Positions 1 to 64,000 of a DNA stretch of 64,000 bases are shown in pieces. The position numbers and the translations under genes are program-made. How positions within the stretch are numbered: the stretch's first letter is position 1; each line of letters opens with the position of its first letter. Source of the DNA: Candidatus Rokuibacteriota bacterium (GTDB lineage: Bacteria > Methylomirabilota > Methylomirabilia > Rokubacteriales > CSP1-6). The stretch covers positions 90 through 64,089 of the forward strand of contig VGLJ01000023.1 of assembly GCA_016866775.1 (NCBI GenBank). Direction: 5' to 3'. Under the pieces are notes generated by a model. That model made no database searches. It had not been told where the DNA came from and was given only the letters and a program-made list of their open reading frames with translations.

Positions 1-160
1 AGCTCGATGTGAGGTGCGGCTGGGTCACGGCGGGCGGCCGGGTCACGGCTCCCCCACGCACGAGGCTCGGTCTTGACGTGAGGCCTTATCACGTGACGAC
101 GAGCGGGAATGACGCCAGCGCCTCATGAATGTAGACTAAATAAAGGACTGGTTAGTCCAT

Positions 161-222
161 GGGGTGCGAGACGCACCCCCCAAGCCCCCCTACGCCTCCG
201 GGCGGACGTGAAGTCCGCCCTA
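161..222. repeat. GC-rich hairpin repeat, family 1, copy A
   Basis: Hairpin GGGGTGCG-AGA-CGCACCCC (161-179). The 19-nt core CCCCCAAGCCCCCCTACGC (177-195) recurs exactly at 35281-35299. A second hairpin GGGCGGAC-GTGAA-GTCCGCCC (200-220) abuts the stop codon of the exonuclease gene. Confidence 0.6.
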
Positions 223-957
223 CGGCGACTGCCGCATCATCAACGGCAGGAAGTGCGTGAGGTCGAGCGCGTCGTCCAGCGCGCGATGCCGGCGCGGATT
301 CGGCGGGAGCGCCTCGCGCCGCCGCACCTCGTCGCGATCGATCGGCTTCGGCCAGTCCGCGAGCGCCGTCATCACCGCGCAGAGATCGACGTGCGGGCGT
401 GGGGCGAGCGGATCGGGAAGGCCGAACGCGGCGGCGTTCATCGCGAGCCGCCGGCGGTCGATCCCTCCCCACGCGCAGGTCGGCCATCCCTTCACCGGCT
501 GTGTCGCGATCCATCGCTCGAGACGCGCGATCGCCTGCGGGAGCTCCTCCGCCGCGTCGATGTCGGGCTGCTGGGTGTTGACGAGCGCGACGCAATAGTC
601 GGACAGGACCGGGTTGACGCGGGGACGCACCACGATGCTAAAGGTGTCGTGCACGGTGCGCGACGCGACGTCGTACGCGGCCATGCCGATCTCGATGACC
701 TCCGCCGGCCGCGTGGGATCGGCCCAGTCGGTGCGAAGGCTGTCCGGCCAGCAGGTGAGCTCGAGATCGATGAGGAGCGCGCCGCCTGCCCGGCGCAGCT
801 CGGCGACCGCCTGCTCGACGACGGCCCGTTCGATCAGGGGAGCAGGTCCGCGACAGCGACGCGCGAGTGCGGGGCGGCGAGCGGCGTGATCCCTTCCGGT
901 GGCCGGGCGATGACGAGCGACGCGTAGCGCCACCCGTGCGGGGAGGACGGTGACCAC
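220..957 (-). CDS. DEDDh-type 3-prime-5-prime exonuclease (ERI-1/KapD-like)
   Basis: Has LIDLELTCW (DxE exo motif I) and a C-terminal HRALDDALD (H-x4-D) motif. The start is uncertain. There is no ATG, GTG or TTG in frame between the GTG at 957 and the DxE motif. The GTG start would overlap the Uma2 gene by about 120 nt and add an Arg-rich N-terminus. Confidence 0.55.
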   Translation of the reverse strand: MVTVLPARVALRVARHRPATGRDHAARRPALARRCRGPAPLIERAVVEQAVAELRRAGGALLIDLELTCWPDSLRTDWADPTRPAEVIEIGMAAYDVASRTVHDTFSIVVRPRVNPVLSDYCVALVNTQQPDIDAAEELPQAIARLERWIATQPVKGWPTCAWGGIDRRRLAMNAAAFGLPDPLAPRPHVDLCAVMTALADWPKPIDRDEVRRREALPPNPRRHRALDDALDLTHFLPLMMRQSP

Positions 958-1415
958 ACCGGCTCGCGATAGACCTCGAGCACGCGATCGATCAGATTCA
1001 CGATCCAGTAGTCGGTGATGCCCGCGCGCGCGTAGAGCGCGAGCTTGACGTCACGGTCCTTGGCGAGCGAGCTCTCGGCAACTTCGAGGATGAGGACCGG
1101 ACGTTCGGGATGGCCGTCGCGGTAGTCGCGCGGGTCGCCGGGCACGACGGCGACGTCGGGCTCGGGCTCGGAGACGTCGTCCAACGCGATGGGGAGCTGT
1201 CCCTCGACGACCCAGCCGGGGCCGAACGCCCGTCGGAGAGCCGTCGCGGCGAGGCGCACCGCCGTCGCGTGCGGGGCATACTGCGGCTCCCGAAAGACGA
1301 GGAGCCCGTCGAGCAGCTCCAGGCGCTCGTCGGAGTCGAAGAACCCCTGCTCGGTCAGCTTCTCGTACTCGACCCGCTTGATCGGCCGCTGGCGGAGGAG
1401 AGGCGCGGACTCCAT
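834..1415 (-). CDS. Uma2 family (DUF820) endonuclease
   Basis: ATG start. Typical Uma2 layout: EYEKL...ELLDG, PDVAVV, LILEVAESSLAKDRDVKLALYARAGITDYWIVN. Confidence 0.8.
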   Translation of the reverse strand: MESAPLLRQRPIKRVEYEKLTEQGFFDSDERLELLDGLLVFREPQYAPHATAVRLAATALRRAFGPGWVVEGQLPIALDDVSEPEPDVAVVPGDPRDYRDGHPERPVLILEVAESSLAKDRDVKLALYARAGITDYWIVNLIDRVLEVYREPVWSPSSPHGWRYASLVIARPPEGITPLAAPHSRVAVADLLP

Positions 1416-1497
1416 GGCGCCACGCTACCGGCGCACGGCGGCGGGGTCAACGTGCAATGTTTGATACAGTGCGCGCGCCGAGCGCAGGAGGGTCCTC

Positions 1498-2304
1498 ATG
1501 CCGTCGCCCTGGCCGAAGCACGCGCGCATCGCCGTCACGCTCACGTTCGACTTCGATGCCGAGTCCGGCTGGCTCTCGCGCGATCCCGCGCTGAAGGATC
1601 GCCCGGGGATCATGTCGCAGGGCTGGTACGGCGCGAAGGTCGGCGTGCCGCGCATCCTGCGCGTCCTGAAGGCGGAAAAGCTGCCGGCGACGTTCTTCAT
1701 TCCCGGCTGGGTGGTCGAGAAGTACCCGGCGGAGTCGGCGATGATCCGCGACGCGGGTTACGAGATCGGTCACCACGGGTACCTGCACGAGCGCGCGACC
1801 CCCGACAATCCCGAGGGCGAGCGTGACGCGTTCGCGAAGGGCATGCGCGCGCTCGACGCCGTCCTCGGGGTCACGCCCGCGGGCTACCGCGCGCCGGCGT
1901 GGGACCTGACCCCCATCACGCTCGACTGCGTCAAGCAGCACGGGATGACGTACTCGTCGAACCTGATGGACGACGTCTTCCCGTACGTCCATCCCGGCAC
2001 GTCGATCGTCGAGCTGCCGGTGCAGTGGGTGCTCGACGACGCGCCGTACTTCATGTTCAACCCGCTCGTCCTGAACCGGCCGATGAACACCGCGGAGGCG
2101 ATCTACGGTGTCTGGCGGGACGAATTCCTCGCGATGTACGAGTGGGGCGGGCTCTTCAATCTCACCTGCCACCCCGAAGTGGTCGGCCACGGCTCGCGGA
2201 TGCTGATGCTCCGCCGGCTCATCCGCTTCATGAAGAAGCAGAAGGGGGTCTGGTTCGCGACCTGCCGCGAGGTCGCCCAGCACTGGCTTACGCGCTCGCG
2301 CTAG
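1498..2304 (+). CDS. Polysaccharide deacetylase family protein (NodB homology domain)
   Basis: ATG preceded by AGGAGGG. Has a TFDFD motif and a GHHGYLHE histidine motif typical of NodB-type deacetylases. Confidence 0.75.
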   Translation: MPSPWPKHARIAVTLTFDFDAESGWLSRDPALKDRPGIMSQGWYGAKVGVPRILRVLKAEKLPATFFIPGWVVEKYPAESAMIRDAGYEIGHHGYLHERATPDNPEGERDAFAKGMRALDAVLGVTPAGYRAPAWDLTPITLDCVKQHGMTYSSNLMDDVFPYVHPGTSIVELPVQWVLDDAPYFMFNPLVLNRPMNTAEAIYGVWRDEFLAMYEWGGLFNLTCHPEVVGHGSRMLMLRRLIRFMKKQKGVWFATCREVAQHWLTRSR

Positions 2305-3644
2305 GCCTCGGAGGTGCCGGGGTCGCGCCGGACCGAGTGGCGGACGCGCGCCTGCACGTTCCGGACGACCTCGTGCTCGAGGGTGATCTCCACTTCGTGG
2401 TCCTCGATCTCCCACGCGCCGACCGTCGAGAACCAGCCGAAGCGCCGCCGGCGGCGCGGCATCACGCGACGGCCGCGGTAGATCATCGCGCGCTGGTGCG
2501 GCGCATCGAGGCGCTCGACCTCCTCCGCGCCGTGGCCGCAGATCTCCAGGACCTGCGCGCGCGTCGTCTCGCCCGGGACGAGACGCGCGAACTGGTCACG
2601 AGAAAGCGCCGTGCCCGTCTCGCGCTGGACCGGCGCCGAGGCGCGGCCGACGTGAATACGCGCGGCGAAGACGCGGCCGAGGCGCGTCGCGGCCGCCGTG
2701 ATCGCCGGCCGCAGCGCGTTGCCGAGCACGAAGAAGAGCGCGGGGATGAGGATCGGCGCCCACCACTGCAGCCCCGCGAAGTACCCGAACTGCACGGTGA
2801 GCGTCTGCGGCACGATGCCTTCGCCGCTCTCGAGGAAGCGCGAGACGACTTCCGTCCGCTCCAGGGACTCGTGGCGCCGCCGCGTCGCGCTCGCCGGCGC
2901 CATCTCGTCGATCTTCAGGCGATCCGCGTCCGCGAAGAGCATGACGAGCTGGGAGGGATCGTTCGCCAGCGCCAGCACGCGGTCGCGGTGCTCGAAGTAG
3001 AGGGGGAAGAGCGCGCGCGAGCGCACGTCGTTGAACGCCAGCTCGAACCGGTAGCGGTCGCCCCAGAAGGTCGACTCGAGCCACGTCGCGGGCTTCGGCT
3101 TCACGAGCCCGCGCGTCCGGAAGCGCAGGTTCATGAGCCACGCGCGGTTGGTCATCTTCGGATGCCACGGCACGTGGAGGACGCTCGCGGGGGTGGTGAG
3201 GCCGAGCGCGCCGCCCTGGCGCACGAACGTCACGAACGCGGCGCCGCCGGCGATCGTCTCGGGCGGCGCGTCGGTCTCGAGCTGGTACGCCGAGCGCGCG
3301 AGCAGCGCCACGCGGCCGTCCTCGACGACCGTGTACCCGCGCTCCTCGACGTGGCGATTGAGCGCGGGATCCGCCGCGCCGGCGGCGCGCTCCGGCACGA
3401 TCTCGCCCGGCCACAGCAGCACGATCGTCTGCTCGAAGTCGGCGGCGCTCCGCGTGGGCGGGACGTTGAGGGTCCAGAGCAGGTCGACGGTGACGTCGAG
3501 CGTCGGCGTGACCGTGGCGGTGACGAACAGCGGCCCGACGGCGAGCTCGGGATTCGCGCGCGAGCCGAGGAAGAGCTGCGCGTGCGCCGCGCCCGCCGCG
3601 CCGATCACGACCAGCGCGGCGAGCGCACCGGCCAGACGCTTCAG
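2301..3644 (-). CDS. Hypothetical exported or membrane protein
   Basis: Signal-like LKRLAGALAALVVIGAAGAAHA, followed by about 440 aa with no motif I recognise and one internal hydrophobic segment (WWAPILIPALFFVLGNAL). No canonical start codon precedes the signal peptide; the only candidate is a CTG at 3644. The long upstream extension in the ORF track overlaps the binding-protein gene and is not credible. Confidence 0.4.
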   Translation of the reverse strand: MKRLAGALAALVVIGAAGAAHAQLFLGSRANPELAVGPLFVTATVTPTLDVTVDLLWTLNVPPTRSAADFEQTIVLLWPGEIVPERAAGAADPALNRHVEERGYTVVEDGRVALLARSAYQLETDAPPETIAGGAAFVTFVRQGGALGLTTPASVLHVPWHPKMTNRAWLMNLRFRTRGLVKPKPATWLESTFWGDRYRFELAFNDVRSRALFPLYFEHRDRVLALANDPSQLVMLFADADRLKIDEMAPASATRRRHESLERTEVVSRFLESGEGIVPQTLTVQFGYFAGLQWWAPILIPALFFVLGNALRPAITAAATRLGRVFAARIHVGRASAPVQRETGTALSRDQFARLVPGETTRAQVLEICGHGAEEVERLDAPHQRAMIYRGRRVMPRRRRRFGWFSTVGAWEIEDHEVEITLEHEVVRNVQARVRHSVRRDPGTSEA

Positions 3645-4618
3645 ACGCGCACCGGCGTGAAGTCGGTGGAGTAGTGCTCCTCGAGCGGCAGCCGCTTCGC
3701 CAGCACCTTCTCCTCGATCAGCACGTCCTGCATCGCCTTGAGCGCCTCGACGTTGATGCGTCCGTCGTCGGAGAGGAGCGGACCCGAGACCTTGGTGTGC
3801 GTGGTGACGACTTCGTCCGCCGTCCAGCCCATGCGCTTGCCGATCACCTCGGCCATCTCCTTCGGATTCGCCTTCATCGCCTTGATCGCCTGGAAGAGCC
3901 CGCGCTGCGCCTTCCGGATCGTGTCCGCGCTCTTCTTGAGCGCGTCCTCGGTCACGTACTGGTTGAGGCTGATCCACTTCGGCGCCACCTGGTCGAGGCG
4001 CATGAGGAGCTTCGTCTTCTTCTGCTGCTCGAAGACCGCGCCGCCGTCCCCCCAGACGAAGCCCGCGATCTCCTTGCGGCTGAGCGCCGCGAGCTGCGCA
4101 TCGAGGCCGCCGAGCGGCACCACCTGCACGTCCTTGTCCGGATTCCAGCCCTGGTGCTTGACGATCATGCGCGCGAGCACCCACGTGGTCGCGCCCGGCG
4201 CGGTCACGCCGATCGACTTGCCCTTAAGCTCGGCGACCGATTTGACTTCGGGCGCGACATTCAGCGTGAAGTAGTTGCTCTCCGCGTGCGAGGCGACCAT
4301 CTTGATCGGCGCGCCCTTCTCGCGGAACACGAGGATGTCCGTGCCGCCGCTGATGCCGAGCAGCACGTCGCCGCTCAGGACACCCTTCGAGAGGTCGGGC
4401 CCGCCGCGGAACGGCACGAACTCGACGGCGAGCCCCTGCGCCTTGAAGAAGCCCTTCTCGATGCCCACGATCACCGGTCCCGCGAGGCCGTAGTCGCCGA
4501 GCACGGCCGTGCCGATCTTGATCGACGTCTGCCCGCGCACGATGGCGGGCAGGAGCGGCACCGATGCCGCCGCGGCGGCTGACGTCATCAGGAAGTGCCG
4601 ACGACTGAGTCGCGTCAT
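3641..4618 (-). CDS. ABC-type substrate-binding protein, NMT1/THI5-like, with Tat signal
   Basis: Twin-arginine leader MTRLSRRHFLMTSAAAAA. The rest looks like the periplasmic binding fold of the nitrate/sulfonate/taurine family. No cognate permease or ATPase gene lies next to it. Confidence 0.7.
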   Translation of the reverse strand: MTRLSRRHFLMTSAAAAASVPLLPAIVRGQTSIKIGTAVLGDYGLAGPVIVGIEKGFFKAQGLAVEFVPFRGGPDLSKGVLSGDVLLGISGGTDILVFREKGAPIKMVASHAESNYFTLNVAPEVKSVAELKGKSIGVTAPGATTWVLARMIVKHQGWNPDKDVQVVPLGGLDAQLAALSRKEIAGFVWGDGGAVFEQQKKTKLLMRLDQVAPKWISLNQYVTEDALKKSADTIRKAQRGLFQAIKAMKANPKEMAEVIGKRMGWTADEVVTTHTKVSGPLLSDDGRINVEALKAMQDVLIEEKVLAKRLPLEEHYSTDFTPVRV

Positions 4619-4674
4619 GAAGAGCCTCCTCAGCTTGACAGGATGGCAGAGCGCGAGCGATCCTACAACGCCTC

Positions 4675-6060
4675 GTGATTGCCGCGCTCTTCGGCTTCGC
4701 GGAACGGCGGACCACCCTCGGCGTCGAAGTCCGCGCCGGCCTCACCACGTTCATGGTGATGGCCTACATCATCTTCGTGAACCCGATCGTCCTGGGCTAC
4801 GTCGGCATCCCCGGTCTCGAGGGCAAAGGCCTCCCGTTCGCCGCGACGCTCACCGTGACGTGCTTCACCGCGGGCGTGCTGTCGATCGCGATGGGCCTCG
4901 CGAGCAACTATCCGCTCGCGCTCGCGCCCGGGATGGGACTGAACGCGGTCGTCGCGTTCGAGCTGGTGGCCGGGCGCGGGCTCACGTGGCCGCAGGCGAT
5001 GACCGTCGTGTTCCTCGAGGGCGTCGTGATCACGATCCTCGTGCTCACGCGCTTCCGCCAGGCGGTGATGAACGCCGTACCGCTCGGGCTCAAGCAAGCG
5101 ATCAGCGTCGGCATCGGGCTCTTCATCGCGCTGATCGGGTTCTTCACGGCGGGCTTCGTCGTGAAGCCCGGCGCCGGTCCGCTGCCGGTCGGGCTCGGGC
5201 CGTTGCGCGGTCTTCCGATCGCCGTCTTCCTCATCGGCTTCGTGCTGACCGCCGTGCTGGTCGCGCGCCGTGCGCGCGGCGGCCTGCTCATCGGGATCGT
5301 CGCCACGACCGTTCTCGCGATCGCGCTCAACGGCCTCTTCGCGGGTTGGAAGGGGTTCCCGACACCGGGCGCGGCGCAGATCCCGGCCGGCATCATCCAG
5401 GCGCCGGACTTCTCCACGTTCGGGCGGCTCGACTTCGGGCTGTTCGCGAAGCTCGGCGTCCTGGCCGCGTGCCTCGCGATCTTCTCGTTGATGCTGAGTG
5501 ACTTCTTCGACACCATGGGAACGGTCATCGGCGTCGGCGGCAAGGCCGGCTTCGTCGACGCGCAGGGGCGCCTGCCGCGCGTCGACCGCGTGCTGCTGGT
5601 GGACTCGCTCGGCGCCGTCGCGGGCGGCCTCGCGAACTCCAGCAGCAACACGACCTATATCGAAAGCGCCGCGGGTGTCTCCGAAGGTGGACGCACCGGC
5701 CTCGTCGCGGTGGTGGTCGGCGTCCTCTTCCTGCTCGCGACGTTCTTCGCCCCGCTGGCCGCGGTCATCCCCGCGCAGGCGACCGCCCCGGCCCTCGTGC
5801 TGGTCGGCTTCTACATGATGACGGTCGTTCGGGAGATGGCCTGGGACGATCCGGAGGAGGCGATCCCCGCCTTCGTCACGATGCTCGTGATGCCGTTCAC
5901 CTGGTCGATCACCAACGGCATCGGCGCCGGCTTCGTGACCTGGGTGGCGATCAAGATCTTCGCCGGACGCGCCGGCGCCGTCCACCCGATGCTGTGGCTC
6001 GCATCCGCCGCGTTCGTGCTGTACTTCGCCCTGCCGCTGCTGGAAGGCACCGCCCGCTAA
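4675..6060 (+). CDS. NCS2 family purine permease (AzgA-like adenine/guanine/hypoxanthine permease)
   Basis: GTG start. N-terminus FGFAERRTTLGVEVRAGLTTFMVMAYIIFVNP and a polytopic sequence typical of AzgA-type permeases. Confidence 0.85.
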   Translation: MIAALFGFAERRTTLGVEVRAGLTTFMVMAYIIFVNPIVLGYVGIPGLEGKGLPFAATLTVTCFTAGVLSIAMGLASNYPLALAPGMGLNAVVAFELVAGRGLTWPQAMTVVFLEGVVITILVLTRFRQAVMNAVPLGLKQAISVGIGLFIALIGFFTAGFVVKPGAGPLPVGLGPLRGLPIAVFLIGFVLTAVLVARRARGGLLIGIVATTVLAIALNGLFAGWKGFPTPGAAQIPAGIIQAPDFSTFGRLDFGLFAKLGVLAACLAIFSLMLSDFFDTMGTVIGVGGKAGFVDAQGRLPRVDRVLLVDSLGAVAGGLANSSSNTTYIESAAGVSEGGRTGLVAVVVGVLFLLATFFAPLAAVIPAQATAPALVLVGFYMMTVVREMAWDDPEEAIPAFVTMLVMPFTWSITNGIGAGFVTWVAIKIFAGRAGAVHPMLWLASAAFVLYFALPLLEGTAR

Positions 6061-6084
6061 GCCTTCGTCTTTCCGGCCCAATCC

Positions 6085-6113
6085 TTGACACCCCGGGGCC
6101 GAATCGCTACACT
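6085..6113 (+). promoter_or_regulatory. Putative sigma70-type promoter for Liv-type cluster 1
   Basis: TTGACA (6085-6090), a 17-nt spacer, then TACACT (6108-6113). Downstream GGAGG (6174-6178) precedes the TTG start at 6183. Confidence 0.45.
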
Positions 6114-6182
6114 CTCGCAACTTTTTTTGCGCCGGCCCCCCCGGGACCCGGCAGTAACTCGTGGCAGCGACGCGGAGGCGAA

Positions 6183-8107
6183 TTGGTCGACCGGACACTC
6201 GATACGGCTGCGGATACGTTCCCGAAGCTCGTTCGCGCGAACGCGAACCGGCTCGGCCGCAAGACCGCCATCCGCGAGAAGGACCTCGGGATCTGGCAGT
6301 CCTCCTCCTGGAAGGACTACTGGGAGCAGGCCCGGCTGATCGCGCTCGGCCTCGCGTCGCTCGGGTTCGCCCGGGGCGACAAGACCGCGATCGTGGGCGA
6401 CAACCGGCCCCAGCTCTACTGGGCGGTGTGCGCCACGCAGGCGCTCGGCGGTATCCCCGTGCCGCTCTACCAGGACTCGATCGAGAAGGAGCTCGCGTAC
6501 ATCGTGGACCACGCGGAAGCGCGGTTCGCGATCGTCGAGGACCAGGAGCAGGTCGACAAGCTCCTCCACCTCCGCGCGCAGTGCCCGAAGCTCGAGTTCA
6601 TCGTCTACGACGACCCGCGCGGACTCCGCGCCTACTCCGAGCCGAACCTCATGTCGCTCGAGGAGCTGATCGAGCAGGGGCGCAAGTTCGAGCAGAACCA
6701 TCCCGGCCACGTCGAGAACGAGGTGGCGAAGGGCCGCGCCGACGACACCGCGATCATCTGCTACACGTCGGGCACCACGGGCGCGCCGAAGGGCGCGATG
6801 CTCTCGCACAGCAACCTCATCCTGACGTCGCTCGCCGGGGCCCGGGCCGACGGTCTGCGCGAGGACGAGGAGATCCTCTCGTACCTGCCGATGGCGTGGG
6901 TGGGCGACCACGTCTTCTCGTACGCGCAGTCGATCCTCCTCGGCTTCCCGGCGAACTGTCCCGAGAGCGCGGCCACGGTGCTGCAGGACCTGAAGGAGAT
7001 CGGGCCGACCTACTTCTTCGCGCCGCCGCGGATCTGGGAGAGCATCCTCACGAACGTCATGCTCCGGCTCGAGGACTGCGCGTGGCCGAAGCGCAAGCTC
7101 GTGCACTTCTTCCTGAACCTCGCGCAGGACATGGAGCGCCGGCGGCTCGCGGGCCAGCCGGTGCCGCTGCTGCCGCGCCTGCTCTATCCGCTGGGTAAGG
7201 CACTCGTCTACGCGCCGCTGCGCGACAACCTCGGCATGCGGCGCGTGCGCCGCGCGTACACGGCGGGCGAGGCGATCGGCCCGGAGATCTTCGTGTTCTT
7301 CCGCGCGCTCGGCATCAACGTGAAGCAGCTCTACGGGATGACCGAGGCCAGCGTCTTCGTGACGATCCAGCGCGACGGCGACGTGCGGCTCGACAGCGTG
7401 GGCACGGCGGTGCCCGGCGTGGAGATCAAGATCGCCGAGAGCGGCGAGGTGCTGTTCCGCAGCCCGGGCGTCTTCCAGGGCTACTACAAGAACGCCGACG
7501 CGACGCGCGCGACCGTGCAGGACGGGTGGCTCAACTCGGGCGACGCGGGCTTCCTCGACGCGTCGGGCCACCTGAAGATCATCGACCGCGCGAAGGACCT
7601 GAGCCGGCTCGCGGGCGGCACGATGTTTCCGCCGAAGTACATCGAGAACAAGCTCAAGTTCTCGCCCTTCGTCAAGGAAGCCGTCTGCATCGGCCAGGGG
7701 CGTCCGTTCGTGGTCGCGCTCGTGAACATCGACCTCGCCGCCGTCGGGAACTGGGCGGAGCGGCGGGGGATTGCCTATTCGAGCTACACGGATCTGAGCC
7801 AGAAGCCGGAGGTCTACGGCCTGATTCACGAGGACGTCGCGCGCGTGAACCGGAGCCTGCAAGAGGACGCGGCGCTGCGCGGCGCCCAGATCCGGCGCTT
7901 CCTCATCCTGCACAAGGAGCTGGATCCGGACGACGAGGAGATCACCCGCACGCGCAAGGTGCGCCGTGGCTACATCGCGCAGAAGTACGCCGAGCTCATC
8001 GACGCTCTGTACAGCAACCGGTCCCACGTCCAGGTCGAGGCGAAGGTCACCTACGAAGACGGCCGCACGGGCACCATCCGGGCCGACGTGACGATCAAGG
8101 ACGTTGG

Positions 8108-8111
<4 letters not shown>
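6183..8111 (+). CDS. AMP-dependent synthetase/ligase (long-chain acyl-CoA synthetase-like), paralog 1
   Basis: Has YTSGTTGAPKGAM (AMP-binding motif), GYYKN...GWLNSGD and TRTRKVRR. A TTG start at 6183 gives 642 aa, the same length as the paralog at 13920-15848. Confidence 0.8.
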
Positions 8112-8956
<845 letters not shown>

Positions 8957-8957
8957 C

Positions 8958-9893
8958 ATGAGCGTCTTCCAGCAAGTCCTCATCGGGCCGCTGAAGGACA
9001 TCGGGTCGAATCCGGCGTTCTTCGGCGAAGTCGTCATCGGCGGGATTCTCGCCGGGATGCTCTACTCGCTGGTGGCCCTGGGGTTCGTGCTGATCTTCAA
9101 GGCCTCCGGCGTGTTCAACTTCGCGCAGGGCGTGATGGTCCTGTTCGCGGCGCTGACGCTCGTCGGCCTCATCGAGCGCGGCGCCGGCGTGTGGGTGGCG
9201 CTGGCCGCGACGGCGCTCGTCATGATCGTGCTCGCGTTCGCCATCGAGCGCGCGGTGCTGCGGCCGCTCGTGAACCAGCCGCAGATCATCCTCTTCATGG
9301 CGACGATCGGCCTGAACTTCTTCCTGGAAGGCTTCGGCGAGATGCTCTGGGGCGCCAACGTCAAGAAGCTCGACGTCGGGATCCCGGACCGCTCGTTCAT
9401 GGCCGCCGGGATGCAGATCAACCAGCTCGAGCTCTCCGCGGGCGGCATCGCCGCGATCCTCGTCGTCGTGCTCGCGATCTTCTTCCAGAAGACGCGGATC
9501 GGACGGGCGCTCCGCGCGGTCGCGGACGACCACGAGGCCGCGCTGTCCATCGGCATTCCACTGAAGACCATCTGGGTGGTGGTGTGGTCGGTGGCCGGGC
9601 TCGTCGCGATCGTGGCGGGGATCATGTGGGGCGCGAAGAGCGGCGTGCAGTTCAGCCTGTCGCTGATCGCGCTGAAGGCGCTGCCGGTGCTGATCCTCGG
9701 CGGCTTCGAGTCCGTGCCCGGCGCGATCGTGGGCGGCCTGATCATCGGCGTCGGCGAGAAGATCGGCGAGGTCTACTGGGGCCCGCTGGTCGGCGGCGCG
9801 ATCGAGAACTGGTTCGCGTACGTCCTCGCGCTCGCCTTCCTGCTGATCCGGCCGCAAGGCCTCTTCGGCGAAAAGATCATCGAACGGGTGTGA
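8958..9893 (+). CDS. Branched-chain amino acid-type ABC permease (LivH-like), paralog 1
   Basis: ATG start. Polytopic, with GILAGMLYSLVALGFVLIF and LILGGFESVPGAIVGG, both typical of LivH. Confidence 0.85.
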   Translation: MSVFQQVLIGPLKDIGSNPAFFGEVVIGGILAGMLYSLVALGFVLIFKASGVFNFAQGVMVLFAALTLVGLIERGAGVWVALAATALVMIVLAFAIERAVLRPLVNQPQIILFMATIGLNFFLEGFGEMLWGANVKKLDVGIPDRSFMAAGMQINQLELSAGGIAAILVVVLAIFFQKTRIGRALRAVADDHEAALSIGIPLKTIWVVVWSVAGLVAIVAGIMWGAKSGVQFSLSLIALKALPVLILGGFESVPGAIVGGLIIGVGEKIGEVYWGPLVGGAIENWFAYVLALAFLLIRPQGLFGEKIIERV

Positions 9894-9897
9894 CGGC

Positions 9898-10974
9898 GTG
9901 ATCTATCGCGAAGCGGGGCAGTTCAAGACCACGTACGCGGCGGATCAGGCGATCTTTCCGATCCTCCAGGACCGGATCTTCGTGGCGCTCGCCGTCGTCG
10001 GCGCGTTCGTGATCCCGGTCCGCTTCGCCAACGAGTACTGGCTGCAGGCGGTGCTCATCCCGTTTCTCATCTACGCGCTCGCCGCGCTCGGCCTGAACCT
10101 CCTCACCGGCTACGCGGGCCAGCTGTCGCTCGGTACCGGCGGCTTCATGGCGGTGGGCGCCTACTCCGCGTTCAAGCTCGCGAGCGCGTTCCCCGCGCTC
10201 AACATCGTGCTCGTCTTCCTGCTCTCGGGACTCGTCGCCGCGCTCGTCGGGGTGGTGTTCGGCATCCCGAGCCTGCGGATCAAGGGCTTCTACCTGGCCG
10301 TGGCCACGCTCGCCGCGCAGTTCTTCTTGATCTGGCTCTTCAACAAGGTCGGGTGGTTCGTGAACTACGCGCCGTCGGGCACGATCACGGCGCCGCCCCG
10401 GACCGTCTTCGGCGTCATGGTGACGGGCCCCGACGCCGCCGCGGGCGCGCGCTACGTGGCCGCGCTCGCGTTCGTCGCGGTCTTCGCGCTCATCGCCAAG
10501 AACCTCGTGCGCGGCCGCGTGGGCCGGTCGTGGATGGCCATCCGCGACCGCGACATCGCGGCCGAGATCATCGGCGTCCGGCCGCTCCGCACGAAGCTGC
10601 TCGCGTTCGCGATCAGCTCCTTCTACTGCGGCATCGCGGGCGCCGAGCTCGTCTTCCTGTACCTCGGCAGCGCGGAGACCCTGGCGTTCGACATCAACCT
10701 CTCGTTCCTGGTGCTGTTCATGGTGATCATCGGCGGGCTCGGCAGTGTGCTGGGCTCGTTCCTCGGCGCCGCCTTCATCGTGCTGGTGCCGATCTTCCTG
10801 ACGAACGTCCCGCACACGGTGGGACTCAACCTGCCCGTCGCCCTCGCGAAGCAGATCGAGCTGATGATCTTCGGCGGGCTCATCCTCTTCTTCCTGATCG
10901 TGGAGCCGCACGGCCTCGCGCGGCTGTGGCAGATCACCAAGGAGAAGCTCCGGCTCTGGCCCTTCCCGCACTAA
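9898..10974 (+). CDS. Branched-chain amino acid-type ABC permease (LivM-like), paralog 1
   Basis: GTG start. Has LNLLTGYAGQLSLGTGGFMAVGAY and IPSLRIKGFYLAVATLA, both typical of LivM. Confidence 0.85.
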   Translation: MIYREAGQFKTTYAADQAIFPILQDRIFVALAVVGAFVIPVRFANEYWLQAVLIPFLIYALAALGLNLLTGYAGQLSLGTGGFMAVGAYSAFKLASAFPALNIVLVFLLSGLVAALVGVVFGIPSLRIKGFYLAVATLAAQFFLIWLFNKVGWFVNYAPSGTITAPPRTVFGVMVTGPDAAAGARYVAALAFVAVFALIAKNLVRGRVGRSWMAIRDRDIAAEIIGVRPLRTKLLAFAISSFYCGIAGAELVFLYLGSAETLAFDINLSFLVLFMVIIGGLGSVLGSFLGAAFIVLVPIFLTNVPHTVGLNLPVALAKQIELMIFGGLILFFLIVEPHGLARLWQITKEKLRLWPFPH

Positions 10975-10993
10975 TGCGCCAAAGGAGGACCTC

Positions 10994-12316
10994 ATGATCT
11001 CGAAGCGCTTCGTCGTCGTCGCCGTCGCGCTCGCGCTGGCTCTCGGGCCGCTGGCGAGCGCCGTGCTCGCCCAGGGGCCATCGATCTTCATCCCGCTGCT
11101 CGTCTACCGGACGGGCCCGTACGCCCCGAGCGGCATCCCGAACGCCAACGGGTTCCAGGACTACTTCAATCTCCTCAACGAGCGTGACGGCGGCATCAAC
11201 GGCGTCAAGATCGCCGTCGAGGAATGCGAGACGCAGTACGACACCAAGCAGGGCGTCGAGTGCTACGAGCGGCTGAAGTCCAAGGCCGTGCTCATCAACC
11301 CGTACTCGACGGGCATCACCTACCAGCTCATCCCCAAGGCGCCCGGCGACAAGGTCGTCGTGCACTCGATGGGCTACGGCATGACGGCGTCCGCCGACGG
11401 CCGCTACTTCCCCTGGGTCTTCAACTTCCCGATGACGTACTGGAGCCAGGCGTCCTCCTTCGTCAAGTACGTGGGCGCGCAGGAAGGCGGGCTGGAGAAG
11501 CTGAAGGGCAAGAAGATCGTCCACATCTTCCACAACAGCCCGTACGGCAAGGAAGCGAACCCGACGCTCGAGACGCTCGCGAAGGCGCACGGCTTCGAGC
11601 TCACGCTGCTCGCCGTCGACCACCCGGGGCAGGAGCAGAAGGCCACGTGGCTGCAGGTCCGCCGCATCAACCCGGACTGGATCTACCTCTCGGGGTGGGG
11701 CGTGATGAACGGCGTCGCCGTGAAGGAAGCCGCCGGCATCGGCTACAAGATGGACCGCCTGGTCGGCAACTGGTGGTCGGGCAGCGAGTCGGACGTCATT
11801 CCCGCCGGCGACGGCGCGAAGGGCTACAAGTCGATGACGTTCCACGCGCCGGGCGCCGGCTTCAAGGTCCACCAGGACGTCATCAAGCACGTCTACGACA
11901 AGGGCAAGGGCGCCGCGAAGAAGGAGGCGCTCGGCGAGGTCTATCACAACCGCGGCATGATCAACGCCATGCTCAACGCCGAGGCGATCCGTACGGCGAT
12001 GGCGAAGTACAACCTCAAGACCGCGCCGACGGGCGAGCAGGTGCGCTGGGGCTTCGAGAACCTCGACCTCACCGAGGCGCAGCTCGACAAGCTCGGCATG
12101 AAGGGGATGATCCGTCCCCTGAAGGTCAGCTGCGAGAATCACGAAGGCAACGGGCTGGCCGCGGTTCAGCAGTGGGACGGCAAGCAGTGGAAGGTCGTCT
12201 CGGACTGGATCGAGCCGATGCGCAACGTCGTCCGCCCGAAGCTCGAGGAAGCGGCGGTGCAGGAGGGCGGCGAGAAGCTGAAGTACGCGAAGCGCGACTG
12301 CTCGAAGGAGAAGTAA
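10994..12316 (+). CDS. Liv-type ABC substrate-binding protein, paralog 1
   Basis: AAAGGAGGA ribosome-binding site plus ATG. Signal peptide RFVVVAVALALALGPLASAVLA. Type I periplasmic binding-protein features (YRTGPYAPSG...). Confidence 0.8.
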   Translation: MISKRFVVVAVALALALGPLASAVLAQGPSIFIPLLVYRTGPYAPSGIPNANGFQDYFNLLNERDGGINGVKIAVEECETQYDTKQGVECYERLKSKAVLINPYSTGITYQLIPKAPGDKVVVHSMGYGMTASADGRYFPWVFNFPMTYWSQASSFVKYVGAQEGGLEKLKGKKIVHIFHNSPYGKEANPTLETLAKAHGFELTLLAVDHPGQEQKATWLQVRRINPDWIYLSGWGVMNGVAVKEAAGIGYKMDRLVGNWWSGSESDVIPAGDGAKGYKSMTFHAPGAGFKVHQDVIKHVYDKGKGAAKKEALGEVYHNRGMINAMLNAEAIRTAMAKYNLKTAPTGEQVRWGFENLDLTEAQLDKLGMKGMIRPLKVSCENHEGNGLAAVQQWDGKQWKVVSDWIEPMRNVVRPKLEEAAVQEGGEKLKYAKRDCSKEK

Positions 12317-12324
12317 GGCGCACG

Positions 12325-13128
<804 letters not shown>

Positions 13129-13138
13129 GGCTTCGTCC

Positions 13139-13927
13139 ATGAGCGCTATTCTCGAGATCGCGGACGTGTCCCGGTCCTTCGGTGGCGTGCAGGCCGTGCA
13201 GAAGGTGAGCGTCGACATCCCGCGCGGCGAGATCATGTCGATCATCGGGCCGAACGGCGCGGGCAAGACCACGGTCCTCAACATGATCAGCGGCTTCTAT
13301 CACCCCGATCACGGCCGCATCCTGCTCGAGGGCACGGACATCACCCACCTGGCGCCGAGCGAGATCGCCAAGCTCCGTGTCGCCCGCACGTTCCAGAACA
13401 TCGCGCTCTTCAGCGGCATGACCGTGCTCGACAACCTGATGCTCGGCCGCCACGTGCTCATGAAGTCCGGCGTGCTGTCTTCGTTCATCTACTGGGGGCT
13501 CGCCCAGAGAGAGGAAGTCGCACACCGCAAGCGTGTCGAGGACCTCATCGACTTCCTGAAGATCCAGGATCTCCGGCGCCGGCCCACGGGCTCGCTCGCG
13601 TACGGACTGCGCAAGCGCGTGGAGCTCGGGCGCGCGCTCGCGCTCGATCCGAAGATCCTCCTGCTCGACGAGCCGATGGGCGGCATGAACCAGGAAGAGA
13701 AGGAGGACATGGCGCGCTTCATCCTCGACGTGAACGAGGAGTGGGGCACGACCATCATCCTCATCGAGCACGACATGGGCGTGGTCATGGACATCTCCGA
13801 CCGCGTGGCCGTGCTCGACATGGGCCTGAAGATCGCGGAAGGCAAACCCGACGAGGTGCGCGTGAACCCTGCCGTGGTCAAGGCGTATCTCGGCGAGACG
13901 AAGACCAGCGAGGTCCGCCATGGCTGA
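13139..13927 (+). CDS. LivG-like ABC ATPase, paralog 2
   Basis: Has GPNGAGKTT, LAYGLRKRVELGRAL and ILLLDEP. Ends VKAYLGETKTSEVRHG, without the repeat-encoded extension seen in paralog 1. Confidence 0.85.
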   Translation: MSAILEIADVSRSFGGVQAVQKVSVDIPRGEIMSIIGPNGAGKTTVLNMISGFYHPDHGRILLEGTDITHLAPSEIAKLRVARTFQNIALFSGMTVLDNLMLGRHVLMKSGVLSSFIYWGLAQREEVAHRKRVEDLIDFLKIQDLRRRPTGSLAYGLRKRVELGRALALDPKILLLDEPMGGMNQEEKEDMARFILDVNEEWGTTIILIEHDMGVVMDISDRVAVLDMGLKIAEGKPDEVRVNPAVVKAYLGETKTSEVRHG

Positions 13928-15848
13928 CCGTCACGACCTTTCGACGCTGCCCCGGCTCCTGCTCCGCAACGCCCGCGAGTTCCCGCGCCGCGCGGCCATG
14001 CGCGAGAAGGACCGCGGTATCTGGCAGTCATGGAGCTGGCACGACTATCACGGTCAGGTCCGCGACTTCGCGCTGGGGCTCGCGGCGCTCGGGTTCACGC
14101 GCGGGGATCGCCTCTCCGTCATCGGCGACAACCGCCCGCGCCTCTACGCGGCGCAGCTCGCCGCCCAGTGCCTCGGCGGCGTGTCGGTCCCCGTGTACCA
14201 GGACTCCATCGCCAGGGAGCTCGCGTACATCTGGAGCCACGCGGACGTCTCCGTGATCGTGGCCGAGGACCAGGAGCAGGTCGACAAGGTCATCGCGCTG
14301 CGCGACGAGCTGCCGCATCTCCGGTGGGTCGTGTACGACGACCCGCGGGGGATGCTCGCCTACAAGTTCGACTGGCTGAAGTCGTTCGCCGACGTCCAGG
14401 CCGCGGGCCGCGAGCGCGCGGCGAAGGACGCCGGGCTGCTCGAGCGCGAGATCGCGCAGGGCAAGGCGGACGACGTCGCGTTCGTCTGCTACACGTCGGG
14501 CACGACGGGCAGTCCGAAGGGCGCGATGATCACGCACACCAACGCGATCGCGACCGCGCGGATGGCGATGGCGTCAGAAGACTTTCGCATCGACGACGAC
14601 TACCTCGCGTACCTCCCCATGGCCTGGGTGGGCGACGCGTTCTACACGCTCGTGATGAGCCTCTACGTCGGCTTCACGATCAACTGTCCGGAGAGCCCGG
14701 AGACCGTGCAGCGCGACCTGCGCGAGCTCGGACCGACGCAGCTCCTGGCGCCGCCGCGCATCTGGGAGAACATGCTGACCGGCGTGCTCATCCGCGCCAA
14801 CGACGCGGGGCCGCTCAAGCGGCGCGTGTTCGAGTACTTCCGCCGCGTCGCCGAGCAGCTCGAGATCCTGCGCGCCGACGGCAAGCCGATCCCCCTCGGC
14901 CTGCGGATCACGTACGCGCTCGGCCAGTTCTTCGTGTACGGGCCTGTCCGGGACCAGATCGGCCTCAGGCGCACGCGCTTCGCGCTCACCGGCGGCGCGC
15001 CGCTCGGCCCCGACACGTTCCGCTTCTTCCGCGCGATCGGCGTCAACCTCAAGCAGGTCTACGGCTCCACCGAGACCACCGGGCTCGTGTCGCTCCAGCC
15101 CAGCGCCGAGGCGAACCCGACGACGGTCGGGCGCCCGTGCGAGGGTGTGGAGGTGAAGATCGCCGAGCGCGGCGAGGTGCTGGTGCGCAGCGCCGGGATC
15201 TTCCGCGGGTACCTGAAGAACGAGGAAGCGACGCGCGAGGTGATCGACGCCGAGGGCTGGTTCCACACGGGCGACGCGGGCTTCGTCGACCCGCGCGGCC
15301 ACCTCGTGGTCATCGACCGCGCCAAGGACGTGGGCGCCGTCGCCGACGGCACACCGTTCGCGCCGCAGTTCATCGAGAACAAGCTGAAGTTCAGCCCCTA
15401 CATCCGCGAGGCGGTCGCGTTCGGCCACGAGCGGCCGTTCGTCACCGCGATGATCGCCATCGACATGAACACCGTCGGCACGTGGGCGGAACGCCGGTCG
15501 CTGCCGTACACGAGCTACATGGACCTGAGCCAGAAGCCGGAGGTCGGGGGCCTGCTCCGCGAGGAGATCGCGAAGATCAACGAGACCCTGCCCGAGGCGA
15601 CGAAGATCCGGCGCTTCCTCCTCCTCACGAAGGACCTGGAAGCCGACGACGCGGAGATGACGCGGACGCGGAAGGTGCGCCGCCGCTACGTGGCGGAGAA
15701 ATACGCCCCCGTGATCGACGCCTTTTACACCAAGGAGACGGAGGTGGAGCTCACGAGCTCGGTGACGTACGAGGACGGTCGCACCGCCACCATCAAGTCG
15801 CGGGCCCGCATCGAAGACGTGGAGACCCGGGAGCCGGCTCATGCTTGA
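13920..15848 (+). CDS. AMP-dependent synthetase/ligase (acyl-CoA synthetase-like), paralog 2
   Basis: Has YTSGTTGSPKGAM, GYLKN...GWFHTGD and TRTRKVRR. Collinear with the gene at 6183-8111. Confidence 0.85.
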   Translation: MADRHDLSTLPRLLLRNAREFPRRAAMREKDRGIWQSWSWHDYHGQVRDFALGLAALGFTRGDRLSVIGDNRPRLYAAQLAAQCLGGVSVPVYQDSIARELAYIWSHADVSVIVAEDQEQVDKVIALRDELPHLRWVVYDDPRGMLAYKFDWLKSFADVQAAGRERAAKDAGLLEREIAQGKADDVAFVCYTSGTTGSPKGAMITHTNAIATARMAMASEDFRIDDDYLAYLPMAWVGDAFYTLVMSLYVGFTINCPESPETVQRDLRELGPTQLLAPPRIWENMLTGVLIRANDAGPLKRRVFEYFRRVAEQLEILRADGKPIPLGLRITYALGQFFVYGPVRDQIGLRRTRFALTGGAPLGPDTFRFFRAIGVNLKQVYGSTETTGLVSLQPSAEANPTTVGRPCEGVEVKIAERGEVLVRSAGIFRGYLKNEEATREVIDAEGWFHTGDAGFVDPRGHLVVIDRAKDVGAVADGTPFAPQFIENKLKFSPYIREAVAFGHERPFVTAMIAIDMNTVGTWAERRSLPYTSYMDLSQKPEVGGLLREEIAKINETLPEATKIRRFLLLTKDLEADDAEMTRTRKVRRRYVAEKYAPVIDAFYTKETEVELTSSVTYEDGRTATIKSRARIEDVETREPAHA

Positions 15849-16743
15849 AGCGCTCGACCTGCAGTTCACGATCCTGCTGCTCTCGAACGGCGTGATGATC
15901 GGCCTCATGTACTCGCTGATCGCGCTCGGCTTCGTGCTCGTCTACAAGGCGACCGACGCCGTGAACTTCGCCCAGGGTGAGTTCGTGATGATCGCGGGCT
16001 TCGTCGCGGTCGGCGCGCTCACCGTCGCCGGCATCCCGCTGTGGCTCTCGATCCTCGCGGCGCTCGTGGCGATGGTGGGCTTCGGCTTCGCGCTCGAGCG
16101 CGTGATGCTGCGCAAGCTCATCGGCCGGCCCATCATCGCGGTGGTCATGGCGACGATCGGGCTGGCGGCCATCCTGCGCGGTCTCGGGCCGTTCGGCATC
16201 TTCCAGGGCACGCGCCCGCTGCCGCTGCCGCTGCGGGACGAGCCGTTCATCCTCGGCCCCCTCTTCATTCCGCCGATCCAGCTCCTCGGCGGCATCGTGA
16301 GCCTCGTGTTCCTCGCGGGCTTCGGGTACTTCTTCCTGAAGTCGCGCAAGGGCGTCGCGATGCGGGCGGTGGCCGACAACCAGCAGGTCGCGATGGCCAT
16401 GGGGATCGACGTGGAGCGCTACTTCGGGCTGGCGTGGGCGATGACGGGCGTCGTCTCGGCGCTCGGCGGGGTCCTCTGGGGAAACATGCTCGGCGTGGAC
16501 GTGAACCTCGCGCTGGTGGGGTTCAAGGTCTTCCCGGTCGTCATCCTCGGCGGGCTCGACTCGATCCCGGGCGCGATCATCGGCGGGCTCATCGTCGGCC
16601 TCGTCGAGAACCTGGCGGCGGGCTACATCGATCCGTACGTCGGCGGCGGGACGAAGGACTTCGCGCCGTACGTGCTGATGATCCTCGCGCTCATGATCCG
16701 GCCCTACGGCATCTTCGGCAAACGCATCATCGAGCGAGTGTGA
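15841..16743 (+). CDS. LivH-like ABC permease, paralog 2
   Basis: The ATG overlaps the ligase 3-prime end. Has MIGLMYSLIALGFVLVYKA and ILGGLDSIPGAIIGG. Confidence 0.85.
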   Translation: MLEALDLQFTILLLSNGVMIGLMYSLIALGFVLVYKATDAVNFAQGEFVMIAGFVAVGALTVAGIPLWLSILAALVAMVGFGFALERVMLRKLIGRPIIAVVMATIGLAAILRGLGPFGIFQGTRPLPLPLRDEPFILGPLFIPPIQLLGGIVSLVFLAGFGYFFLKSRKGVAMRAVADNQQVAMAMGIDVERYFGLAWAMTGVVSALGGVLWGNMLGVDVNLALVGFKVFPVVILGGLDSIPGAIIGGLIVGLVENLAAGYIDPYVGGGTKDFAPYVLMILALMIRPYGIFGKRIIERV

Positions 16744-16786
16744 CCGCCAACATGGCTGGCGCAGGGCGAGGGAAGGGGACCAACCG

Positions 16787-17854
16787 TTGATCCATCGAGA
16801 GTGCGGCGTTCTCAAGACGACCTACGAAGCAGACATGGCGCTCTACCCGCTGCCGATCGCGAAGTACACGGTCGCGGCGCTGGGCGTGCTGTTCTTCCTC
16901 GTGCTCCCGCTCTCGCTGCACGAGTACTACCTGTCGATCGCCAACCTCGTGTGGATCTCGATCATCGGGGCGCTCGGCCTCAACATCCTCGTCGGCTACA
17001 CCGGGCAGGTGTCCATCGGCCACGGCGCCTTCATGTCGGTGGGCGCCTACACCGCCGCGAACTTCGCCACGCGGCTGGACTTCCCGTGGCCGGTCAACCT
17101 GCTCCTCGGCGGGCTCATGGCCGCGGCCATCGGGGCGATCGTCGGGATCCCATCGCTGCGCATCAAGGGCCTCTACCTGGCGATCGCGACGCTGGCCGGG
17201 CAGCTCATCATCGAGTGGACCATCAACCACGTCACGTTCATCAGCGGCGGCGTCCAGGCCTCGATCGAGGTGCCGCGCCCGCAGCTCGGGACGGTCGTGC
17301 TCAACACGCACCGGGAGATGTACTTCTTCCTGCTCTTCTTCGTGGTCGTGGCGATCGTCGGCACGATGAACCTCATGCGCAGCCGGGTGGGCCGCGCGTT
17401 CGTCGCCATCCGCGACCAGGACATCGCGGCGGAGATCATCGGCATCAACATCTTCCGCTACAAGCTCCTGGCGTTCGCGATCTCGTCCTTCTACGCCGGC
17501 GTGACGGGCGTGCTCTACACGTACTACTTCGGCATCGCGAACTACGAGCAGTTCCAGATCGGCGTGTCGATCGACTACCTGGCGATGATCATCATCGGCG
17601 GGCTCGGCTCGGTGCTGGGGTCGATCTTCGGCGCGGCGTTCGTCACGCTGCTGCCGATCGGCATCCGTTACGGGATGGAGGCGGTGAGCGGCGTGCTCTT
17701 CTCCGAGGCGACCGTGCACAACCTCATTCCCGCGCTCCGTCTCACGCTGTTCGGCGCCCTCATCATCGTGTTCCTGGTGCTCGAGCCCGAGGGCCTGAAC
17801 CGCCTGTGGCGGAACATCCGCAGCTACTTCCGCGTATGGCCGTTCGCGTACTGA
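16787..17854 (+). CDS. LivM-like ABC permease, paralog 2
   Basis: The TTG start aligns with the GTG start of paralog 1 (LIHRECGVLKTTYEADMALYPL versus VIYREAGQFKTTYAADQAIFPI). Has IPSLRIKGLYLAIATLA. Confidence 0.85.
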   Translation: MIHRECGVLKTTYEADMALYPLPIAKYTVAALGVLFFLVLPLSLHEYYLSIANLVWISIIGALGLNILVGYTGQVSIGHGAFMSVGAYTAANFATRLDFPWPVNLLLGGLMAAAIGAIVGIPSLRIKGLYLAIATLAGQLIIEWTINHVTFISGGVQASIEVPRPQLGTVVLNTHREMYFFLLFFVVVAIVGTMNLMRSRVGRAFVAIRDQDIAAEIIGINIFRYKLLAFAISSFYAGVTGVLYTYYFGIANYEQFQIGVSIDYLAMIIIGGLGSVLGSIFGAAFVTLLPIGIRYGMEAVSGVLFSEATVHNLIPALRLTLFGALIIVFLVLEPEGLNRLWRNIRSYFRVWPFAY

Positions 17855-17879
17855 CGTGCGCGAAGAAGGGAGACAGCGT

Positions 17880-19118
17880 ATGCGCAAGTCCCTGATCGCT
17901 CTCATCGCGATCGTGGTCGCGATGGCGCCCGTGATGCCCGCCTCGGCGGGGCACGAGATCGTCATCGGACTCCAGTGCGATCGCACCGGGGCCACCCAGA
18001 TCGTGGGCACGGTCCTGTGCCCCGGATTCCACGACTACATCGCCCTCGTGAACTCGAAGGGCGGGGTCGAGGGTCACAAGATCAAGGCCCTCGAGATCGA
18101 CCACGAGTACAAGGTGCCGCCCGGCGTCGAGGCGTACGAGCGCCACAAGAAGGAAGGCGCCGTGACGATGGCGATCTACGGCACCCCGCACATCTACGCG
18201 CTCGCGGCGAAGCTGACCGAAGATCGCATCCCCGGCACGTCGCCGGGCTTCGGCAGCGCCGCCGCCGCGGACGGCATCAAGTACCCGTACATCTTCCCCA
18301 TCGCGGCGACGTACTGGTCGCAAGGCGCGGCCGCGGTGGACTTCGTCAAGAAGCAGCTCGGCGGCAACCTGAAGGGCAAGAAGATCGCGTATCTCTTCTT
18401 CGACAACCCGGCCGGCCGTGAGCCGATCGAGGTCATCGAGGACATCGCGGCCAAGGAAGGCTTCCAGCTCAAGACGTTCGCGGTCCCGCCGCCCGGCGTG
18501 GAGATGGGCGCGCAGGTCCTCGACATCGCGCAGCGCTTCCGCGCGGACTTCGTGATCGCGCACCTCTTCGGCGGCGCGCCCGGCGTGTCGATCAAGGAGT
18601 TCAAGCGCGTCGGCTATCCGCTGCGCAAGGTCGTGTCGTTCGTGTGGGGCGCCGCCGAGGCGAACATCGAGGCGGGCGGTGGCTTCGCCGCGGCCGAGGG
18701 CTACTACGCGATGCAGTTCGCCGGCGTGGGCAAGGACTACCCGGTCCTGAACGAGATCCGCGAGATGTACAAGAAGCAGGGCAAGCCCGAGCCGAAGGAG
18801 ATGGCGTCCACCGTCTTCTACAATCGCGGCGTGCTGATCGCGGCGCTCCACGTCGAGGCGATCCGCAACGCGGTGAAGGACAAGAAGGACGGCAAGATCA
18901 CGGGCGAGGACGCGAAGAAGGGCTTCGAGAAGATCAGCAACTTCACGCTCGGCGGGCTGGTGCCGCCGCTCAAGGTCACGCCGCAGGACCACGAGGGTGG
19001 CGGGCTCGTCCAGATCTGGCAGGTGAAGGGCGGGAAGTTCGAGAAGGTGACGGACTGGTACGCGGCGTATCAGGACGTGGTCGCGAAGCACATCAAAGAC
19101 CACGGCGCGAAGAAGTAG
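17880..19118 (+). CDS. Liv-type ABC substrate-binding protein, paralog 2
   Basis: GAAGGGAG ribosome-binding site plus ATG at 17880. Signal peptide MRKSLIALIAIVVAMAPVMPASA. Type I binding-protein fold. Confidence 0.8.
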   Translation: MRKSLIALIAIVVAMAPVMPASAGHEIVIGLQCDRTGATQIVGTVLCPGFHDYIALVNSKGGVEGHKIKALEIDHEYKVPPGVEAYERHKKEGAVTMAIYGTPHIYALAAKLTEDRIPGTSPGFGSAAAADGIKYPYIFPIAATYWSQGAAAVDFVKKQLGGNLKGKKIAYLFFDNPAGREPIEVIEDIAAKEGFQLKTFAVPPPGVEMGAQVLDIAQRFRADFVIAHLFGGAPGVSIKEFKRVGYPLRKVVSFVWGAAEANIEAGGGFAAAEGYYAMQFAGVGKDYPVLNEIREMYKKQGKPEPKEMASTVFYNRGVLIAALHVEAIRNAVKDKKDGKITGEDAKKGFEKISNFTLGGLVPPLKVTPQDHEGGGLVQIWQVKGGKFEKVTDWYAAYQDVVAKHIKDHGAKK

Positions 19119-19166
19119 AGATTCGGACGGGGCCGTCGCACGTGCGGCGGCCCCTCCGGAGACATC

Positions 19167-19961
19167 ATGCTGACGCTCAACAACGTCGAAGTCATCTACG
19201 ACGGGGTCATTCTCGTCCTGAAGGGCGTGTCGATCGTGTGCCCCGAGGGCAAGATCACGACGCTGCTCGGCGCGAACGGCGCCGGCAAGACGACGACGCT
19301 CAAGGCGATCTCGGGGCTGCTGCGGTCCGAGCGCGGCGACATCACCAAGGGCTCCGTCGAGCTCGCGGGCACGCGCATCGATCACATGCGGCCGCACCAG
19401 ATCGTGCAGCGTGGCGTGGTCCAAGTGTTCGAAGGCCGGCGCGTGTTCGAGCACCTCACCGCGGAAGAGAACCTCATCGCGGGCGCGCACACGGTGCCGG
19501 ATCGCAAGCGCATCACCGAGCGCATGGAGCGCGTCTACCAGTACTTCCCCCGGCTCAAGGAGCGGCGCTACCAGCAGTCGGGCTATCTCTCCGGCGGCGA
19601 GCAGCAGATGCTCGTCATCGGGCGCGCGCTCATGTCGGAGCCGCGCGTGATCCTGCTCGACGAGCCCTCGCTCGGCCTCGCCCCGATGCTGGTGGAAGAG
19701 ATCTTCCAGATCGTGCAGCGCCTCAACCGCGAGCAGAAGCTCACGGTGCTCCTCGTCGAGCAGAACGCGGCGCTCGCGCTCACCATCGCGGACCACGGCT
19801 ACGTGATGGAGAACGGGCGCATCGTGCTGGAGGGCGCGGCGTCCGCGCTGCGCGAGAACGCCGACATCAAGGAGTTCTATCTCGGGCTCACCGAGGTGGG
19901 CGCGCGCAAGTCGTACCGGGACGTGAAGCACTACAAGCGCCGCAAGCGCTGGCTCAATTAG
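19167..19961 (+). CDS. LivF-like ABC ATPase, paralog 2
   Basis: Has GANGAGKTT, SGGEQQMLVIGRAL, ILLDEPS and the tail RKSYRDVKHYKRRKRWLN. Confidence 0.85.
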   Translation: MLTLNNVEVIYDGVILVLKGVSIVCPEGKITTLLGANGAGKTTTLKAISGLLRSERGDITKGSVELAGTRIDHMRPHQIVQRGVVQVFEGRRVFEHLTAEENLIAGAHTVPDRKRITERMERVYQYFPRLKERRYQQSGYLSGGEQQMLVIGRALMSEPRVILLDEPSLGLAPMLVEEIFQIVQRLNREQKLTVLLVEQNAALALTIADHGYVMENGRIVLEGAASALRENADIKEFYLGLTEVGARKSYRDVKHYKRRKRWLN

Positions 19962-19964
19962 CTC

Positions 19965-20068
19965 GGAGGGGGACTTCGCCCCCCTTCCGACGCGCGGCAC
20001 GAGCCTGACGGCTCGTGCTCGCGCTGCCTCCCCCAGGAGGATTGCGCCGGCAAAGGCGGCGCTCGAAC
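19965..20068. repeat. GC-rich hairpin repeat, family 2, copy E
   Basis: GGAGGGGGACTTCGCCCCCCTTCC hairpin. An extra internal hairpin GCACGAGCC-TGAC-GGCTCGTGC. Then CCTCCCCCAGGAGGATTGCGCCGGCAAAGGCGGCGCTCGAAC, matching 8904-8942. Confidence 0.7.
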
Positions 20069-20086
20069 AACGAAGGAGGAGACGAC

Positions 20087-20623
20087 ATGGGGCTCAGGGT
20101 GATCGGGTGGGGGTTGGTGGCACTGCTCGTTGCTGTCGGAATCGTCGGGCTCCTGCCTGCCACGAGTGAGGCACAGGCGTGCGCCGGGTCCTACGAGCAG
20201 GGGAAGGGGAGCAACTTCGGCGCGTGCGCGGCCGGCGCGGCTGCGCCCGCGGCGTCGACGGCGTCGCTCTACCGGCGGCTCGGCGGGCGTGAAGGCATCG
20301 CGCTCGTCGTCGGCGACTTCGTCGCGAGCATGGCGGCCGACAACCGGGTCAACGCGCGGTTCAAGCAGCTGAAGCCGGCCGAGGTCGAGAAGTTCAAGAC
20401 CAACCTCGCCGACCAGATCTGCGACGCGACGGGCGGGCCGTGTTCGTACGTGGGCAAGGACATGCCCACGGCCCACAAGGACATGAAGATCACCGAGGCC
20501 GAGTGGAACGCGACGGTCGAGAACCTCGGCAAGGCGCTCGACAAGCACAAGGTCCCGGCGAAGGAAAAGCAGGAGCTCGTCGGCATCCTCGCGCCGATGA
20601 AGGGCGACATCGTCGGGCGGTGA
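20087..20623 (+). CDS. Group I truncated haemoglobin (trHbN-like) with N-terminal signal or anchor sequence
   Basis: AGGAGGA ribosome-binding site plus ATG. The hydrophobic N-terminus is MGLRVIGWGLVALLVAVGIVGLLPATSEA. The globin core begins SLYRRLGGREGIALVVGDFV. A proximal-His context (PTAHKDMKIT) aligns by eye with M. tuberculosis trHbN. Confidence 0.7.
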   Translation: MGLRVIGWGLVALLVAVGIVGLLPATSEAQACAGSYEQGKGSNFGACAAGAAAPAASTASLYRRLGGREGIALVVGDFVASMAADNRVNARFKQLKPAEVEKFKTNLADQICDATGGPCSYVGKDMPTAHKDMKITEAEWNATVENLGKALDKHKVPAKEKQELVGILAPMKGDIVGR

Positions 20624-20627
20624 CGTC

Positions 20628-21776
20628 GTGAAGATCTTCGACGAGCAGCACGAGATGTTCCGCGCCACGGTGCGTGCCTTCGTCGAGAAGGAGATCATGC
20701 CGCACGTCGAGGAGTGGGAGCAGGCCGGGCGCATGCCGCGGTGGATCTGGCCGCGCATGGGCGAGCTCGGCCTGCTCGGTGTCGAGTACGACGAGAAATA
20801 CGGCGGCGCCGGCGCGGACCTCCTGACGACGGCCATCCTCCACGAGGAGTGCGCGCGGTCGCGCTCGGGGTCGTTCGCGATGGCGGTCGGCGTCCACTGC
20901 GACATGGCCTCGCCGCACCTCTACTGGACCGGCAGCGAGGCCCTGAAGGAGACGTACCTGCCGGCGATCTGCCGCGGCGAGACGCTCACGGCGATCGCGG
21001 TGACGGAGCCGGGCGGCGGCAGCGACGTCGCGGCCATCCGCACCCGCGCCGTGCGCGACGGCGACCACTACGTGATCAACGGCTCGAAGATGTTCATCAC
21101 CAACGGCGCCACCGCGGACGTCTTCTTCCTCGCCGCGCGCGTCGAGGCCGGCACCGACGAGAAGCGGCACCGCGGCATCTCGATGTTCCTCGTGGAGCGC
21201 GAGACGCCCGGATTCACGGTCAGCCGCACCCTCGACAAGATGGGGATGCGCGCGTCGGACACCGCGGAGCTCAGCTTCCAGGACATGCGCGTGCCCGCGG
21301 CGCACCTGCTGGGGCGCGAGGGCGTGGGCTTCTACGAGGTCATGCGCGTGTTCCAGCGCGAGCGGCTCGTGGCCGGGCTGCACGCGGTGGCGATGTCGGA
21401 CCGCGCATTGGATGACACGGTCGCCTACGTGAAGGAGCGCCAGGCGTTCGGCGGGCCGCTCTCCGACAAGCAGGTCATCCGCCACAAGCTCGCCGACCTC
21501 GCGACGATGATCGAGGCGGGCCGCTGGCTGACCTACAGTGCCTGCCGGAAGTTCCAGACGGGCGAGGACGTCGTGCGCGAGATCTCGATGGTGAAGCTCT
21601 TCACCGCCGAGATGGTGAACCGCGTCGCCTACGACTGCGTCCAGCTCCACGGCGGCTACGGCTACATGCGCGAGTACCCCGTCGAGCGGTTCGCGCGCGA
21701 CGCGCGGCTGATGACCATCGGCGGCGGCACCAGCGAGATCATGCGCGACATCATCGCGAAGGCGCTCCTCACGTGA
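20628..21776 (+). CDS. Acyl-CoA dehydrogenase
   Basis: Has TEPGGGSDVA and GGGTSEIMRDIIAK (catalytic Glu context). Length 382 aa. Confidence 0.85.
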   Translation: MKIFDEQHEMFRATVRAFVEKEIMPHVEEWEQAGRMPRWIWPRMGELGLLGVEYDEKYGGAGADLLTTAILHEECARSRSGSFAMAVGVHCDMASPHLYWTGSEALKETYLPAICRGETLTAIAVTEPGGGSDVAAIRTRAVRDGDHYVINGSKMFITNGATADVFFLAARVEAGTDEKRHRGISMFLVERETPGFTVSRTLDKMGMRASDTAELSFQDMRVPAAHLLGREGVGFYEVMRVFQRERLVAGLHAVAMSDRALDDTVAYVKERQAFGGPLSDKQVIRHKLADLATMIEAGRWLTYSACRKFQTGEDVVREISMVKLFTAEMVNRVAYDCVQLHGGYGYMREYPVERFARDARLMTIGGGTSEIMRDIIAKALLT

Positions 21777-22528
21777 AGCTGAAGGACCGCGCGACCATCG
21801 TCACCGGCGGCGCGAGCGGCATCGGCCGCGCGATCGCCGAGGCGTGCGCGCGCGAGGGCGCCCGCGTGGCGGTGGTGGACCTGAACGGGGACGGCGCGCG
21901 CGAGACCGTTGCCGCCATCGAGAAGGCGGGGGGCGCGGCGGCCGCGTGGCGCGTCGACATCACCGACGTGGCTGCCGTCGACCGGATGACCGACGAGGTG
22001 GCCGCGCGCTGGGGCGGGGTTCACGTGCTGGTGAACTGCGCGGGCTGGGACACGCCGATGCCGTTCGTGGACACCACGCCGGAGTTCTGGGACAAGATCC
22101 TCGCCATCAACCTGAAGGGCCCGATCGCGTGTATGCGCGCGGCGCTGCGCGTGATGATCACGCAGGAGTCCGGCAAGATCGTGACGATCGCCTCCGACGC
22201 CGGCCGTGTCGGCTCGACGGGCGAGGCGGTCTACTCCGCCGCGAAGGGCGGGCTCATCGCGATGACCAAGACGGTCGCGCGCGAGGTCGCGCGCTACCGG
22301 ATCAACGTGAACTGCATCTGTCCCGGCCCGTCCGACACGCCGCTGTTCCGCAACGAGTTCGCGGCCGCCAGCCCGAAGCTCGCCGAGAGCCTGAAGCGCG
22401 TGATCCCGTGGGGCCGTCTCGGCGTGCCCGACGACGTCGCGCCGGCGGTCGTCTTCCTCGCCTCCGACGACGCCGGCTTCATCACCGGCCAGACGCTCTC
22501 GGTCTCCGGCGGCCTCACGATGATATGA
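21773..22528 (+). CDS. Short-chain dehydrogenase/reductase (FabG-like)
   Basis: Has TGGASGIGRA (cofactor motif) and YSAAKGG (YxxxK). GTGA overlap with the upstream gene. Confidence 0.85.
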   Translation: MKLKDRATIVTGGASGIGRAIAEACAREGARVAVVDLNGDGARETVAAIEKAGGAAAAWRVDITDVAAVDRMTDEVAARWGGVHVLVNCAGWDTPMPFVDTTPEFWDKILAINLKGPIACMRAALRVMITQESGKIVTIASDAGRVGSTGEAVYSAAKGGLIAMTKTVAREVARYRINVNCICPGPSDTPLFRNEFAAASPKLAESLKRVIPWGRLGVPDDVAPAVVFLASDDAGFITGQTLSVSGGLTMI

Positions 22529-23376
22529 GCCTCGTGCAGCGCGACCCCGCGCTGCACGAGCGGCTCACGCATCTCGCGCGCGCGGGGCGGATGATCGTCG
22601 TCGTCGGGCTTCCAGGCACCGGCAAGAGCCTGCTGATCCATCAGCTCGCGCCCCTCGCCGTCACCGCCGGTCGCACCGTCCATCTCCTGCAATGGGACGT
22701 GGCGCGTCCGGTCTTCGAAGCGAGCGCGGCGGGCCGGCGCTACCCGGTCCTGGACGGCGTCACGCAGCCGATGATCCGCGCCGCCGTCGGCCGCTGGGCA
22801 CGCCACGCGATCGCGGCGTGGGCCGAGCGCAGCGCGGAGAGCGCGCTGCTGATCGGTGAGGCGCCGTTCGTGGGTCGCCGCCTGATCGAGCTCGCGCAGC
22901 GCCTCGACGACCACGCCGAGCCGCTGCTCGCGTCACCCGGTTGCGTCTTCGCGATCGCCGTGCCGTCCGCCGGCGTCCGCGCGCACATCGAGCGTGAGCG
23001 GGAGCGGCGCGCGTCGGCGCCGAACCATCCACGCGAGCGCGAAGACGCGCCGCCGCACGTGCTGCGCGCGCTCTGGCGCGAGATCCTCGGGGCCGCGCGT
23101 GCGCTCGACATCGCCGGTGCCGGCACGACGGCCGGATGGGATCCCGCGCTCTACCGTCGCGTCTACGAAGCGCTCCTTCGCCATCGGCACGCCGAGGCCG
23201 TCACGCTCGACGTCGTGCTTCCCACGGCGGCGATGTCGGTCTACGACTTCGCGGTGCCGTGTGTCGATCTGGTGCCGGGCGAGACCGAAGCGGGCGCGTT
23301 CGTGCGGGAGGCCGAAGCGCGCCACCCCGATGCCGCCGCGCTCGGGCGGGAGGTCGAGCGCTGGTGGGTGGTGTAG
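22525..23376 (+). CDS. Uncharacterised P-loop NTPase
   Basis: ATGA overlap with the SDR gene. Walker A GLPGTGKS. I recognise no family in the remainder. Confidence 0.5.
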   Translation: MSLVQRDPALHERLTHLARAGRMIVVVGLPGTGKSLLIHQLAPLAVTAGRTVHLLQWDVARPVFEASAAGRRYPVLDGVTQPMIRAAVGRWARHAIAAWAERSAESALLIGEAPFVGRRLIELAQRLDDHAEPLLASPGCVFAIAVPSAGVRAHIERERERRASAPNHPREREDAPPHVLRALWREILGAARALDIAGAGTTAGWDPALYRRVYEALLRHRHAEAVTLDVVLPTAAMSVYDFAVPCVDLVPGETEAGAFVREAEARHPDAAALGREVERWWVV

Positions 23377-23388
23377 CGTAGCGTCCGC

Positions 23389-24231
23389 ATGGCTGCTCCC
23401 GACTTCGTCGCGGTGGGTCACGTCACGCTCGATCGGCTCGGCGACGCGATCCGCCCGGGCGGCGCCGCGCTCTACGCGGCGATCGCCGCGCACCGCCTCG
23501 GCCTCTCGGCCGGCATCCTCACCAGTCACGCCGACGACTTCCCGCTCGACGCGCTCCCGCCGCAGATCGAGGTCGTGACCGTTCCCGCCGCGCGGACGAC
23601 GACGTTCGAGCATCGCGATGTCGACGGCCGCCGCGTGCTGCGCGTGCGCGACGCCGCCAATCCGCTCGGCACCGCCGACGTGCCCGATGACTGGCGTGAC
23701 GCGCCCATCGTGCTGCTCGCGCCGGTCCTGAACGAAGTCGATCCGCTCCTGGCGACCGCGTTCGCCGACGCGTCGCTCGGGGCCGCGGCGCAAGGGTGGC
23801 TGCGCGGGTTCGGCCCGGACGGCGCCGTCACGGCGGTGATGTGGACGCCGCCGGACTTTTTCATCGCGCGGCTGCAGGCGCTGTTCCTGAGCCGCGAGGA
23901 CGTCGGCACCGATCTCACCGGCGCGGTCGAGATGTTCCAGCGCGTGCCCGTCGGCGCGCTGACGGCGGGCGAGGACGGCGCGCTGCTCTTCGTCAACGGC
24001 GAGCGCTATGAAGTGCGGCCACATCCCGCGCACGAGATCGACGGCACCGGCGCCGGTGACGTCTTCGCGGCGACGTTCCTCATCGACTATCACCACGATG
24101 GCAACCCGTGGGACGCGGCGGCGCGCGCCGCGTGCGCCGGCGCGCTCACCGTCCGCGGCGAGGGGGTGGCGACGATCCCGGATCGCGCGGCGCTCGACAC
24201 CGCGCTGCAGGCGTATCGCGCCGCCGAATAG
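23389..24231 (+). CDS. PfkB family sugar/nucleoside kinase
   Basis: C-terminal DGTGAGDVFAATF motif, characteristic of ribokinase/PfkB kinases. Confidence 0.75.
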   Translation: MAAPDFVAVGHVTLDRLGDAIRPGGAALYAAIAAHRLGLSAGILTSHADDFPLDALPPQIEVVTVPAARTTTFEHRDVDGRRVLRVRDAANPLGTADVPDDWRDAPIVLLAPVLNEVDPLLATAFADASLGAAAQGWLRGFGPDGAVTAVMWTPPDFFIARLQALFLSREDVGTDLTGAVEMFQRVPVGALTAGEDGALLFVNGERYEVRPHPAHEIDGTGAGDVFAATFLIDYHHDGNPWDAAARAACAGALTVRGEGVATIPDRAALDTALQAYRAAE

Positions 24232-24261
24232 TTGACACCCGCTCCGCCCGGCGTCTACGCT
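24232..24261 (+). promoter_or_regulatory. Putative promoter giving a leaderless transcript
   Basis: TTGACA (24232-24237), an 18-nt spacer, then TACGCT (24256-24261). The ATG at 24269 is only 7 nt past the -10 element and has no Shine-Dalgarno sequence. Confidence 0.4.
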
Positions 24262-24268
24262 CGTCCTG

Positions 24269-24658
24269 ATGGGCGAGCGGACGATTCGCATCACCGCGGG
24301 TGAGGTGGCGGCGACCGCCACCCTCGACGCGTCGAAGACGGCGGACGCGATCTGGAACGCGCTGCCCATCGAGGCCAAGGCGAGCACCTGGGGCGACGAG
24401 ATCTACTTCGACGTCGGGCTCGCCATCGCGGCCGAGTCGCCGAAGGAGGTCGTCGCGCTCGGCGACCTCGGGTACTGGCCGCCCGGCAGCGCCTTCTGCA
24501 TCTTCTTTGGCCGTACGCCGGTCAGCACGGGGAACGAGATCCGGCCGGCGAGCGCCGTCAACGTCTTCGGACGGGTGGCCGGCGATCCGACCGTCTTCAA
24601 GACAGTGCGCTCGGGCATCAAGGTGAAGCTTGAACGGGCCGAGACACGAAAGGGGTGA
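24269..24658 (+). CDS. Cyclophilin-like fold protein (DUF3830-like)
   Basis: Small 129-aa protein. Has IRITAGEV...[17 protein letters not shown]...WGDEIYF...[17 protein letters not shown], typical of the cyclophilin-like DUF3830 family. Confidence 0.6.
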
Positions 24659-24662
24659 ACCC

Positions 24663-25313
24663 ATGAAGATCTTCCTCGACACCGCGAACGTTTCCGAGAT
24701 CAAGGAAGGCGTCGCCATCGGCGTCGTCGACGGCGTCACGACGAACCCGTCGCTCATCGCCAAGGAGAAGAGGCCGTTCCGTCCGCTCGTCGAGGAGATC
24801 TGCGGCATCGTCCCCGGCGACGTGAGCCTCGAAGTGGTGGCGACCGACTTCGAGGGCATGGTGAAAGAAGGCGAGGAGCTCGCGCAGGTGGCGAAGAACG
24901 CCGTCGTGAAGTGCCCGCTCACGAAGGACGGCCTGAAGGCCGTGAAGTATCTCTCGGGCAAGGGCATCCGCTGCAACCAGACGCTCTGCTTCTCCGCGCC
25001 GCAGGCGCTGCTCTCCGCGAAGGCGGGCGCGACCTATATCAGCCCGTTCCTCGGGCGGCTCGACGACATCGGCGCGGTCGGCATGGACCTGATCCGCGAC
25101 ATCTGCCAGATCTACGACAACTACGGGTTCAAGACGCAGGTGCTCGCCGCGTCGATCCGCAATCCGCTCCACGTGATCGACGCCGCCAAGGCGGGCGCGC
25201 ACGTGGCGACGATGCCGTTCGCGGTCCTCGAGTCGCTGATCAAGCACCCGCTGACCGACATCGGCCTGAAGCGTTTCCTCGACGACTGGGCGAAGGCCGG
25301 CACGAAGCTCTGA
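24663..25313 (+). CDS. tal: Transaldolase / fructose-6-phosphate aldolase (short TalB/FSA type)
   Basis: Has [15 protein letters not shown]...GVTTNPSL...[10 protein letters not shown]. The stop codon TGA (25311-25313) is supplied by the first bases of the inserted MITE-like element. Confidence 0.85.
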
Positions 25314-25452
25314 TGCCCGAGGGTCGGCGGGGCCGGGCCGAGGGGGCCGCGGCTCCCGTCCTCGCGTTGGTGAGCCGGCGCAGCCGGCTCACCAATAGCT
25401 GCGGAAGTCGCCGCGGCCCCCTCGGCCCGGCCCCGCCGACCCTCGGGCATCA
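25311..25452. mobile_element. MITE-like element (142 bp, perfect 42-bp terminal inverted repeats, 6-bp target-site duplication)
   Basis: 25311-25352 is the exact reverse complement of 25411-25452. There is an internal 11-bp-stem hairpin GGTGAGCCGGC-GCA-GCCGGCTCACC (25369-25393). AAGCTC flanks the element directly on both sides (25305-25310 and 25453-25458). Confidence 0.7.
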
Positions 25453-25554
25453 AAGCTCGTCTAGACCGACCGGCTTTAGAGCCCCGTAACGCCGCGAGTC
25501 TCGCCGTACAATGCGCGCGTAACGACGACGCGCCCAATGCGGTGAGGAGGAGGC

Positions 25555-27573
25555 GTGGCGAAAAAGGCCCCCAAGGCAAAGGCCAACGGACGAAAGCGCG
25601 AAGAGAAGCCACCGAAAGTCTACGAGCACACCGAAGAGAAGCTCCTCCTCCGCCCCGACGTCGGCCTGCAGGCGTAGTTCAAGACCAAGAAGGCGCCCAA
25701 GACCTATCATTACGACCCGAGCCTCGATCCCGCCATTTCATGGGACATCAACGCCGATCGCGGACGCGGCGAAGCCCTGATCGCGGAGATCGAGAGGGCG
25801 ACCGACCTCGCCCAGGCCAAGGCCAAGGCAGCCGAGCTCCGGCGGATGGCGCGGCCATTCCTCGACTGGGCCGGTAAGGCCGAGCGACCCGAGATCACGG
25901 TTCCCACGCTGCCGCTGTTCGTTCACGAGCGGCTTTCGACGCAGGCCATTCTGCAGTCGGTGAAGTCACACAAGCGCGACCGGCAGCAAAGTCTCGCGCT
26001 CTTTGCCGATGAGGAGCTCGACGTCACCGACCGTCTGCTCAAGGCCTACGAGCACCCGACGCCGTGGGTGAACCGCCTCATCCTCGGCGACAGCCTCGTG
26101 GTCATGAACAGCCTGCTCCAGTACGAGGGACTCGGCGGACACGTCCAGATGATCTACATGGACCCGCCGTACGGCGTGAGCTTCGGCTCGAACTTCCAGC
26201 CGTTCGTGCGGCGGCGTGAAGTGAAGCACGGAGACGACGCCGAGCTGTCGCGCGAGCATCAGGCTCTCCCATTCACGTATAACGGTACGACGTACCATCC
26301 AGGTCGCGGTCGTTGTTGGAAGACCAGCGCTAGAACCGACGATGGAAGCCCATCGGGTATGGATCGACTGGCGGTGGCGGCTCGTCTGATCGCCGGCGAG
26401 GGTCAACTGCGATTCAAGAGCTACCTCGACGACTTTGGGTTTCGGCCGTTGTCGAACTGGTGGGATGGTCTCGGCGGCGCCGCGAACCCAATCCACGTCG
26501 TTCAGACTAGCGAAGAAATCGTCCTCCGCAAGGGACGCGTAGTGGTCACGAACTGGCATGTGCTCGCGCCGCAGGATCTCAATCAGGTCGACGGCGTCAA
26601 TGCCCGCGTGGTGAAGCGCGGCCGCGAGTCGGATACCGCGATCGTCGCCCGAGTCCTGGGGCGTGAAATCGGCGCGAAAGGCAACATCCTCGTGCTCAAC
26701 GACGAGGCGCATCACGCGTACCGCATCATGCCGGACAGCGCCGGCGAAGAGCAGACCGAAGAGGAAATCGAGGAGGCCGACCGCCGGGAGGCGACCGTAT
26801 GGATCGAGGGTCTCGACCGTATTCACCGCCTTCGCGGCATCAACCTCTGTGTCGATGTCTCCGCAACGCCGTTCTTCCTGAACCGCGCCGGCCACGACCC
26901 GGGACGACCGTTTCCGTGGGCGGTGTCGGACTTCGGCCTCATCGACGCCATCGAGAGTGGGCTGGTGAAGATCCCGCAACGCCCGGTCCAGGACGCGACT
27001 GGCGAGACGATCCCCGCCTACCTCAATGTCTGGAAGTGGGTCATCGAGAAACTCACCCCCGGCGAGCGTGGCGGCCGGCGCGGACAGCTCAACCCGGTTG
27101 CCGTCCTCCGCTGGGCGCAGCAGCCGATCACGCAGCTCGCCGGACTTTGGGAGCAGATGTTTCACGACTGGGCCAAGGAGGCGGCGGAAGGCAAGCGCCC
27201 GCCCGTGCCTCCGGTGTTCATCGTCGTGTGTCGCGATACGCGCCTGGCGAAAGTCGTGCACGAGTGGCTGACGGGTGGTGGCGACGGCGCGCCGCCGCCA
27301 ACCGCGTTGTTCCGCAACGCACCGGGCTGCGAGTACACCGTGCGGATCGATTCCCGTGTCGTGGAAGACCTCGCGTCGGGGGTCGCGCGAAGCGACGAAA
27401 GCCGCCGGCTGCGGTTCGTCCTGGACACGATCGGCAAGACGGCCTGGCCCGCTGGGCGGGTGCCCGACGAGTACTTCGAGCTCGTCGACAAGCTCAATCG
27501 AAAGGCGATGGAGGCGGTGCCGGGGGCTGGCTGCCGGCACCGTCCTCGACCTGTATCCAAATCGCGGCATTGA
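25555..27573 (+). pseudogene. Decayed Type III restriction-modification locus (Mod methyltransferase remnant fused to Res helicase remnant)
   Basis: A GTG after GAGGAGGAGG opens a Mod-like N-terminus that is interrupted by an in-frame TAG (25675-25677). Downstream are the motif IV region MIYMDPPYG and Mod C-terminal-like sequence (CWKTS...GMDRLAVAARLI...YLDDF). The frame then passes directly into Res helicase motifs (VLNDEAHHAY, VDVSATPFF). Large expected segments are missing. Confidence 0.65.
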
Positions 27574-27617
27574 CACGACCTTCCGCACACCGTTCAATCC
27601 GATCTGGTGATCGCGCA

Positions 27618-28226
27618 TTGATTGGCGCCGTCCGTCGCTATCGCTTCACGGTCGACCAGTATCACCGGATGGGTGAGCTCGGGATTTTCCCGCCCGAGTG
27701 CCGGGTCGAGCTCATCGACGGCCAGATCTTCAAGATGAGCCCGATCGGGCCGTGGCACTCCGGTGTCGTCAACCGGCTGACTCACTGGTTCGTCACGGGT
27801 TTGCGCGACCGCGTGGTCGTCCACGTCCAGAATCCGACGATCGTCGACAAGCGCTCGGAGCCGCAGCCCGACATCATGCTGCTCAAGCCGAGGGCAGACT
27901 TCTACGGCATGGCACACCCCACACCTGAAGACACGCTGCTCGTCGTAGAGGTTGCGGAGACCTCGCTGGCGCACGACCGTCGGCGCAAGCTGCCGCTCTA
28001 CGCCAGGACCGGTGTCGTCGAGCTCTGGATCGTGAACCGCCGGGCCGATGCGATCGATATCTTCCGTGAGCCGTCTACGACCGGTTACGGCGTCCAGCTT
28101 CGCAAGCGGCGGGGAGAGGAGATCGCTGCGGCAGCGTTTCCGGACTTTCGCCTCGCGGTCGCGGACATCATGGGGCCGCCCAGCGCCCCGGAGCCCGGCG
28201 TGCCGAGCTTCGCGCCTCGCGTCTAG
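27618..28226 (+). CDS. Uma2 family (DUF820) endonuclease
   Basis: TTG start. Has YRFTVDQYHRMGELGIF...VELIDGQIF, PDIMLL and LVVEVAETSLAHDRRRKLPLYARTGVVELWIVN. Confidence 0.75.
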   Translation: MIGAVRRYRFTVDQYHRMGELGIFPPECRVELIDGQIFKMSPIGPWHSGVVNRLTHWFVTGLRDRVVVHVQNPTIVDKRSEPQPDIMLLKPRADFYGMAHPTPEDTLLVVEVAETSLAHDRRRKLPLYARTGVVELWIVNRRADAIDIFREPSTTGYGVQLRKRRGEEIAAAAFPDFRLAVADIMGPPSAPEPGVPSFAPRV

Positions 28227-29101
28227 AGCTTCGCGCGGACCTCGGACGCGAAGCGCTCGAGGATCCGTGTCGAGTCCTCGACGTCGGTCACACGCGTCTC
28301 CACGACCACGTGACCGACGCCGACCTCACGCAGCGCCTGCAGCTCGGCCAGCGCCTCGGATGACGAGCGCTTGGCCGCGAAGCCCATCCGCACGCTGAGC
28401 GTGATCGACGCGGGGTCGCGGCCCACCTTCGCGCAGGCCTCGCGGAGCTTCGCGACGCCCTCGCGCATCGTGGCCGGGCTCGCGAACGCCGCGTGCCAGC
28501 CGTCGCCGAGCTCGGCCACCCGGCGCAGCGCGCGCGGCGTGTGGCCGCCGATCCAGATCGGGATGCCGCGTGCCGGGCGCGGGGCGAAGCCGACCTCGGG
28601 GAACGAGAAGAAGCGACCGCGGAAGCTCACACGCTCGCTCTGCCAGCAGGCGCGCATGATCCGGATCGCCTCGTCCGTCCACGCGCCGCGCTGGTCGTAC
28701 GGCGCGCCGAGCAGCTCGATCTCCTCGCGCATCCAGCCCACACCCGCGCCGAGGATCACGCGGCCGGGCGCCAGGTGGTCGAGCGTCGCCAGCGCCTTCG
28801 CGGCGAGCACCGGGTGGCGATGCGGCAGCACGAGCACCGTGGTCCCGAGCTGCAGACGCTCGGTGGCGCCGGCCACGACGGCGAGCGCGGTGAGCGGCTC
28901 GAGGAAGTTCGCCGTCGGCGGCAGCGGGAAGTCGCCGGTCGCGTTGTACGGGTAGCGCGAGCGGATCTCGGTGGGGATCACGATGTGATCGCTCGCCCAC
29001 ACCGAGTCGAAGCCCATCGCCTCCACGCGGCGTGCGAGCGTGATCAGCGCCTCGCGGGTGGCGCCCGGTCCCCAGATCGGCAGGTGGCAGCCGAACTTCA
29101 C
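28223..29101 (-). CDS. Luciferase-like monooxygenase family (LLM class, probably F420-dependent) oxidoreductase
   Basis: GTG start. Has MKFGCHLP...DSVWASDH...LGTTVLVLPHRHPV, typical of LLM-class oxidoreductases. Confidence 0.75.
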   Translation of the reverse strand: MKFGCHLPIWGPGATREALITLARRVEAMGFDSVWASDHIVIPTEIRSRYPYNATGDFPLPPTANFLEPLTALAVVAGATERLQLGTTVLVLPHRHPVLAAKALATLDHLAPGRVILGAGVGWMREEIELLGAPYDQRGAWTDEAIRIMRACWQSERVSFRGRFFSFPEVGFAPRPARGIPIWIGGHTPRALRRVAELGDGWHAAFASPATMREGVAKLREACAKVGRDPASITLSVRMGFAAKRSSSEALAELQALREVGVGHVVVETRVTDVEDSTRILERFASEVRAKL

Positions 29102-30699
29102 GGCTCGTACACGAGACGGTCGCGGAGCGCGTCCTCCTGGATCATCTGGCCGAGGCGCGAGCGCTGGATCTTGCCGCTCGACGTCTTCGGGATGGTGCCG
29201 GAGCGCACGAGCAGCACGCGCGCCGGCCGGTGCCCCCGCGCGCCGTGCACGCGGTGGACGATCTCCCGCACGAGCCCGTGGTACGTGGTCTCCTCCGCCG
29301 CCTCGTCGCGCACCTCCGCGACGACGTGCAGGCGCTGCGTGCCGGTCCGCTCACTCTCGAGCCCGACCGCCGCCGAGTATCGGATGCCGGGCACCGCGTC
29401 CACCACTTCCTCGACGTCGGCGGGAATCACGTTCTCGCCGCCGAGGATCATCACGTCCTTGATCCGGCCGGTGACGAAGAGCAGGCCGTCCGCGTCCCGG
29501 AAGCCGAGGTCGCCCGTGCGCAGCCATCCATCGGGACTCAGGACGCGCGCCGTCGCCTCGGGATTGTTGTAGTAGCCCTTCATCACGCCGGGGCTCCGCA
29601 CCTGGATCTCACCCTCTTCACAGGGCGCGAGCGCCACGGGCGGGCCGTCCTCCGCGCGCGGCACGATCCGCACGGACACGCCGCGGCACGGGACGCCGGA
29701 CGAGACGAAGCGTCCCGAAGGATCGAGCCGGATCGCGGTGCCGCCGGGATGGACGGCGACCGCGAGCGTCGCCTCCGCGAGGCCGTAGCACGGCGCGATG
29801 ACGTTCTTGAGCCCGAAGCGCTCCTCGAACGACGTGATCGTCGACGCCCGTACCGGCTCGGCGCCCGACAGCGCCGCCTTGAGCGACGTCAGGTCGAGGT
29901 CGGTCGTGTCGCGAACGTTCCGGACGCAGTTGCGATACCCGAAGTCCGGCGACACCGTGAACGTCGCGCGCACCTGGGTGATCAGGTCGAGCCACTGGCG
30001 CGGGTTGCGGAGGTCCGGCGGCAGGAGCCACACGGGCGCCGCGAACAGGGGCGGCGTGAACGAGAGCCCGATCAAGCCCATGTCGTGATAGAGCGGCAGC
30101 CAGGACACGACGCGGTCCTCGGACGTGAGCCCCGCCGCTTCCGCCATGAAGTGACACGTGCGCACGAGGTTCTCGTGCGTGAGCATCACGCCGCGCGGAT
30201 CGCCGGTGCTCCCCGACGTGTACTGCAGGAAGGCGACGTCTTCGGGCTCGCCTTCGACGAGCGGCGGTGCTACGCCGTCCACGTCGAGGTCGGGCGGCTC
30301 GAGCACGTGGCGGACGTTCGGCGCGAGCGCCGCGCTCTGGTCGACGCCGCTGCGGAACCAGCCGATCGTCGCCACCGCGACCGCTTCGGAGTTCTGGAAG
30401 ATCGCGCCCGTCTGCTCGACGCCGAGCGTCGGATAGAGCGGGACGGGCGTCGCACCGATGCGGAGCGCGCCCAAGAACGTGTAGAAGAACTCCGCGCAGG
30501 TCGGATAGATCAGGCACACCTTGTCGCGCGCACGCACGCCGTGCCGCGCGAGCGCGGCCGCGTAGCGCCCGCTCTGCGCCCACAGGCGGCCGTACGTGAC
30601 GGTCTCGCCGAAGACGTGGAAGTACGGCGCGTCCGGCGACATCGCGGCACGGCGGCGCATCACTTCGGTCAGCGTCGTCGCGGTCAGCGGATCCATCAC
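29098..30699 (-). CDS. AMP-dependent synthetase/ligase (acyl-CoA or acyl-AMP ligase)
   Basis: Has YTSGSTGDPRGVMLTH and GWLRTGDLG, with C-terminal TSSGKIQR. 4-nt overlaps with both neighbours. Confidence 0.8.
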   Translation of the reverse strand: MMDPLTATTLTEVMRRRAAMSPDAPYFHVFGETVTYGRLWAQSGRYAAALARHGVRARDKVCLIYPTCAEFFYTFLGALRIGATPVPLYPTLGVEQTGAIFQNSEAVAVATIGWFRSGVDQSAALAPNVRHVLEPPDLDVDGVAPPLVEGEPEDVAFLQYTSGSTGDPRGVMLTHENLVRTCHFMAEAAGLTSEDRVVSWLPLYHDMGLIGLSFTPPLFAAPVWLLPPDLRNPRQWLDLITQVRATFTVSPDFGYRNCVRNVRDTTDLDLTSLKAALSGAEPVRASTITSFEERFGLKNVIAPCYGLAEATLAVAVHPGGTAIRLDPSGRFVSSGVPCRGVSVRIVPRAEDGPPVALAPCEEGEIQVRSPGVMKGYYNNPEATARVLSPDGWLRTGDLGFRDADGLLFVTGRIKDVMILGGENVIPADVEEVVDAVPGIRYSAAVGLESERTGTQRLHVVAEVRDEAAEETTYHGLVREIVHRVHGARGHRPARVLLVRSGTIPKTSSGKIQRSRLGQMIQEDALRDRLVYEP

Positions 30700-32330
30700 G
30701 GCGCGGCCTCCAGGGTGGCGGTCACGGAGCGTTGCTCACCGTTGCGCACGAACACGACGTCGACGCGCTCGCCCACACGCCGGTCGCGGATCGCCGCGCG
30801 CAGGTCCTCGAAGCTCATCAGCGGCGCGCCGCCGAGGCGGATGACGACGTCGCCCTCGCGCAGGCCCGCGCGGTCGGCCGCGGAGCCCGGCACGATCGAC
30901 ACGAGGCGCGCGCCGTCACCGCTCGCGTCACCCTGCACGCCGAGATACGCGCCGCCGGAACCGCCACGGCTCCGCCGCGCGGGCGGCGCGACCGTCGCGT
31001 ACGCCGGGCGGGGTCCGGCGGCCAGGCGCTCCACGATCTGCGCGCTGGCGGCGGCGACGCGCGCCATGCCCGCGATCTCGAGCTTGTCCGGCGTGTCGGT
31101 GGGCCGGTGGTAGTCGGGATGCCGCCCGGTGTGGAGGAACACCACCGGCACGCCCGCGCGATAGAACCGCACATGATCGGACGGCCCGAACGGCGACTCG
31201 CGCATCGTGAGCTTGAGCCCGCTCGCTCGCGCGGCGGCCGTGACGATGTCGCGCAGCCCCGCGCCGCTGTCGATGCCCCCGACGGCGAGCTGGTCGTCAC
31301 GCAGCCGCCCGACCATGTCGAAGTTGATCATGGCGATCGTGCGGCCGAGCGGTCGCGCCGGATGCTTGACGTAGTGCCCGGACCCGATCAGCCCGAGCTC
31401 TTCGGCGCCGAAGGACGCGAACACGAGCGTGCGTGGCGCGCCGCCCGCGGCGGCGAACGCCCGCGCGAGGCCGATCAGCACCGCGGTGCCCGACGCGTTG
31501 TCGTCCGCACCCGGGTGCACGGCGCCGTCGACGCGGCCGACGTGATCGTAGTGCGCGCCGATGATGACGGTCTCGTCCGCGAGCGCGGGGTCACGCCCGG
31601 GCACGAAGCCGATCACGTTCGCGCCGCGCACCTCCACGCGCTCGAGCGCAATGCGCAGGCGCGCGCGCCGTCCCTTCAACGCGTCCGCGACCGCGGGCCG
31701 CACGGACGCGGACGGGATCGGCGACGCCGCGGGCGCGGCGCTCAGCTCGGGGAGCCTGTCCTCGACCAGCAGCAGCGCCTGCGCGCCGTGCGCGCGCGCG
31801 GCCGCGAGCTTTTCCACGCGCGTGACGCGTCGTCCGAGCTGCGCGGGCGCGCCGGCGAGCGCGAGCGCGATGCGGCCGCGCGCGTCGAGGCCCGCGTAGT
31901 CGTCGTGCCGTTCGTCCTGCGCGCTGACGCCGTGCCCCACGAAGACCACTTCCGCCTCGACCTCTCCATCCGCAGACCCGCCGTGCGGCATCCAGTCCTT
32001 ACGATCGACCGGTGCGGCGCCCACGACCCCGAGCGCACTCGAGGGCGCAACCTGGGTGCCCATCGAGATCACGAAGGATTGAAAGAACGACCCTCCGTCG
32101 CCACCCGGGCGCAGCCCGGCGGCGCGCAGCCAGTCGGCAACCAGCGCGGCGGCGCGGTCGCCGCCCGGCGTGCCGGACCGGCGGCCCTCCATCTCGGGCG
32201 CGGTGAGCGCGGCGACGGCCTCGGCGAGCGCGCTCTCGGACGGTGGAACGAGCGCACGCTCGGCGGCACCGACGACGGTGCCGACGAGGAGGAACGCGAG
32301 GAGGACGCTGGAAATGAGGCGACGGCGCAC
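30696..32330 (-). CDS. M28 family metallopeptidase with C-terminal PDZ domain
   Basis: Has a signal peptide, M28 motifs (GAHYDHVG, GADDNASGTAVL, FGAEELGLIGS) and a PDZ-like tail (IVPGSAADRAGLREGDVVIRLGG). Confidence 0.8.
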   Translation of the reverse strand: MRRRLISSVLLAFLLVGTVVGAAERALVPPSESALAEAVAALTAPEMEGRRSGTPGGDRAAALVADWLRAAGLRPGGDGGSFFQSFVISMGTQVAPSSALGVVGAAPVDRKDWMPHGGSADGEVEAEVVFVGHGVSAQDERHDDYAGLDARGRIALALAGAPAQLGRRVTRVEKLAAARAHGAQALLLVEDRLPELSAAPAASPIPSASVRPAVADALKGRRARLRIALERVEVRGANVIGFVPGRDPALADETVIIGAHYDHVGRVDGAVHPGADDNASGTAVLIGLARAFAAAGGAPRTLVFASFGAEELGLIGSGHYVKHPARPLGRTIAMINFDMVGRLRDDQLAVGGIDSGAGLRDIVTAAARASGLKLTMRESPFGPSDHVRFYRAGVPVVFLHTGRHPDYHRPTDTPDKLEIAGMARVAAASAQIVERLAAGPRPAYATVAPPARRSRGGSGGAYLGVQGDASGDGARLVSIVPGSAADRAGLREGDVVIRLGGAPLMSFEDLRAAIRDRRVGERVDVVFVRNGEQRSVTATLEAAP

Positions 32331-32355
32331 GAGCGCGATTCTACCTGAACCGCGA

Positions 32356-32826
32356 CTACCGGACGCTCACGACGCGGCCGCCCGTCATGCACACCAGCTC
32401 GTCCGGGGTGAGCCGGAAGACCGTGTGCGAATGCCCGGCGGCGGCCCAGATCTCGGGCCACTTGAAGAGCGCTTCGTCGATCAGGATCGCGGCGGGATGG
32501 ACCGAATGGCCGAGCGGCGCGACGCCGCCGATGGCGAAGCCGGTCTTCGCGCGGACGAAGTCCGCGTCGGCCTTGTCGATCGGCTCGCCGAGCGCCTGCT
32601 CGACGCGCGCGACGTCCACGCGGCGGCCGCCGCTCGCCATCACGAGGACGGCGCCGTCGCGCGCCGGCGCGCGGAAGATCAGCGAGTTCGCGATCTGCTC
32701 GACGCGGCAGCCCAGGAGGCGCGCGGCGTCAGCGGCGGTGCGCGCGGGCTCCGTGAACTCGACGATCGCGTGGTCGCCGCCGAAGGCGCGCAGCGCTTCG
32801 CGGACGCGGGTGACGGAGTCGTTCAC
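32356..32826 (-). CDS. YbaK/EbsC-type aminoacyl-tRNA deacylase domain protein
   Basis: GTG start at 32826. Has IANSLIF..., GGRRVD...FAIGGVAPLGH. About 156 aa. Confidence 0.65.
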   Translation of the reverse strand: MNDSVTRVREALRAFGGDHAIVEFTEPARTAADAARLLGCRVEQIANSLIFRAPARDGAVLVMASGGRRVDVARVEQALGEPIDKADADFVRAKTGFAIGGVAPLGHSVHPAAILIDEALFKWPEIWAAAGHSHTVFRLTPDELVCMTGGRVVSVR

Positions 32827-33521
32827 CGCGGCATCGTGATCCGGTCGAACGACTCCGCGTACGCGTAGCCGTTCGGGCGGCCGATCTCGGCGGCGCGCTC
32901 GCGGATCCGCGCCTCGACACCGGCGAAGTCGCCGACCTGGCTCACGTGGCAGGCGAGGGCCTTGAGCTTCAGATCCATCACGTCGGTGATGTCGACGACC
33001 AGGTGCGGGTTCTCCCACTGCATCACGTAGATCTCGCGGACCTTGTGCGGCTCGTGCTCCGGCATCAGCTCCGGGAACGACATGTGGTCGCGGGCGAGCG
33101 GATAGATGCAGTCGAGCGCGGCGCCGGCGACGATCCGGTGATCGCGGTGCGACGCGTAGAGGTTGTACGTCCGGTGCGGGCTCATCGTGATCACGAGGTC
33201 GGGGCGCCAGCGGCGGATCTCGCGGGTGATGTCGAGCCGGAACGCGCGCGTGTCCTCGAGCTCGCAGTCCGGATAGCCGAGAAAGTGAACGCGCGCGACG
33301 CCGAGCGCGCGCGCGGCGTTGCGCTGTTCCTCCGCCCGGATCTGCGCGAGGCGCTCGGGGGTCATGGTGCGATCCCCCGAGCCCTTGTTGCCGTTGGTCG
33401 CGATGACGTAGCTGACCTCGCGTCCGTCCTTCACCATGCGCGCCACCGTGCCCCCGGCGCCGAACTCGGAGTCGTCGGGATGCGCGGTGATCACCATCAC
33501 CTTGTCGATCGTCTCGGACAT
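32823..33521 (-). CDS. PIG-L/LmbE family deacetylase
   Basis: GGAGGG ribosome-binding site plus ATG at 33521. Has VITAHPDDSEFGAGG (zinc-binding motif) and HRDH. Confidence 0.8.
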   Translation of the reverse strand: MSETIDKVMVITAHPDDSEFGAGGTVARMVKDGREVSYVIATNGNKGSGDRTMTPERLAQIRAEEQRNAARALGVARVHFLGYPDCELEDTRAFRLDITREIRRWRPDLVITMSPHRTYNLYASHRDHRIVAGAALDCIYPLARDHMSFPELMPEHEPHKVREIYVMQWENPHLVVDITDVMDLKLKALACHVSQVGDFAGVEARIRERAAEIGRPNGYAYAESFDRITMPR

Positions 33522-33591
33522 GGGCCCTCCGAAGGAGCAGCTTACCAATAAGATGCGGGGTTCCTCGAGGGCGGTTGCTATATTTCTTGAC

Positions 33592-33822
33592 GTGTCGCAA
33601 ACAGACGGGCGTGCCGCAGGCGCGACTGCAGTCGTGACGGTTCTGGTGATGCTCGCGGGGGGCGTGGCCCTGAGCATCACCCCCTTCGAAATCGGCACGA
33701 TCCGCCTCGCCGGCGTCGGCCTGTTGTGGTGGTACGGGCTCGTCGCCGCGCCGGCCGTCGCGGTGGCGGTGACCGCCGCGGCGCTCGCGTGGGGCGCCCG
33801 CGCGCCCGACACGCCCGAGTAG
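33592..33822 (+). CDS. Small hydrophobic ORF, possibly the displaced N-terminus of the next gene
   Basis: GTG start. Two predicted transmembrane segments. It overlaps the start region of the 33726 ORF in another frame. It could be a separate gene or the result of a frameshift. Confidence 0.25.
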   Translation: MSQTDGRAAGATAVVTVLVMLAGGVALSITPFEIGTIRLAGVGLLWWYGLVAAPAVAVAVTAAALAWGARAPDTPE

Positions 33823-35342
33823 CCGCGATCGCTCCGCTGGTTGCGATCGGGTCGTGGTTGAGCCCGGTCGTCCTCGCCGTGCTCGCCGCGCGCGCCGTCG
33901 CGGGCGACCCGCAGTTTCCGCTGCTCGCGGCGAGCATCGCATCCGCGGCGGTCGTCGGTCTGCTCGCGCCGCCCGCGAGCGCACGGCCGCTGGCGCCCGT
34001 CGCGGCGCTCGCGCTGCTCGCCGCGCTCATGCTCGTCCTCGCCGCCGAGCTGGTCGTGATGGCCGATCTCGCGCGATCGCTGGGGCTCACGCGCTTCCAC
34101 GGCCTGGTCGCGGCCGCGGTGCTCGCGCTCGGCGTGGCGGCGGTGCCGTTCGGCGATCGGTGGTGGAGACTCGCCGCGCCCGTCGGAGCGCTCGTCGTGC
34201 TGGTACCGCTCGCGCTCGTGATCGCGTCGGTGGGACCACCATGGATCGTCTGGCGCGACGTCGCCTCGCGGCCGGCGTTGACCTTCGACGAACACAGCGC
34301 GTGGGTGACGCACGGCCGCGCGCTTCCCGAGGGCACGCGGCTGACGTTCGACGAGCCGCATCGCGTGACCGCCGCGACCGCGGCGACGTGGCGCGTCGTC
34401 GAGCGCGACCCCGTGGGCCGCGGTGACGCGCAGCCCGTCCGCATCGTCGTCCGCGAGTGGCGCCTCAATCCCGGTGACGCGCTGACCGTGCGTCCGGGCG
34501 ATCAGCTCAGCGTCGAGCCCGAGGCGCGCGTGCGGTTCGAAGCCGGACGCCGTGTCCCCGGCGCGCCGGCATCGGGTATCTCGTGGGCCGACGGCGGGCG
34601 CCGGCGCATCCGCGACATCCTCGTGGCGGTCGGCGGCACGGCCGTGACGCTCGTCGGCGGCGGGCTCGCGCTCGTTGCTCCAGCGCCGATGCGTGGTGCG
34701 ACGGTCGCGATCGCGCTGACGCCCGCGCTGATCGTCGCGTTCGTCCTTGGTGCGACGCTGTGGGGACTGTATGGGATCGCGCTGGCGCCGGAGCTGTCGC
34801 TCGTTCCGCGCGCGCTGGCGCCCGTGCTGGAGGTGGTCCAGCGCGTCGACACGCCCTCGTGGCGCGCGGCGCTCGCGGGCCTGGTCACGACCGCGCTCGT
34901 CGTCCTCTTTCTGGGCGTCGTCTTCGCGTGGCGCGTGCGTGCGGGCGCCACGCTCGCCGGCCTCGCCGTCGCGTTCAGGCGGCCTTCGATGTCGACGGCG
35001 GCCACGGCGGGAGGGACGGCGGCGGTCGTCGTCCTCGCCGCCGCTGTGGCGTGGATGCGCGGCGATCCCTGGCAGCTCTTCACCTGGGGCCTCGGGCTCG
35101 CGGCCTCGGCCGTCGTCGCTCCTCGGCTGGCCGCCGCCGGCCCGCGCGCGGAACTCGTCGGAATGGCGGTGGGAACCGGCGCCTTCGCCGCCGCGGCCCT
35201 CTGGATCCCGCACCCCGCGCTGGTTGCGGCCCCGCTCGCCTGGCTGGCGGGATCCTGTACATGGGGGGAGCGAGACGCTTCCCCCAAGCCCCCCTACGCG
35301 CCGGGCGTCGGCGAAGCCGCCGCCCGCCACGAGCGCCGCTGA
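33726..35342 (+). CDS. Polytopic membrane protein of unknown function
   Basis: Multiple Ala/Leu/Val-rich helices flank a soluble central segment (about 34250-34570). The start is uncertain. The last roughly 25 codons are encoded by repeat family 1 copy B. Confidence 0.45.
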
Positions 35343-35374
35343 TCCCCGCCCCCTTGGGGACGTCTCGTACCCCC
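35263..35374. repeat. GC-rich hairpin repeat, family 1, copy B, with imperfect terminal inverted repeats
   Basis: The left end GGGGGAGCGAGACGCTTCCCCCAAG pairs imperfectly with the right end CTTGGGGACGTCTCGTACCCCC. It contains the same 19-nt core as copy A (35281-35299) and an analogous second hairpin. Confidence 0.55.
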
Positions 35375-35395
35375 TCTGTGGGAAAATCGGCTGGT

Positions 35396-38194
<2,799 letters not shown>

Positions 38195-38199
38195 CCGGT

Positions 38200-39630
38200 A
38201 TGCGGCGAACGAAGATCGTGTGCACGATCGGCCCGGCCTCCTCGTCGCCCGAGGAGCTCGATCGCCTCGTCAAGGCCGGCATGGACGTCGCGCGGCTCAA
38301 CTTCTCGCACGGCTCGCACGCCGAGCACGCGGAAGTCGTGCGGCGCATCCGCGAGGGCGAGGCGCGCTGGCAGCACCCCGTCGCGATCCTGCAGGACCTG
38401 CAGGGGCCGAAGATCCGCCTCGGCACGTTCGGACCGGGCGGCGGCATGCGCATCGATCTCGAGCGGGGCGCGACGTTCTTCCTGAGCGCGAAGCCCATCG
38501 TGGGCACGGCGGAGCGCAGCTCGGTGAGTCATCCGGACTATCTCGCCGAGTTGAAGCCCGGCGACGAGATCTGGATGGACGACGGGATGATCCAGCTCAA
38601 GGTGGAAGAGGCGACGGCCGCGGGCGTGCGGTGTCACGTCGTCGCGGGCGGCCGGATCAGCGATCACAAGGGCATCTCGTTCCCCCACGTGCCGCTGCCG
38701 GTGTCGTGTCTCACCGACAAGGATCGCGAGGACCTCCGCTTCGGGATCCAGCAGGGCATCGACTTCGTCGCGGTGTCGTTCGTGCGCTCGGCCGCCGACA
38801 TCGCCGAGGTGCGCAAGTTCCTCCACGAGCAGAGCGCCGAGCTGCCGATCGTCGCCAAGCTCGAGCGGCAGGAGGCCATGGCGAACCTGCCGGGCATCCT
38901 CACGATGGTCGACGCCGTCATGGTCGCGCGGGGCGACCTCGGCGTGGACGTGCCGCTGGAGGACGTGCCGCACATCCAGAAGGAGATCATCCGCCAGGCG
39001 CGCCTCGCGAAGGTGCCGGTCATCGTCGCCACGCAGATGCTCGAGTCGATGGTCACGCACCTGCGCCCCACGCGCGCGGAAGTCTCCGACGTCACCACCG
39101 CCGTCTTCGACGGCGCCGACGCGATCATGCTCTCCGCCGAGTCCGCGACCGGGCGCTATCCCGTGGAGGCCGTCGAGGTCATGGCGCGCATCGCCGAGCG
39201 CGCCGAGCAGGCCACGCTCCGCATGGAGGCGCCTCGCAAGCAGCCCGACGGCGCCGTGGGCTTTCCGGAGGCCATCTCCGACGCCGCCACCACCGCGGCG
39301 CGCGTGCTGAAGGCGCGCGCGATCGTCGCGTTCACCCAGTCGGGGTTCTCCGCGCGGCTGATCTCGCAGGAGCGTCCGGACGTGCCGATCATCGCGCTCA
39401 CGCCGTTCGCCCGGGTGCAGCGCCGCCTCGGGCTCTCGTGGGGCGTGTCGTCGCGGCTGGTCCGCAAGGTGGAGACGACCGACGAGATGATCGAGGAGAT
39501 CGAGGCGACGCTCCTCGGCGACGGGTTCGTGCGGGTCAACGACACGATCGTGATCATCTCGGGCTCGCCGATGTGGGTCACCGGCACGACGAACCTCCTG
39601 AAGCTCCACCGCGTAGGCGAACGCCGCTGA
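38200..39630 (+). CDS. pyk: Pyruvate kinase
   Basis: Has MRRTKIVCTIGPAS...ARLNFSHG...MVARGDLGVD...ATQMLESM. Confidence 0.9.
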   Translation: MRRTKIVCTIGPASSSPEELDRLVKAGMDVARLNFSHGSHAEHAEVVRRIREGEARWQHPVAILQDLQGPKIRLGTFGPGGGMRIDLERGATFFLSAKPIVGTAERSSVSHPDYLAELKPGDEIWMDDGMIQLKVEEATAAGVRCHVVAGGRISDHKGISFPHVPLPVSCLTDKDREDLRFGIQQGIDFVAVSFVRSAADIAEVRKFLHEQSAELPIVAKLERQEAMANLPGILTMVDAVMVARGDLGVDVPLEDVPHIQKEIIRQARLAKVPVIVATQMLESMVTHLRPTRAEVSDVTTAVFDGADAIMLSAESATGRYPVEAVEVMARIAERAEQATLRMEAPRKQPDGAVGFPEAISDAATTAARVLKARAIVAFTQSGFSARLISQERPDVPIIALTPFARVQRRLGLSWGVSSRLVRKVETTDEMIEEIEATLLGDGFVRVNDTIVIISGSPMWVTGTTNLLKLHRVGERR

Positions 39631-42600
39631 GCCGGAAGCCGGGCCGCCGCAACGGCACGAGGGTCGAGCGCACGCCGCGTGTCCCGAAGCCGGCGAGTGC
39701 GATCGAATCTCTGTACGCCGCCGCGCGGATCATCGGCAGCGCCGAAAATCTGACCGTCATCGCCGAGCGGACGCTCGAGGTCATCCAGACCACGACGCAG
39801 ATGGACGCCGGCACGATGTTCCGCTTCGACCGGGCGAGCGACACGCTGCGTCTCATCGCCTACCGCGGCCTCCATCCCGATCACGTGGACGCGCTGCGGG
39901 TGCGCCCCGTCGAAGACAGCGCGCTGCGTGAGGCGGTCCGCACCGCGCGGTCCACCGTGGTCCCGCTGCACGAGACGGTCATCGGCGGCGCGCGGATGCG
40001 CGAGGTCATCGACGAGGCCGGCTACCGGACGCTGCTCGCGCTGCCGATCCCCGTGGCCGGCGAGACCTGGGGCGTGATGTCGCTGGTCTCGCGCGAGACC
40101 CGCGAGTTCGACGCGGACATCCTGCGCTTGCTCGAAGCCGTCGCCCACCAGGTCGGCCTCGCGGTGGCGCGCGCCGGGCTCTACACGGAGGAGCGCGCGC
40201 GTCGCGCGCAGCTCGCCGCGCTGCTCGACATCAACACCAAGATCGGCGCGATGGCGCCGACCGATGCGCTCCTCTCGTCGATCGCCGAGGAGGCGGCGCG
40301 CCTGCTCGACGTCGACAACGCGGGCTTCCGCGTCCTCGACGGCGACGAGCTCGTCCTCGCGGGCGTGGCCGGGAGCGCCGGCGAGACGATGCTGAAGCCG
40401 CGCATCAAGGTCGGCGAGAGCTTCAGCGGCAAGGTCGTCGCCACGGGTCGGGCCATGCGCGGCGAGGTCAGCGACGTCGCCGACATCGTGCCCGAGCACG
40501 TCACCGCCCAGCGCCGCCTGGGCTACACGCACATCCTCGGCGTGCCGCTGCGCCTCGGGAACCGGACGATCGGCGCGCTCGCGTTCCGCGCGCGGCGGCC
40601 GTTCACCGACCTCGAGCAGGAGCTCGCGGAGGCGTTCGCCGGCCAGGCCGCCGTCGCCATCGAGCACTCGCGGCTGTTCCACGAGGCCACGCGCCGCGGC
40701 CGCGAAGCGGGGGAGCTGGCGAAGCTCGCCGGGACCCTGACGCAGACGCTGAAGCTCGAGGACGTGGCCGAGCGCATCGTCGAGGCGCTGGTGCCTCTCT
40801 TCGGCGTGCGCGCGGCCAACCTGCGCCTCCTCGACCCCGACGGGTCGCTCGTGGTCATCGCGCGCGACGACAGCGCGAACGCGCTCTCGCCGCGCGGCGA
40901 CGAGGTGCCGCCGGGCTTCGGGGTCTCGAGCCGGATCATGCGCACCGGACGTCCGTATCGCACCAGGGACGTCTTCGCCGATCCCGAGATCCGCATCCCC
41001 GACGGCCTGCGCGAGCGCATCACCGCGAGCGGCGATCGCGCGTACCTCGCGGTCCCGCTGCGCGCGAAGGACCGGACGATCGGCATCGTGCTCGTCAGCG
41101 ATCGTGAGGGGCGCCGGTTCACCGACGCCGAGACCACGCTGCTCCAGAGCTTCGCGGACCAGGCCGCCCTCGCGCTCGAGAACGCGCGGCTCTACGAGGA
41201 AACCGAGCGCCGGCGGCGCGAAGCCGAAGTCATCGCCGAGATCGCCCGCGGCCTCAACGAGGCCCTCGATCTCGACACGGTGCTCCAGCGGGTCATCACC
41301 GCGATGCGCGAGCTGTGCGCCTCCGACGCGGCGCTCATCGCGCTGCGTGAGCCCGGCCGCGAGGACATGCGGCTCCGCCACGCCGTCGGCAGGGAAGTGC
41401 CCGCGGCCGCGTGGGCGACGCGGTTCGAGCCGGGCAAGGGCCTGGGCGGGATCGTGATGCAGACGGGCCGGCCGATGCGAACGGACGACTGGCTCGCCGA
41501 TCCGAGGTTCAGCAAGGAGTACGCGGGCCTGATGCGCGAGAAGGGCGTCGTCGCGGAGATGGCCGTGCCGATCCTCACCGGCGGCCGCGTCGAGGGGCTC
41601 GTCTACGTCCAGAACTTCACGGCCCGGCCCTTCACCGATCGCGACGAGACCGTCCTCATGCAGCTCGCGCATCACGCGGCGGTCGCCGTCAGCAACGCGA
41701 GCCTCTACGCCGCCGCCGGCGACCGGACCGCGCGCCTCAGGACGCTGAACCGCCTCAACCGCCTCGTGTCCTCGTCGCTGGACACGCGAGACGTCCTGGC
41801 CGAAGTCGCGCGCGCCGCGGGCGAGTTCATGAACGCGGCGATGGTCGTGTTCTGGCTCGCGGACGACGCCACGCGCACGCTCAGCGCGGCCGCCGTCTCC
41901 GATCCGGTCCTCGGCGCGCACTTCATGACCCAGACGCTCCGCTACGGCGAGGGCGCGGCCGGCAGTCGGCCGAGCAGCGCGTCCAGATCAACGTGCCCGA
42001 CGTCTTCGCGCCCGACTCGCCGGTCGGCAACCGCGAATGGCTGCGCGATCACGAGATCCGCAGCCTCTTCGCCGTACCGGTCGTCCACAACGACGCGGTG
42101 CTCGCCGTGGTGACGCTCACGAGCCGCGAGCCGTTCCGGCTGGGCCCCGACGACCACGAGCTGCTCGAGAGCTTCCTCACGCAAGCGTCCGCGGCCATCC
42201 GCAACGCCGCGCTCTACACCGAGACGGACCGCCGCCGCCGCGAGGCCGAGGTCCTCGCCGAGGTCGCCGGCTCGATCAACGCCTCGCTCGATCTCGCCAC
42301 GGTGCTCGAGCGCGTGAGCGCGGGCGCGCGCGACCTCTGCGCCAGCGACGTGGCGCGCATTCTCCTCCGCGAGCACGGGTCGGCGGAAGCGCTGACCCGC
42401 GCGAGCGTCGGGCACCGATCGCACGCGCTCGAGACGCTGCGGATCGAGCCGGGCAAGGGCGTGAGCGGCGTGGCGCTCGTCACCGGCCGGCCGTTCCGCA
42501 CCGCGAACTATCGCGATGATCCGCGCATCGAGCGGACGTACCAGACCGTCGTCGACGTGGAGGGGATCGTCGCCACGATGGCCGTGCCCATCGTCATCGA

Positions 42601-45600
42601 CGGCCGGGTCGAGGGCGTGCTCCAGACCGACAACCGGACGCTCCGCAGCTTCTCCGACCAGGACGAGGCGGTGCTCACGCGCCTCGCCGACCACGCGGCC
42701 ATCGCCATCCGCAACGCGCGGCTCTACCGCGAGACCAGCGAGTTCGCCGAGCGGCTGCGCGCGCTCGACGAGGTCAACCGCCTGGTCTCGTCGTCGCTGA
42801 ACCCGGACGAAGTGCTGCAGAACATCGCCGCGGCCGCGGCGCGCTTCTTCGACGCGCCGTGGGTGAGCATGTGGGTGGTGGACGAGGCTCACCGCCGCGT
42901 CGTCCGGTCGTTCGTCCTCGGCGGTGGCGACCTCGCCGCTCAGCTCCCCAGCGAGATGCCGATCGGCGAGGGGAGCGTGGGCTGGGTGGCCGCGCACCGC
43001 GAGCCGCTCTTCTGGACGGGCAACGAGGACGCCCGCATCGTGCCGAGCCTGGGCGAGAAGTTCCAGGCGCACGGCCTGCGCTTCCGGCTCGTCTACCCGA
43101 TCATCATCGGCGAGCGCGTGCTGGGCGTCTTCGCGGTCAACCGCGCGACGGCAGTGACCGTCACGCCCGAGACGGAAGCACTCCTGCGCTCGCTCGCCGC
43201 GCAGGCGGCGCTGGCGCTCGATCACGCGCGCCTCTTCTCGGAGACCACGCGCCGGCTCGACGAGACGCGCGCGCTGCTCGACGGGGCGGAGATCCTGAAC
43301 TCGACGCTCGACATCCGGCAGCTCCTCAAGCGCGTGGCCATTCGCATCGCGCAGATCTGCCGCGTGGATCGCTGCTCCATGCATCGCTGGGACGGTGCCC
43401 GCATGTCGCCGCTCATGTCGCAGTTCGCGGACGGCCGCCCGCGGCCGGAGATGTGGGCGCGCTACGAGAGCCGCACGCCGTGGAGCGGGGGGCAGATGCC
43501 GGGCCATCAGCGCGTGATCGACACGCGCCGGCCCGTGGTGGTTCACGACACGCGCGAGACCGATCTGCTCCCCTCGGAGTGGGTCGAGCGGTTCAGCATC
43601 AAGTCCTGGATGGCCGTGCCGCTCGTGCGCCAGGACAAGGTGATCGGCCTTCTCAGCCTCGACTACAGCGAGCGCGCCACGCGGTTCGAGGACTGGCAGA
43701 GCGACCTCGCGATGACGATCGCGGGCCCGCTCGCGCTGTCGCTGGAGAACATCCGGCTCTACGCCGAGGTGCAGGAGCGCCTGCGCGAGACGCAGACGCT
43801 GCTCGCCGTGGCCGAGACGCTCTCGCAGCCGGGCACGCCCGAGGAGGTCATGCGGCGCGTGGCGCGCGAGCTCGGGCGCGCGACGACGGCCGACACGGTG
43901 GGCACGTGCTTCATGAACGAGGCGAAGGACGCGCTCGTCATGCTCGCCGGCTACCACGTCCCCGCCGACCTCGTCCCGCGGTTCAAGGGCCGCAGCCTGC
44001 AGATCGCGCGCTTCCCGTTCGTCGCCGACGCGCTCGCCATGGGCCGCGCGTTCTGGAGCGCCGATCCGCTGCACGATCCGCGGTTCGACCCGGCGTGGCT
44101 CGACGGCCTCCCGCCGCACTCCGTCCTCTTCGTGCCGACGCTCGCGCAGGGCCAGCCGATGGGCGGCCTCGTGCTGGTGTGGTGGGAGGCCGGACGCGCG
44201 TTCCCCGCCGCCGAGATCCCGCTCGTCGAAAGTGTGGCGACGCAGGTCGGTCTCGCGCTCGAGAACGCGGAGCTCACCCGCCGCACGCGGAGCAAGCTGC
44301 GCGAGACGGAGGCGCTGCTGTCCGTCAGCCGCGCGCTCGCGTCGACGCTGGATCTCGAGGCGATGCTGCGCCACTTCATGCGCGAGACCGCGCGCACGCT
44401 CGGCGTCGACACCATGGCGTTCTGGACGGTCGCGCCCGACGGCGAGTGGCTCGAGCCGTTCGCCGCCTACCACGTGCCGCAGGAGCGCCTCGCGCAGCTC
44501 CGCACGATCCGCGTATCGATGGTGAAGCACGGGTTCTACGCGGACGCGGTGCAGCGCCGGCGGCCCGCGGTCTCCGTCCTCGGCCAGGACGACCCCCGGC
44601 TGCCGGACTTCATGCGCACGCTGCCGCACAAGAGCCAGATCTTCGTCCCGATCGTGGCGAAGGAGCGCGTGATCGGCGCGCTCGCGGGCGTGTGGGGGCA
44701 CGCCGCGCGCGACGTGTCGGAGTCCGAGCTGGTGCTGCTCGAAGCGCTGGCGAGCCAGGTCGGCGTGGCCGTGGAGAACGCGCGCCTGTTCAGCGAGAAC
44801 CGGCGCCAGGTGCAGGAGCTCTCGGCCCTCTACGACCTCTCGCGCGCCGTGACGGGCGAGCTCGACCGCGCCGCGCTCGTCGAGGCCATCCACACGCACC
44901 TCGCGCGCGTGATGGACGTGCGGAACATGGTCGTGCTCGTGCGCGACGAGGATGTGGGCGACATCGTCGTCGCCCTCCGGATCATCGCCGGCGCCCGGAA
45001 CGACGATCCGCCGCATCGCTACACGCTGCACGGCATCGGGCTCATGCAGTTCGTCCTCGAGGAAGGCACGACACTCCGGACGGCGGACTACGCGGACGAG
45101 TGCGCGCGGCGCGGCGTGGAGCCGGTCGGCTACGGCCTGCGCTACACCCACTGGCTCGGGGTGCCCATGAAGGCGGGCGACCACGTGCTCGGCGCGATCG
45201 CCGTCCGCAACCTCGAGCGCGCGTACTCCGACGCCGACGAGCGGCTGCTCGGGAACGTCGCGGACCTCGCCGCGCTGGCGCTGCGCACCGCGCGTCTCTA
45301 CGAGGAGCGCGCGCGGGCGTTCGGCGAGCTGTCGGCCGCCCAGGACCAGCTCGTGCGCACGGAGAAGCTGCGCGCGCTCGGCGAGATGGCCTCGGGCGTC
45401 GCGCACGACTTCAACAACCTGCTCGCGTCGATCCTCGGCCGCGCGCAGCTCCTCCTGCAGCGGATCGAGGACCCGCGCCTGCGCAAGTGGCTGCAGGTGA
45501 TCGAGCGCTCGGCGCTCGACGGCGCGCAGACCGTGCGCCGGCTCCAGGAGTTCACGCGCATCCGCCGCGACCAGCCGTTCATCCCGGTCGATCTGAACCA

Positions 45601-46463
45601 GGTCGTGCGCGACGCGCTCGAGATCACGCAATCCCGCTGGCGCGAAGAGGTGGCGAGCCGCGGCATCGCGATCGACGTCCGCACCGCGCTCGGCGAGGTC
45701 CCGCACGTCGGCGGCGATGCCGTCGAGCTGCGCGAGGCGCTGACGAACCTGATCCTCAACGCCGTCGACGCGATGCCGGACGGTGGCGCGCTCTCGCTGC
45801 GCACGGCCATGGTCGACGACCTCGTCGAGCTGACCGTGCGCGACACCGGCCGTCGGGATGCCGGAGAGCGTGCGCCAGCGCATCTTCGACCCGTTCTTCA
45901 CCACGAAGGGCGCGCAGGGCACGGGTCTCGGGCTCTCGATCACCTACGGCATCCTGACGCGCCACCGCGCGCGCGTCACCGTGGAAAGCGAGCCGCGGCA
46001 GGGGACGACGTTCCGGCTCGCCTTCGAGCCGGGCGCCGAGCGCGCCGTCGTGGAGCTGGTGATGCCGGTGACCGCGCCGGCGGGCACGCCGCTCCGCTGT
46101 CTCGTGGTGGACGACGAAGAGCCGGTCGGCACCGTGCTCGGCGATGTGCTCGAGAGCAGCGGACACTCGGCGGTCGTGCTCACGAACGGCGCCGAAGCGA
46201 TCGAGCGCTTCCGGCACGAGCCGTTCGACGTCGTGTTCACGGACCTCGCCATGCCCGGCCTCTCGGGATGGCAGGTCGCGCGCGCGGTGAAGGCCTCCGC
46301 GCCGGCGGTGCCGGTCTTCCTCGTGACCGGCTTCGGCGTCGAGCTCTCCGCCGAGGAGCGGCGCGCGCACGGCGTGGATCTCGTGCTGAGCAAGCCGCTG
46401 AACATCGAGTCGATCCTCGAGGCCATCGCCCTGGCTGCCCACCAGCAGAGGCCGGGCGGATAA
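39573..46463 (+). CDS. Giant hybrid sensor histidine kinase: 11 tandem GAF domains, HisKA, HATPase and receiver. Two apparent frameshifts.
   Basis: Eleven GAF-like units each end in an A-x-A-hydrophobic-x-N-A-R-L-Y/F-like linker. After them come VAHDFNN (H-box), LILNAVDA (N-box), DTG.VGM...DPFFTTK and GLGLS, then a receiver domain (LVVDDE...DLAMPG...SKP). The reading frame changes near 41963 and near 45851. The start is uncertain; the GTG at 39573 overlaps pyk. Confidence 0.75.
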
Positions 46464-46472
46464 GGAGCTCGC

Positions 46473-47264
46473 ATGGGCTACGACACCCTGACGCTCGGGC
46501 GCGCCGATGGCGTCGCCACACTCACGCTGAATCGCCCGGACGCGCTCAACGCGCTCGACCTGACGCTCGGACGCGAGCTCTTCCACGCGGTGCTCGAGCT
46601 CGACGACGATCCGGCCGTGCGCGCCGTCGTCCTCACCGGCGCGGGCAAGGCGTTCTGCGCGGGCGGCGACGTGAAGGGCTTCGCCGACAACCTGGACCGC
46701 ATCGGCGCGCTCATCAAGGAGCTGACGACCTACCTCCACGGCGCGATCTCGCGCCTCTGCCGCAGCGACAAGCCGGTGGTGATCGCGGTCAACGGCGTCG
46801 CGGCCGGCGGCGGGATGAGCCTGGCGCTGGCGGGCGATCTCGTCCTCGCGGCGGAGTCGGCGCGCTTCACGATGGCGTACTCGAAGATCGCCGCGACGCC
46901 CGACGGGTCGTCGTCGTACTATCTGCCGCGTCTGGTCGGGCTCCGGCGGGCGATGGAGCTCTACTTCACCAACCGCGTGCTGAGCGCGCGGGAGGCGCAC
47001 GAGTGGGGCCTGGTGACGCGCGTGGTGCCCGACGCGGAGCTGGCGTCGGCCGCGCGGAGCGTCGCGCGCGAGCTGGCGCAGGGACCGACGAAGGCGTTCG
47101 GCGGCGCCAAGCGCTTGTTCCACCAGTCGACGTGGGAGAGCCTGGAGACGCAGATGGAGCTGGAGGCGCAAGCCATCGCCGCGAGCGGCCGGACGGACGA
47201 TTTCCGCGCCGGCGTCACGGCGTTCGCGAACAAGCAGCCCGTGCCGCCGTTCAAGGGACGGTAA
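46473..47264 (+). CDS. Enoyl-CoA hydratase/isomerase (crotonase family)
   Basis: AAGGAG ribosome-binding site plus ATG. Has LNRPDALNAL...LTGAGKAFCAGGD. Confidence 0.85.
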   Translation: MGYDTLTLGRADGVATLTLNRPDALNALDLTLGRELFHAVLELDDDPAVRAVVLTGAGKAFCAGGDVKGFADNLDRIGALIKELTTYLHGAISRLCRSDKPVVIAVNGVAAGGGMSLALAGDLVLAAESARFTMAYSKIAATPDGSSSYYLPRLVGLRRAMELYFTNRVLSAREAHEWGLVTRVVPDAELASAARSVARELAQGPTKAFGGAKRLFHQSTWESLETQMELEAQAIAASGRTDDFRAGVTAFANKQPVPPFKGR

Positions 47265-47276
47265 GAAGGAGCCCTC

Positions 47277-48035
47277 ATGAGCACCGCGACCCGACCGCGC
47301 GTCTACTACCGCCCGGGCTGATCGTCCTGCGCCAAGACGAAGGAGCTCGTCTCGTCTTGGGGGATCGAGTTCGATCCCGTCGACGTCCAGGCCGATCCGG
47401 CGGCGAAGGAGGAGCTGAAGCGCTTCGACATTCCCCGCGTGCCCGCGATCGTGTTCGGCGATCGCGCCGTGCACGGCTGGAATCCGAAAGGCTACGCGGA
47501 GCTGCTCGGCGTCGACTACAACCCCGACGTCAAGCTCGCGCCCGCGGTCCTCGCCGCCCGGCTCGATCGCGTCCTCGCGTCCACCGAGGCGCTGCTGCGC
47601 GTGATGCCGGACGCGCACATGGAATGGACGCCGCCGGAGCGCAAGCGTCCGCTCGCGGATCTCGGCTTCCACGTCTTCCGGCTGTCGCTCGGCTTCGTCG
47701 AGGGCATCGACAGCCTGCGCTATCCGGCGAGCGTGCACGAAGAGCTCGCGCCGCGTGAGATCCGCTCGGGTGAGGGGCTCGCGCGGTACGGCGCGCTGGT
47801 GCGCGCGCGCATCTCCGGGTGGTTCCAGGGCGCGGGCGGCGACGAGTTCGGCCGCACGGTCGAGGCCTACTGGGGACCGATCGGCGGCCACGACTTCCTG
47901 GAGCGCACGACGTGGCACGCCGCGCAGCATCTCCGCCAGCTCTACGTGCTCGCGGATCGCCTCGGCGTGAAGCCTCCGGCGCCCGAGCCGGTCGACGCGT
48001 ACAAGGACCTGCCGCTGCCGAAAGCGCTCTGGTAG
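47277..48035 (+). CDS. Glutaredoxin-like / DinB-domain fusion protein, candidate selenoprotein (in-frame TGA at 47319-47321)
   Basis: AAGGAG ribosome-binding site plus ATG at 47277. The frame reads RVYYRPG-TGA-SSCAKTKELVSSWGIEFDPVDV...VPAIVFGD. It is open all the way into the 47439-48035 ORF, which has DinB-like features (TTWHAAQHLRQL). The TGA sits at the first Cys of the CxxC motif. Confidence 0.7.
47332..47360 (+). promoter_or_regulatory. Candidate bacterial SECIS hairpin
   Basis: Perfect 9-bp stem CCAAGACGA/TCGTCTTGG with an 11-nt loop AGGAGCUCGUC. It begins 11 nt after the UGA. Confidence 0.55.
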
Positions 48036-48040
48036 AGCAC

Positions 48041-48070
48041 GGGCCCGGGTCCGCCGCCGGACCCGGGCCC
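48041..48070. terminator. Bidirectional hairpin terminator between convergent genes
   Basis: Perfect 13-bp GC stem GGGCCCGGGTCCG / CGGACCCGGGCCC with a 4-nt loop. It lies between the stops at 48035 (+) and 48082 (-). No U-tract. Confidence 0.5.
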
Positions 48071-48081
48071 GCATCGCTCCG

Positions 48082-48622
48082 TCACTGCAGATCGACGCTC
48101 GAGCCTTCCCGCACGCACCACGCGCGTTCGAGGGCGTCGTTGTGGACGAACCCGGCGCCCGCGGCCTCGGCGAAGTCCACGAACCACTTGATGTTCGGAC
48201 CCCCTGTGTCGAACTTGTGGGTGGCCGCCCAGAACGTCGGGCCCCGATGGGGGTTGGCCGACTCCATGTTCGCGAACGGATGGTTGCTCGGAAGCGCCGG
48301 GTGGTGGACGACCGGATCCACGAGCGAGGTCAGGTCCTGGACGGTGGGCAGTCGCCACCCCATGCGAAATCCGATGACGCGCCGGTTGCAGTGGATGCTC
48401 GCGTTCGTCCACGTGAAGGACCTCGATCGCCGGCGCCTGCTCCCAGATCAAGCCTGTTTCGGTGTCGAGGACCGCGCCTTGATAGATGCCGGCCAGGACC
48501 TCGAACCGTAGCTTGAACGGGCCGAACCCCTTGTCCTTCAGCATCTGGATGCCCGGCCCCGCCTCCGCGACTTGAGCACACACCAAGACCGCGACGATGA
48601 GCGCTGCCTGCCATCGCTTCAT
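48082..48622 (-). pseudogene. Secreted DUF1566 (Lcl C-terminal-like) domain protein with an apparent frameshift
   Basis: Signal peptide MKRWQAALIVAVLVCAQVAEA followed by DTETGLIWEQ in one frame. FTWTNASIHCN...GWRLPTVQDLTSLVD follows in another frame. The frame switch must lie within 48412-48447. Confidence 0.55.
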
Positions 48623-48859
48623 GAGATTTCGCCCCTCGGGTGACCGGTCCTGCGGCGCCCCCTGGCGCGCTCTGCCTGTCAGTGACGAGTCGTCATCACC
48701 TCCTTCGGCGAGTCCGGCGCCGATGCGGGCAGGAACCGCGCCAAACGTCGGTGCGTCGACTTCTCGCGGAGTTGACGCGTACGGGAGGCGGCTGGCGGCC
48801 GGCGGGCGCGACACAATGCCGTCCGCCCCGGGCCTTCGGCCAGGGCGGCGTGCCGGAGG

Positions 48860-49066
48860 CTAGATCCGGTCGAGCTCGGCGACCGTGCGGTTGCTCGTCG
48901 CGTTGCCCGTGTTCAGCGTGCCCTTCGGCTCGAGCAGCAGCACGTGGACCTCGTCGGTCAGCGCCTTCGGACGGTGCTCGCCGCCGCGCGGGACGATGAT
49001 CAACTCGCCGGGCCCGACGTTCCGGTCGCCGTCGCGGAGCTGCGTGGCGTCCCACTCATGAGTCAT
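48860..49066 (-). CDS. Cupin-fold fragment (C-terminal half only)
   Basis: PGELIIVPRGGEHRPKA...VLLLEPKGTLNTG resembles the second half of a small cupin. The first metal-binding motif is absent. Upstream sequence belongs to the neighbouring membrane-protein gene. Confidence 0.35.
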   Translation of the reverse strand: MTHEWDATQLRDGDRNVGPGELIIVPRGGEHRPKALTDEVHVLLLEPKGTLNTGNATSNRTVAELDRI

Positions 49067-50000
49067 CGCCCCACGCTTCCGTCAGGCGGTGCGCCAGCGT
49101 GCGGTGATGGCGGAAGAAGTACGCCAGCATCGCGCCCGCGGCGAGCAGGTTGCCCACGAAGATCGTCCAGCCCGCGACCTCGTTGAGGACCCAGTTGGCG
49201 GCGATGACGATGGCGCCGAACGAGGCGACCTCGAAGATCGTGAAGAGGATGATGAGCACGAGGACGAAGACGGGCTGGCGCTCGGCCGCGGCCACCAGCA
49301 TCGAGGCGACGATGCCGAAGCCGATGAACGCGATGCCGTGCACCAGCGAGTACGTCAGGGCCGCCGCCATGGGGTCGGTCTGACGCAGGAACGCCGTGCC
49401 GAGGAGCTTCGGCGTTCGCAGCGGCTCGCCCTGGATCGTGTCGACGGCGAGGAACCACAGCGCGACGATGACCGCGCCGACGACGCCGGCGACGACGCCT
49501 TCGCGCAGCACGCCGCCCCAGGACCCGATCAGGAGGCGCGCGAGCGCGCGATGACCGAAGAAGAAGTACCAGAGCATCGCGACCGCCGCCGCGAGGTTCC
49601 CCACGAGCACGGCCCACCACACGACGGCGCCCACCATCGAGCGGCCGACGGCGCCCAGCGCGCCCAAAAAGAACATCTCGAAGCAGGCGAAGAGGATGAT
49701 GACGGCGATGAAGAGCGGGGTCTCGCGCTCGCTCACCGCGATCAGCGCGGCGGCGATGACGCCGAACGCGATGAACGCGAGCCCGTGGAGGACCGTGTAC
49801 CCGAGGATCGGGCCGAAGGCGATCGGCGCCCCGGCCGGGTCGCGCACGCCGTAGAAGACCGCCGCGCCCAGGAGCGCCGGCGTCAGCAGGGGCTTGCCGC
49901 GCGCGATGTCGAAGATCAGGAACCAGAGGGCGACGACCGCGGCGCCGAGCAGCCCGCTCGTGACGCCTTCGCGCAGGACCGAGCGCTGTTCCCCGGCCAT
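49056..50000 (-). CDS. Membrane protein of unknown function built from two homologous 4-helix halves
   Basis: The two halves (about 1-157 and 158-314) align by eye. Shared features: LREGV, ALWFL..D, TP.LLG, HG.AFI.FG, ER.P, VGNL.AA.AML.YFF..HR.LA.RL. Confidence 0.6.
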   Translation of the reverse strand: MAGEQRSVLREGVTSGLLGAAVVALWFLIFDIARGKPLLTPALLGAAVFYGVRDPAGAPIAFGPILGYTVLHGLAFIAFGVIAAALIAVSERETPLFIAVIILFACFEMFFLGALGAVGRSMVGAVVWWAVLVGNLAAAVAMLWYFFFGHRALARLLIGSWGGVLREGVVAGVVGAVIVALWFLAVDTIQGEPLRTPKLLGTAFLRQTDPMAAALTYSLVHGIAFIGFGIVASMLVAAAERQPVFVLVLIILFTIFEVASFGAIVIAANWVLNEVAGWTIFVGNLLAAGAMLAYFFRHHRTLAHRLTEAWGDDS

Positions 50001-50034
50001 AGCCGGTAGTGTACTCGCGTTGCCGCGCGGGGGC

Positions 50035-50717
50035 TCAGACGTCGCGGGCGAGGCGGACGCCGTAGTCGGAGTAGCGCAGATGCGGCGGCAGCGACGACCG
50101 GTGGGCGACAGCGCTCCACGGATCGGCGTGGCGCCACGCGCCGCCGCGGCTCACGCGCCGGGTGCCGCGCTCGGGGCCGCGCGGATTGTCCGGCGCGGAC
50201 ACCGCGTAGTAGCCGTCGGCATACCAGTCGGCGCACCACTCGTGGCAGACCCCCGACAGATCGGTCAGGCCGAACGCGTTGGCGGGCGTGGCGCCCACGG
50301 ACGGCAAGGCGCCGATCGCGTGCGACGGCCGCGCGTCGCCCCACGGAAACCGCGCGCGCTCGACGCCGCCGCGCGCCGCGCGCTCCCACTCCGCTTCGGT
50401 CGGCAGGCGTGCGTTCATCCACGCCGCGAACGCGACGGCCTCGTCCCACGCCAGGCCGACGACCGGCTGGCGCGGATCGTCGAAGCCGGCACGCCGCCAG
50501 AACGCCGGCGCGGGGGCGCCGACGGCGTCGAGATACGGCGCGTAGTCGGCGTTCGTCACGGGCGTGGTCGCGATCGCGAACGCGTCGATCCACACGACGT
50601 GCGCGGGCCGCTCCGCGGGCGCTCCGGTGTCCGAGCCCATCGTGAAGCGCCCGGCCGGGATCGGGACGAAGTCCACGTACGCGAGTGTAGAATGGCGGCT
50701 CGATCCAGGAGGGTGCA
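50035..50717 (-). CDS. Formylglycine-generating enzyme family (SUMF1/EgtB-like) protein
   Basis: Has FVPIPAGRFTMGSD...LPTEAEWERAARGG...GVCHEWCADWY...RVSRGGAW. The start is either the ATG at 50717 or the GTG at 50676. Confidence 0.75.
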
Positions 50718-51883
50718 TGAACGTCGCCGCACGCATGGCGCGGCTCGGTACGGAATCGGCGTTCGAGGTCCTCGCGCGCGCGAAGGCGCTCGAGCGCCAG
50801 GGCAAGGACATCGTCCACCTCGAGATCGGCGAGCCCGACTTCGACACGCCCGAGCACATCCGCGACGCCGCCAAGCGCGCGCTCGACAACGGCGCCACGC
50901 ATTACGGGCCGTCGGCCGGGCTGCCCGAGCTGCGCGAGGCGATCGCCAGGCACGTGAGCGAGACCCGCGGCATCCGCGTCTCGCCGGACCAGGTCGTCGT
51001 GACGCCCGGCGCGAAGCCGATCATGTTCTTCGTCATCATGGCGCTCGTGGGTGAGGGCGACGAAGTCCTCTCCCCGGATCCCGGCTTCCCGATCTACGAG
51101 TCCGTGATCAACTTCGTCGGCGGCACGGCCGTCGGTGTGCCCCTGCGCGAGGCGACCGGGTTCAACTTCGACATGGACTTCTTCGAGGCGCACCTCACGC
51201 CGCGCACGAAGCTCATCATCATCAACTCGCCCCAGAACCCGACGGGCGGCGTGCTCGAGCGCGCGCAGCTCCAGCGCATCGCGGCCGTCGCGCGCGAGCG
51301 GAACATTCCCGTGCTCACCGACGAGATCTACCGCCACTTCCTCTACGACGGCGAGTTCGTCTCGATCCTGCGCGAGCCGGGGATCCTCGAGCGCGCGATC
51401 CTCCTCGACGGCTTCTCGAAGTCGTACGCGATGACGGGCTGGCGCCTCGGCTACGGCGTGATGCCCGTCGACCTCGCGGAGCACGTCACGCGGCTGATGG
51501 TGAACTCCGCGTCGTGCACGGCGTCGTTCGTGCAGCTCGCGGGCGTCGCCGCGCTCGAGGGCGAGCAGGCGTCCGTGGGACGGATGGTGGCGGAGTTCCG
51601 CCGCCGGCGCGACCTGATCGTCGACGGGCTCAACAAGCTGCCCGGCGTGACGTGCGTGCTGCCGCGCGGCGCCTTCTACGTGTTCCCGAACATCACCGGC
51701 ACCGGACGGCCGTCGGCGGAGGTCGCGACGCGGCTCCTCGACGAGGCCGGCGTCGCCGCGCTGGCGGGCACCGCGTTCGGGAGCCAGGGCGAAGGCTACC
51801 TGCGCCTCTCCTACGCCAACTCCGAAGCCAACCTCCGCAAGGCCCTCGAGCGCATGGAGCCCGTGTTCGCGTCGATGAAGTGA
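50716..51883 (+). CDS. Class I/II pyridoxal-phosphate aminotransferase (aspartate aminotransferase-like)
   Basis: Has LEIGEPDF, INSPQNPTG and GFSKSYAMTGWRLGY (PLP-lysine region). Confidence 0.85.
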
Positions 51884-53079
51884 CCGCGGCGGACATCGTC
51901 GCCGACGGCCTCCGGCGGGCCGGCGTGCGGCGCGCCTTCGCCGCGGACGGCGCGGACGCGACGCTCGTCGACGCGGTCCGCGCGACGGGCGTCCCGATCG
52001 TCGAAGTCCCCGGCGCCGGGCCGGCATGCGTGATGGCGGCCGTCACCGGACGCATCGGCGACGCGCCCGGTCTCGCGATCGTCTCCGCCGCCGATGGTGC
52101 GGTCCATCACGCGTTGACCGGCGCGGCGCGCGAGCGCGCCCCGTGCATCGTGCTCGCCTCCCAGGATCTTCCCCCGTCCTCCGATGCCTCCCCGGCGAAG
52201 GCGGCGATCATCGCCGGCGCCGACTCGGCGGCGCACTGGGTGGCCCACGCCGCGCAGGCGGCCATGAGCGAGCCGCAGGGCTGCGCGTGGCTGGCCGTCG
52301 CGCCCGATGTCGCGCGAGCGGCGTCGCTTCCCGTGGCGGCGGCCGTCCATCGCGCGGCGGAGCCGCTCGACGGCGCCGAGCTGGAGGAGCTCGCGCGGAC
52401 GATCGGTGGCGCCGCGCGGCCGCTGGTGGTCGCGGGACGCGGGTGTCGCGCGCGCGCGACCGCGACGTGGCTCCGGGCGCTCGCGGAAGCGCTGCCCGCG
52501 CCCGTGCTGGTGACGCCCGCGGGGCGCGGCGCGCTGCCCGATCCGCATCCGCTGTGTCACGGCCTCCTCGTTCGTGACGCGCCGGTCCTCCCGCGCGCCG
52601 ATCTCGTGCTCGCGCTCGGCGTGGACGACGACGAGCTCGCCGCGGCGGGCGTGAGCGTCGCGGCGCCGATCGTACGCGTGGGCCGCGTCGACGCGCTGCT
52701 CGAAGAGCTCGCGCCGCGGCTCCGGAGTCGCACGTGCGCCGACTGGGACGTCGCGGAGCTCGACCGCCTGCGCCGCGCGGGTCCGGCGCCGGACGTGGAC
52801 CCGCGACTCGCGGCGCTCGTCCGCCACGCGCGCGAGACGACAGAGGCGGGAACGGCCGCGGTGTTCGCGCGGCCGCTCGCGGCGCTCGCGCAGCTGTGGC
52901 AGGCGGTCGAGCCCGGCGAGCTGCTGATCGACGACGACGTGCTGGCGGCGAGCGTGGCCGTGTCGCTCGAGCGTCCGGACGCGGACGTCCTCGCGTTCGG
53001 CGTCGCGCCCGGCGACGGCCTCGCGCGCGTGCTCCGTTCGGACGCGTCGCGCGTCGTGGTCGTAGCCCTTGGTGGGTAA
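51880..53079 (+). CDS. Thiamine-diphosphate enzyme-like protein (short, acetolactate-synthase-related)
   Basis: GTGA overlap with the upstream gene. The N-terminal ADIVADGLRRAGVRRAF... and a central domain resemble TPP-enzyme N and M domains. It is shorter than canonical family members, and I did not recognise the C-terminal TPP motif. Confidence 0.45.
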   Translation: MTAADIVADGLRRAGVRRAFAADGADATLVDAVRATGVPIVEVPGAGPACVMAAVTGRIGDAPGLAIVSAADGAVHHALTGAARERAPCIVLASQDLPPSSDASPAKAAIIAGADSAAHWVAHAAQAAMSEPQGCAWLAVAPDVARAASLPVAAAVHRAAEPLDGAELEELARTIGGAARPLVVAGRGCRARATATWLRALAEALPAPVLVTPAGRGALPDPHPLCHGLLVRDAPVLPRADLVLALGVDDDELAAAGVSVAAPIVRVGRVDALLEELAPRLRSRTCADWDVAELDRLRRAGPAPDVDPRLAALVRHARETTEAGTAAVFARPLAALAQLWQAVEPGELLIDDDVLAASVAVSLERPDADVLAFGVAPGDGLARVLRSDASRVVVVALGG

Positions 53080-53106
53080 AACTTTGCTCACACGCCCTGG
53101 CGTGTG

Positions 53107-53135
53107 TTGTCAGTCGCGACGAGCTTCCGGATACT
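53107..53135 (+). promoter_or_regulatory. Putative promoter for the second hybrid kinase
   Basis: TTGTCA (53107-53112), a 17-nt spacer, then GATACT (53130-53135). The candidate GTG start at 53142 is 6 nt downstream. It is preceded by the inverted repeat CACACGCC-CTG-GGCGTGTG (53090-53108). Confidence 0.4.
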
Positions 53136-53141
53136 AGGCGG

Positions 53142-55404
<2,263 letters not shown>

Positions 55405-55421
55405 CGGTCGGGGTGACGACC

Positions 55422-55441
55422 GGGCGCGTATAATCGCGCCC
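55422..55441 (+). promoter_or_regulatory. Perfect -10 box embedded in an inverted repeat, directly upstream of a leaderless ATG
   Basis: GGGCGCG-TATAAT-CGCGCCC, with the TATAAT at 55429-55434. The ATG at 55442 follows 7 nt after the -10 element and has no Shine-Dalgarno sequence. I recognised no good -35 element. Confidence 0.4.
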
Positions 55442-56098
55442 ATGGGCCTCCTCAACGAGCGCGATCAGGCCGCCGTCCGCAAGGAGTTCGAAAAGCTCTC
55501 CGGTCCCGTGAAGCTGGTCGTCTTCTCGCAGTCCCTCGAGGCGGCGGAGCTGTGCCGGCAGAACGAGGAGCTCGTGCGCGAGGTCGCGGAGCTCGCGCCC
55601 GACACGATCACCGTCGAGGTGCTGAACCTCGCCATCGACCGCGAGCGCGCCGAGGCCTACGGCATCGAGCGCGTGCCCGCGATCGTCGTCGAGGGCGCGC
55701 GCGACTACGGCATCCGCTTCCTCGGTATCCCGGCGGGGTACGAGTTCTCGAATCTCATCGACTCGATCATCGCGGCGTCGTCGGGCACCGCGGCGCTCAG
55801 CGCGGAGACGCAGCGCGCGCTCGCCGGCCTCACCGAGGCCGTCGACATCAAGGTCTTCTCGACACCCACCTGACCGTACTGTCCCCGGGCCGTGCGCCTG
55901 GCACAGCACATGGCGGTCGCGTCGGATCGGGTCAGCGCCACCGCGATCGAGGCGACCGCGTTCCCCGACCTGAGCCGCGCCTATCGCGTGTCCGCGGTCC
56001 CGAAGATCGTGATCAACGATCGCGTCGAGTTCGAGGGCGCGCTCCCCGAGCCCGACTTCCTCGGCGCCGTGCTTCGCGCCGCCGGCCCCGCGGCGTGA
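55442..56098 (+). CDS. Two-domain glutaredoxin-like protein disulfide oxidoreductase (archaeal PDO / GlrX_arch-like), candidate selenoprotein (in-frame TGA at 55871-55873)
   Basis: ORFs 55346-55873 and 55892-56098 are in the same frame, separated only by the TGA. The read-through sequence is IKVFSTPT-TGA-PYCPRAVRLAQHMA...FPDLSRAYRVSAVPKIVIND. This is the canonical CPYC unit, with the first Cys replaced by TGA. Confidence 0.75.
55885..55901 (+). promoter_or_regulatory. Candidate bacterial SECIS hairpin
   Basis: 6-bp stem CCGGGC/GCCUGG (one G-U pair) with loop CGUGC, starting 12 nt after the UGA. An alternative longer fold spans 55889-55914. Confidence 0.4.
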
Positions 56099-56619
56099 TC
56101 CGCGTCGCGGCCGCGCTCGGCGCCGGGCTGGCGTTCGCGGCCGAGCGCCCGAATCCGCCCGCCGTCGGTGAGGCCGCGCCCGACCTGCAGCTCCGCGATC
56201 AGAACGGGCGCAGCTTCGTGCTCCGCGACGTCCTGAAGGAGCGCGAGTTCGTCATCCTCGCCTTCTATCCGAAAGCGTTCACGAGCGGCTGAGGGACGGA
56301 ATTCTCCCGGTTCCGGGAGGACGCGGGCCGGTTCGCGGCGCTGAACGCGGAAGTCGTCGGCATCTCCGCCGACGGCCCGGACCGCAACCTCGCGTGGGCG
56401 AGGGAGCTGAAGCTTCCGTTCCGGCTGCTGAGCGACGTCGATCCGGCGGGCCAGGTGGGCAAGCGGTACGGGGTGTGGGACGACCTCTGGCGGGTCCAGC
56501 GGCGGACGACGTTCGTCGTCGATCGGCACGGCAAGGTGCGGTGGACGGACGCCGGGCGTGACTGCATCGACACGAGCCGGACGCTCGACGCCGTCGCGCG
56601 GCTTGCCCGCGAGAAATAG
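56095..56619 (+). CDS. Bcp/AhpC-TSA family peroxiredoxin, candidate selenoprotein (in-frame TGA at 56290-56292)
   Basis: The GTG start overlaps the upstream stop (GTGA). The frame reads VGEAAPDLQL...VILAFYPKAFTSG-TGA-GTEFSRFRED...VVGISADG...LPFRLLSDVD...YGVW. It stays open to the TAG at 56617. The TGA replaces the peroxidatic Cys of the PxxxTxxC motif. Confidence 0.75.
56302..56321 (+). promoter_or_regulatory. Candidate bacterial SECIS hairpin
   Basis: CUCCCG-GUUC-CGGGAG forms a 6-7 bp GC stem, extendable by U-A and U-G pairs. The core stem starts 12 nt after the UGA. The 4-nt apical loop contains G-U. Confidence 0.6.
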
Positions 56620-56661
56620 TTGACCGTCAAGGACGGTCAAGGCGCAAGGGAGACTCTCCCC

Positions 56662-57015
56662 ATGTTCGTCTACGGCACGCTGATGCGCGGACAACCCGCG
56701 CACGCGATGCTCGCCGGACACGCCACGTTCGTCGGTGAAGGCACCGTCCCCGGGACGCTGCTGGCGCTCGGGCGGTATCCGGGCGCGGTCGCCGGGCGCC
56801 GTCGCGTGCGCGGGGAGCTCTGGCTCCTCGCGAGGCCCGAAGTTCTTCGGACTCTCGACGAGTACGAGGGGTACAATTTCGAGCGGCGCGTGACGGTCGC
56901 GATGCTCGCGAGCGGGCGCCGCGTGCGCACGTGGATCTACCGATATCGCGGCCGTCGCGATGGACGCGCGACGGCCATTCCCGACGGTGACTGGAGGACA
57001 CATCGATGGCGCTGA
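56662..57015 (+). CDS. Gamma-glutamylcyclotransferase (AIG2/GGCT-like)
   Basis: AAGGGAG ribosome-binding site plus ATG. Has MFVYGTLMRG...G.L...YPG...V.GEL...LDEYEG. Confidence 0.75.
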   Translation: MFVYGTLMRGQPAHAMLAGHATFVGEGTVPGTLLALGRYPGAVAGRRRVRGELWLLARPEVLRTLDEYEGYNFERRVTVAMLASGRRVRTWIYRYRGRRDGRATAIPDGDWRTHRWR

Positions 57016-58388
57016 CGCCCGCCGAGCTCGTCAAGGCCGATCAGGAGCACCTGATCCATCCGCTGCACCATCCGATCGATCACTCCGAGCCGATCGTCTA
57101 CGTGCGCGGCCGCGGGGCGACGGTCACGGATGCGACGGGCAAGGACTATCTGGACGGGCTCGCGGGACTGTGGAACGTCAACGTGGGGCACGGACGCGCG
57201 GAGCTCGCGGAAGCCGCGGCGGCGCAGATCAAGGAGCTCGCGTACTTCTCCGCGTACACGGGCTCTTCGAACGTGCCCGCGATCACGCTCGCCAGCCGGC
57301 TCGTCGACCTCGCGTCGAACGTCTTCGCCGCGGTGTTCTTCACCTCCGGCGGCGCCGAGTCGAACGAGTCGGCGTTCAAGACCGCGCGGTTCTACTGGAA
57401 GGCGCAGGGCAAGCCCGACAAGACGAAGGTCATCGCGCGCGCCAACGCCTATCACGGCGTGACGCTGCAGGCGATGAGCGCGACGGGCATGGGCGCCTAC
57501 TGGAAGATGTTCGAGCCGCGCGTGCCCGGCTTCGTCCACATTCCCACGTGCTACCCGTACCGCCAGGTCGACCAGAAGCCGGGGGAGAGCGCGGGCCAGA
57601 CGGCCGCGCGCCTGCTCGAGGAAGCGATCCTGCGCGAGGGCGCGGACACCGTCGCCGCGTTCATCGCCGAACCGATCCACGGCGGCGGCGGCGTGCTCTA
57701 TCCCGACGAGGACTACTTCCGGCTCGTGAGAAAGGTGTGCGACACGCACCAGGTCCTGTTCATCGCCGACGAGGTCATCACCGGCTTCTGCCGCACCGGA
57801 CGGTGGTTCGCGATGTCCCACTGGAACGTGAAGCCGGACATCATGTCGTTCGCGAAGGGCGTGACCTCCGGCTATCTCCCGCTCGGCGGCATCATGGTCT
57901 CGAAGGCGATCAAGGACACGATGGACACGGTCAAGCCCGAAGATCGCTGGATGCACGCGTACACGTACTCCGGGCATCCGACGTGCTGCGCGGTCGCGCT
58001 GCGCAACCTCGACATCATGGAGAAGGAGCGGCTCTGGGAGAACGCCGCGAAGATGGGCGACCGTCTCCACGCCGGCCTCAAGCGCGCCTTCGGCAATCAT
58101 CCGAACGTGGGCGACATCCGTGGCGGCAAGGGGCTGCTGGCCGCCGTCGAGTTCGTCGAGGACAAGGCGACCAAGGCGAACTTCGGCGCCGACAAGAAGC
58201 TCGCGAACCGGCTGATGGCCGAGATGGCCAAGCGCGGCGTGATGACGCGCGTGCGCGCTGCCGCCGGCGCGCATCCGAACGTCGGCGACAGCTTGTTCTT
58301 CTCTCCGCCCCTCGTGGTGACCGAGGCCGAAGTGGATCGACTCGTGTCGGTCGCTCGTGAGTCGGCGAAAGCCGTCCTCGGCCAGTGA
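57006..58388 (+). CDS. Class III (omega) aminotransferase
   Basis: Has GLWNVNVGHGR, AAFIAEPIHGGGGV, FIADEVITGFCRTG and SFAKGVTSGYLPLG (PLP-lysine region). Confidence 0.85.
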   Translation: MALTPAELVKADQEHLIHPLHHPIDHSEPIVYVRGRGATVTDATGKDYLDGLAGLWNVNVGHGRAELAEAAAAQIKELAYFSAYTGSSNVPAITLASRLVDLASNVFAAVFFTSGGAESNESAFKTARFYWKAQGKPDKTKVIARANAYHGVTLQAMSATGMGAYWKMFEPRVPGFVHIPTCYPYRQVDQKPGESAGQTAARLLEEAILREGADTVAAFIAEPIHGGGGVLYPDEDYFRLVRKVCDTHQVLFIADEVITGFCRTGRWFAMSHWNVKPDIMSFAKGVTSGYLPLGGIMVSKAIKDTMDTVKPEDRWMHAYTYSGHPTCCAVALRNLDIMEKERLWENAAKMGDRLHAGLKRAFGNHPNVGDIRGGKGLLAAVEFVEDKATKANFGADKKLANRLMAEMAKRGVMTRVRAAAGAHPNVGDSLFFSPPLVVTEAEVDRLVSVARESAKAVLGQ

Positions 58389-58400
58389 GATCGGGGACAT

Positions 58401-58470
58401 GGGAGGGGAGCCCGGCTCCCCTCCCAAACCCTCCCCAGAGCCGAATCGAACCGCCAGCCGCTGATCGCCT
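58401..58470. repeat. GC-rich hairpin repeat, divergent family 2-like copy C
   Basis: Hairpin GGGAGGGGAGC-CCG-GCTCCCCTCCC, followed by AAACCCTCCCCAGAG. The architecture is the same as copies D and E, but the 3-prime part is divergent. Confidence 0.45.
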
Positions 58471-58476
58471 ACGCCG

Positions 58477-58674
58477 ATGAAGCTCATCACGGCGCATCGC
58501 ATCCTCATCGCCGCGGGCATCGCGTTCTTCCTGTTCTACGCGCTGCTCCAGGCGCGCATCTACGTCGTCCGCGACGGGGGCCTCGGCGCCATGCTCCAGG
58601 CCGGCGGTGCCGTCGCGGTCGCGGTCGGCCTGACGATCTACTACCGCTCGCTCCGGCACTGGGGCCGTCGCTGA
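58477..58674 (+). CDS. Small two-helix membrane protein, unknown function
   Basis: ATG start, 65 aa, two hydrophobic segments (ILIAAGIAFFLFYALL and AVAVAVGLTIYY). Confidence 0.4.
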   Translation: MKLITAHRILIAAGIAFFLFYALLQARIYVVRDGGLGAMLQAGGAVAVAVGLTIYYRSLRHWGRR

Positions 58675-58753
58675 ATCCCCGCGCGCCGGCCGGCGTCGTC
58701 CGCGACCTCACCGTCGCGCGCATGGAGATCAGGAAGCCCTAGACTTCCGAGTC

Positions 58754-59125
58754 GTGAGCCCGCCGGCGGTCCTCATCTACGACGCGGAGTGCCCGATGTG
58801 CCGGGCGAGCGCGCTGTGGCTCATGCGCCTCGCGCTCTCCGGTCGCCGTCTCGAGATCCTTCCGTGCCGTTCGCGGCTCCGCGCCGAGCGCCATCCGCAG
58901 ATCAGCGAGCAGGCCTGTCTCACCGCGATGCAGCTCGCGCTCCCCGATGGCCGCGTCCTGGCCGGCGCCGACGCGGTGCCGGTGCTGTTGCGCCGGATCC
59001 GCGGCCTCGGCTGGCTGGCGGTGGTCTTCGCGCTTCCGGGCATGCGGCCGCTCGCGCGCCGCGTCTACGGCTGGATCGCGCGGAATCGCATGCGGATCTC
59101 GTGCGCGATCTCGTCTCCGCGCTGA
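58754..59125 (+). CDS. Thiol-disulfide oxidoreductase, DCC family (DUF393)
   Basis: Has VLIYDAECPMCR (the family's N-terminal CxxC context) and VYGWIARNR. Confidence 0.7.
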   Translation: MSPPAVLIYDAECPMCRASALWLMRLALSGRRLEILPCRSRLRAERHPQISEQACLTAMQLALPDGRVLAGADAVPVLLRRIRGLGWLAVVFALPGMRPLARRVYGWIARNRMRISCAISSPR

Positions 59126-59146
59126 TCTCGGCTTCGGATTCCCGTG

Positions 59147-59395
59147 TCAGCGTTTTCCCGGCGCGAAGAACGGCGCGGTCGCCGCCGCGTGATCGGTGAT
59201 GTCGATGACCGCCATCACGCCGGGCAGATGCTTCCGGAGGATCGGCTCGATCCCTTGCCGGAGCGTGACCTCGGCCAGGCGGCAGCCCTGGCACCCGCCT
59301 TCGAGACGCAGCTCGACGCGGCCATCCGCACCACGCACGAGGGTCACGTGACCGCCGTGAGCCGACACGGCGGGATTGATCTCCGCGTCGATCAC
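59147..59395 (-). CDS. NifU/Nfu C-terminal-domain Fe-S scaffold-like protein
   Basis: Has VIDAEINPAVSAHGGHVTLV...LEGGCQGC...TLRQGIE..L. The GTG at 59395 is the first canonical start; the true start is uncertain. Confidence 0.55.
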   Translation of the reverse strand: MIDAEINPAVSAHGGHVTLVRGADGRVELRLEGGCQGCRLAEVTLRQGIEPILRKHLPGVMAVIDITDHAAATAPFFAPGKR

Positions 59396-59526
59396 GCGCT
59401 GGACATCCGAGGCAAAATCGTCGGCGTCACCGTCCGTTCGACGGCGGCGATGACCGCGGCGCGGATGCCGGTGTTCTCGGGAGAGGCGATCGTGTCGGGC
59501 GGGATCGTCCGCGCGGCCGCAGGCAC

Positions 59527-59724
59527 GCTCTCCAGCGCACGCGAAAGATCGGCAATGAGATCGATGGGACTCTCGAGGCCGATCGAGAGGCGGAGGAGAT
59601 CCGCCGGGATCGGCGAAGAGGCGCCTTCCGTCGTGCGGCGATGCTCGATGAGGCTCTCGACGCCGCCGAGCGAGGTGCCCCGCGTGAAGACCCGGACACC
59701 TGCCAGCACTGCGAGTGCGGCCGC
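59527..59724 (-). pseudogene. C-terminal remnant of a Cys/Met-metabolism PLP enzyme (cystathionine gamma-synthase/lyase-like)
   Basis: FTRGTSLGGVESLIEH...LLRLSIGLESPIDLIADLSRAL matches the conserved C-terminus of this family. The N-terminal roughly 300 aa are absent. Confidence 0.5.
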
Positions 59725-61105
59725 GCGCATCCCGCTCTCGCAACCGACCCTGTCCGAGCACATCCACGAGCTGGAGCGCGAGATGGGCGCGAAGCTCTTC
59801 GACCGCGCCGGCCGGCGCGTGACCCTCACCGACGCCGGCCGTGCCTTCGCGCCGCACGCGGCGCACATCGTCGCCTCCGTCGGCGATGCCCGGCAGGCGG
59901 TGTCCGAGCTCGACGGTCTCGCGCACGGCACGCTCCTCGTCGGAGCCAGTACCACGCCCGGCATCTACGTGCTGCCTCGTGTGGTCGCCGCCTTCCAGCG
60001 GCGGCATCCCGGCGTGACGCTCACGCTGACGATCGCCAACTCGCGCGTCATCGAGGAGCGCGTGCGCGCCGACGAGCTCGACATCGGCTGCGGCGCGGGC
60101 TCGTACGGCCGCCTCCTGCAGCGTAGCTTCGACGTCGTCGACGCGGTCGAGATCTTCGAGCCGTACGTCGCGGCGTACGGGCTGCCGTCGCTGTACCGGC
60201 GCGTCTTCGTGGCCGACGCGCTGACGTTCGAGTTCGACTACTACGACGTCGTCATCCTCGGCGACGTGCTCGAGCACCTGACCGAGGACGACGGCGTCCG
60301 GCTGATCGAGCGGATCTACGACCGGTGCGACGAGCTCGTCGTCGCCATCCCGTTCCTCTCCGAGCAGGCGGTGGAACACGGCAACCCGCACGAGGCCCAC
60401 CGGCAGGCCGCGATCACGCACGAGCGGTTCGTGACGCGCTACGAGGGCGTCATTCCGTACAGCCTGCGCTACGACTATGGCGTGTACGTCAAGGACGCGC
60501 TCTCGAACCGCGGCATCGTGCCGATCAACGACGCGTTCTATCTGGAGGAGGCGACCCGGCTCCTCCGTGGAGAGCGCAACGTCACGCTCGTCACCGCCGC
60601 GCTGACCGATGCGCAGGCCGACACCCTGGAGAGCGTCGTGCGCGCGCCGGCCAACCTCATCGTGTTCGCGCCGCCCGCGATCGGCGAGCGCATCCAGGCG
60701 GCGCGATCCGGGCGCGCGACGCAGATCGTGAGCTGGGACGAGGGACAGGCCGCCCGGGACTTCCCGTTCGCGGACCGCCTCACGCCGGCGCAGGATCCGT
60801 TCGCGCTGTCCACGATGTTCAGGCTCCACGACGCCGCGTGCCTCGACAGGTTCACATCGACGCACCTCTTCTGGGTCGATGCCGGGGCGCCACGGCCCGA
60901 GGACGTCGTCGCGTGGAGCGAGAAGGCGCCCGACGTGTTCGTGTGCGGTCCGTCGTTCTTCGGCGGTCCGAAGAGTGTGCTGCGGCGGGCCAGCGAGCTC
61001 TACTCCGGTCTGCTCCGCGCGGCGCTCGAGCGGGGATGGGACGGCGCGGCCATGACGCTGCTGGCCCGGACGTACCCGAGTCTGGTCCACACCGTCGTGG
61101 CATAG
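59720..61105 (+). pseudogene. Chimeric ORF: LysR-type regulator lacking its first ~25 codons, fused in frame to a SAM-methyltransferase-like and unknown C-terminal region
   Basis: The LysR part is LSQPTLSEHIHELEREMGAKLFDRAGRRVTLTDAG...GIYVLPRVVAAFQRRHPGVTLTLT...ADELDIG. It runs straight into a methyltransferase-like region, starting at motif I (CGAGSYG...VVILGDVLEHL). The junction is at about 60080-60090. There is no plausible start or HTH N-terminus. Confidence 0.5.
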
Positions 61106-61130
61106 TAGGGCGTCACGTCAGGAGGCGCGG

Positions 61131-62312
61131 ATGGATCTCAACTACTCCCCGGAAGAGACGGCGTTCCGCGACGAGGTGCGCGGATGGATCCGCGCGAACC
61201 TTCCCGACGCGCTCCGCGACAAGGTCCTCAACTACCGCGAGCTGAGCAAGGACGACCTGCTCTCCTGGCACCGGACGCTCGCGAAGAAGGGCTGGGTCGC
61301 GCCGTTCTGGCCGAAGGAGTGGGGCGGCACCGACTGGACGGTCGTGCAGCGCTACATCTTCGAGGAAGAATGCGAGGCGGCCGGCTGCCCGCCCGTGGTC
61401 GCGTTCGGCGTGCGCATGTGCGCGCCCGTCCTGCTGCGCTTCGGCACCGACGCGCAGAAGCAGCGGTTCCTCCCGCGCATCTACAACGGTGACGACTTCT
61501 GGGTCCAGGGCTACTCCGAGCCGGGCTCGGGCTCCGATCTCGCGTCGCTCAAGACGCGCGCCGTCCGTGAGGGCGACCACTACGTGGTCACCGGCCAGAA
61601 GATCTGGACGACGCTCGGCCACTACGGCGACTGGATCTTCTGTCTCGTCCGCACCAACGCCAACACCGAGAAGCGGCAGGACGGCATCTCGTTCCTGCTG
61701 ATCGACATGAAGACGCCCGGCATCACCGTGCGCCCGATCGTCCTCATGGACCAGGGCCACGAGGTGAACGAGGTGTTCTTCGACGAGGTGAAGGTTCCCG
61801 CCGAGCACCTCGTGCACGAGCAGGACAAGGGCTGGACGGTCGCGAAGTACCTGCTCGGCTACGAGCGCATGGGCACGGGGCGGATCGCCTTCTCCAAGCG
61901 CGAGCTCGCGCGCGTGAAGGACATGGCGGGCAAGGCGATGAAGAACGGCCGCCCGCTGCTCGACGATCCACGCTTCCGCGACCGGCTGAGCCGCGTGGAA
62001 GTCGAGCTGATGGCGCTCGAGATCACCAACATGCGCTTCCTCGATCAGCTGCGCGGCGGCCGCGCGCCCGGCGCGGAAGTCTCGCTCCTCAAGATCAAGG
62101 GCACGGAGATCCAGCAGGCGATCACCGAGCTCGCGATGCAGGCGGCCGGCCCGCTCGCCCAGGCGTTCCGTCCCGTGAACGGCGACGAGGGCTTCGACCG
62201 GCTCACCGCGTCGCTCTTCCCCCGCTACTGCAACCTGCGCAAGGCCACGATCTACGCCGGGTCGAACGAGATCCAGCGCAACATCATCGCCAAAGCCACG
62301 CTGGGGCTCTAG
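61131..62312 (+). CDS. Acyl-CoA dehydrogenase (catalytic-type subunit)
   Basis: AGGAGG ribosome-binding site plus ATG. Has YSEPGSGSDLASL and a C-terminal YAGSNEIQRNIIAK with the catalytic Glu context. Confidence 0.85.
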   Translation: MDLNYSPEETAFRDEVRGWIRANLPDALRDKVLNYRELSKDDLLSWHRTLAKKGWVAPFWPKEWGGTDWTVVQRYIFEEECEAAGCPPVVAFGVRMCAPVLLRFGTDAQKQRFLPRIYNGDDFWVQGYSEPGSGSDLASLKTRAVREGDHYVVTGQKIWTTLGHYGDWIFCLVRTNANTEKRQDGISFLLIDMKTPGITVRPIVLMDQGHEVNEVFFDEVKVPAEHLVHEQDKGWTVAKYLLGYERMGTGRIAFSKRELARVKDMAGKAMKNGRPLLDDPRFRDRLSRVEVELMALEITNMRFLDQLRGGRAPGAEVSLLKIKGTEIQQAITELAMQAAGPLAQAFRPVNGDEGFDRLTASLFPRYCNLRKATIYAGSNEIQRNIIAKATLGL

Positions 62313-62314
62313 CC

Positions 62315-63445
62315 ATGGACTTCGAATACAGCGACGAGCAACGCCTCCTGTCCGAGACGCTGCGCAAGTTCCTCAACACCGGCTACTCGTTCGACGCGCG
62401 CGACAAGATCATGAAGACGGCCGCCGGCTACAGCGACGACGTCTGGGCCGCGCTCGCCGAGATGGGGATCCTCGGCGTGCCGTTCGCCGCCGAGCACGGC
62501 GGCTTCGGCGGCACCACGGTCGACATGATGGTCGTGATGGAAGCGCTCGGGGAGGCCCTCGTCGTCGAGCCGTACCTCGCGACGGTCGGCCTCGGCGGGC
62601 AGCTCGTCGCGCGCGGCGGCAGCGAGGCGCAGCACACGCGCATCCTGCCGGCGCTCATCGCCGGCAAGCTCAAGATGGCGTTCGCGCAGACGGAGCGGGG
62701 ATCGCGCTACGACCTGCGGCAGGTCTCGCTCCGCGCGAAGAAGGCCGGCGACGGCTGGGCGCTCGACGGCGAGAAGTGCACGGTCCTGCACGGCGGCGCC
62801 GCGGATCTGCTCGTCGTCTCCGCACGGACGTCCGGCGGCGACAGCGACGAGCGGGGGATCAGCCTCGTCCTGGTCGAGCGCACTGCCCCCGGCGTGAAGG
62901 TCTCGGAGTACCGCACGCTCGACAACCAGCGCGTCGCGGACATCACGTTCACCAACGTCCAGGTCGGCCGCGACGCGCTGATCGGCGCCGAGGGCGCCGG
63001 GCACGCGCTGATCGAGGAGGTCGTCGACTACGCGACGGCGCTCGTCTCCGCCGAGGCCGTCGGCGCCATCAAGTACGCGCACGACGCCACGCTCGACTAC
63101 CTGAAGACCCGCCGCCAGTTCGGCGTGCCGATCGGCACCTTCCAGGCGCTCCAGCACCGCATGGTCGACATCCTCATCAGCTACGAGCAGGCGAAGTCGA
63201 TCGCGTGCCTGGCGTGCGTGAAAGTGGACACCGCCGCGGCGGCGGAGCGCCGGCGGGTCGTGTCGGCCGCGAAGATCAAGATCGCCGATGCCTGCCGGCA
63301 CGTGAGCCAGGAGGCCGTCCAGCTCCACGGCGGCATGGGCATGACCGAGGAGCTGAAGATCAGCCACACGTTCCGGCGGCTGACGACGATCGCCCAGCTG
63401 TTCGGCGACGCCGACCACCACCTGGAGCGCTTCGCGCAGAGCTAA
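62315..63445 (+). CDS. Acyl-CoA dehydrogenase family protein (lacks the usual C-terminal catalytic-Glu motif)
   Basis: Starts 3 nt after the previous stop. ACAD fold, but the C-terminus reads FGDADHHLERF instead of G-x-x-E-I/V. Confidence 0.8.
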   Translation: MDFEYSDEQRLLSETLRKFLNTGYSFDARDKIMKTAAGYSDDVWAALAEMGILGVPFAAEHGGFGGTTVDMMVVMEALGEALVVEPYLATVGLGGQLVARGGSEAQHTRILPALIAGKLKMAFAQTERGSRYDLRQVSLRAKKAGDGWALDGEKCTVLHGGAADLLVVSARTSGGDSDERGISLVLVERTAPGVKVSEYRTLDNQRVADITFTNVQVGRDALIGAEGAGHALIEEVVDYATALVSAEAVGAIKYAHDATLDYLKTRRQFGVPIGTFQALQHRMVDILISYEQAKSIACLACVKVDTAAAAERRRVVSAAKIKIADACRHVSQEAVQLHGGMGMTEELKISHTFRRLTTIAQLFGDADHHLERFAQS

Positions 63446-63497
63446 CGGGGCGACGCGGGCGAGGCCTGCCCGCCCGTCGCCTCGCGCAGCGTCTCGA

Positions 63498-63800
63498 TCA
63501 CGGCGGCGTAGGACGAGTCGCGGAGACACGGACGAACTCCGTCCGTTCTTCCGGCGTGCGAGCCGCCCAGTAGCGCCCCAGCGCGCGCTCCGCCATCGCC
63601 GGGACATCGAGCACCGCTTCGACGGCGTGGCGCATGGCGGCCCGCCGGTCCTGACGGCGGCTGCGGAGCAGGTCGAGGACCTGGCGCACGTGGGCTTTGA
63701 GCTCGTCGGTCGGATTCCGGGCTTCAGCGCGCCCGGCTGGTACGAGGAGGAGGACGGTAAGGGCGAGTCCCGCGACCACCGAGATCCGGCTCATCCGCAC
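63498..63800 (-). CDS. MlaC/Ttg2D-like lipid-binding protein, N-terminal part only (truncated, possibly frameshifted)
   Basis: Signal peptide MRMSRISVVAGLALTVLLLVPAGRAEA, then ...VLDVPAMAERALGRYWAARTPEERTEFV, typical of the MlaC N-terminal half. The frame ends early. Even an alternative frame stops at about 63442. Confidence 0.35.
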   Translation of the reverse strand: MRMSRISVVAGLALTVLLLVPAGRAEARNPTDELKAHVRQVLDLLRSRRQDRRAAMRHAVEAVLDVPAMAERALGRYWAARTPEERTEFVRVSATRPTPP

Positions 63801-63863
63801 CCCCCCCGAGGCCGCAGGGCCGGCGCCCTCAGTGCTGCAGTCAGGGAGCCAGCGGACGGGGAG

Positions 63864-64000
63864 TCAGGAGCGGCGGGTCTTCCGCGCGCCGCGACGGCGC
63901 CGGACCGTGACGCTGGAGCCGCGGACCCGCTTCGAGCACGTCGGGCAGAAATAGCGCAGCTCCACCTCGTGGCCGCAATCCCCGCTGACGACGCTCGTCT
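63864..64000 (-). CDS. Partial small zinc-ribbon protein (FmdB/CxxC_CxxC-like), cut by the window edge
   Basis: The minus-strand frame reads ...SGDCGHEVELRYFCPTCSKRV... followed by an Arg-rich tail and a TGA at 63864-63866. The N-terminus lies outside the window. Confidence 0.35.
   Translation of the reverse strand, partial: TSVVSGDCGHEVELRYFCPTCSKRVRGSSVTVRRRRGARKTRRS

What the first reader, a model, noticed from the sequence alone, without database searches (positions are those of the whole stretch)
47277..59395. Selenium-dependent thiol-redox island: three UGA-at-Cys genes with uniform hairpin spacing among other redox genes
Three independent in-frame TGAs (47319, 55871, 56290) each replace the redox-active Cys of a thioredoxin-fold enzyme. 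Each is followed by a hairpin starting 11-12 nt downstream.

Elsewhere in the window TGA clearly acts as a stop, including many ATGA and GTGA gene overlaps. So this is site-specific recoding, not a reassigned genetic code.

The Sec-PDO and Sec-Prx pair could form a selenol-based peroxide-reducing relay, with the PDO as reductant of the Prx.

The pair sits:
- directly after a hybrid histidine kinase;
- before a gamma-glutamylcyclotransferase and an omega-aminotransferase;
- close to a DCC-family thiol oxidoreductase and an Nfu-like Fe-S protein.

Whether this gene set forms one functional system is inference.
Basis: inference. Interest (0 to 1): 0.75.

Follow-up and report, generated by a model that had tools for sequence, protein, structure and literature searches.

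The report
Three ordinary selenoprotein genes in Rokubacteria
The three in-frame TGA codons are genuine selenocysteine codons in three thiol-redox enzymes of a soil or groundwater Rokubacteria genome, but two belong to known selenoprotein families, the third is a Sec form of an existing family, and they do not form a single selenium "island".

Summary
TGAs at 47319, 55871 and 56290 interrupt three thioredoxin-fold genes exactly at the catalytic Cys. They are the only internal TGAs in 37 curated genes, and TGA ends 22 of those genes.

Comparative data settle the Sec reading:
- TGA is kept in 80/80, 27/27 and 9/9 orthologues from other Rokubacteria/Methylomirabilota genomes.
- Synonymous sites freeze in the downstream hairpins.
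- The PDO hairpin covaries across phyla.
- Cys-form homologues align Cys to each TGA.

The families:
- The PDO is a member of NCBIfam TIGR02187 "PDO_seleno_TRX", a catalogued selenoprotein family.
- The peroxiredoxin is a BCP-like TxxU Prx.
- The third gene is a glutaredoxin–DinB_2 fusion (USSC). This fusion is absent from the 2026 inventory of 119 selenoprotein families.

The "island" idea is only partly supported. PDO–(Prx)–GGACT–aminotransferase–small membrane protein–DCC is conserved in the phylum. The histidine kinase and the Nfu gene are not.

The Prx has an N-terminal export signal in 27/28 genomes and no resolving Cys. It is absent, sometimes leaving relics, from about 60% of loci that keep the PDO. 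A direct cytoplasmic PDO→Prx relay is therefore unlikely.

Sec machinery was not found in the sequence held. Interest is low to moderate.

The parts
47277..48035 (+). Selenoprotein gene 1: an NrdH-like glutaredoxin domain fused to a DinB_2 four-helix-bundle domain. It is 252 aa, with Sec15 in the motif G-U-S-S-C. The DinB His triad is H132, H214 and H218.
   Evidence: Translation. Pfam Glutaredoxin 1e-11 and DinB_2 6e-9, both above cutoff. TGA conserved in 9/9 orthologues. Cys-form homologues carry PGCSSC at the same place. The His triad is invariant. AF2 model of the Cys form has pLDDT 86 and matches DinB/YfiT plus NrdH structures.
47319..47321 (+). Sec-UGA codon of the Grx-DinB gene.
47332..47377 (+). 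Candidate bSECIS of gene 1. It has a 9-bp stem (47332-47340 with 47352-47360) plus a 2-bp ministem and a 5-nt loop AGCUC. A second hairpin lies at 47362-47377.
   Evidence: 17 predicted pairs, 4 with compensatory changes, mostly in the second hairpin. Synonymous-codon entropy is about 0 in the stem codons.
55442..56098 (+). Selenoprotein gene 2: a protein disulfide oxidoreductase of 218 aa with two Trx folds. Sec144 lies in T-U-P-Y-C. The N-terminal redox site is degenerate (AELC). There is no signal peptide.
   Evidence: NCBIfam TIGR02187.2 PDO_seleno_TRX, 253 bits against a cutoff of 185. Full-length match to PfPDO 1A8L, E 2.7e-42. TGA conserved in 80/80. The same motif with TGA occurs in at least 120 genomes of many phyla.
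55871..55873 (+). Sec-UGA codon of the PDO.
55879..55906 (+). bSECIS of the PDO. The inner 6-bp stem is CCGGGC/GCCUGG (55885-55890 with 55896-55901) with loop CGUGC. An outer 3-bp stem flanks it.
   Evidence: Codons P-R-A-V-R-L are frozen at synonymous sites in 81 sequences. Cross-phylum covariation: GCGAGC/GCUCGC, CCGUGC/GCACGG and others. 93/104 sequences have the hairpin against 27-29/104 in control windows.
56095..56619 (+). Selenoprotein gene 3: a BCP-like peroxiredoxin of 174 aa. Sec66 lies in PxxxTxxU, the catalytic Arg is kept, and there is no conserved resolving Cys. Its GTG start overlaps the PDO stop as GTGA.
   Evidence: Pfam AhpC-TSA 5e-34. It scores below every NCBIfam equivalog cutoff. 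TGA conserved in 27/27. Alignment to Cys forms. No Cys in the mature part in 24/28 orthologues.
56095..56139 (+). Predicted export signal of the Prx: (M)IR-VAAALGAGLAFA|A.
   Evidence: 27/28 orthologues show a positive n-region, an 11-aa hydrophobic core (mean Kyte-Doolittle 2.1-3.6) and a small-x-small site. This is a heuristic; no SignalP was available.
56290..56292 (+). Sec-UGA codon of the Prx.
56302..56321 (+). bSECIS of the Prx: an 8-bp stem UUCUCCCG/CGGGAGGA with loop GUUC.
   Evidence: 84.7% of cells are paired in 27 sequences against 34-62% for slid registers, but covariation is not significant. Stem codons F-S-R-F-R have frozen synonymous sites.
56662..57015 (+). GGACT/AIG2-like gamma-glutamyl(amine) cyclotransferase. 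It is a conserved downstream neighbour of the PDO.
   Evidence: Pfam PF06094 8e-25. Present in nearly all of the 80 loci.
57006..58388 (+). Class-III (omega) aminotransferase. It overlaps the GGACT gene by 10 nt.
   Evidence: Pfam Aminotran_3 1e-93. Overlap. Conserved.
58477..58674 (+). Small 65-aa predicted membrane protein with no Cys and no family match. It is conserved between the aminotransferase and DCC.
58754..59125 (+). DCC1-like (DUF393) CxxC thiol-disulfide oxidoreductase. It marks the end of the conserved co-directional cluster.
   Evidence: Pfam PF04134 2e-20. Detected in 56 of the 80 loci, many of which end before this position.

Best explanation
The window is a fragment of a Rokubacteria (Methylomirabilota) genome. 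It carries three separate, conventional bacterial selenoprotein genes.

**Recoding (inferred mechanism).** In each gene a UGA at the catalytic Cys position is recoded to selenocysteine. A stem-loop 9-11 nt downstream, inside the coding sequence, would recruit SelB and Sec-tRNA(Sec).

**Gene 2** is a cytoplasmic protein disulfide oxidoreductase of the PDO / AhpF-N-terminal-domain family. Only its C-terminal site (UPYC) is active. It is most likely kept reduced by a thioredoxin-reductase-type flavoenzyme and acts as a general disulfide or selenenylsulfide reductase.

**Gene 3**, immediately downstream and start/stop-coupled, is a BCP-like peroxiredoxin.
- It has an N-terminal export signal.
- Sec is its only redox residue.
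- It therefore probably scavenges peroxides outside the cytoplasm. A periplasmic thiol donor would recycle it, as with Caulobacter PprX, rather than the PDO directly.
- It is an accessory gene, lost in most relatives.

**Gene 1**, 8 kb upstream, is a Sec form of an uncharacterised glutaredoxin–DinB_2 fusion family. The DinB domain keeps the His triad of metal-dependent thiol S-transferases. The fused Sec-glutaredoxin plausibly delivers or resolves the thiol or selenol adduct.

**Shown:** the recoding signature, family membership, synteny and the export-signal pattern.

**Inferred:** the SelB mechanism, cellular locations, electron donors and substrates.

**Clustering.** The grouping reflects a selenoprotein-rich lineage plus inherited synteny. 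One probable operon runs PDO-(Prx)-GGACT-aminotransferase-TM65-DCC. It is not a dedicated selenium system.
For: **Origin.** The 80 best related loci are nearly all Rokubacteria/Methylomirabilota MAGs.

**Sec evidence.**
- TGA is kept in 80/80 PDO, 27/27 Prx and 9/9 Grx-DinB orthologues.
- Four- and six-fold degenerate codons inside the hairpin stems have codon entropy 0-0.3 bits, against about 1-1.7 bits elsewhere in the same genes.
- The Sec-PDO hairpin is kept at the same offset in 93/104 distinct sequences from many phyla, against 27-29/104 in control windows. At least five different complementary arm pairs occur.
- All three hairpins fit the published bSECIS constraints from PMC13188914: loop 3-9 nt, G in the first two loop positions, 16-37 nt spacing, MFE at or below -7.5 kcal/mol. 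Tested against the folds.
- Cys/Sec pairs are seen for each gene.
- Database gene calls are truncated at the TGA.
- TGA is the usual stop elsewhere.

**Family assignments:**

**Export of the Prx.**
- Export signal and absence of other Cys.
- Precedent for a periplasmic BCP-type Prx reduced by TlpA/ScsB: PMC3322552.

**Synteny and Prx loss:**

**Selenoproteins in the phylum.** A Methylomirabilota MAG has 63 predicted selenoproteins (PMC13188914). Sec-hydrogenases are reported in the phylum (PMC13582414).
Against: **Machinery.** No selA, selB, selD or tRNA-Sec was found in the window or in about 1.7 Mb of related loci. The machinery is therefore assumed from the literature on the phylum, not shown for this genome.

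**Prx hairpin.** Its support is conservation only; covariation does not differ from shuffles.

**Export signal.** It is judged by simple hydrophobicity and charge rules, not by a trained predictor or experiment.

**Arguments for some PDO-Prx link.**
- The GTGA start/stop overlap.
- The known PDO→Bcp (PMC7465337) and AhpF-NTD→AhpC relays.

**Unknown functions.** Nothing here shows what the PDO, GGACT, aminotransferase or DCC proteins act on.
Confidence: 0.8

Rival explanations
1. The Sec-PDO is the dedicated cytoplasmic reductant of the Sec-Prx. Together with the kinase, GGACT, aminotransferase, DCC and Nfu genes they form one selenium-dependent thiol-redox island.
For: - The PDO and Prx genes are adjacent, co-directional and overlap as GTGA.
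- The PDO is homologous to the AhpF N-terminal domain.
- Sulfolobus PDO plus thioredoxin reductase regenerates Bcp peroxiredoxins (PMC7465337).
- PDO-GGACT-aminotransferase-DCC order is conserved.
- In Anaerolineae the Sec-PDO also sits next to redox and peroxidase genes: TlpA-like and OsmC-like.
Against: - The Prx has an export signal in 27/28 orthologues and the PDO has none.
- About 46 of 76 loci keep the Sec-PDO without a Prx. Deletion relics are visible in some.
- The kinase and Nfu are not conserved neighbours.
- The GGACT/aminotransferase link is seen only inside Methylomirabilota and not in other phyla with a Sec-PDO. This fits inherited synteny.
Confidence: 0.12
2. The PDO feeds electrons across the membrane to the exported Sec-Prx. 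In Anaerolineae the recipient would be the membrane-anchored TlpA-like protein. An unrecognised transporter, possibly involving the 65-aa membrane protein or DCC, would carry the electrons. The result would be a selenium-based envelope peroxide defence.
For: In two distant phyla a cytoplasmic Sec-PDO gene is followed directly by an extracytoplasmic AhpC/TSA-fold redox protein. A small membrane protein and a CxxC DCC1-like protein are conserved in the same cluster.
Against: - No DsbD, CcdA or ScsB-like gene was seen in the cluster.
- The 65-aa protein has no Cys.
- The Prx is dispensable while the rest of the cluster is kept.
- The evidence is purely associative.
Confidence: 0.06
3. The UGAs are decoded through the SECIS and SelB route, but as cysteine, by a tRNA-Cys with Sec-like features. 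This has been described for some bacteria. The proteins would then be ordinary thiol enzymes.
For: Such recoding exists; it is reference B47 in PMC13582414. The tRNA gene could not be inspected here.
Against: It has a low prior. The phylum is reported to hold many predicted selenoproteins. Conservation of UGA rather than UGY in every orthologue over 66-83% protein identity is most simply explained by selection for Sec.
Confidence: 0.02
4. The TGAs are real stops. On this reading the genes are split genes, pseudogenes or sequencing errors, or TGA is reassigned genome-wide.
For: Automatic gene callers split all three genes at the TGA. The window does contain apparent frameshifts in other genes.
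Against: - TGA at exactly the catalytic Cys in all three genes.
- Conserved in 80/80, 27/27 and 9/9 genomes.
- Identical in independent assemblies.
- The coding frame and domain continue across each TGA.
- TGA ends 22 of 37 genes.
Confidence: 0.01

Closest known systems
[quoted passage not shown]
   Same: - Full-length homology: 253 bits, above the curated cutoff, and E 2.7e-42 to 1A8L.
- Two Trx folds.
- UxxC at the C-terminal CPYC site, as listed for the family in PMC13188914 Table 1 and PMC1794560.
   Different: The N-terminal CxxC of archaeal PDOs is degenerate here (AELC), as in AhpF. Members described earlier came from thermophiles (Carboxydothermus, Symbiobacterium). Here the Sec form is universal in a mesophilic soil and groundwater phylum and widespread in Acidobacteriota, Chloroflexota, Bacillota and others.
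Sec-containing peroxiredoxins (Prx, TxxU; PrxU of Eubacterium acidaminophilum)
   Same: AhpC/TSA fold, Sec at the peroxidatic position of PxxxTxxU, and a conserved Arg. The family is listed as experimentally verified.
   Different: - It scores far below the PrxU equivalog (56 against 270 bits) and the BCP equivalog (71 against 140 bits).
- It carries an export signal and has no resolving Cys.
- No close Cys-form sibling was found. The nearest Cys forms share 37-48% identity.
Caulobacter crescentus PprX, a periplasmic BCP/PrxQ-type peroxiredoxin reduced by TlpA/ScsB (PMC3322552)
   Same: A BCP-subfamily Prx with an N-terminal signal extension of about 20 aa. It is expected to need a periplasmic Trx-like donor.
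   Different: PprX uses Cys and has a resolving Cys. The Rokubacteria protein has Sec as its sole redox residue. No ScsB, DsbD or TlpA partner was identified here.
Sec-glutaredoxins (Grx, UxxC; e.g. Clostridium oremlandii, Geobacter) and NrdH-like redoxins
   Same: The N-terminal 75 aa match Pfam Glutaredoxin and NrdH/cGrx1 structures, with UxxC at the CxxC site.
   Different: It is fused to a 170-aa DinB_2 domain. It scores below the cutoffs of all NCBIfam Grx and selenoprotein models. The fusion is not among the 119 families or subfamilies listed in PMC13188914. No paper combining DinB and selenoprotein was found.
DinB/YfiT-family metal-dependent thiol S-transferases (YfiT 1RXQ, DR0053 6IZ2, M. 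tuberculosis mycothiol S-transferase 8F5V)
   Same: Four-helix-bundle fold (Foldseek TM 0.68-0.86 to the targets). The invariant His triad is kept.
   Different: Sequence identity is 13-21%. No solved or described member has a fused redoxin. Activity and thiol cofactor are unknown.

Membership tests
Bacterial selenoprotein gene (Sec-UGA + bSECIS) | An in-frame UGA aligns with Cys in homologues (a Cys/Sec pair). | tested here: met
   PfPDO CPYC. BCP homologues, FTSGC-T. Cys-form Grx-DinB, PGCSSC.
Bacterial selenoprotein gene (Sec-UGA + bSECIS) | UGA-containing orthologues occur in other organisms. | tested here: met
   80/80, 27/27 and 9/9. The Sec-PDO motif occurs in at least 120 genomes of many phyla.
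Bacterial selenoprotein gene (Sec-UGA + bSECIS) | A downstream stem-loop fits the bSECIS model: loop 3-9 nt, G in the first two loop positions, 16-37 nt from UGA to the loop, MFE at or below -7.5 kcal/mol. | tested here: met
   Criteria come from PMC13188914.
- Prx: loop GUUC, spacing 17 nt, -12.3 kcal/mol.
- PDO: loop CGUGC, spacing 17 nt, -13.4 kcal/mol.
- Grx: loop AGCUC, which requires the 2-bp ministem; spacing 22 nt.

Conservation and covariation are.
Bacterial selenoprotein gene (Sec-UGA + bSECIS) | selA, selB, selC (tRNA-Sec) and selD are present in the same genome. | not testable with these tools
   None was found in the 64-kb window or in the fetched loci. The rest of the genome is not held. 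Only literature on the phylum is available.
Bacterial selenoprotein gene (Sec-UGA + bSECIS) | Selenium is incorporated into the protein. | not testable with these tools
   This needs 75Se labelling or mass spectrometry.
TIGR02187 PDO_seleno_TRX (protein disulfide oxidoreductase) | The score is above the curated equivalog cutoff over the full length. | tested here: met
   253.1 bits against a cutoff of 185; residues 6-212 match profile positions 2-208 of 209.
TIGR02187 PDO_seleno_TRX (protein disulfide oxidoreductase) | A C-terminal C/U-P-Y/H-C redox site followed by the cis-Pro of a Trx fold. | tested here: met
   TPTUPYCP aligns to TPTCPYCP of 1A8L, and AVPKIVI is kept.
Peroxiredoxin, BCP/PrxQ subfamily | The PxxxTxxC(U) motif and the catalytic Arg. 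| tested here: met
   YPKAFTSGU, and an invariant Arg in RxTFV.
Peroxiredoxin, BCP/PrxQ subfamily | The equivalog score for thioredoxin-dependent thiol peroxidase (PRK09437) or PrxU (NF040737). | tested here: not met
   71 bits against 140, and 56 against 270. It is a Prx by fold and motif, but not a member of those equivalogs.
Peroxiredoxin, BCP/PrxQ subfamily | A resolving Cys (2-Cys mechanism). | tested here: not met
   There is no Cys in the mature sequence of 24/28 orthologues. The window's single Cys is not conserved.
AhpF-NTD/AhpC-type or PDO/Bcp-type cytoplasmic relay | Reductant and peroxidase share the same compartment and co-occur. | tested here: not met
   The Prx has an export signal and the PDO does not. 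The PDO occurs without a Prx in about 46/76 loci. Location is a heuristic prediction only.
Glutaredoxin (PF00462) + DinB_2 (PF12867) fusion family | Both domains score above the Pfam gathering scores, with the CxxC site and the DinB His triad present. | tested here: met
   45.2 bits against 22.9, and 36.8 against 24.8. USSC and H132/H214/H218. The library of representatives holds 396 with E below 1e-10, many of them full-length Cys forms.

The most novel reading that the evidence does not exclude
Two linked readings remain possible.

(a) The glutaredoxin–DinB_2 protein with USSC is a selenoprotein subfamily absent from current inventories: a metal-dependent thiol-transferase module with a built-in selenol redoxin.

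(b) The recurrent placement of a cytoplasmic Sec-PDO directly upstream of an exported AhpC/TSA-fold protein reflects an undescribed route. The exported partner is a signal-peptide 1-Sec peroxiredoxin in Rokubacteria and a membrane-anchored WCPPC TlpA-like protein in Anaerolineae. The route would carry reducing power from a selenoprotein in the cytoplasm to a selenium-based peroxide defence in the envelope.

The probability given is for (b), the more novel part. Part (a) is likely true (about 0.6 that it is unlisted) but of modest interest.
Probability: 0.08. Interest if true: 0.6.

Novelty: new member of a known kind. Interest (0 to 1): 0.3.

Why it matters
**Practical value.** Standard gene callers split all three genes, so public databases hold hundreds of truncated "DinB family", "Thioredoxin_3" and "peroxiredoxin" fragments from Rokubacteria and other soil phyla. 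Correct models would repair those annotations.

**Scale of Sec use.** Sec use in thiol-redox enzymes appears fixed across a whole abundant, mostly aerobic or microaerobic soil and groundwater lineage. Until recently such use was described mainly in anaerobes.

**Leads for biochemistry.** The exported peroxiredoxin with Sec as its only redox residue, and the Sec-glutaredoxin–DinB fusion, are small concrete leads on why Sec is preferred where reductant is scarce or over-oxidation is a risk.

**Limits.** Nothing here changes how Sec recoding is understood. The families are already catalogued or are straightforward Cys-to-Sec variants.

Tried and rejected
- **tRNA and machinery.** ARAGORN found no tRNA in the window. 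A "tRNA-???" in L065/L135 is a spurious call antisense to a coding region. No tool allowed a targeted search of the rest of these genomes.
- **Rfam.** Nothing at gathering thresholds.
- **Promoter and terminator scan.** Only a lineage-specific palindrome after the Prx gene.
- **Single-sequence folding statistics.** Not significant, so they were not used as evidence.
- **Covariation test on the Prx hairpin within Rokubacteria.** No better than shuffles.
- **Prx next to the Sec-PDO in other phyla.** The weak hits to my BCP profile turned out to be membrane-anchored TlpA-like WCPPC proteins, not peroxiredoxins.
- **FGE-sulfatase gene near the DinB gene.** I considered an EgtB- or OvoA-like split (ergothioneine or ovothiol). 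The genes are divergent and separated by a membrane-protein gene, and I found nothing to support the idea.
- **Literature.** Searches for Rokubacteria with selenocysteine or selenium, and for DinB selenoproteins, found nothing specific.

Full report
**What is in the sequence**

| TGA | Gene span | Size | Domains | Motif |
|---|---|---|---|---|
| 47319 | 47277-48035 | 252 codons | N-terminal glutaredoxin + C-terminal DinB_2 | G-U-S-S-C |
| 55871 | 55442-56098 | 218 aa | two thioredoxin folds (PDO) | T-U-P-Y-C |
| 56290 | 56095-56619 | 174 aa | AhpC/TSA peroxiredoxin | P-K-A-F-T-S-G-U |

These assignments rest.

- A GC3 frame plot shows the coding frame continuing across each TGA.
- Two systematic scans of both strands found no further TGA with coding signal on both sides.
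- In 37 curated genes TGA is the stop of 22. Four gene pairs overlap as GTGA. The only internal TGAs are these three. TGA is therefore not reassigned.
- Identical 60-nt contexts occur in four independent assemblies from two JGI metagenomes and two SRA runs. The TGAs are therefore not sequencing errors.

**Hairpins**

Each TGA is followed by a stem-loop starting 12-14 nt after the U of UGA.

Taken alone they prove little.
- The fold z-scores for the 60-nt windows are -1.9, +0.6 and +0.4.
- In this GC-rich coding DNA, a stem of at least 6 bp at that offset is found at 12% of codon positions. A stem of at least 8 bp is found at 2.2%.

The decisive evidence is comparative. A scan of one genome per species returned 80 related loci, nearly all Rokubacteria/Methylomirabilota MAGs, with 66-83% PDO identity.
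- TGA is present at the aligned codon in 80/80 PDO, 27/27 peroxiredoxin and 9/9 Grx-DinB genes.
- Codons forming the stems are frozen at synonymous sites. For the PDO these are CCC-CGG-GCC-GUG-CGC-CUG, with codon entropy 0-0.3 bits in 81 sequences. The same amino acids elsewhere in the gene show about 1-1.7 bits. The other two genes behave the same way.
- A DNA pattern for T-P-T-U-P-[YH]-C-P-R found the Sec form of the PDO in at least 120 further genomes. These include Acidobacteriota, Chloroflexota, Bacillota (including the cultured Sulfobacillus thermotolerans Kr1), Armatimonadota, Binatia and Zixibacteria.
- In 93 of 104 distinct sequences a hairpin of at least 5 bp starts at nt 13-19. In control windows of the same genes the figure is 27-29 of 104.
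- The arms differ while staying complementary: CCGGGC/GCCUGG, GCGAGC/GCUCGC, CCGUGC/GCACGG, CCGUGUG/CGUGCGG and GGCGGCCA/UGGCCGCC.
- All three hairpins meet the published bSECIS constraints (PMC13188914).
- For the peroxiredoxin hairpin the support is conservation only. Covariation within Rokubacteria is no better than shuffles.

**Cys/Sec pairs and families**

The PDO:
- It scores 253 bits against NCBIfam TIGR02187.2 "PDO_seleno_TRX", whose cutoff is 185.
- It aligns end to end with Pyrococcus furiosus PDO (1A8L, E 2.7e-42). TPTUPYCP sits on TPTCPYCP, and the N-terminal CQYC site is degenerate.

The peroxiredoxin:
- It has the PxxxTxxU motif and the catalytic Arg.
- It scores below every NCBIfam equivalog cutoff.
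- Its close database relatives are all fragments truncated at the TGA. The nearest Cys forms share 37-48% identity.

The Grx-DinB protein:
- It has no curated family match above cutoff.
- The library of representatives holds 396 relatives with E below 1e-10. Many are full-length Cys forms with PGC(S/T)SC at the aligned site. Others are truncated just after that site, as expected for Sec forms.
- The DinB His triad (H132, H214, H218 in the window protein) is invariant.
- An AlphaFold model of a Cys form (pLDDT 86) matches DinB/YfiT thiol-transferase bundles and NrdH-like redoxins. No solved structure contains both domains.
- The fusion is not among the 119 selenoprotein families or subfamilies compiled in 2026. 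I found no paper on it.

**Is it an island?**

Gene order across the 80 loci is:

(response regulator)–enoyl-CoA hydratase–Grx-DinB–membrane protein(-)–FGE-like(-)–aminotransferase I/II–TPP-enzyme-like–[variable insert]–PDO–(Prx)–GGACT–class-III aminotransferase–65-aa membrane protein–DCC1-like.

- The hybrid kinase of the window occupies the variable insert and is not conserved.
- The Nfu ORF follows DCC in none of the 80 loci. It lies in a visibly rearranged stretch.
- PDO to DCC are co-directional with gaps of 4-90 nt or overlaps. This is probably an operon.
- The GGACT/aminotransferase association is confined to Methylomirabilota and absent from other phyla with a Sec-PDO. It may be inherited synteny rather than shared function.

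**The PDO–Prx relay**

In favour:
- The adjacency and the GTGA overlap.
- The precedents AhpF-NTD→AhpC and Sulfolobus PDO→Bcp (PMC7465337).

Against:
- Every Prx orthologue begins with a positively charged stretch, an 11+ residue hydrophobic core and a small-x-small site. Heuristic criteria are met in 27/28. The PDO N-terminus is hydrophilic.
- The mature Prx has no Cys in 24/28 orthologues. It is therefore a 1-Sec enzyme needing an external donor.
- Only 28 of 76 informative loci have the Prx. Two keep internal relics, and several keep its last codons directly after the PDO stop. The Prx has thus been deleted repeatedly while the Sec-PDO is always kept.

The closest functional analogue is Caulobacter PprX. 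It is a signal-peptide BCP-type peroxiredoxin reduced in the periplasm by TlpA/ScsB (PMC3322552).

One curious parallel: in Anaerolineae the Sec-PDO is followed by a membrane-anchored TlpA-like WCPPC protein, an OsmC-like peroxidase and a rhodanese. Some link between this PDO family and peroxide or envelope redox genes is therefore plausible. A direct cytoplasmic relay in Rokubacteria is not.

**Sec machinery**

- No tRNA, selA, selB or selD was found in the window or in about 1.7 Mb of fetched loci.
- I could not search the remainder of these genomes.
- The literature reports a Methylomirabilota MAG with 63 predicted selenoprotein genes (Deng et al. 2026, cited in PMC13188914). It also reports Sec-hydrogenases in the phylum (PMC13582414).
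- This point remains inferred for this genome.

**Verdict**

- Two of the three genes belong to catalogued selenoprotein families. The third is a Cys-to-Sec variant of an uncharacterised but sizeable family.
- The "selenium-dependent redox island" is better described as three independent selenoprotein genes in a selenoprotein-rich lineage. Two of them sit in one conserved operon-like cluster.
- The proposed PDO→Prx relay is unlikely as stated, because the Prx appears to be exported and is dispensable.
- Interest is low to moderate. The value lies mainly in annotation repair, plus two small biochemical leads: the exported 1-Sec peroxiredoxin and the Sec-Grx–DinB fusion.

Noticed in passing
window 45840-45860; 54160-54190; also ~39650 and ~41950: There are apparent single-base frameshifts inside histidine-kinase genes.
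- An extra C splits a HATPase_c domain: ...TVRDTG | [20 protein letters not shown].
- An indel in a (GC)n run separates the sensor part from the HisKA part of the hybrid kinase upstream of the PDO.
- The giant GAF-repeat kinase changes frame twice.

These are either assembly indels or pseudogenes.
   Followed up: partly
window 59126-61105: A LysR-type N-terminal half is fused in frame to a SAM-methyltransferase-like part at '...ADELDIG|CGAGSYG' (~60090). On the minus strand it is preceded by an 82-aa NifU-domain ORF without a clear start and by a 112-aa Cys/Met-PLP enzyme fragment. This is a decayed or rearranged variable region. None of it is conserved next to DCC in the 80 related loci.
   Followed up: partly
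window 56620-56640: A perfect 9-bp palindrome, TTGACCGTC-AAG-GACGGTCAA, lies between the Prx stop and the GGACT start. It is absent from the corresponding spacer in other Rokubacteria loci. It could be an operator or a terminator-like element.
   Followed up: partly
L004 6668-6775, L029 6725-6832; L007, L032 just after the PDO stop: Loci lacking the Prx still carry internal fragments of it or its last ~7 codons (KLARAK*). This shows repeated deletion of the Sec-Prx gene in the lineage.
   Followed up: partly
L083, L085, L091, L100, L106, L109, L120, L170, L181, L190 (downstream of the Sec-PDO): In Anaerolineae/Chloroflexota the Sec-PDO gene is followed by a membrane-anchored TlpA/ResA-like protein (WATWCPPC). 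An OsmC-like peroxidase comes next, often followed by a rhodanese. This redox cluster differs from the Rokubacteria one.
   Followed up: partly
window 47362-47377: A second hairpin lies directly after the Grx-DinB SECIS stem. It shows a G-C to A-U compensatory change, coupling an Ile/Val change with a synonymous Asp codon, in 4 of 10 orthologues.
   Followed up: no
window 48082-51883: Between the Grx-DinB gene and the PDO lie several genes:
- a conserved divergent pair, consisting of a duplicated-domain membrane protein with no family match and an FGE-sulfatase-like protein;
- an aminotransferase I/II;
- a TPP-enzyme-like ORF that matched only the N-terminal and central TPP-enzyme domains in Pfam.

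DinB plus FGE domains together recall EgtB/OvoA, but here they are separate, divergent genes.
   Followed up: no
window 25678-27573: This ORF looks like a fragment of a type III restriction-modification methylase/helicase and has lower GC3 than its neighbours. It may be horizontally acquired or decayed.
   Followed up: no
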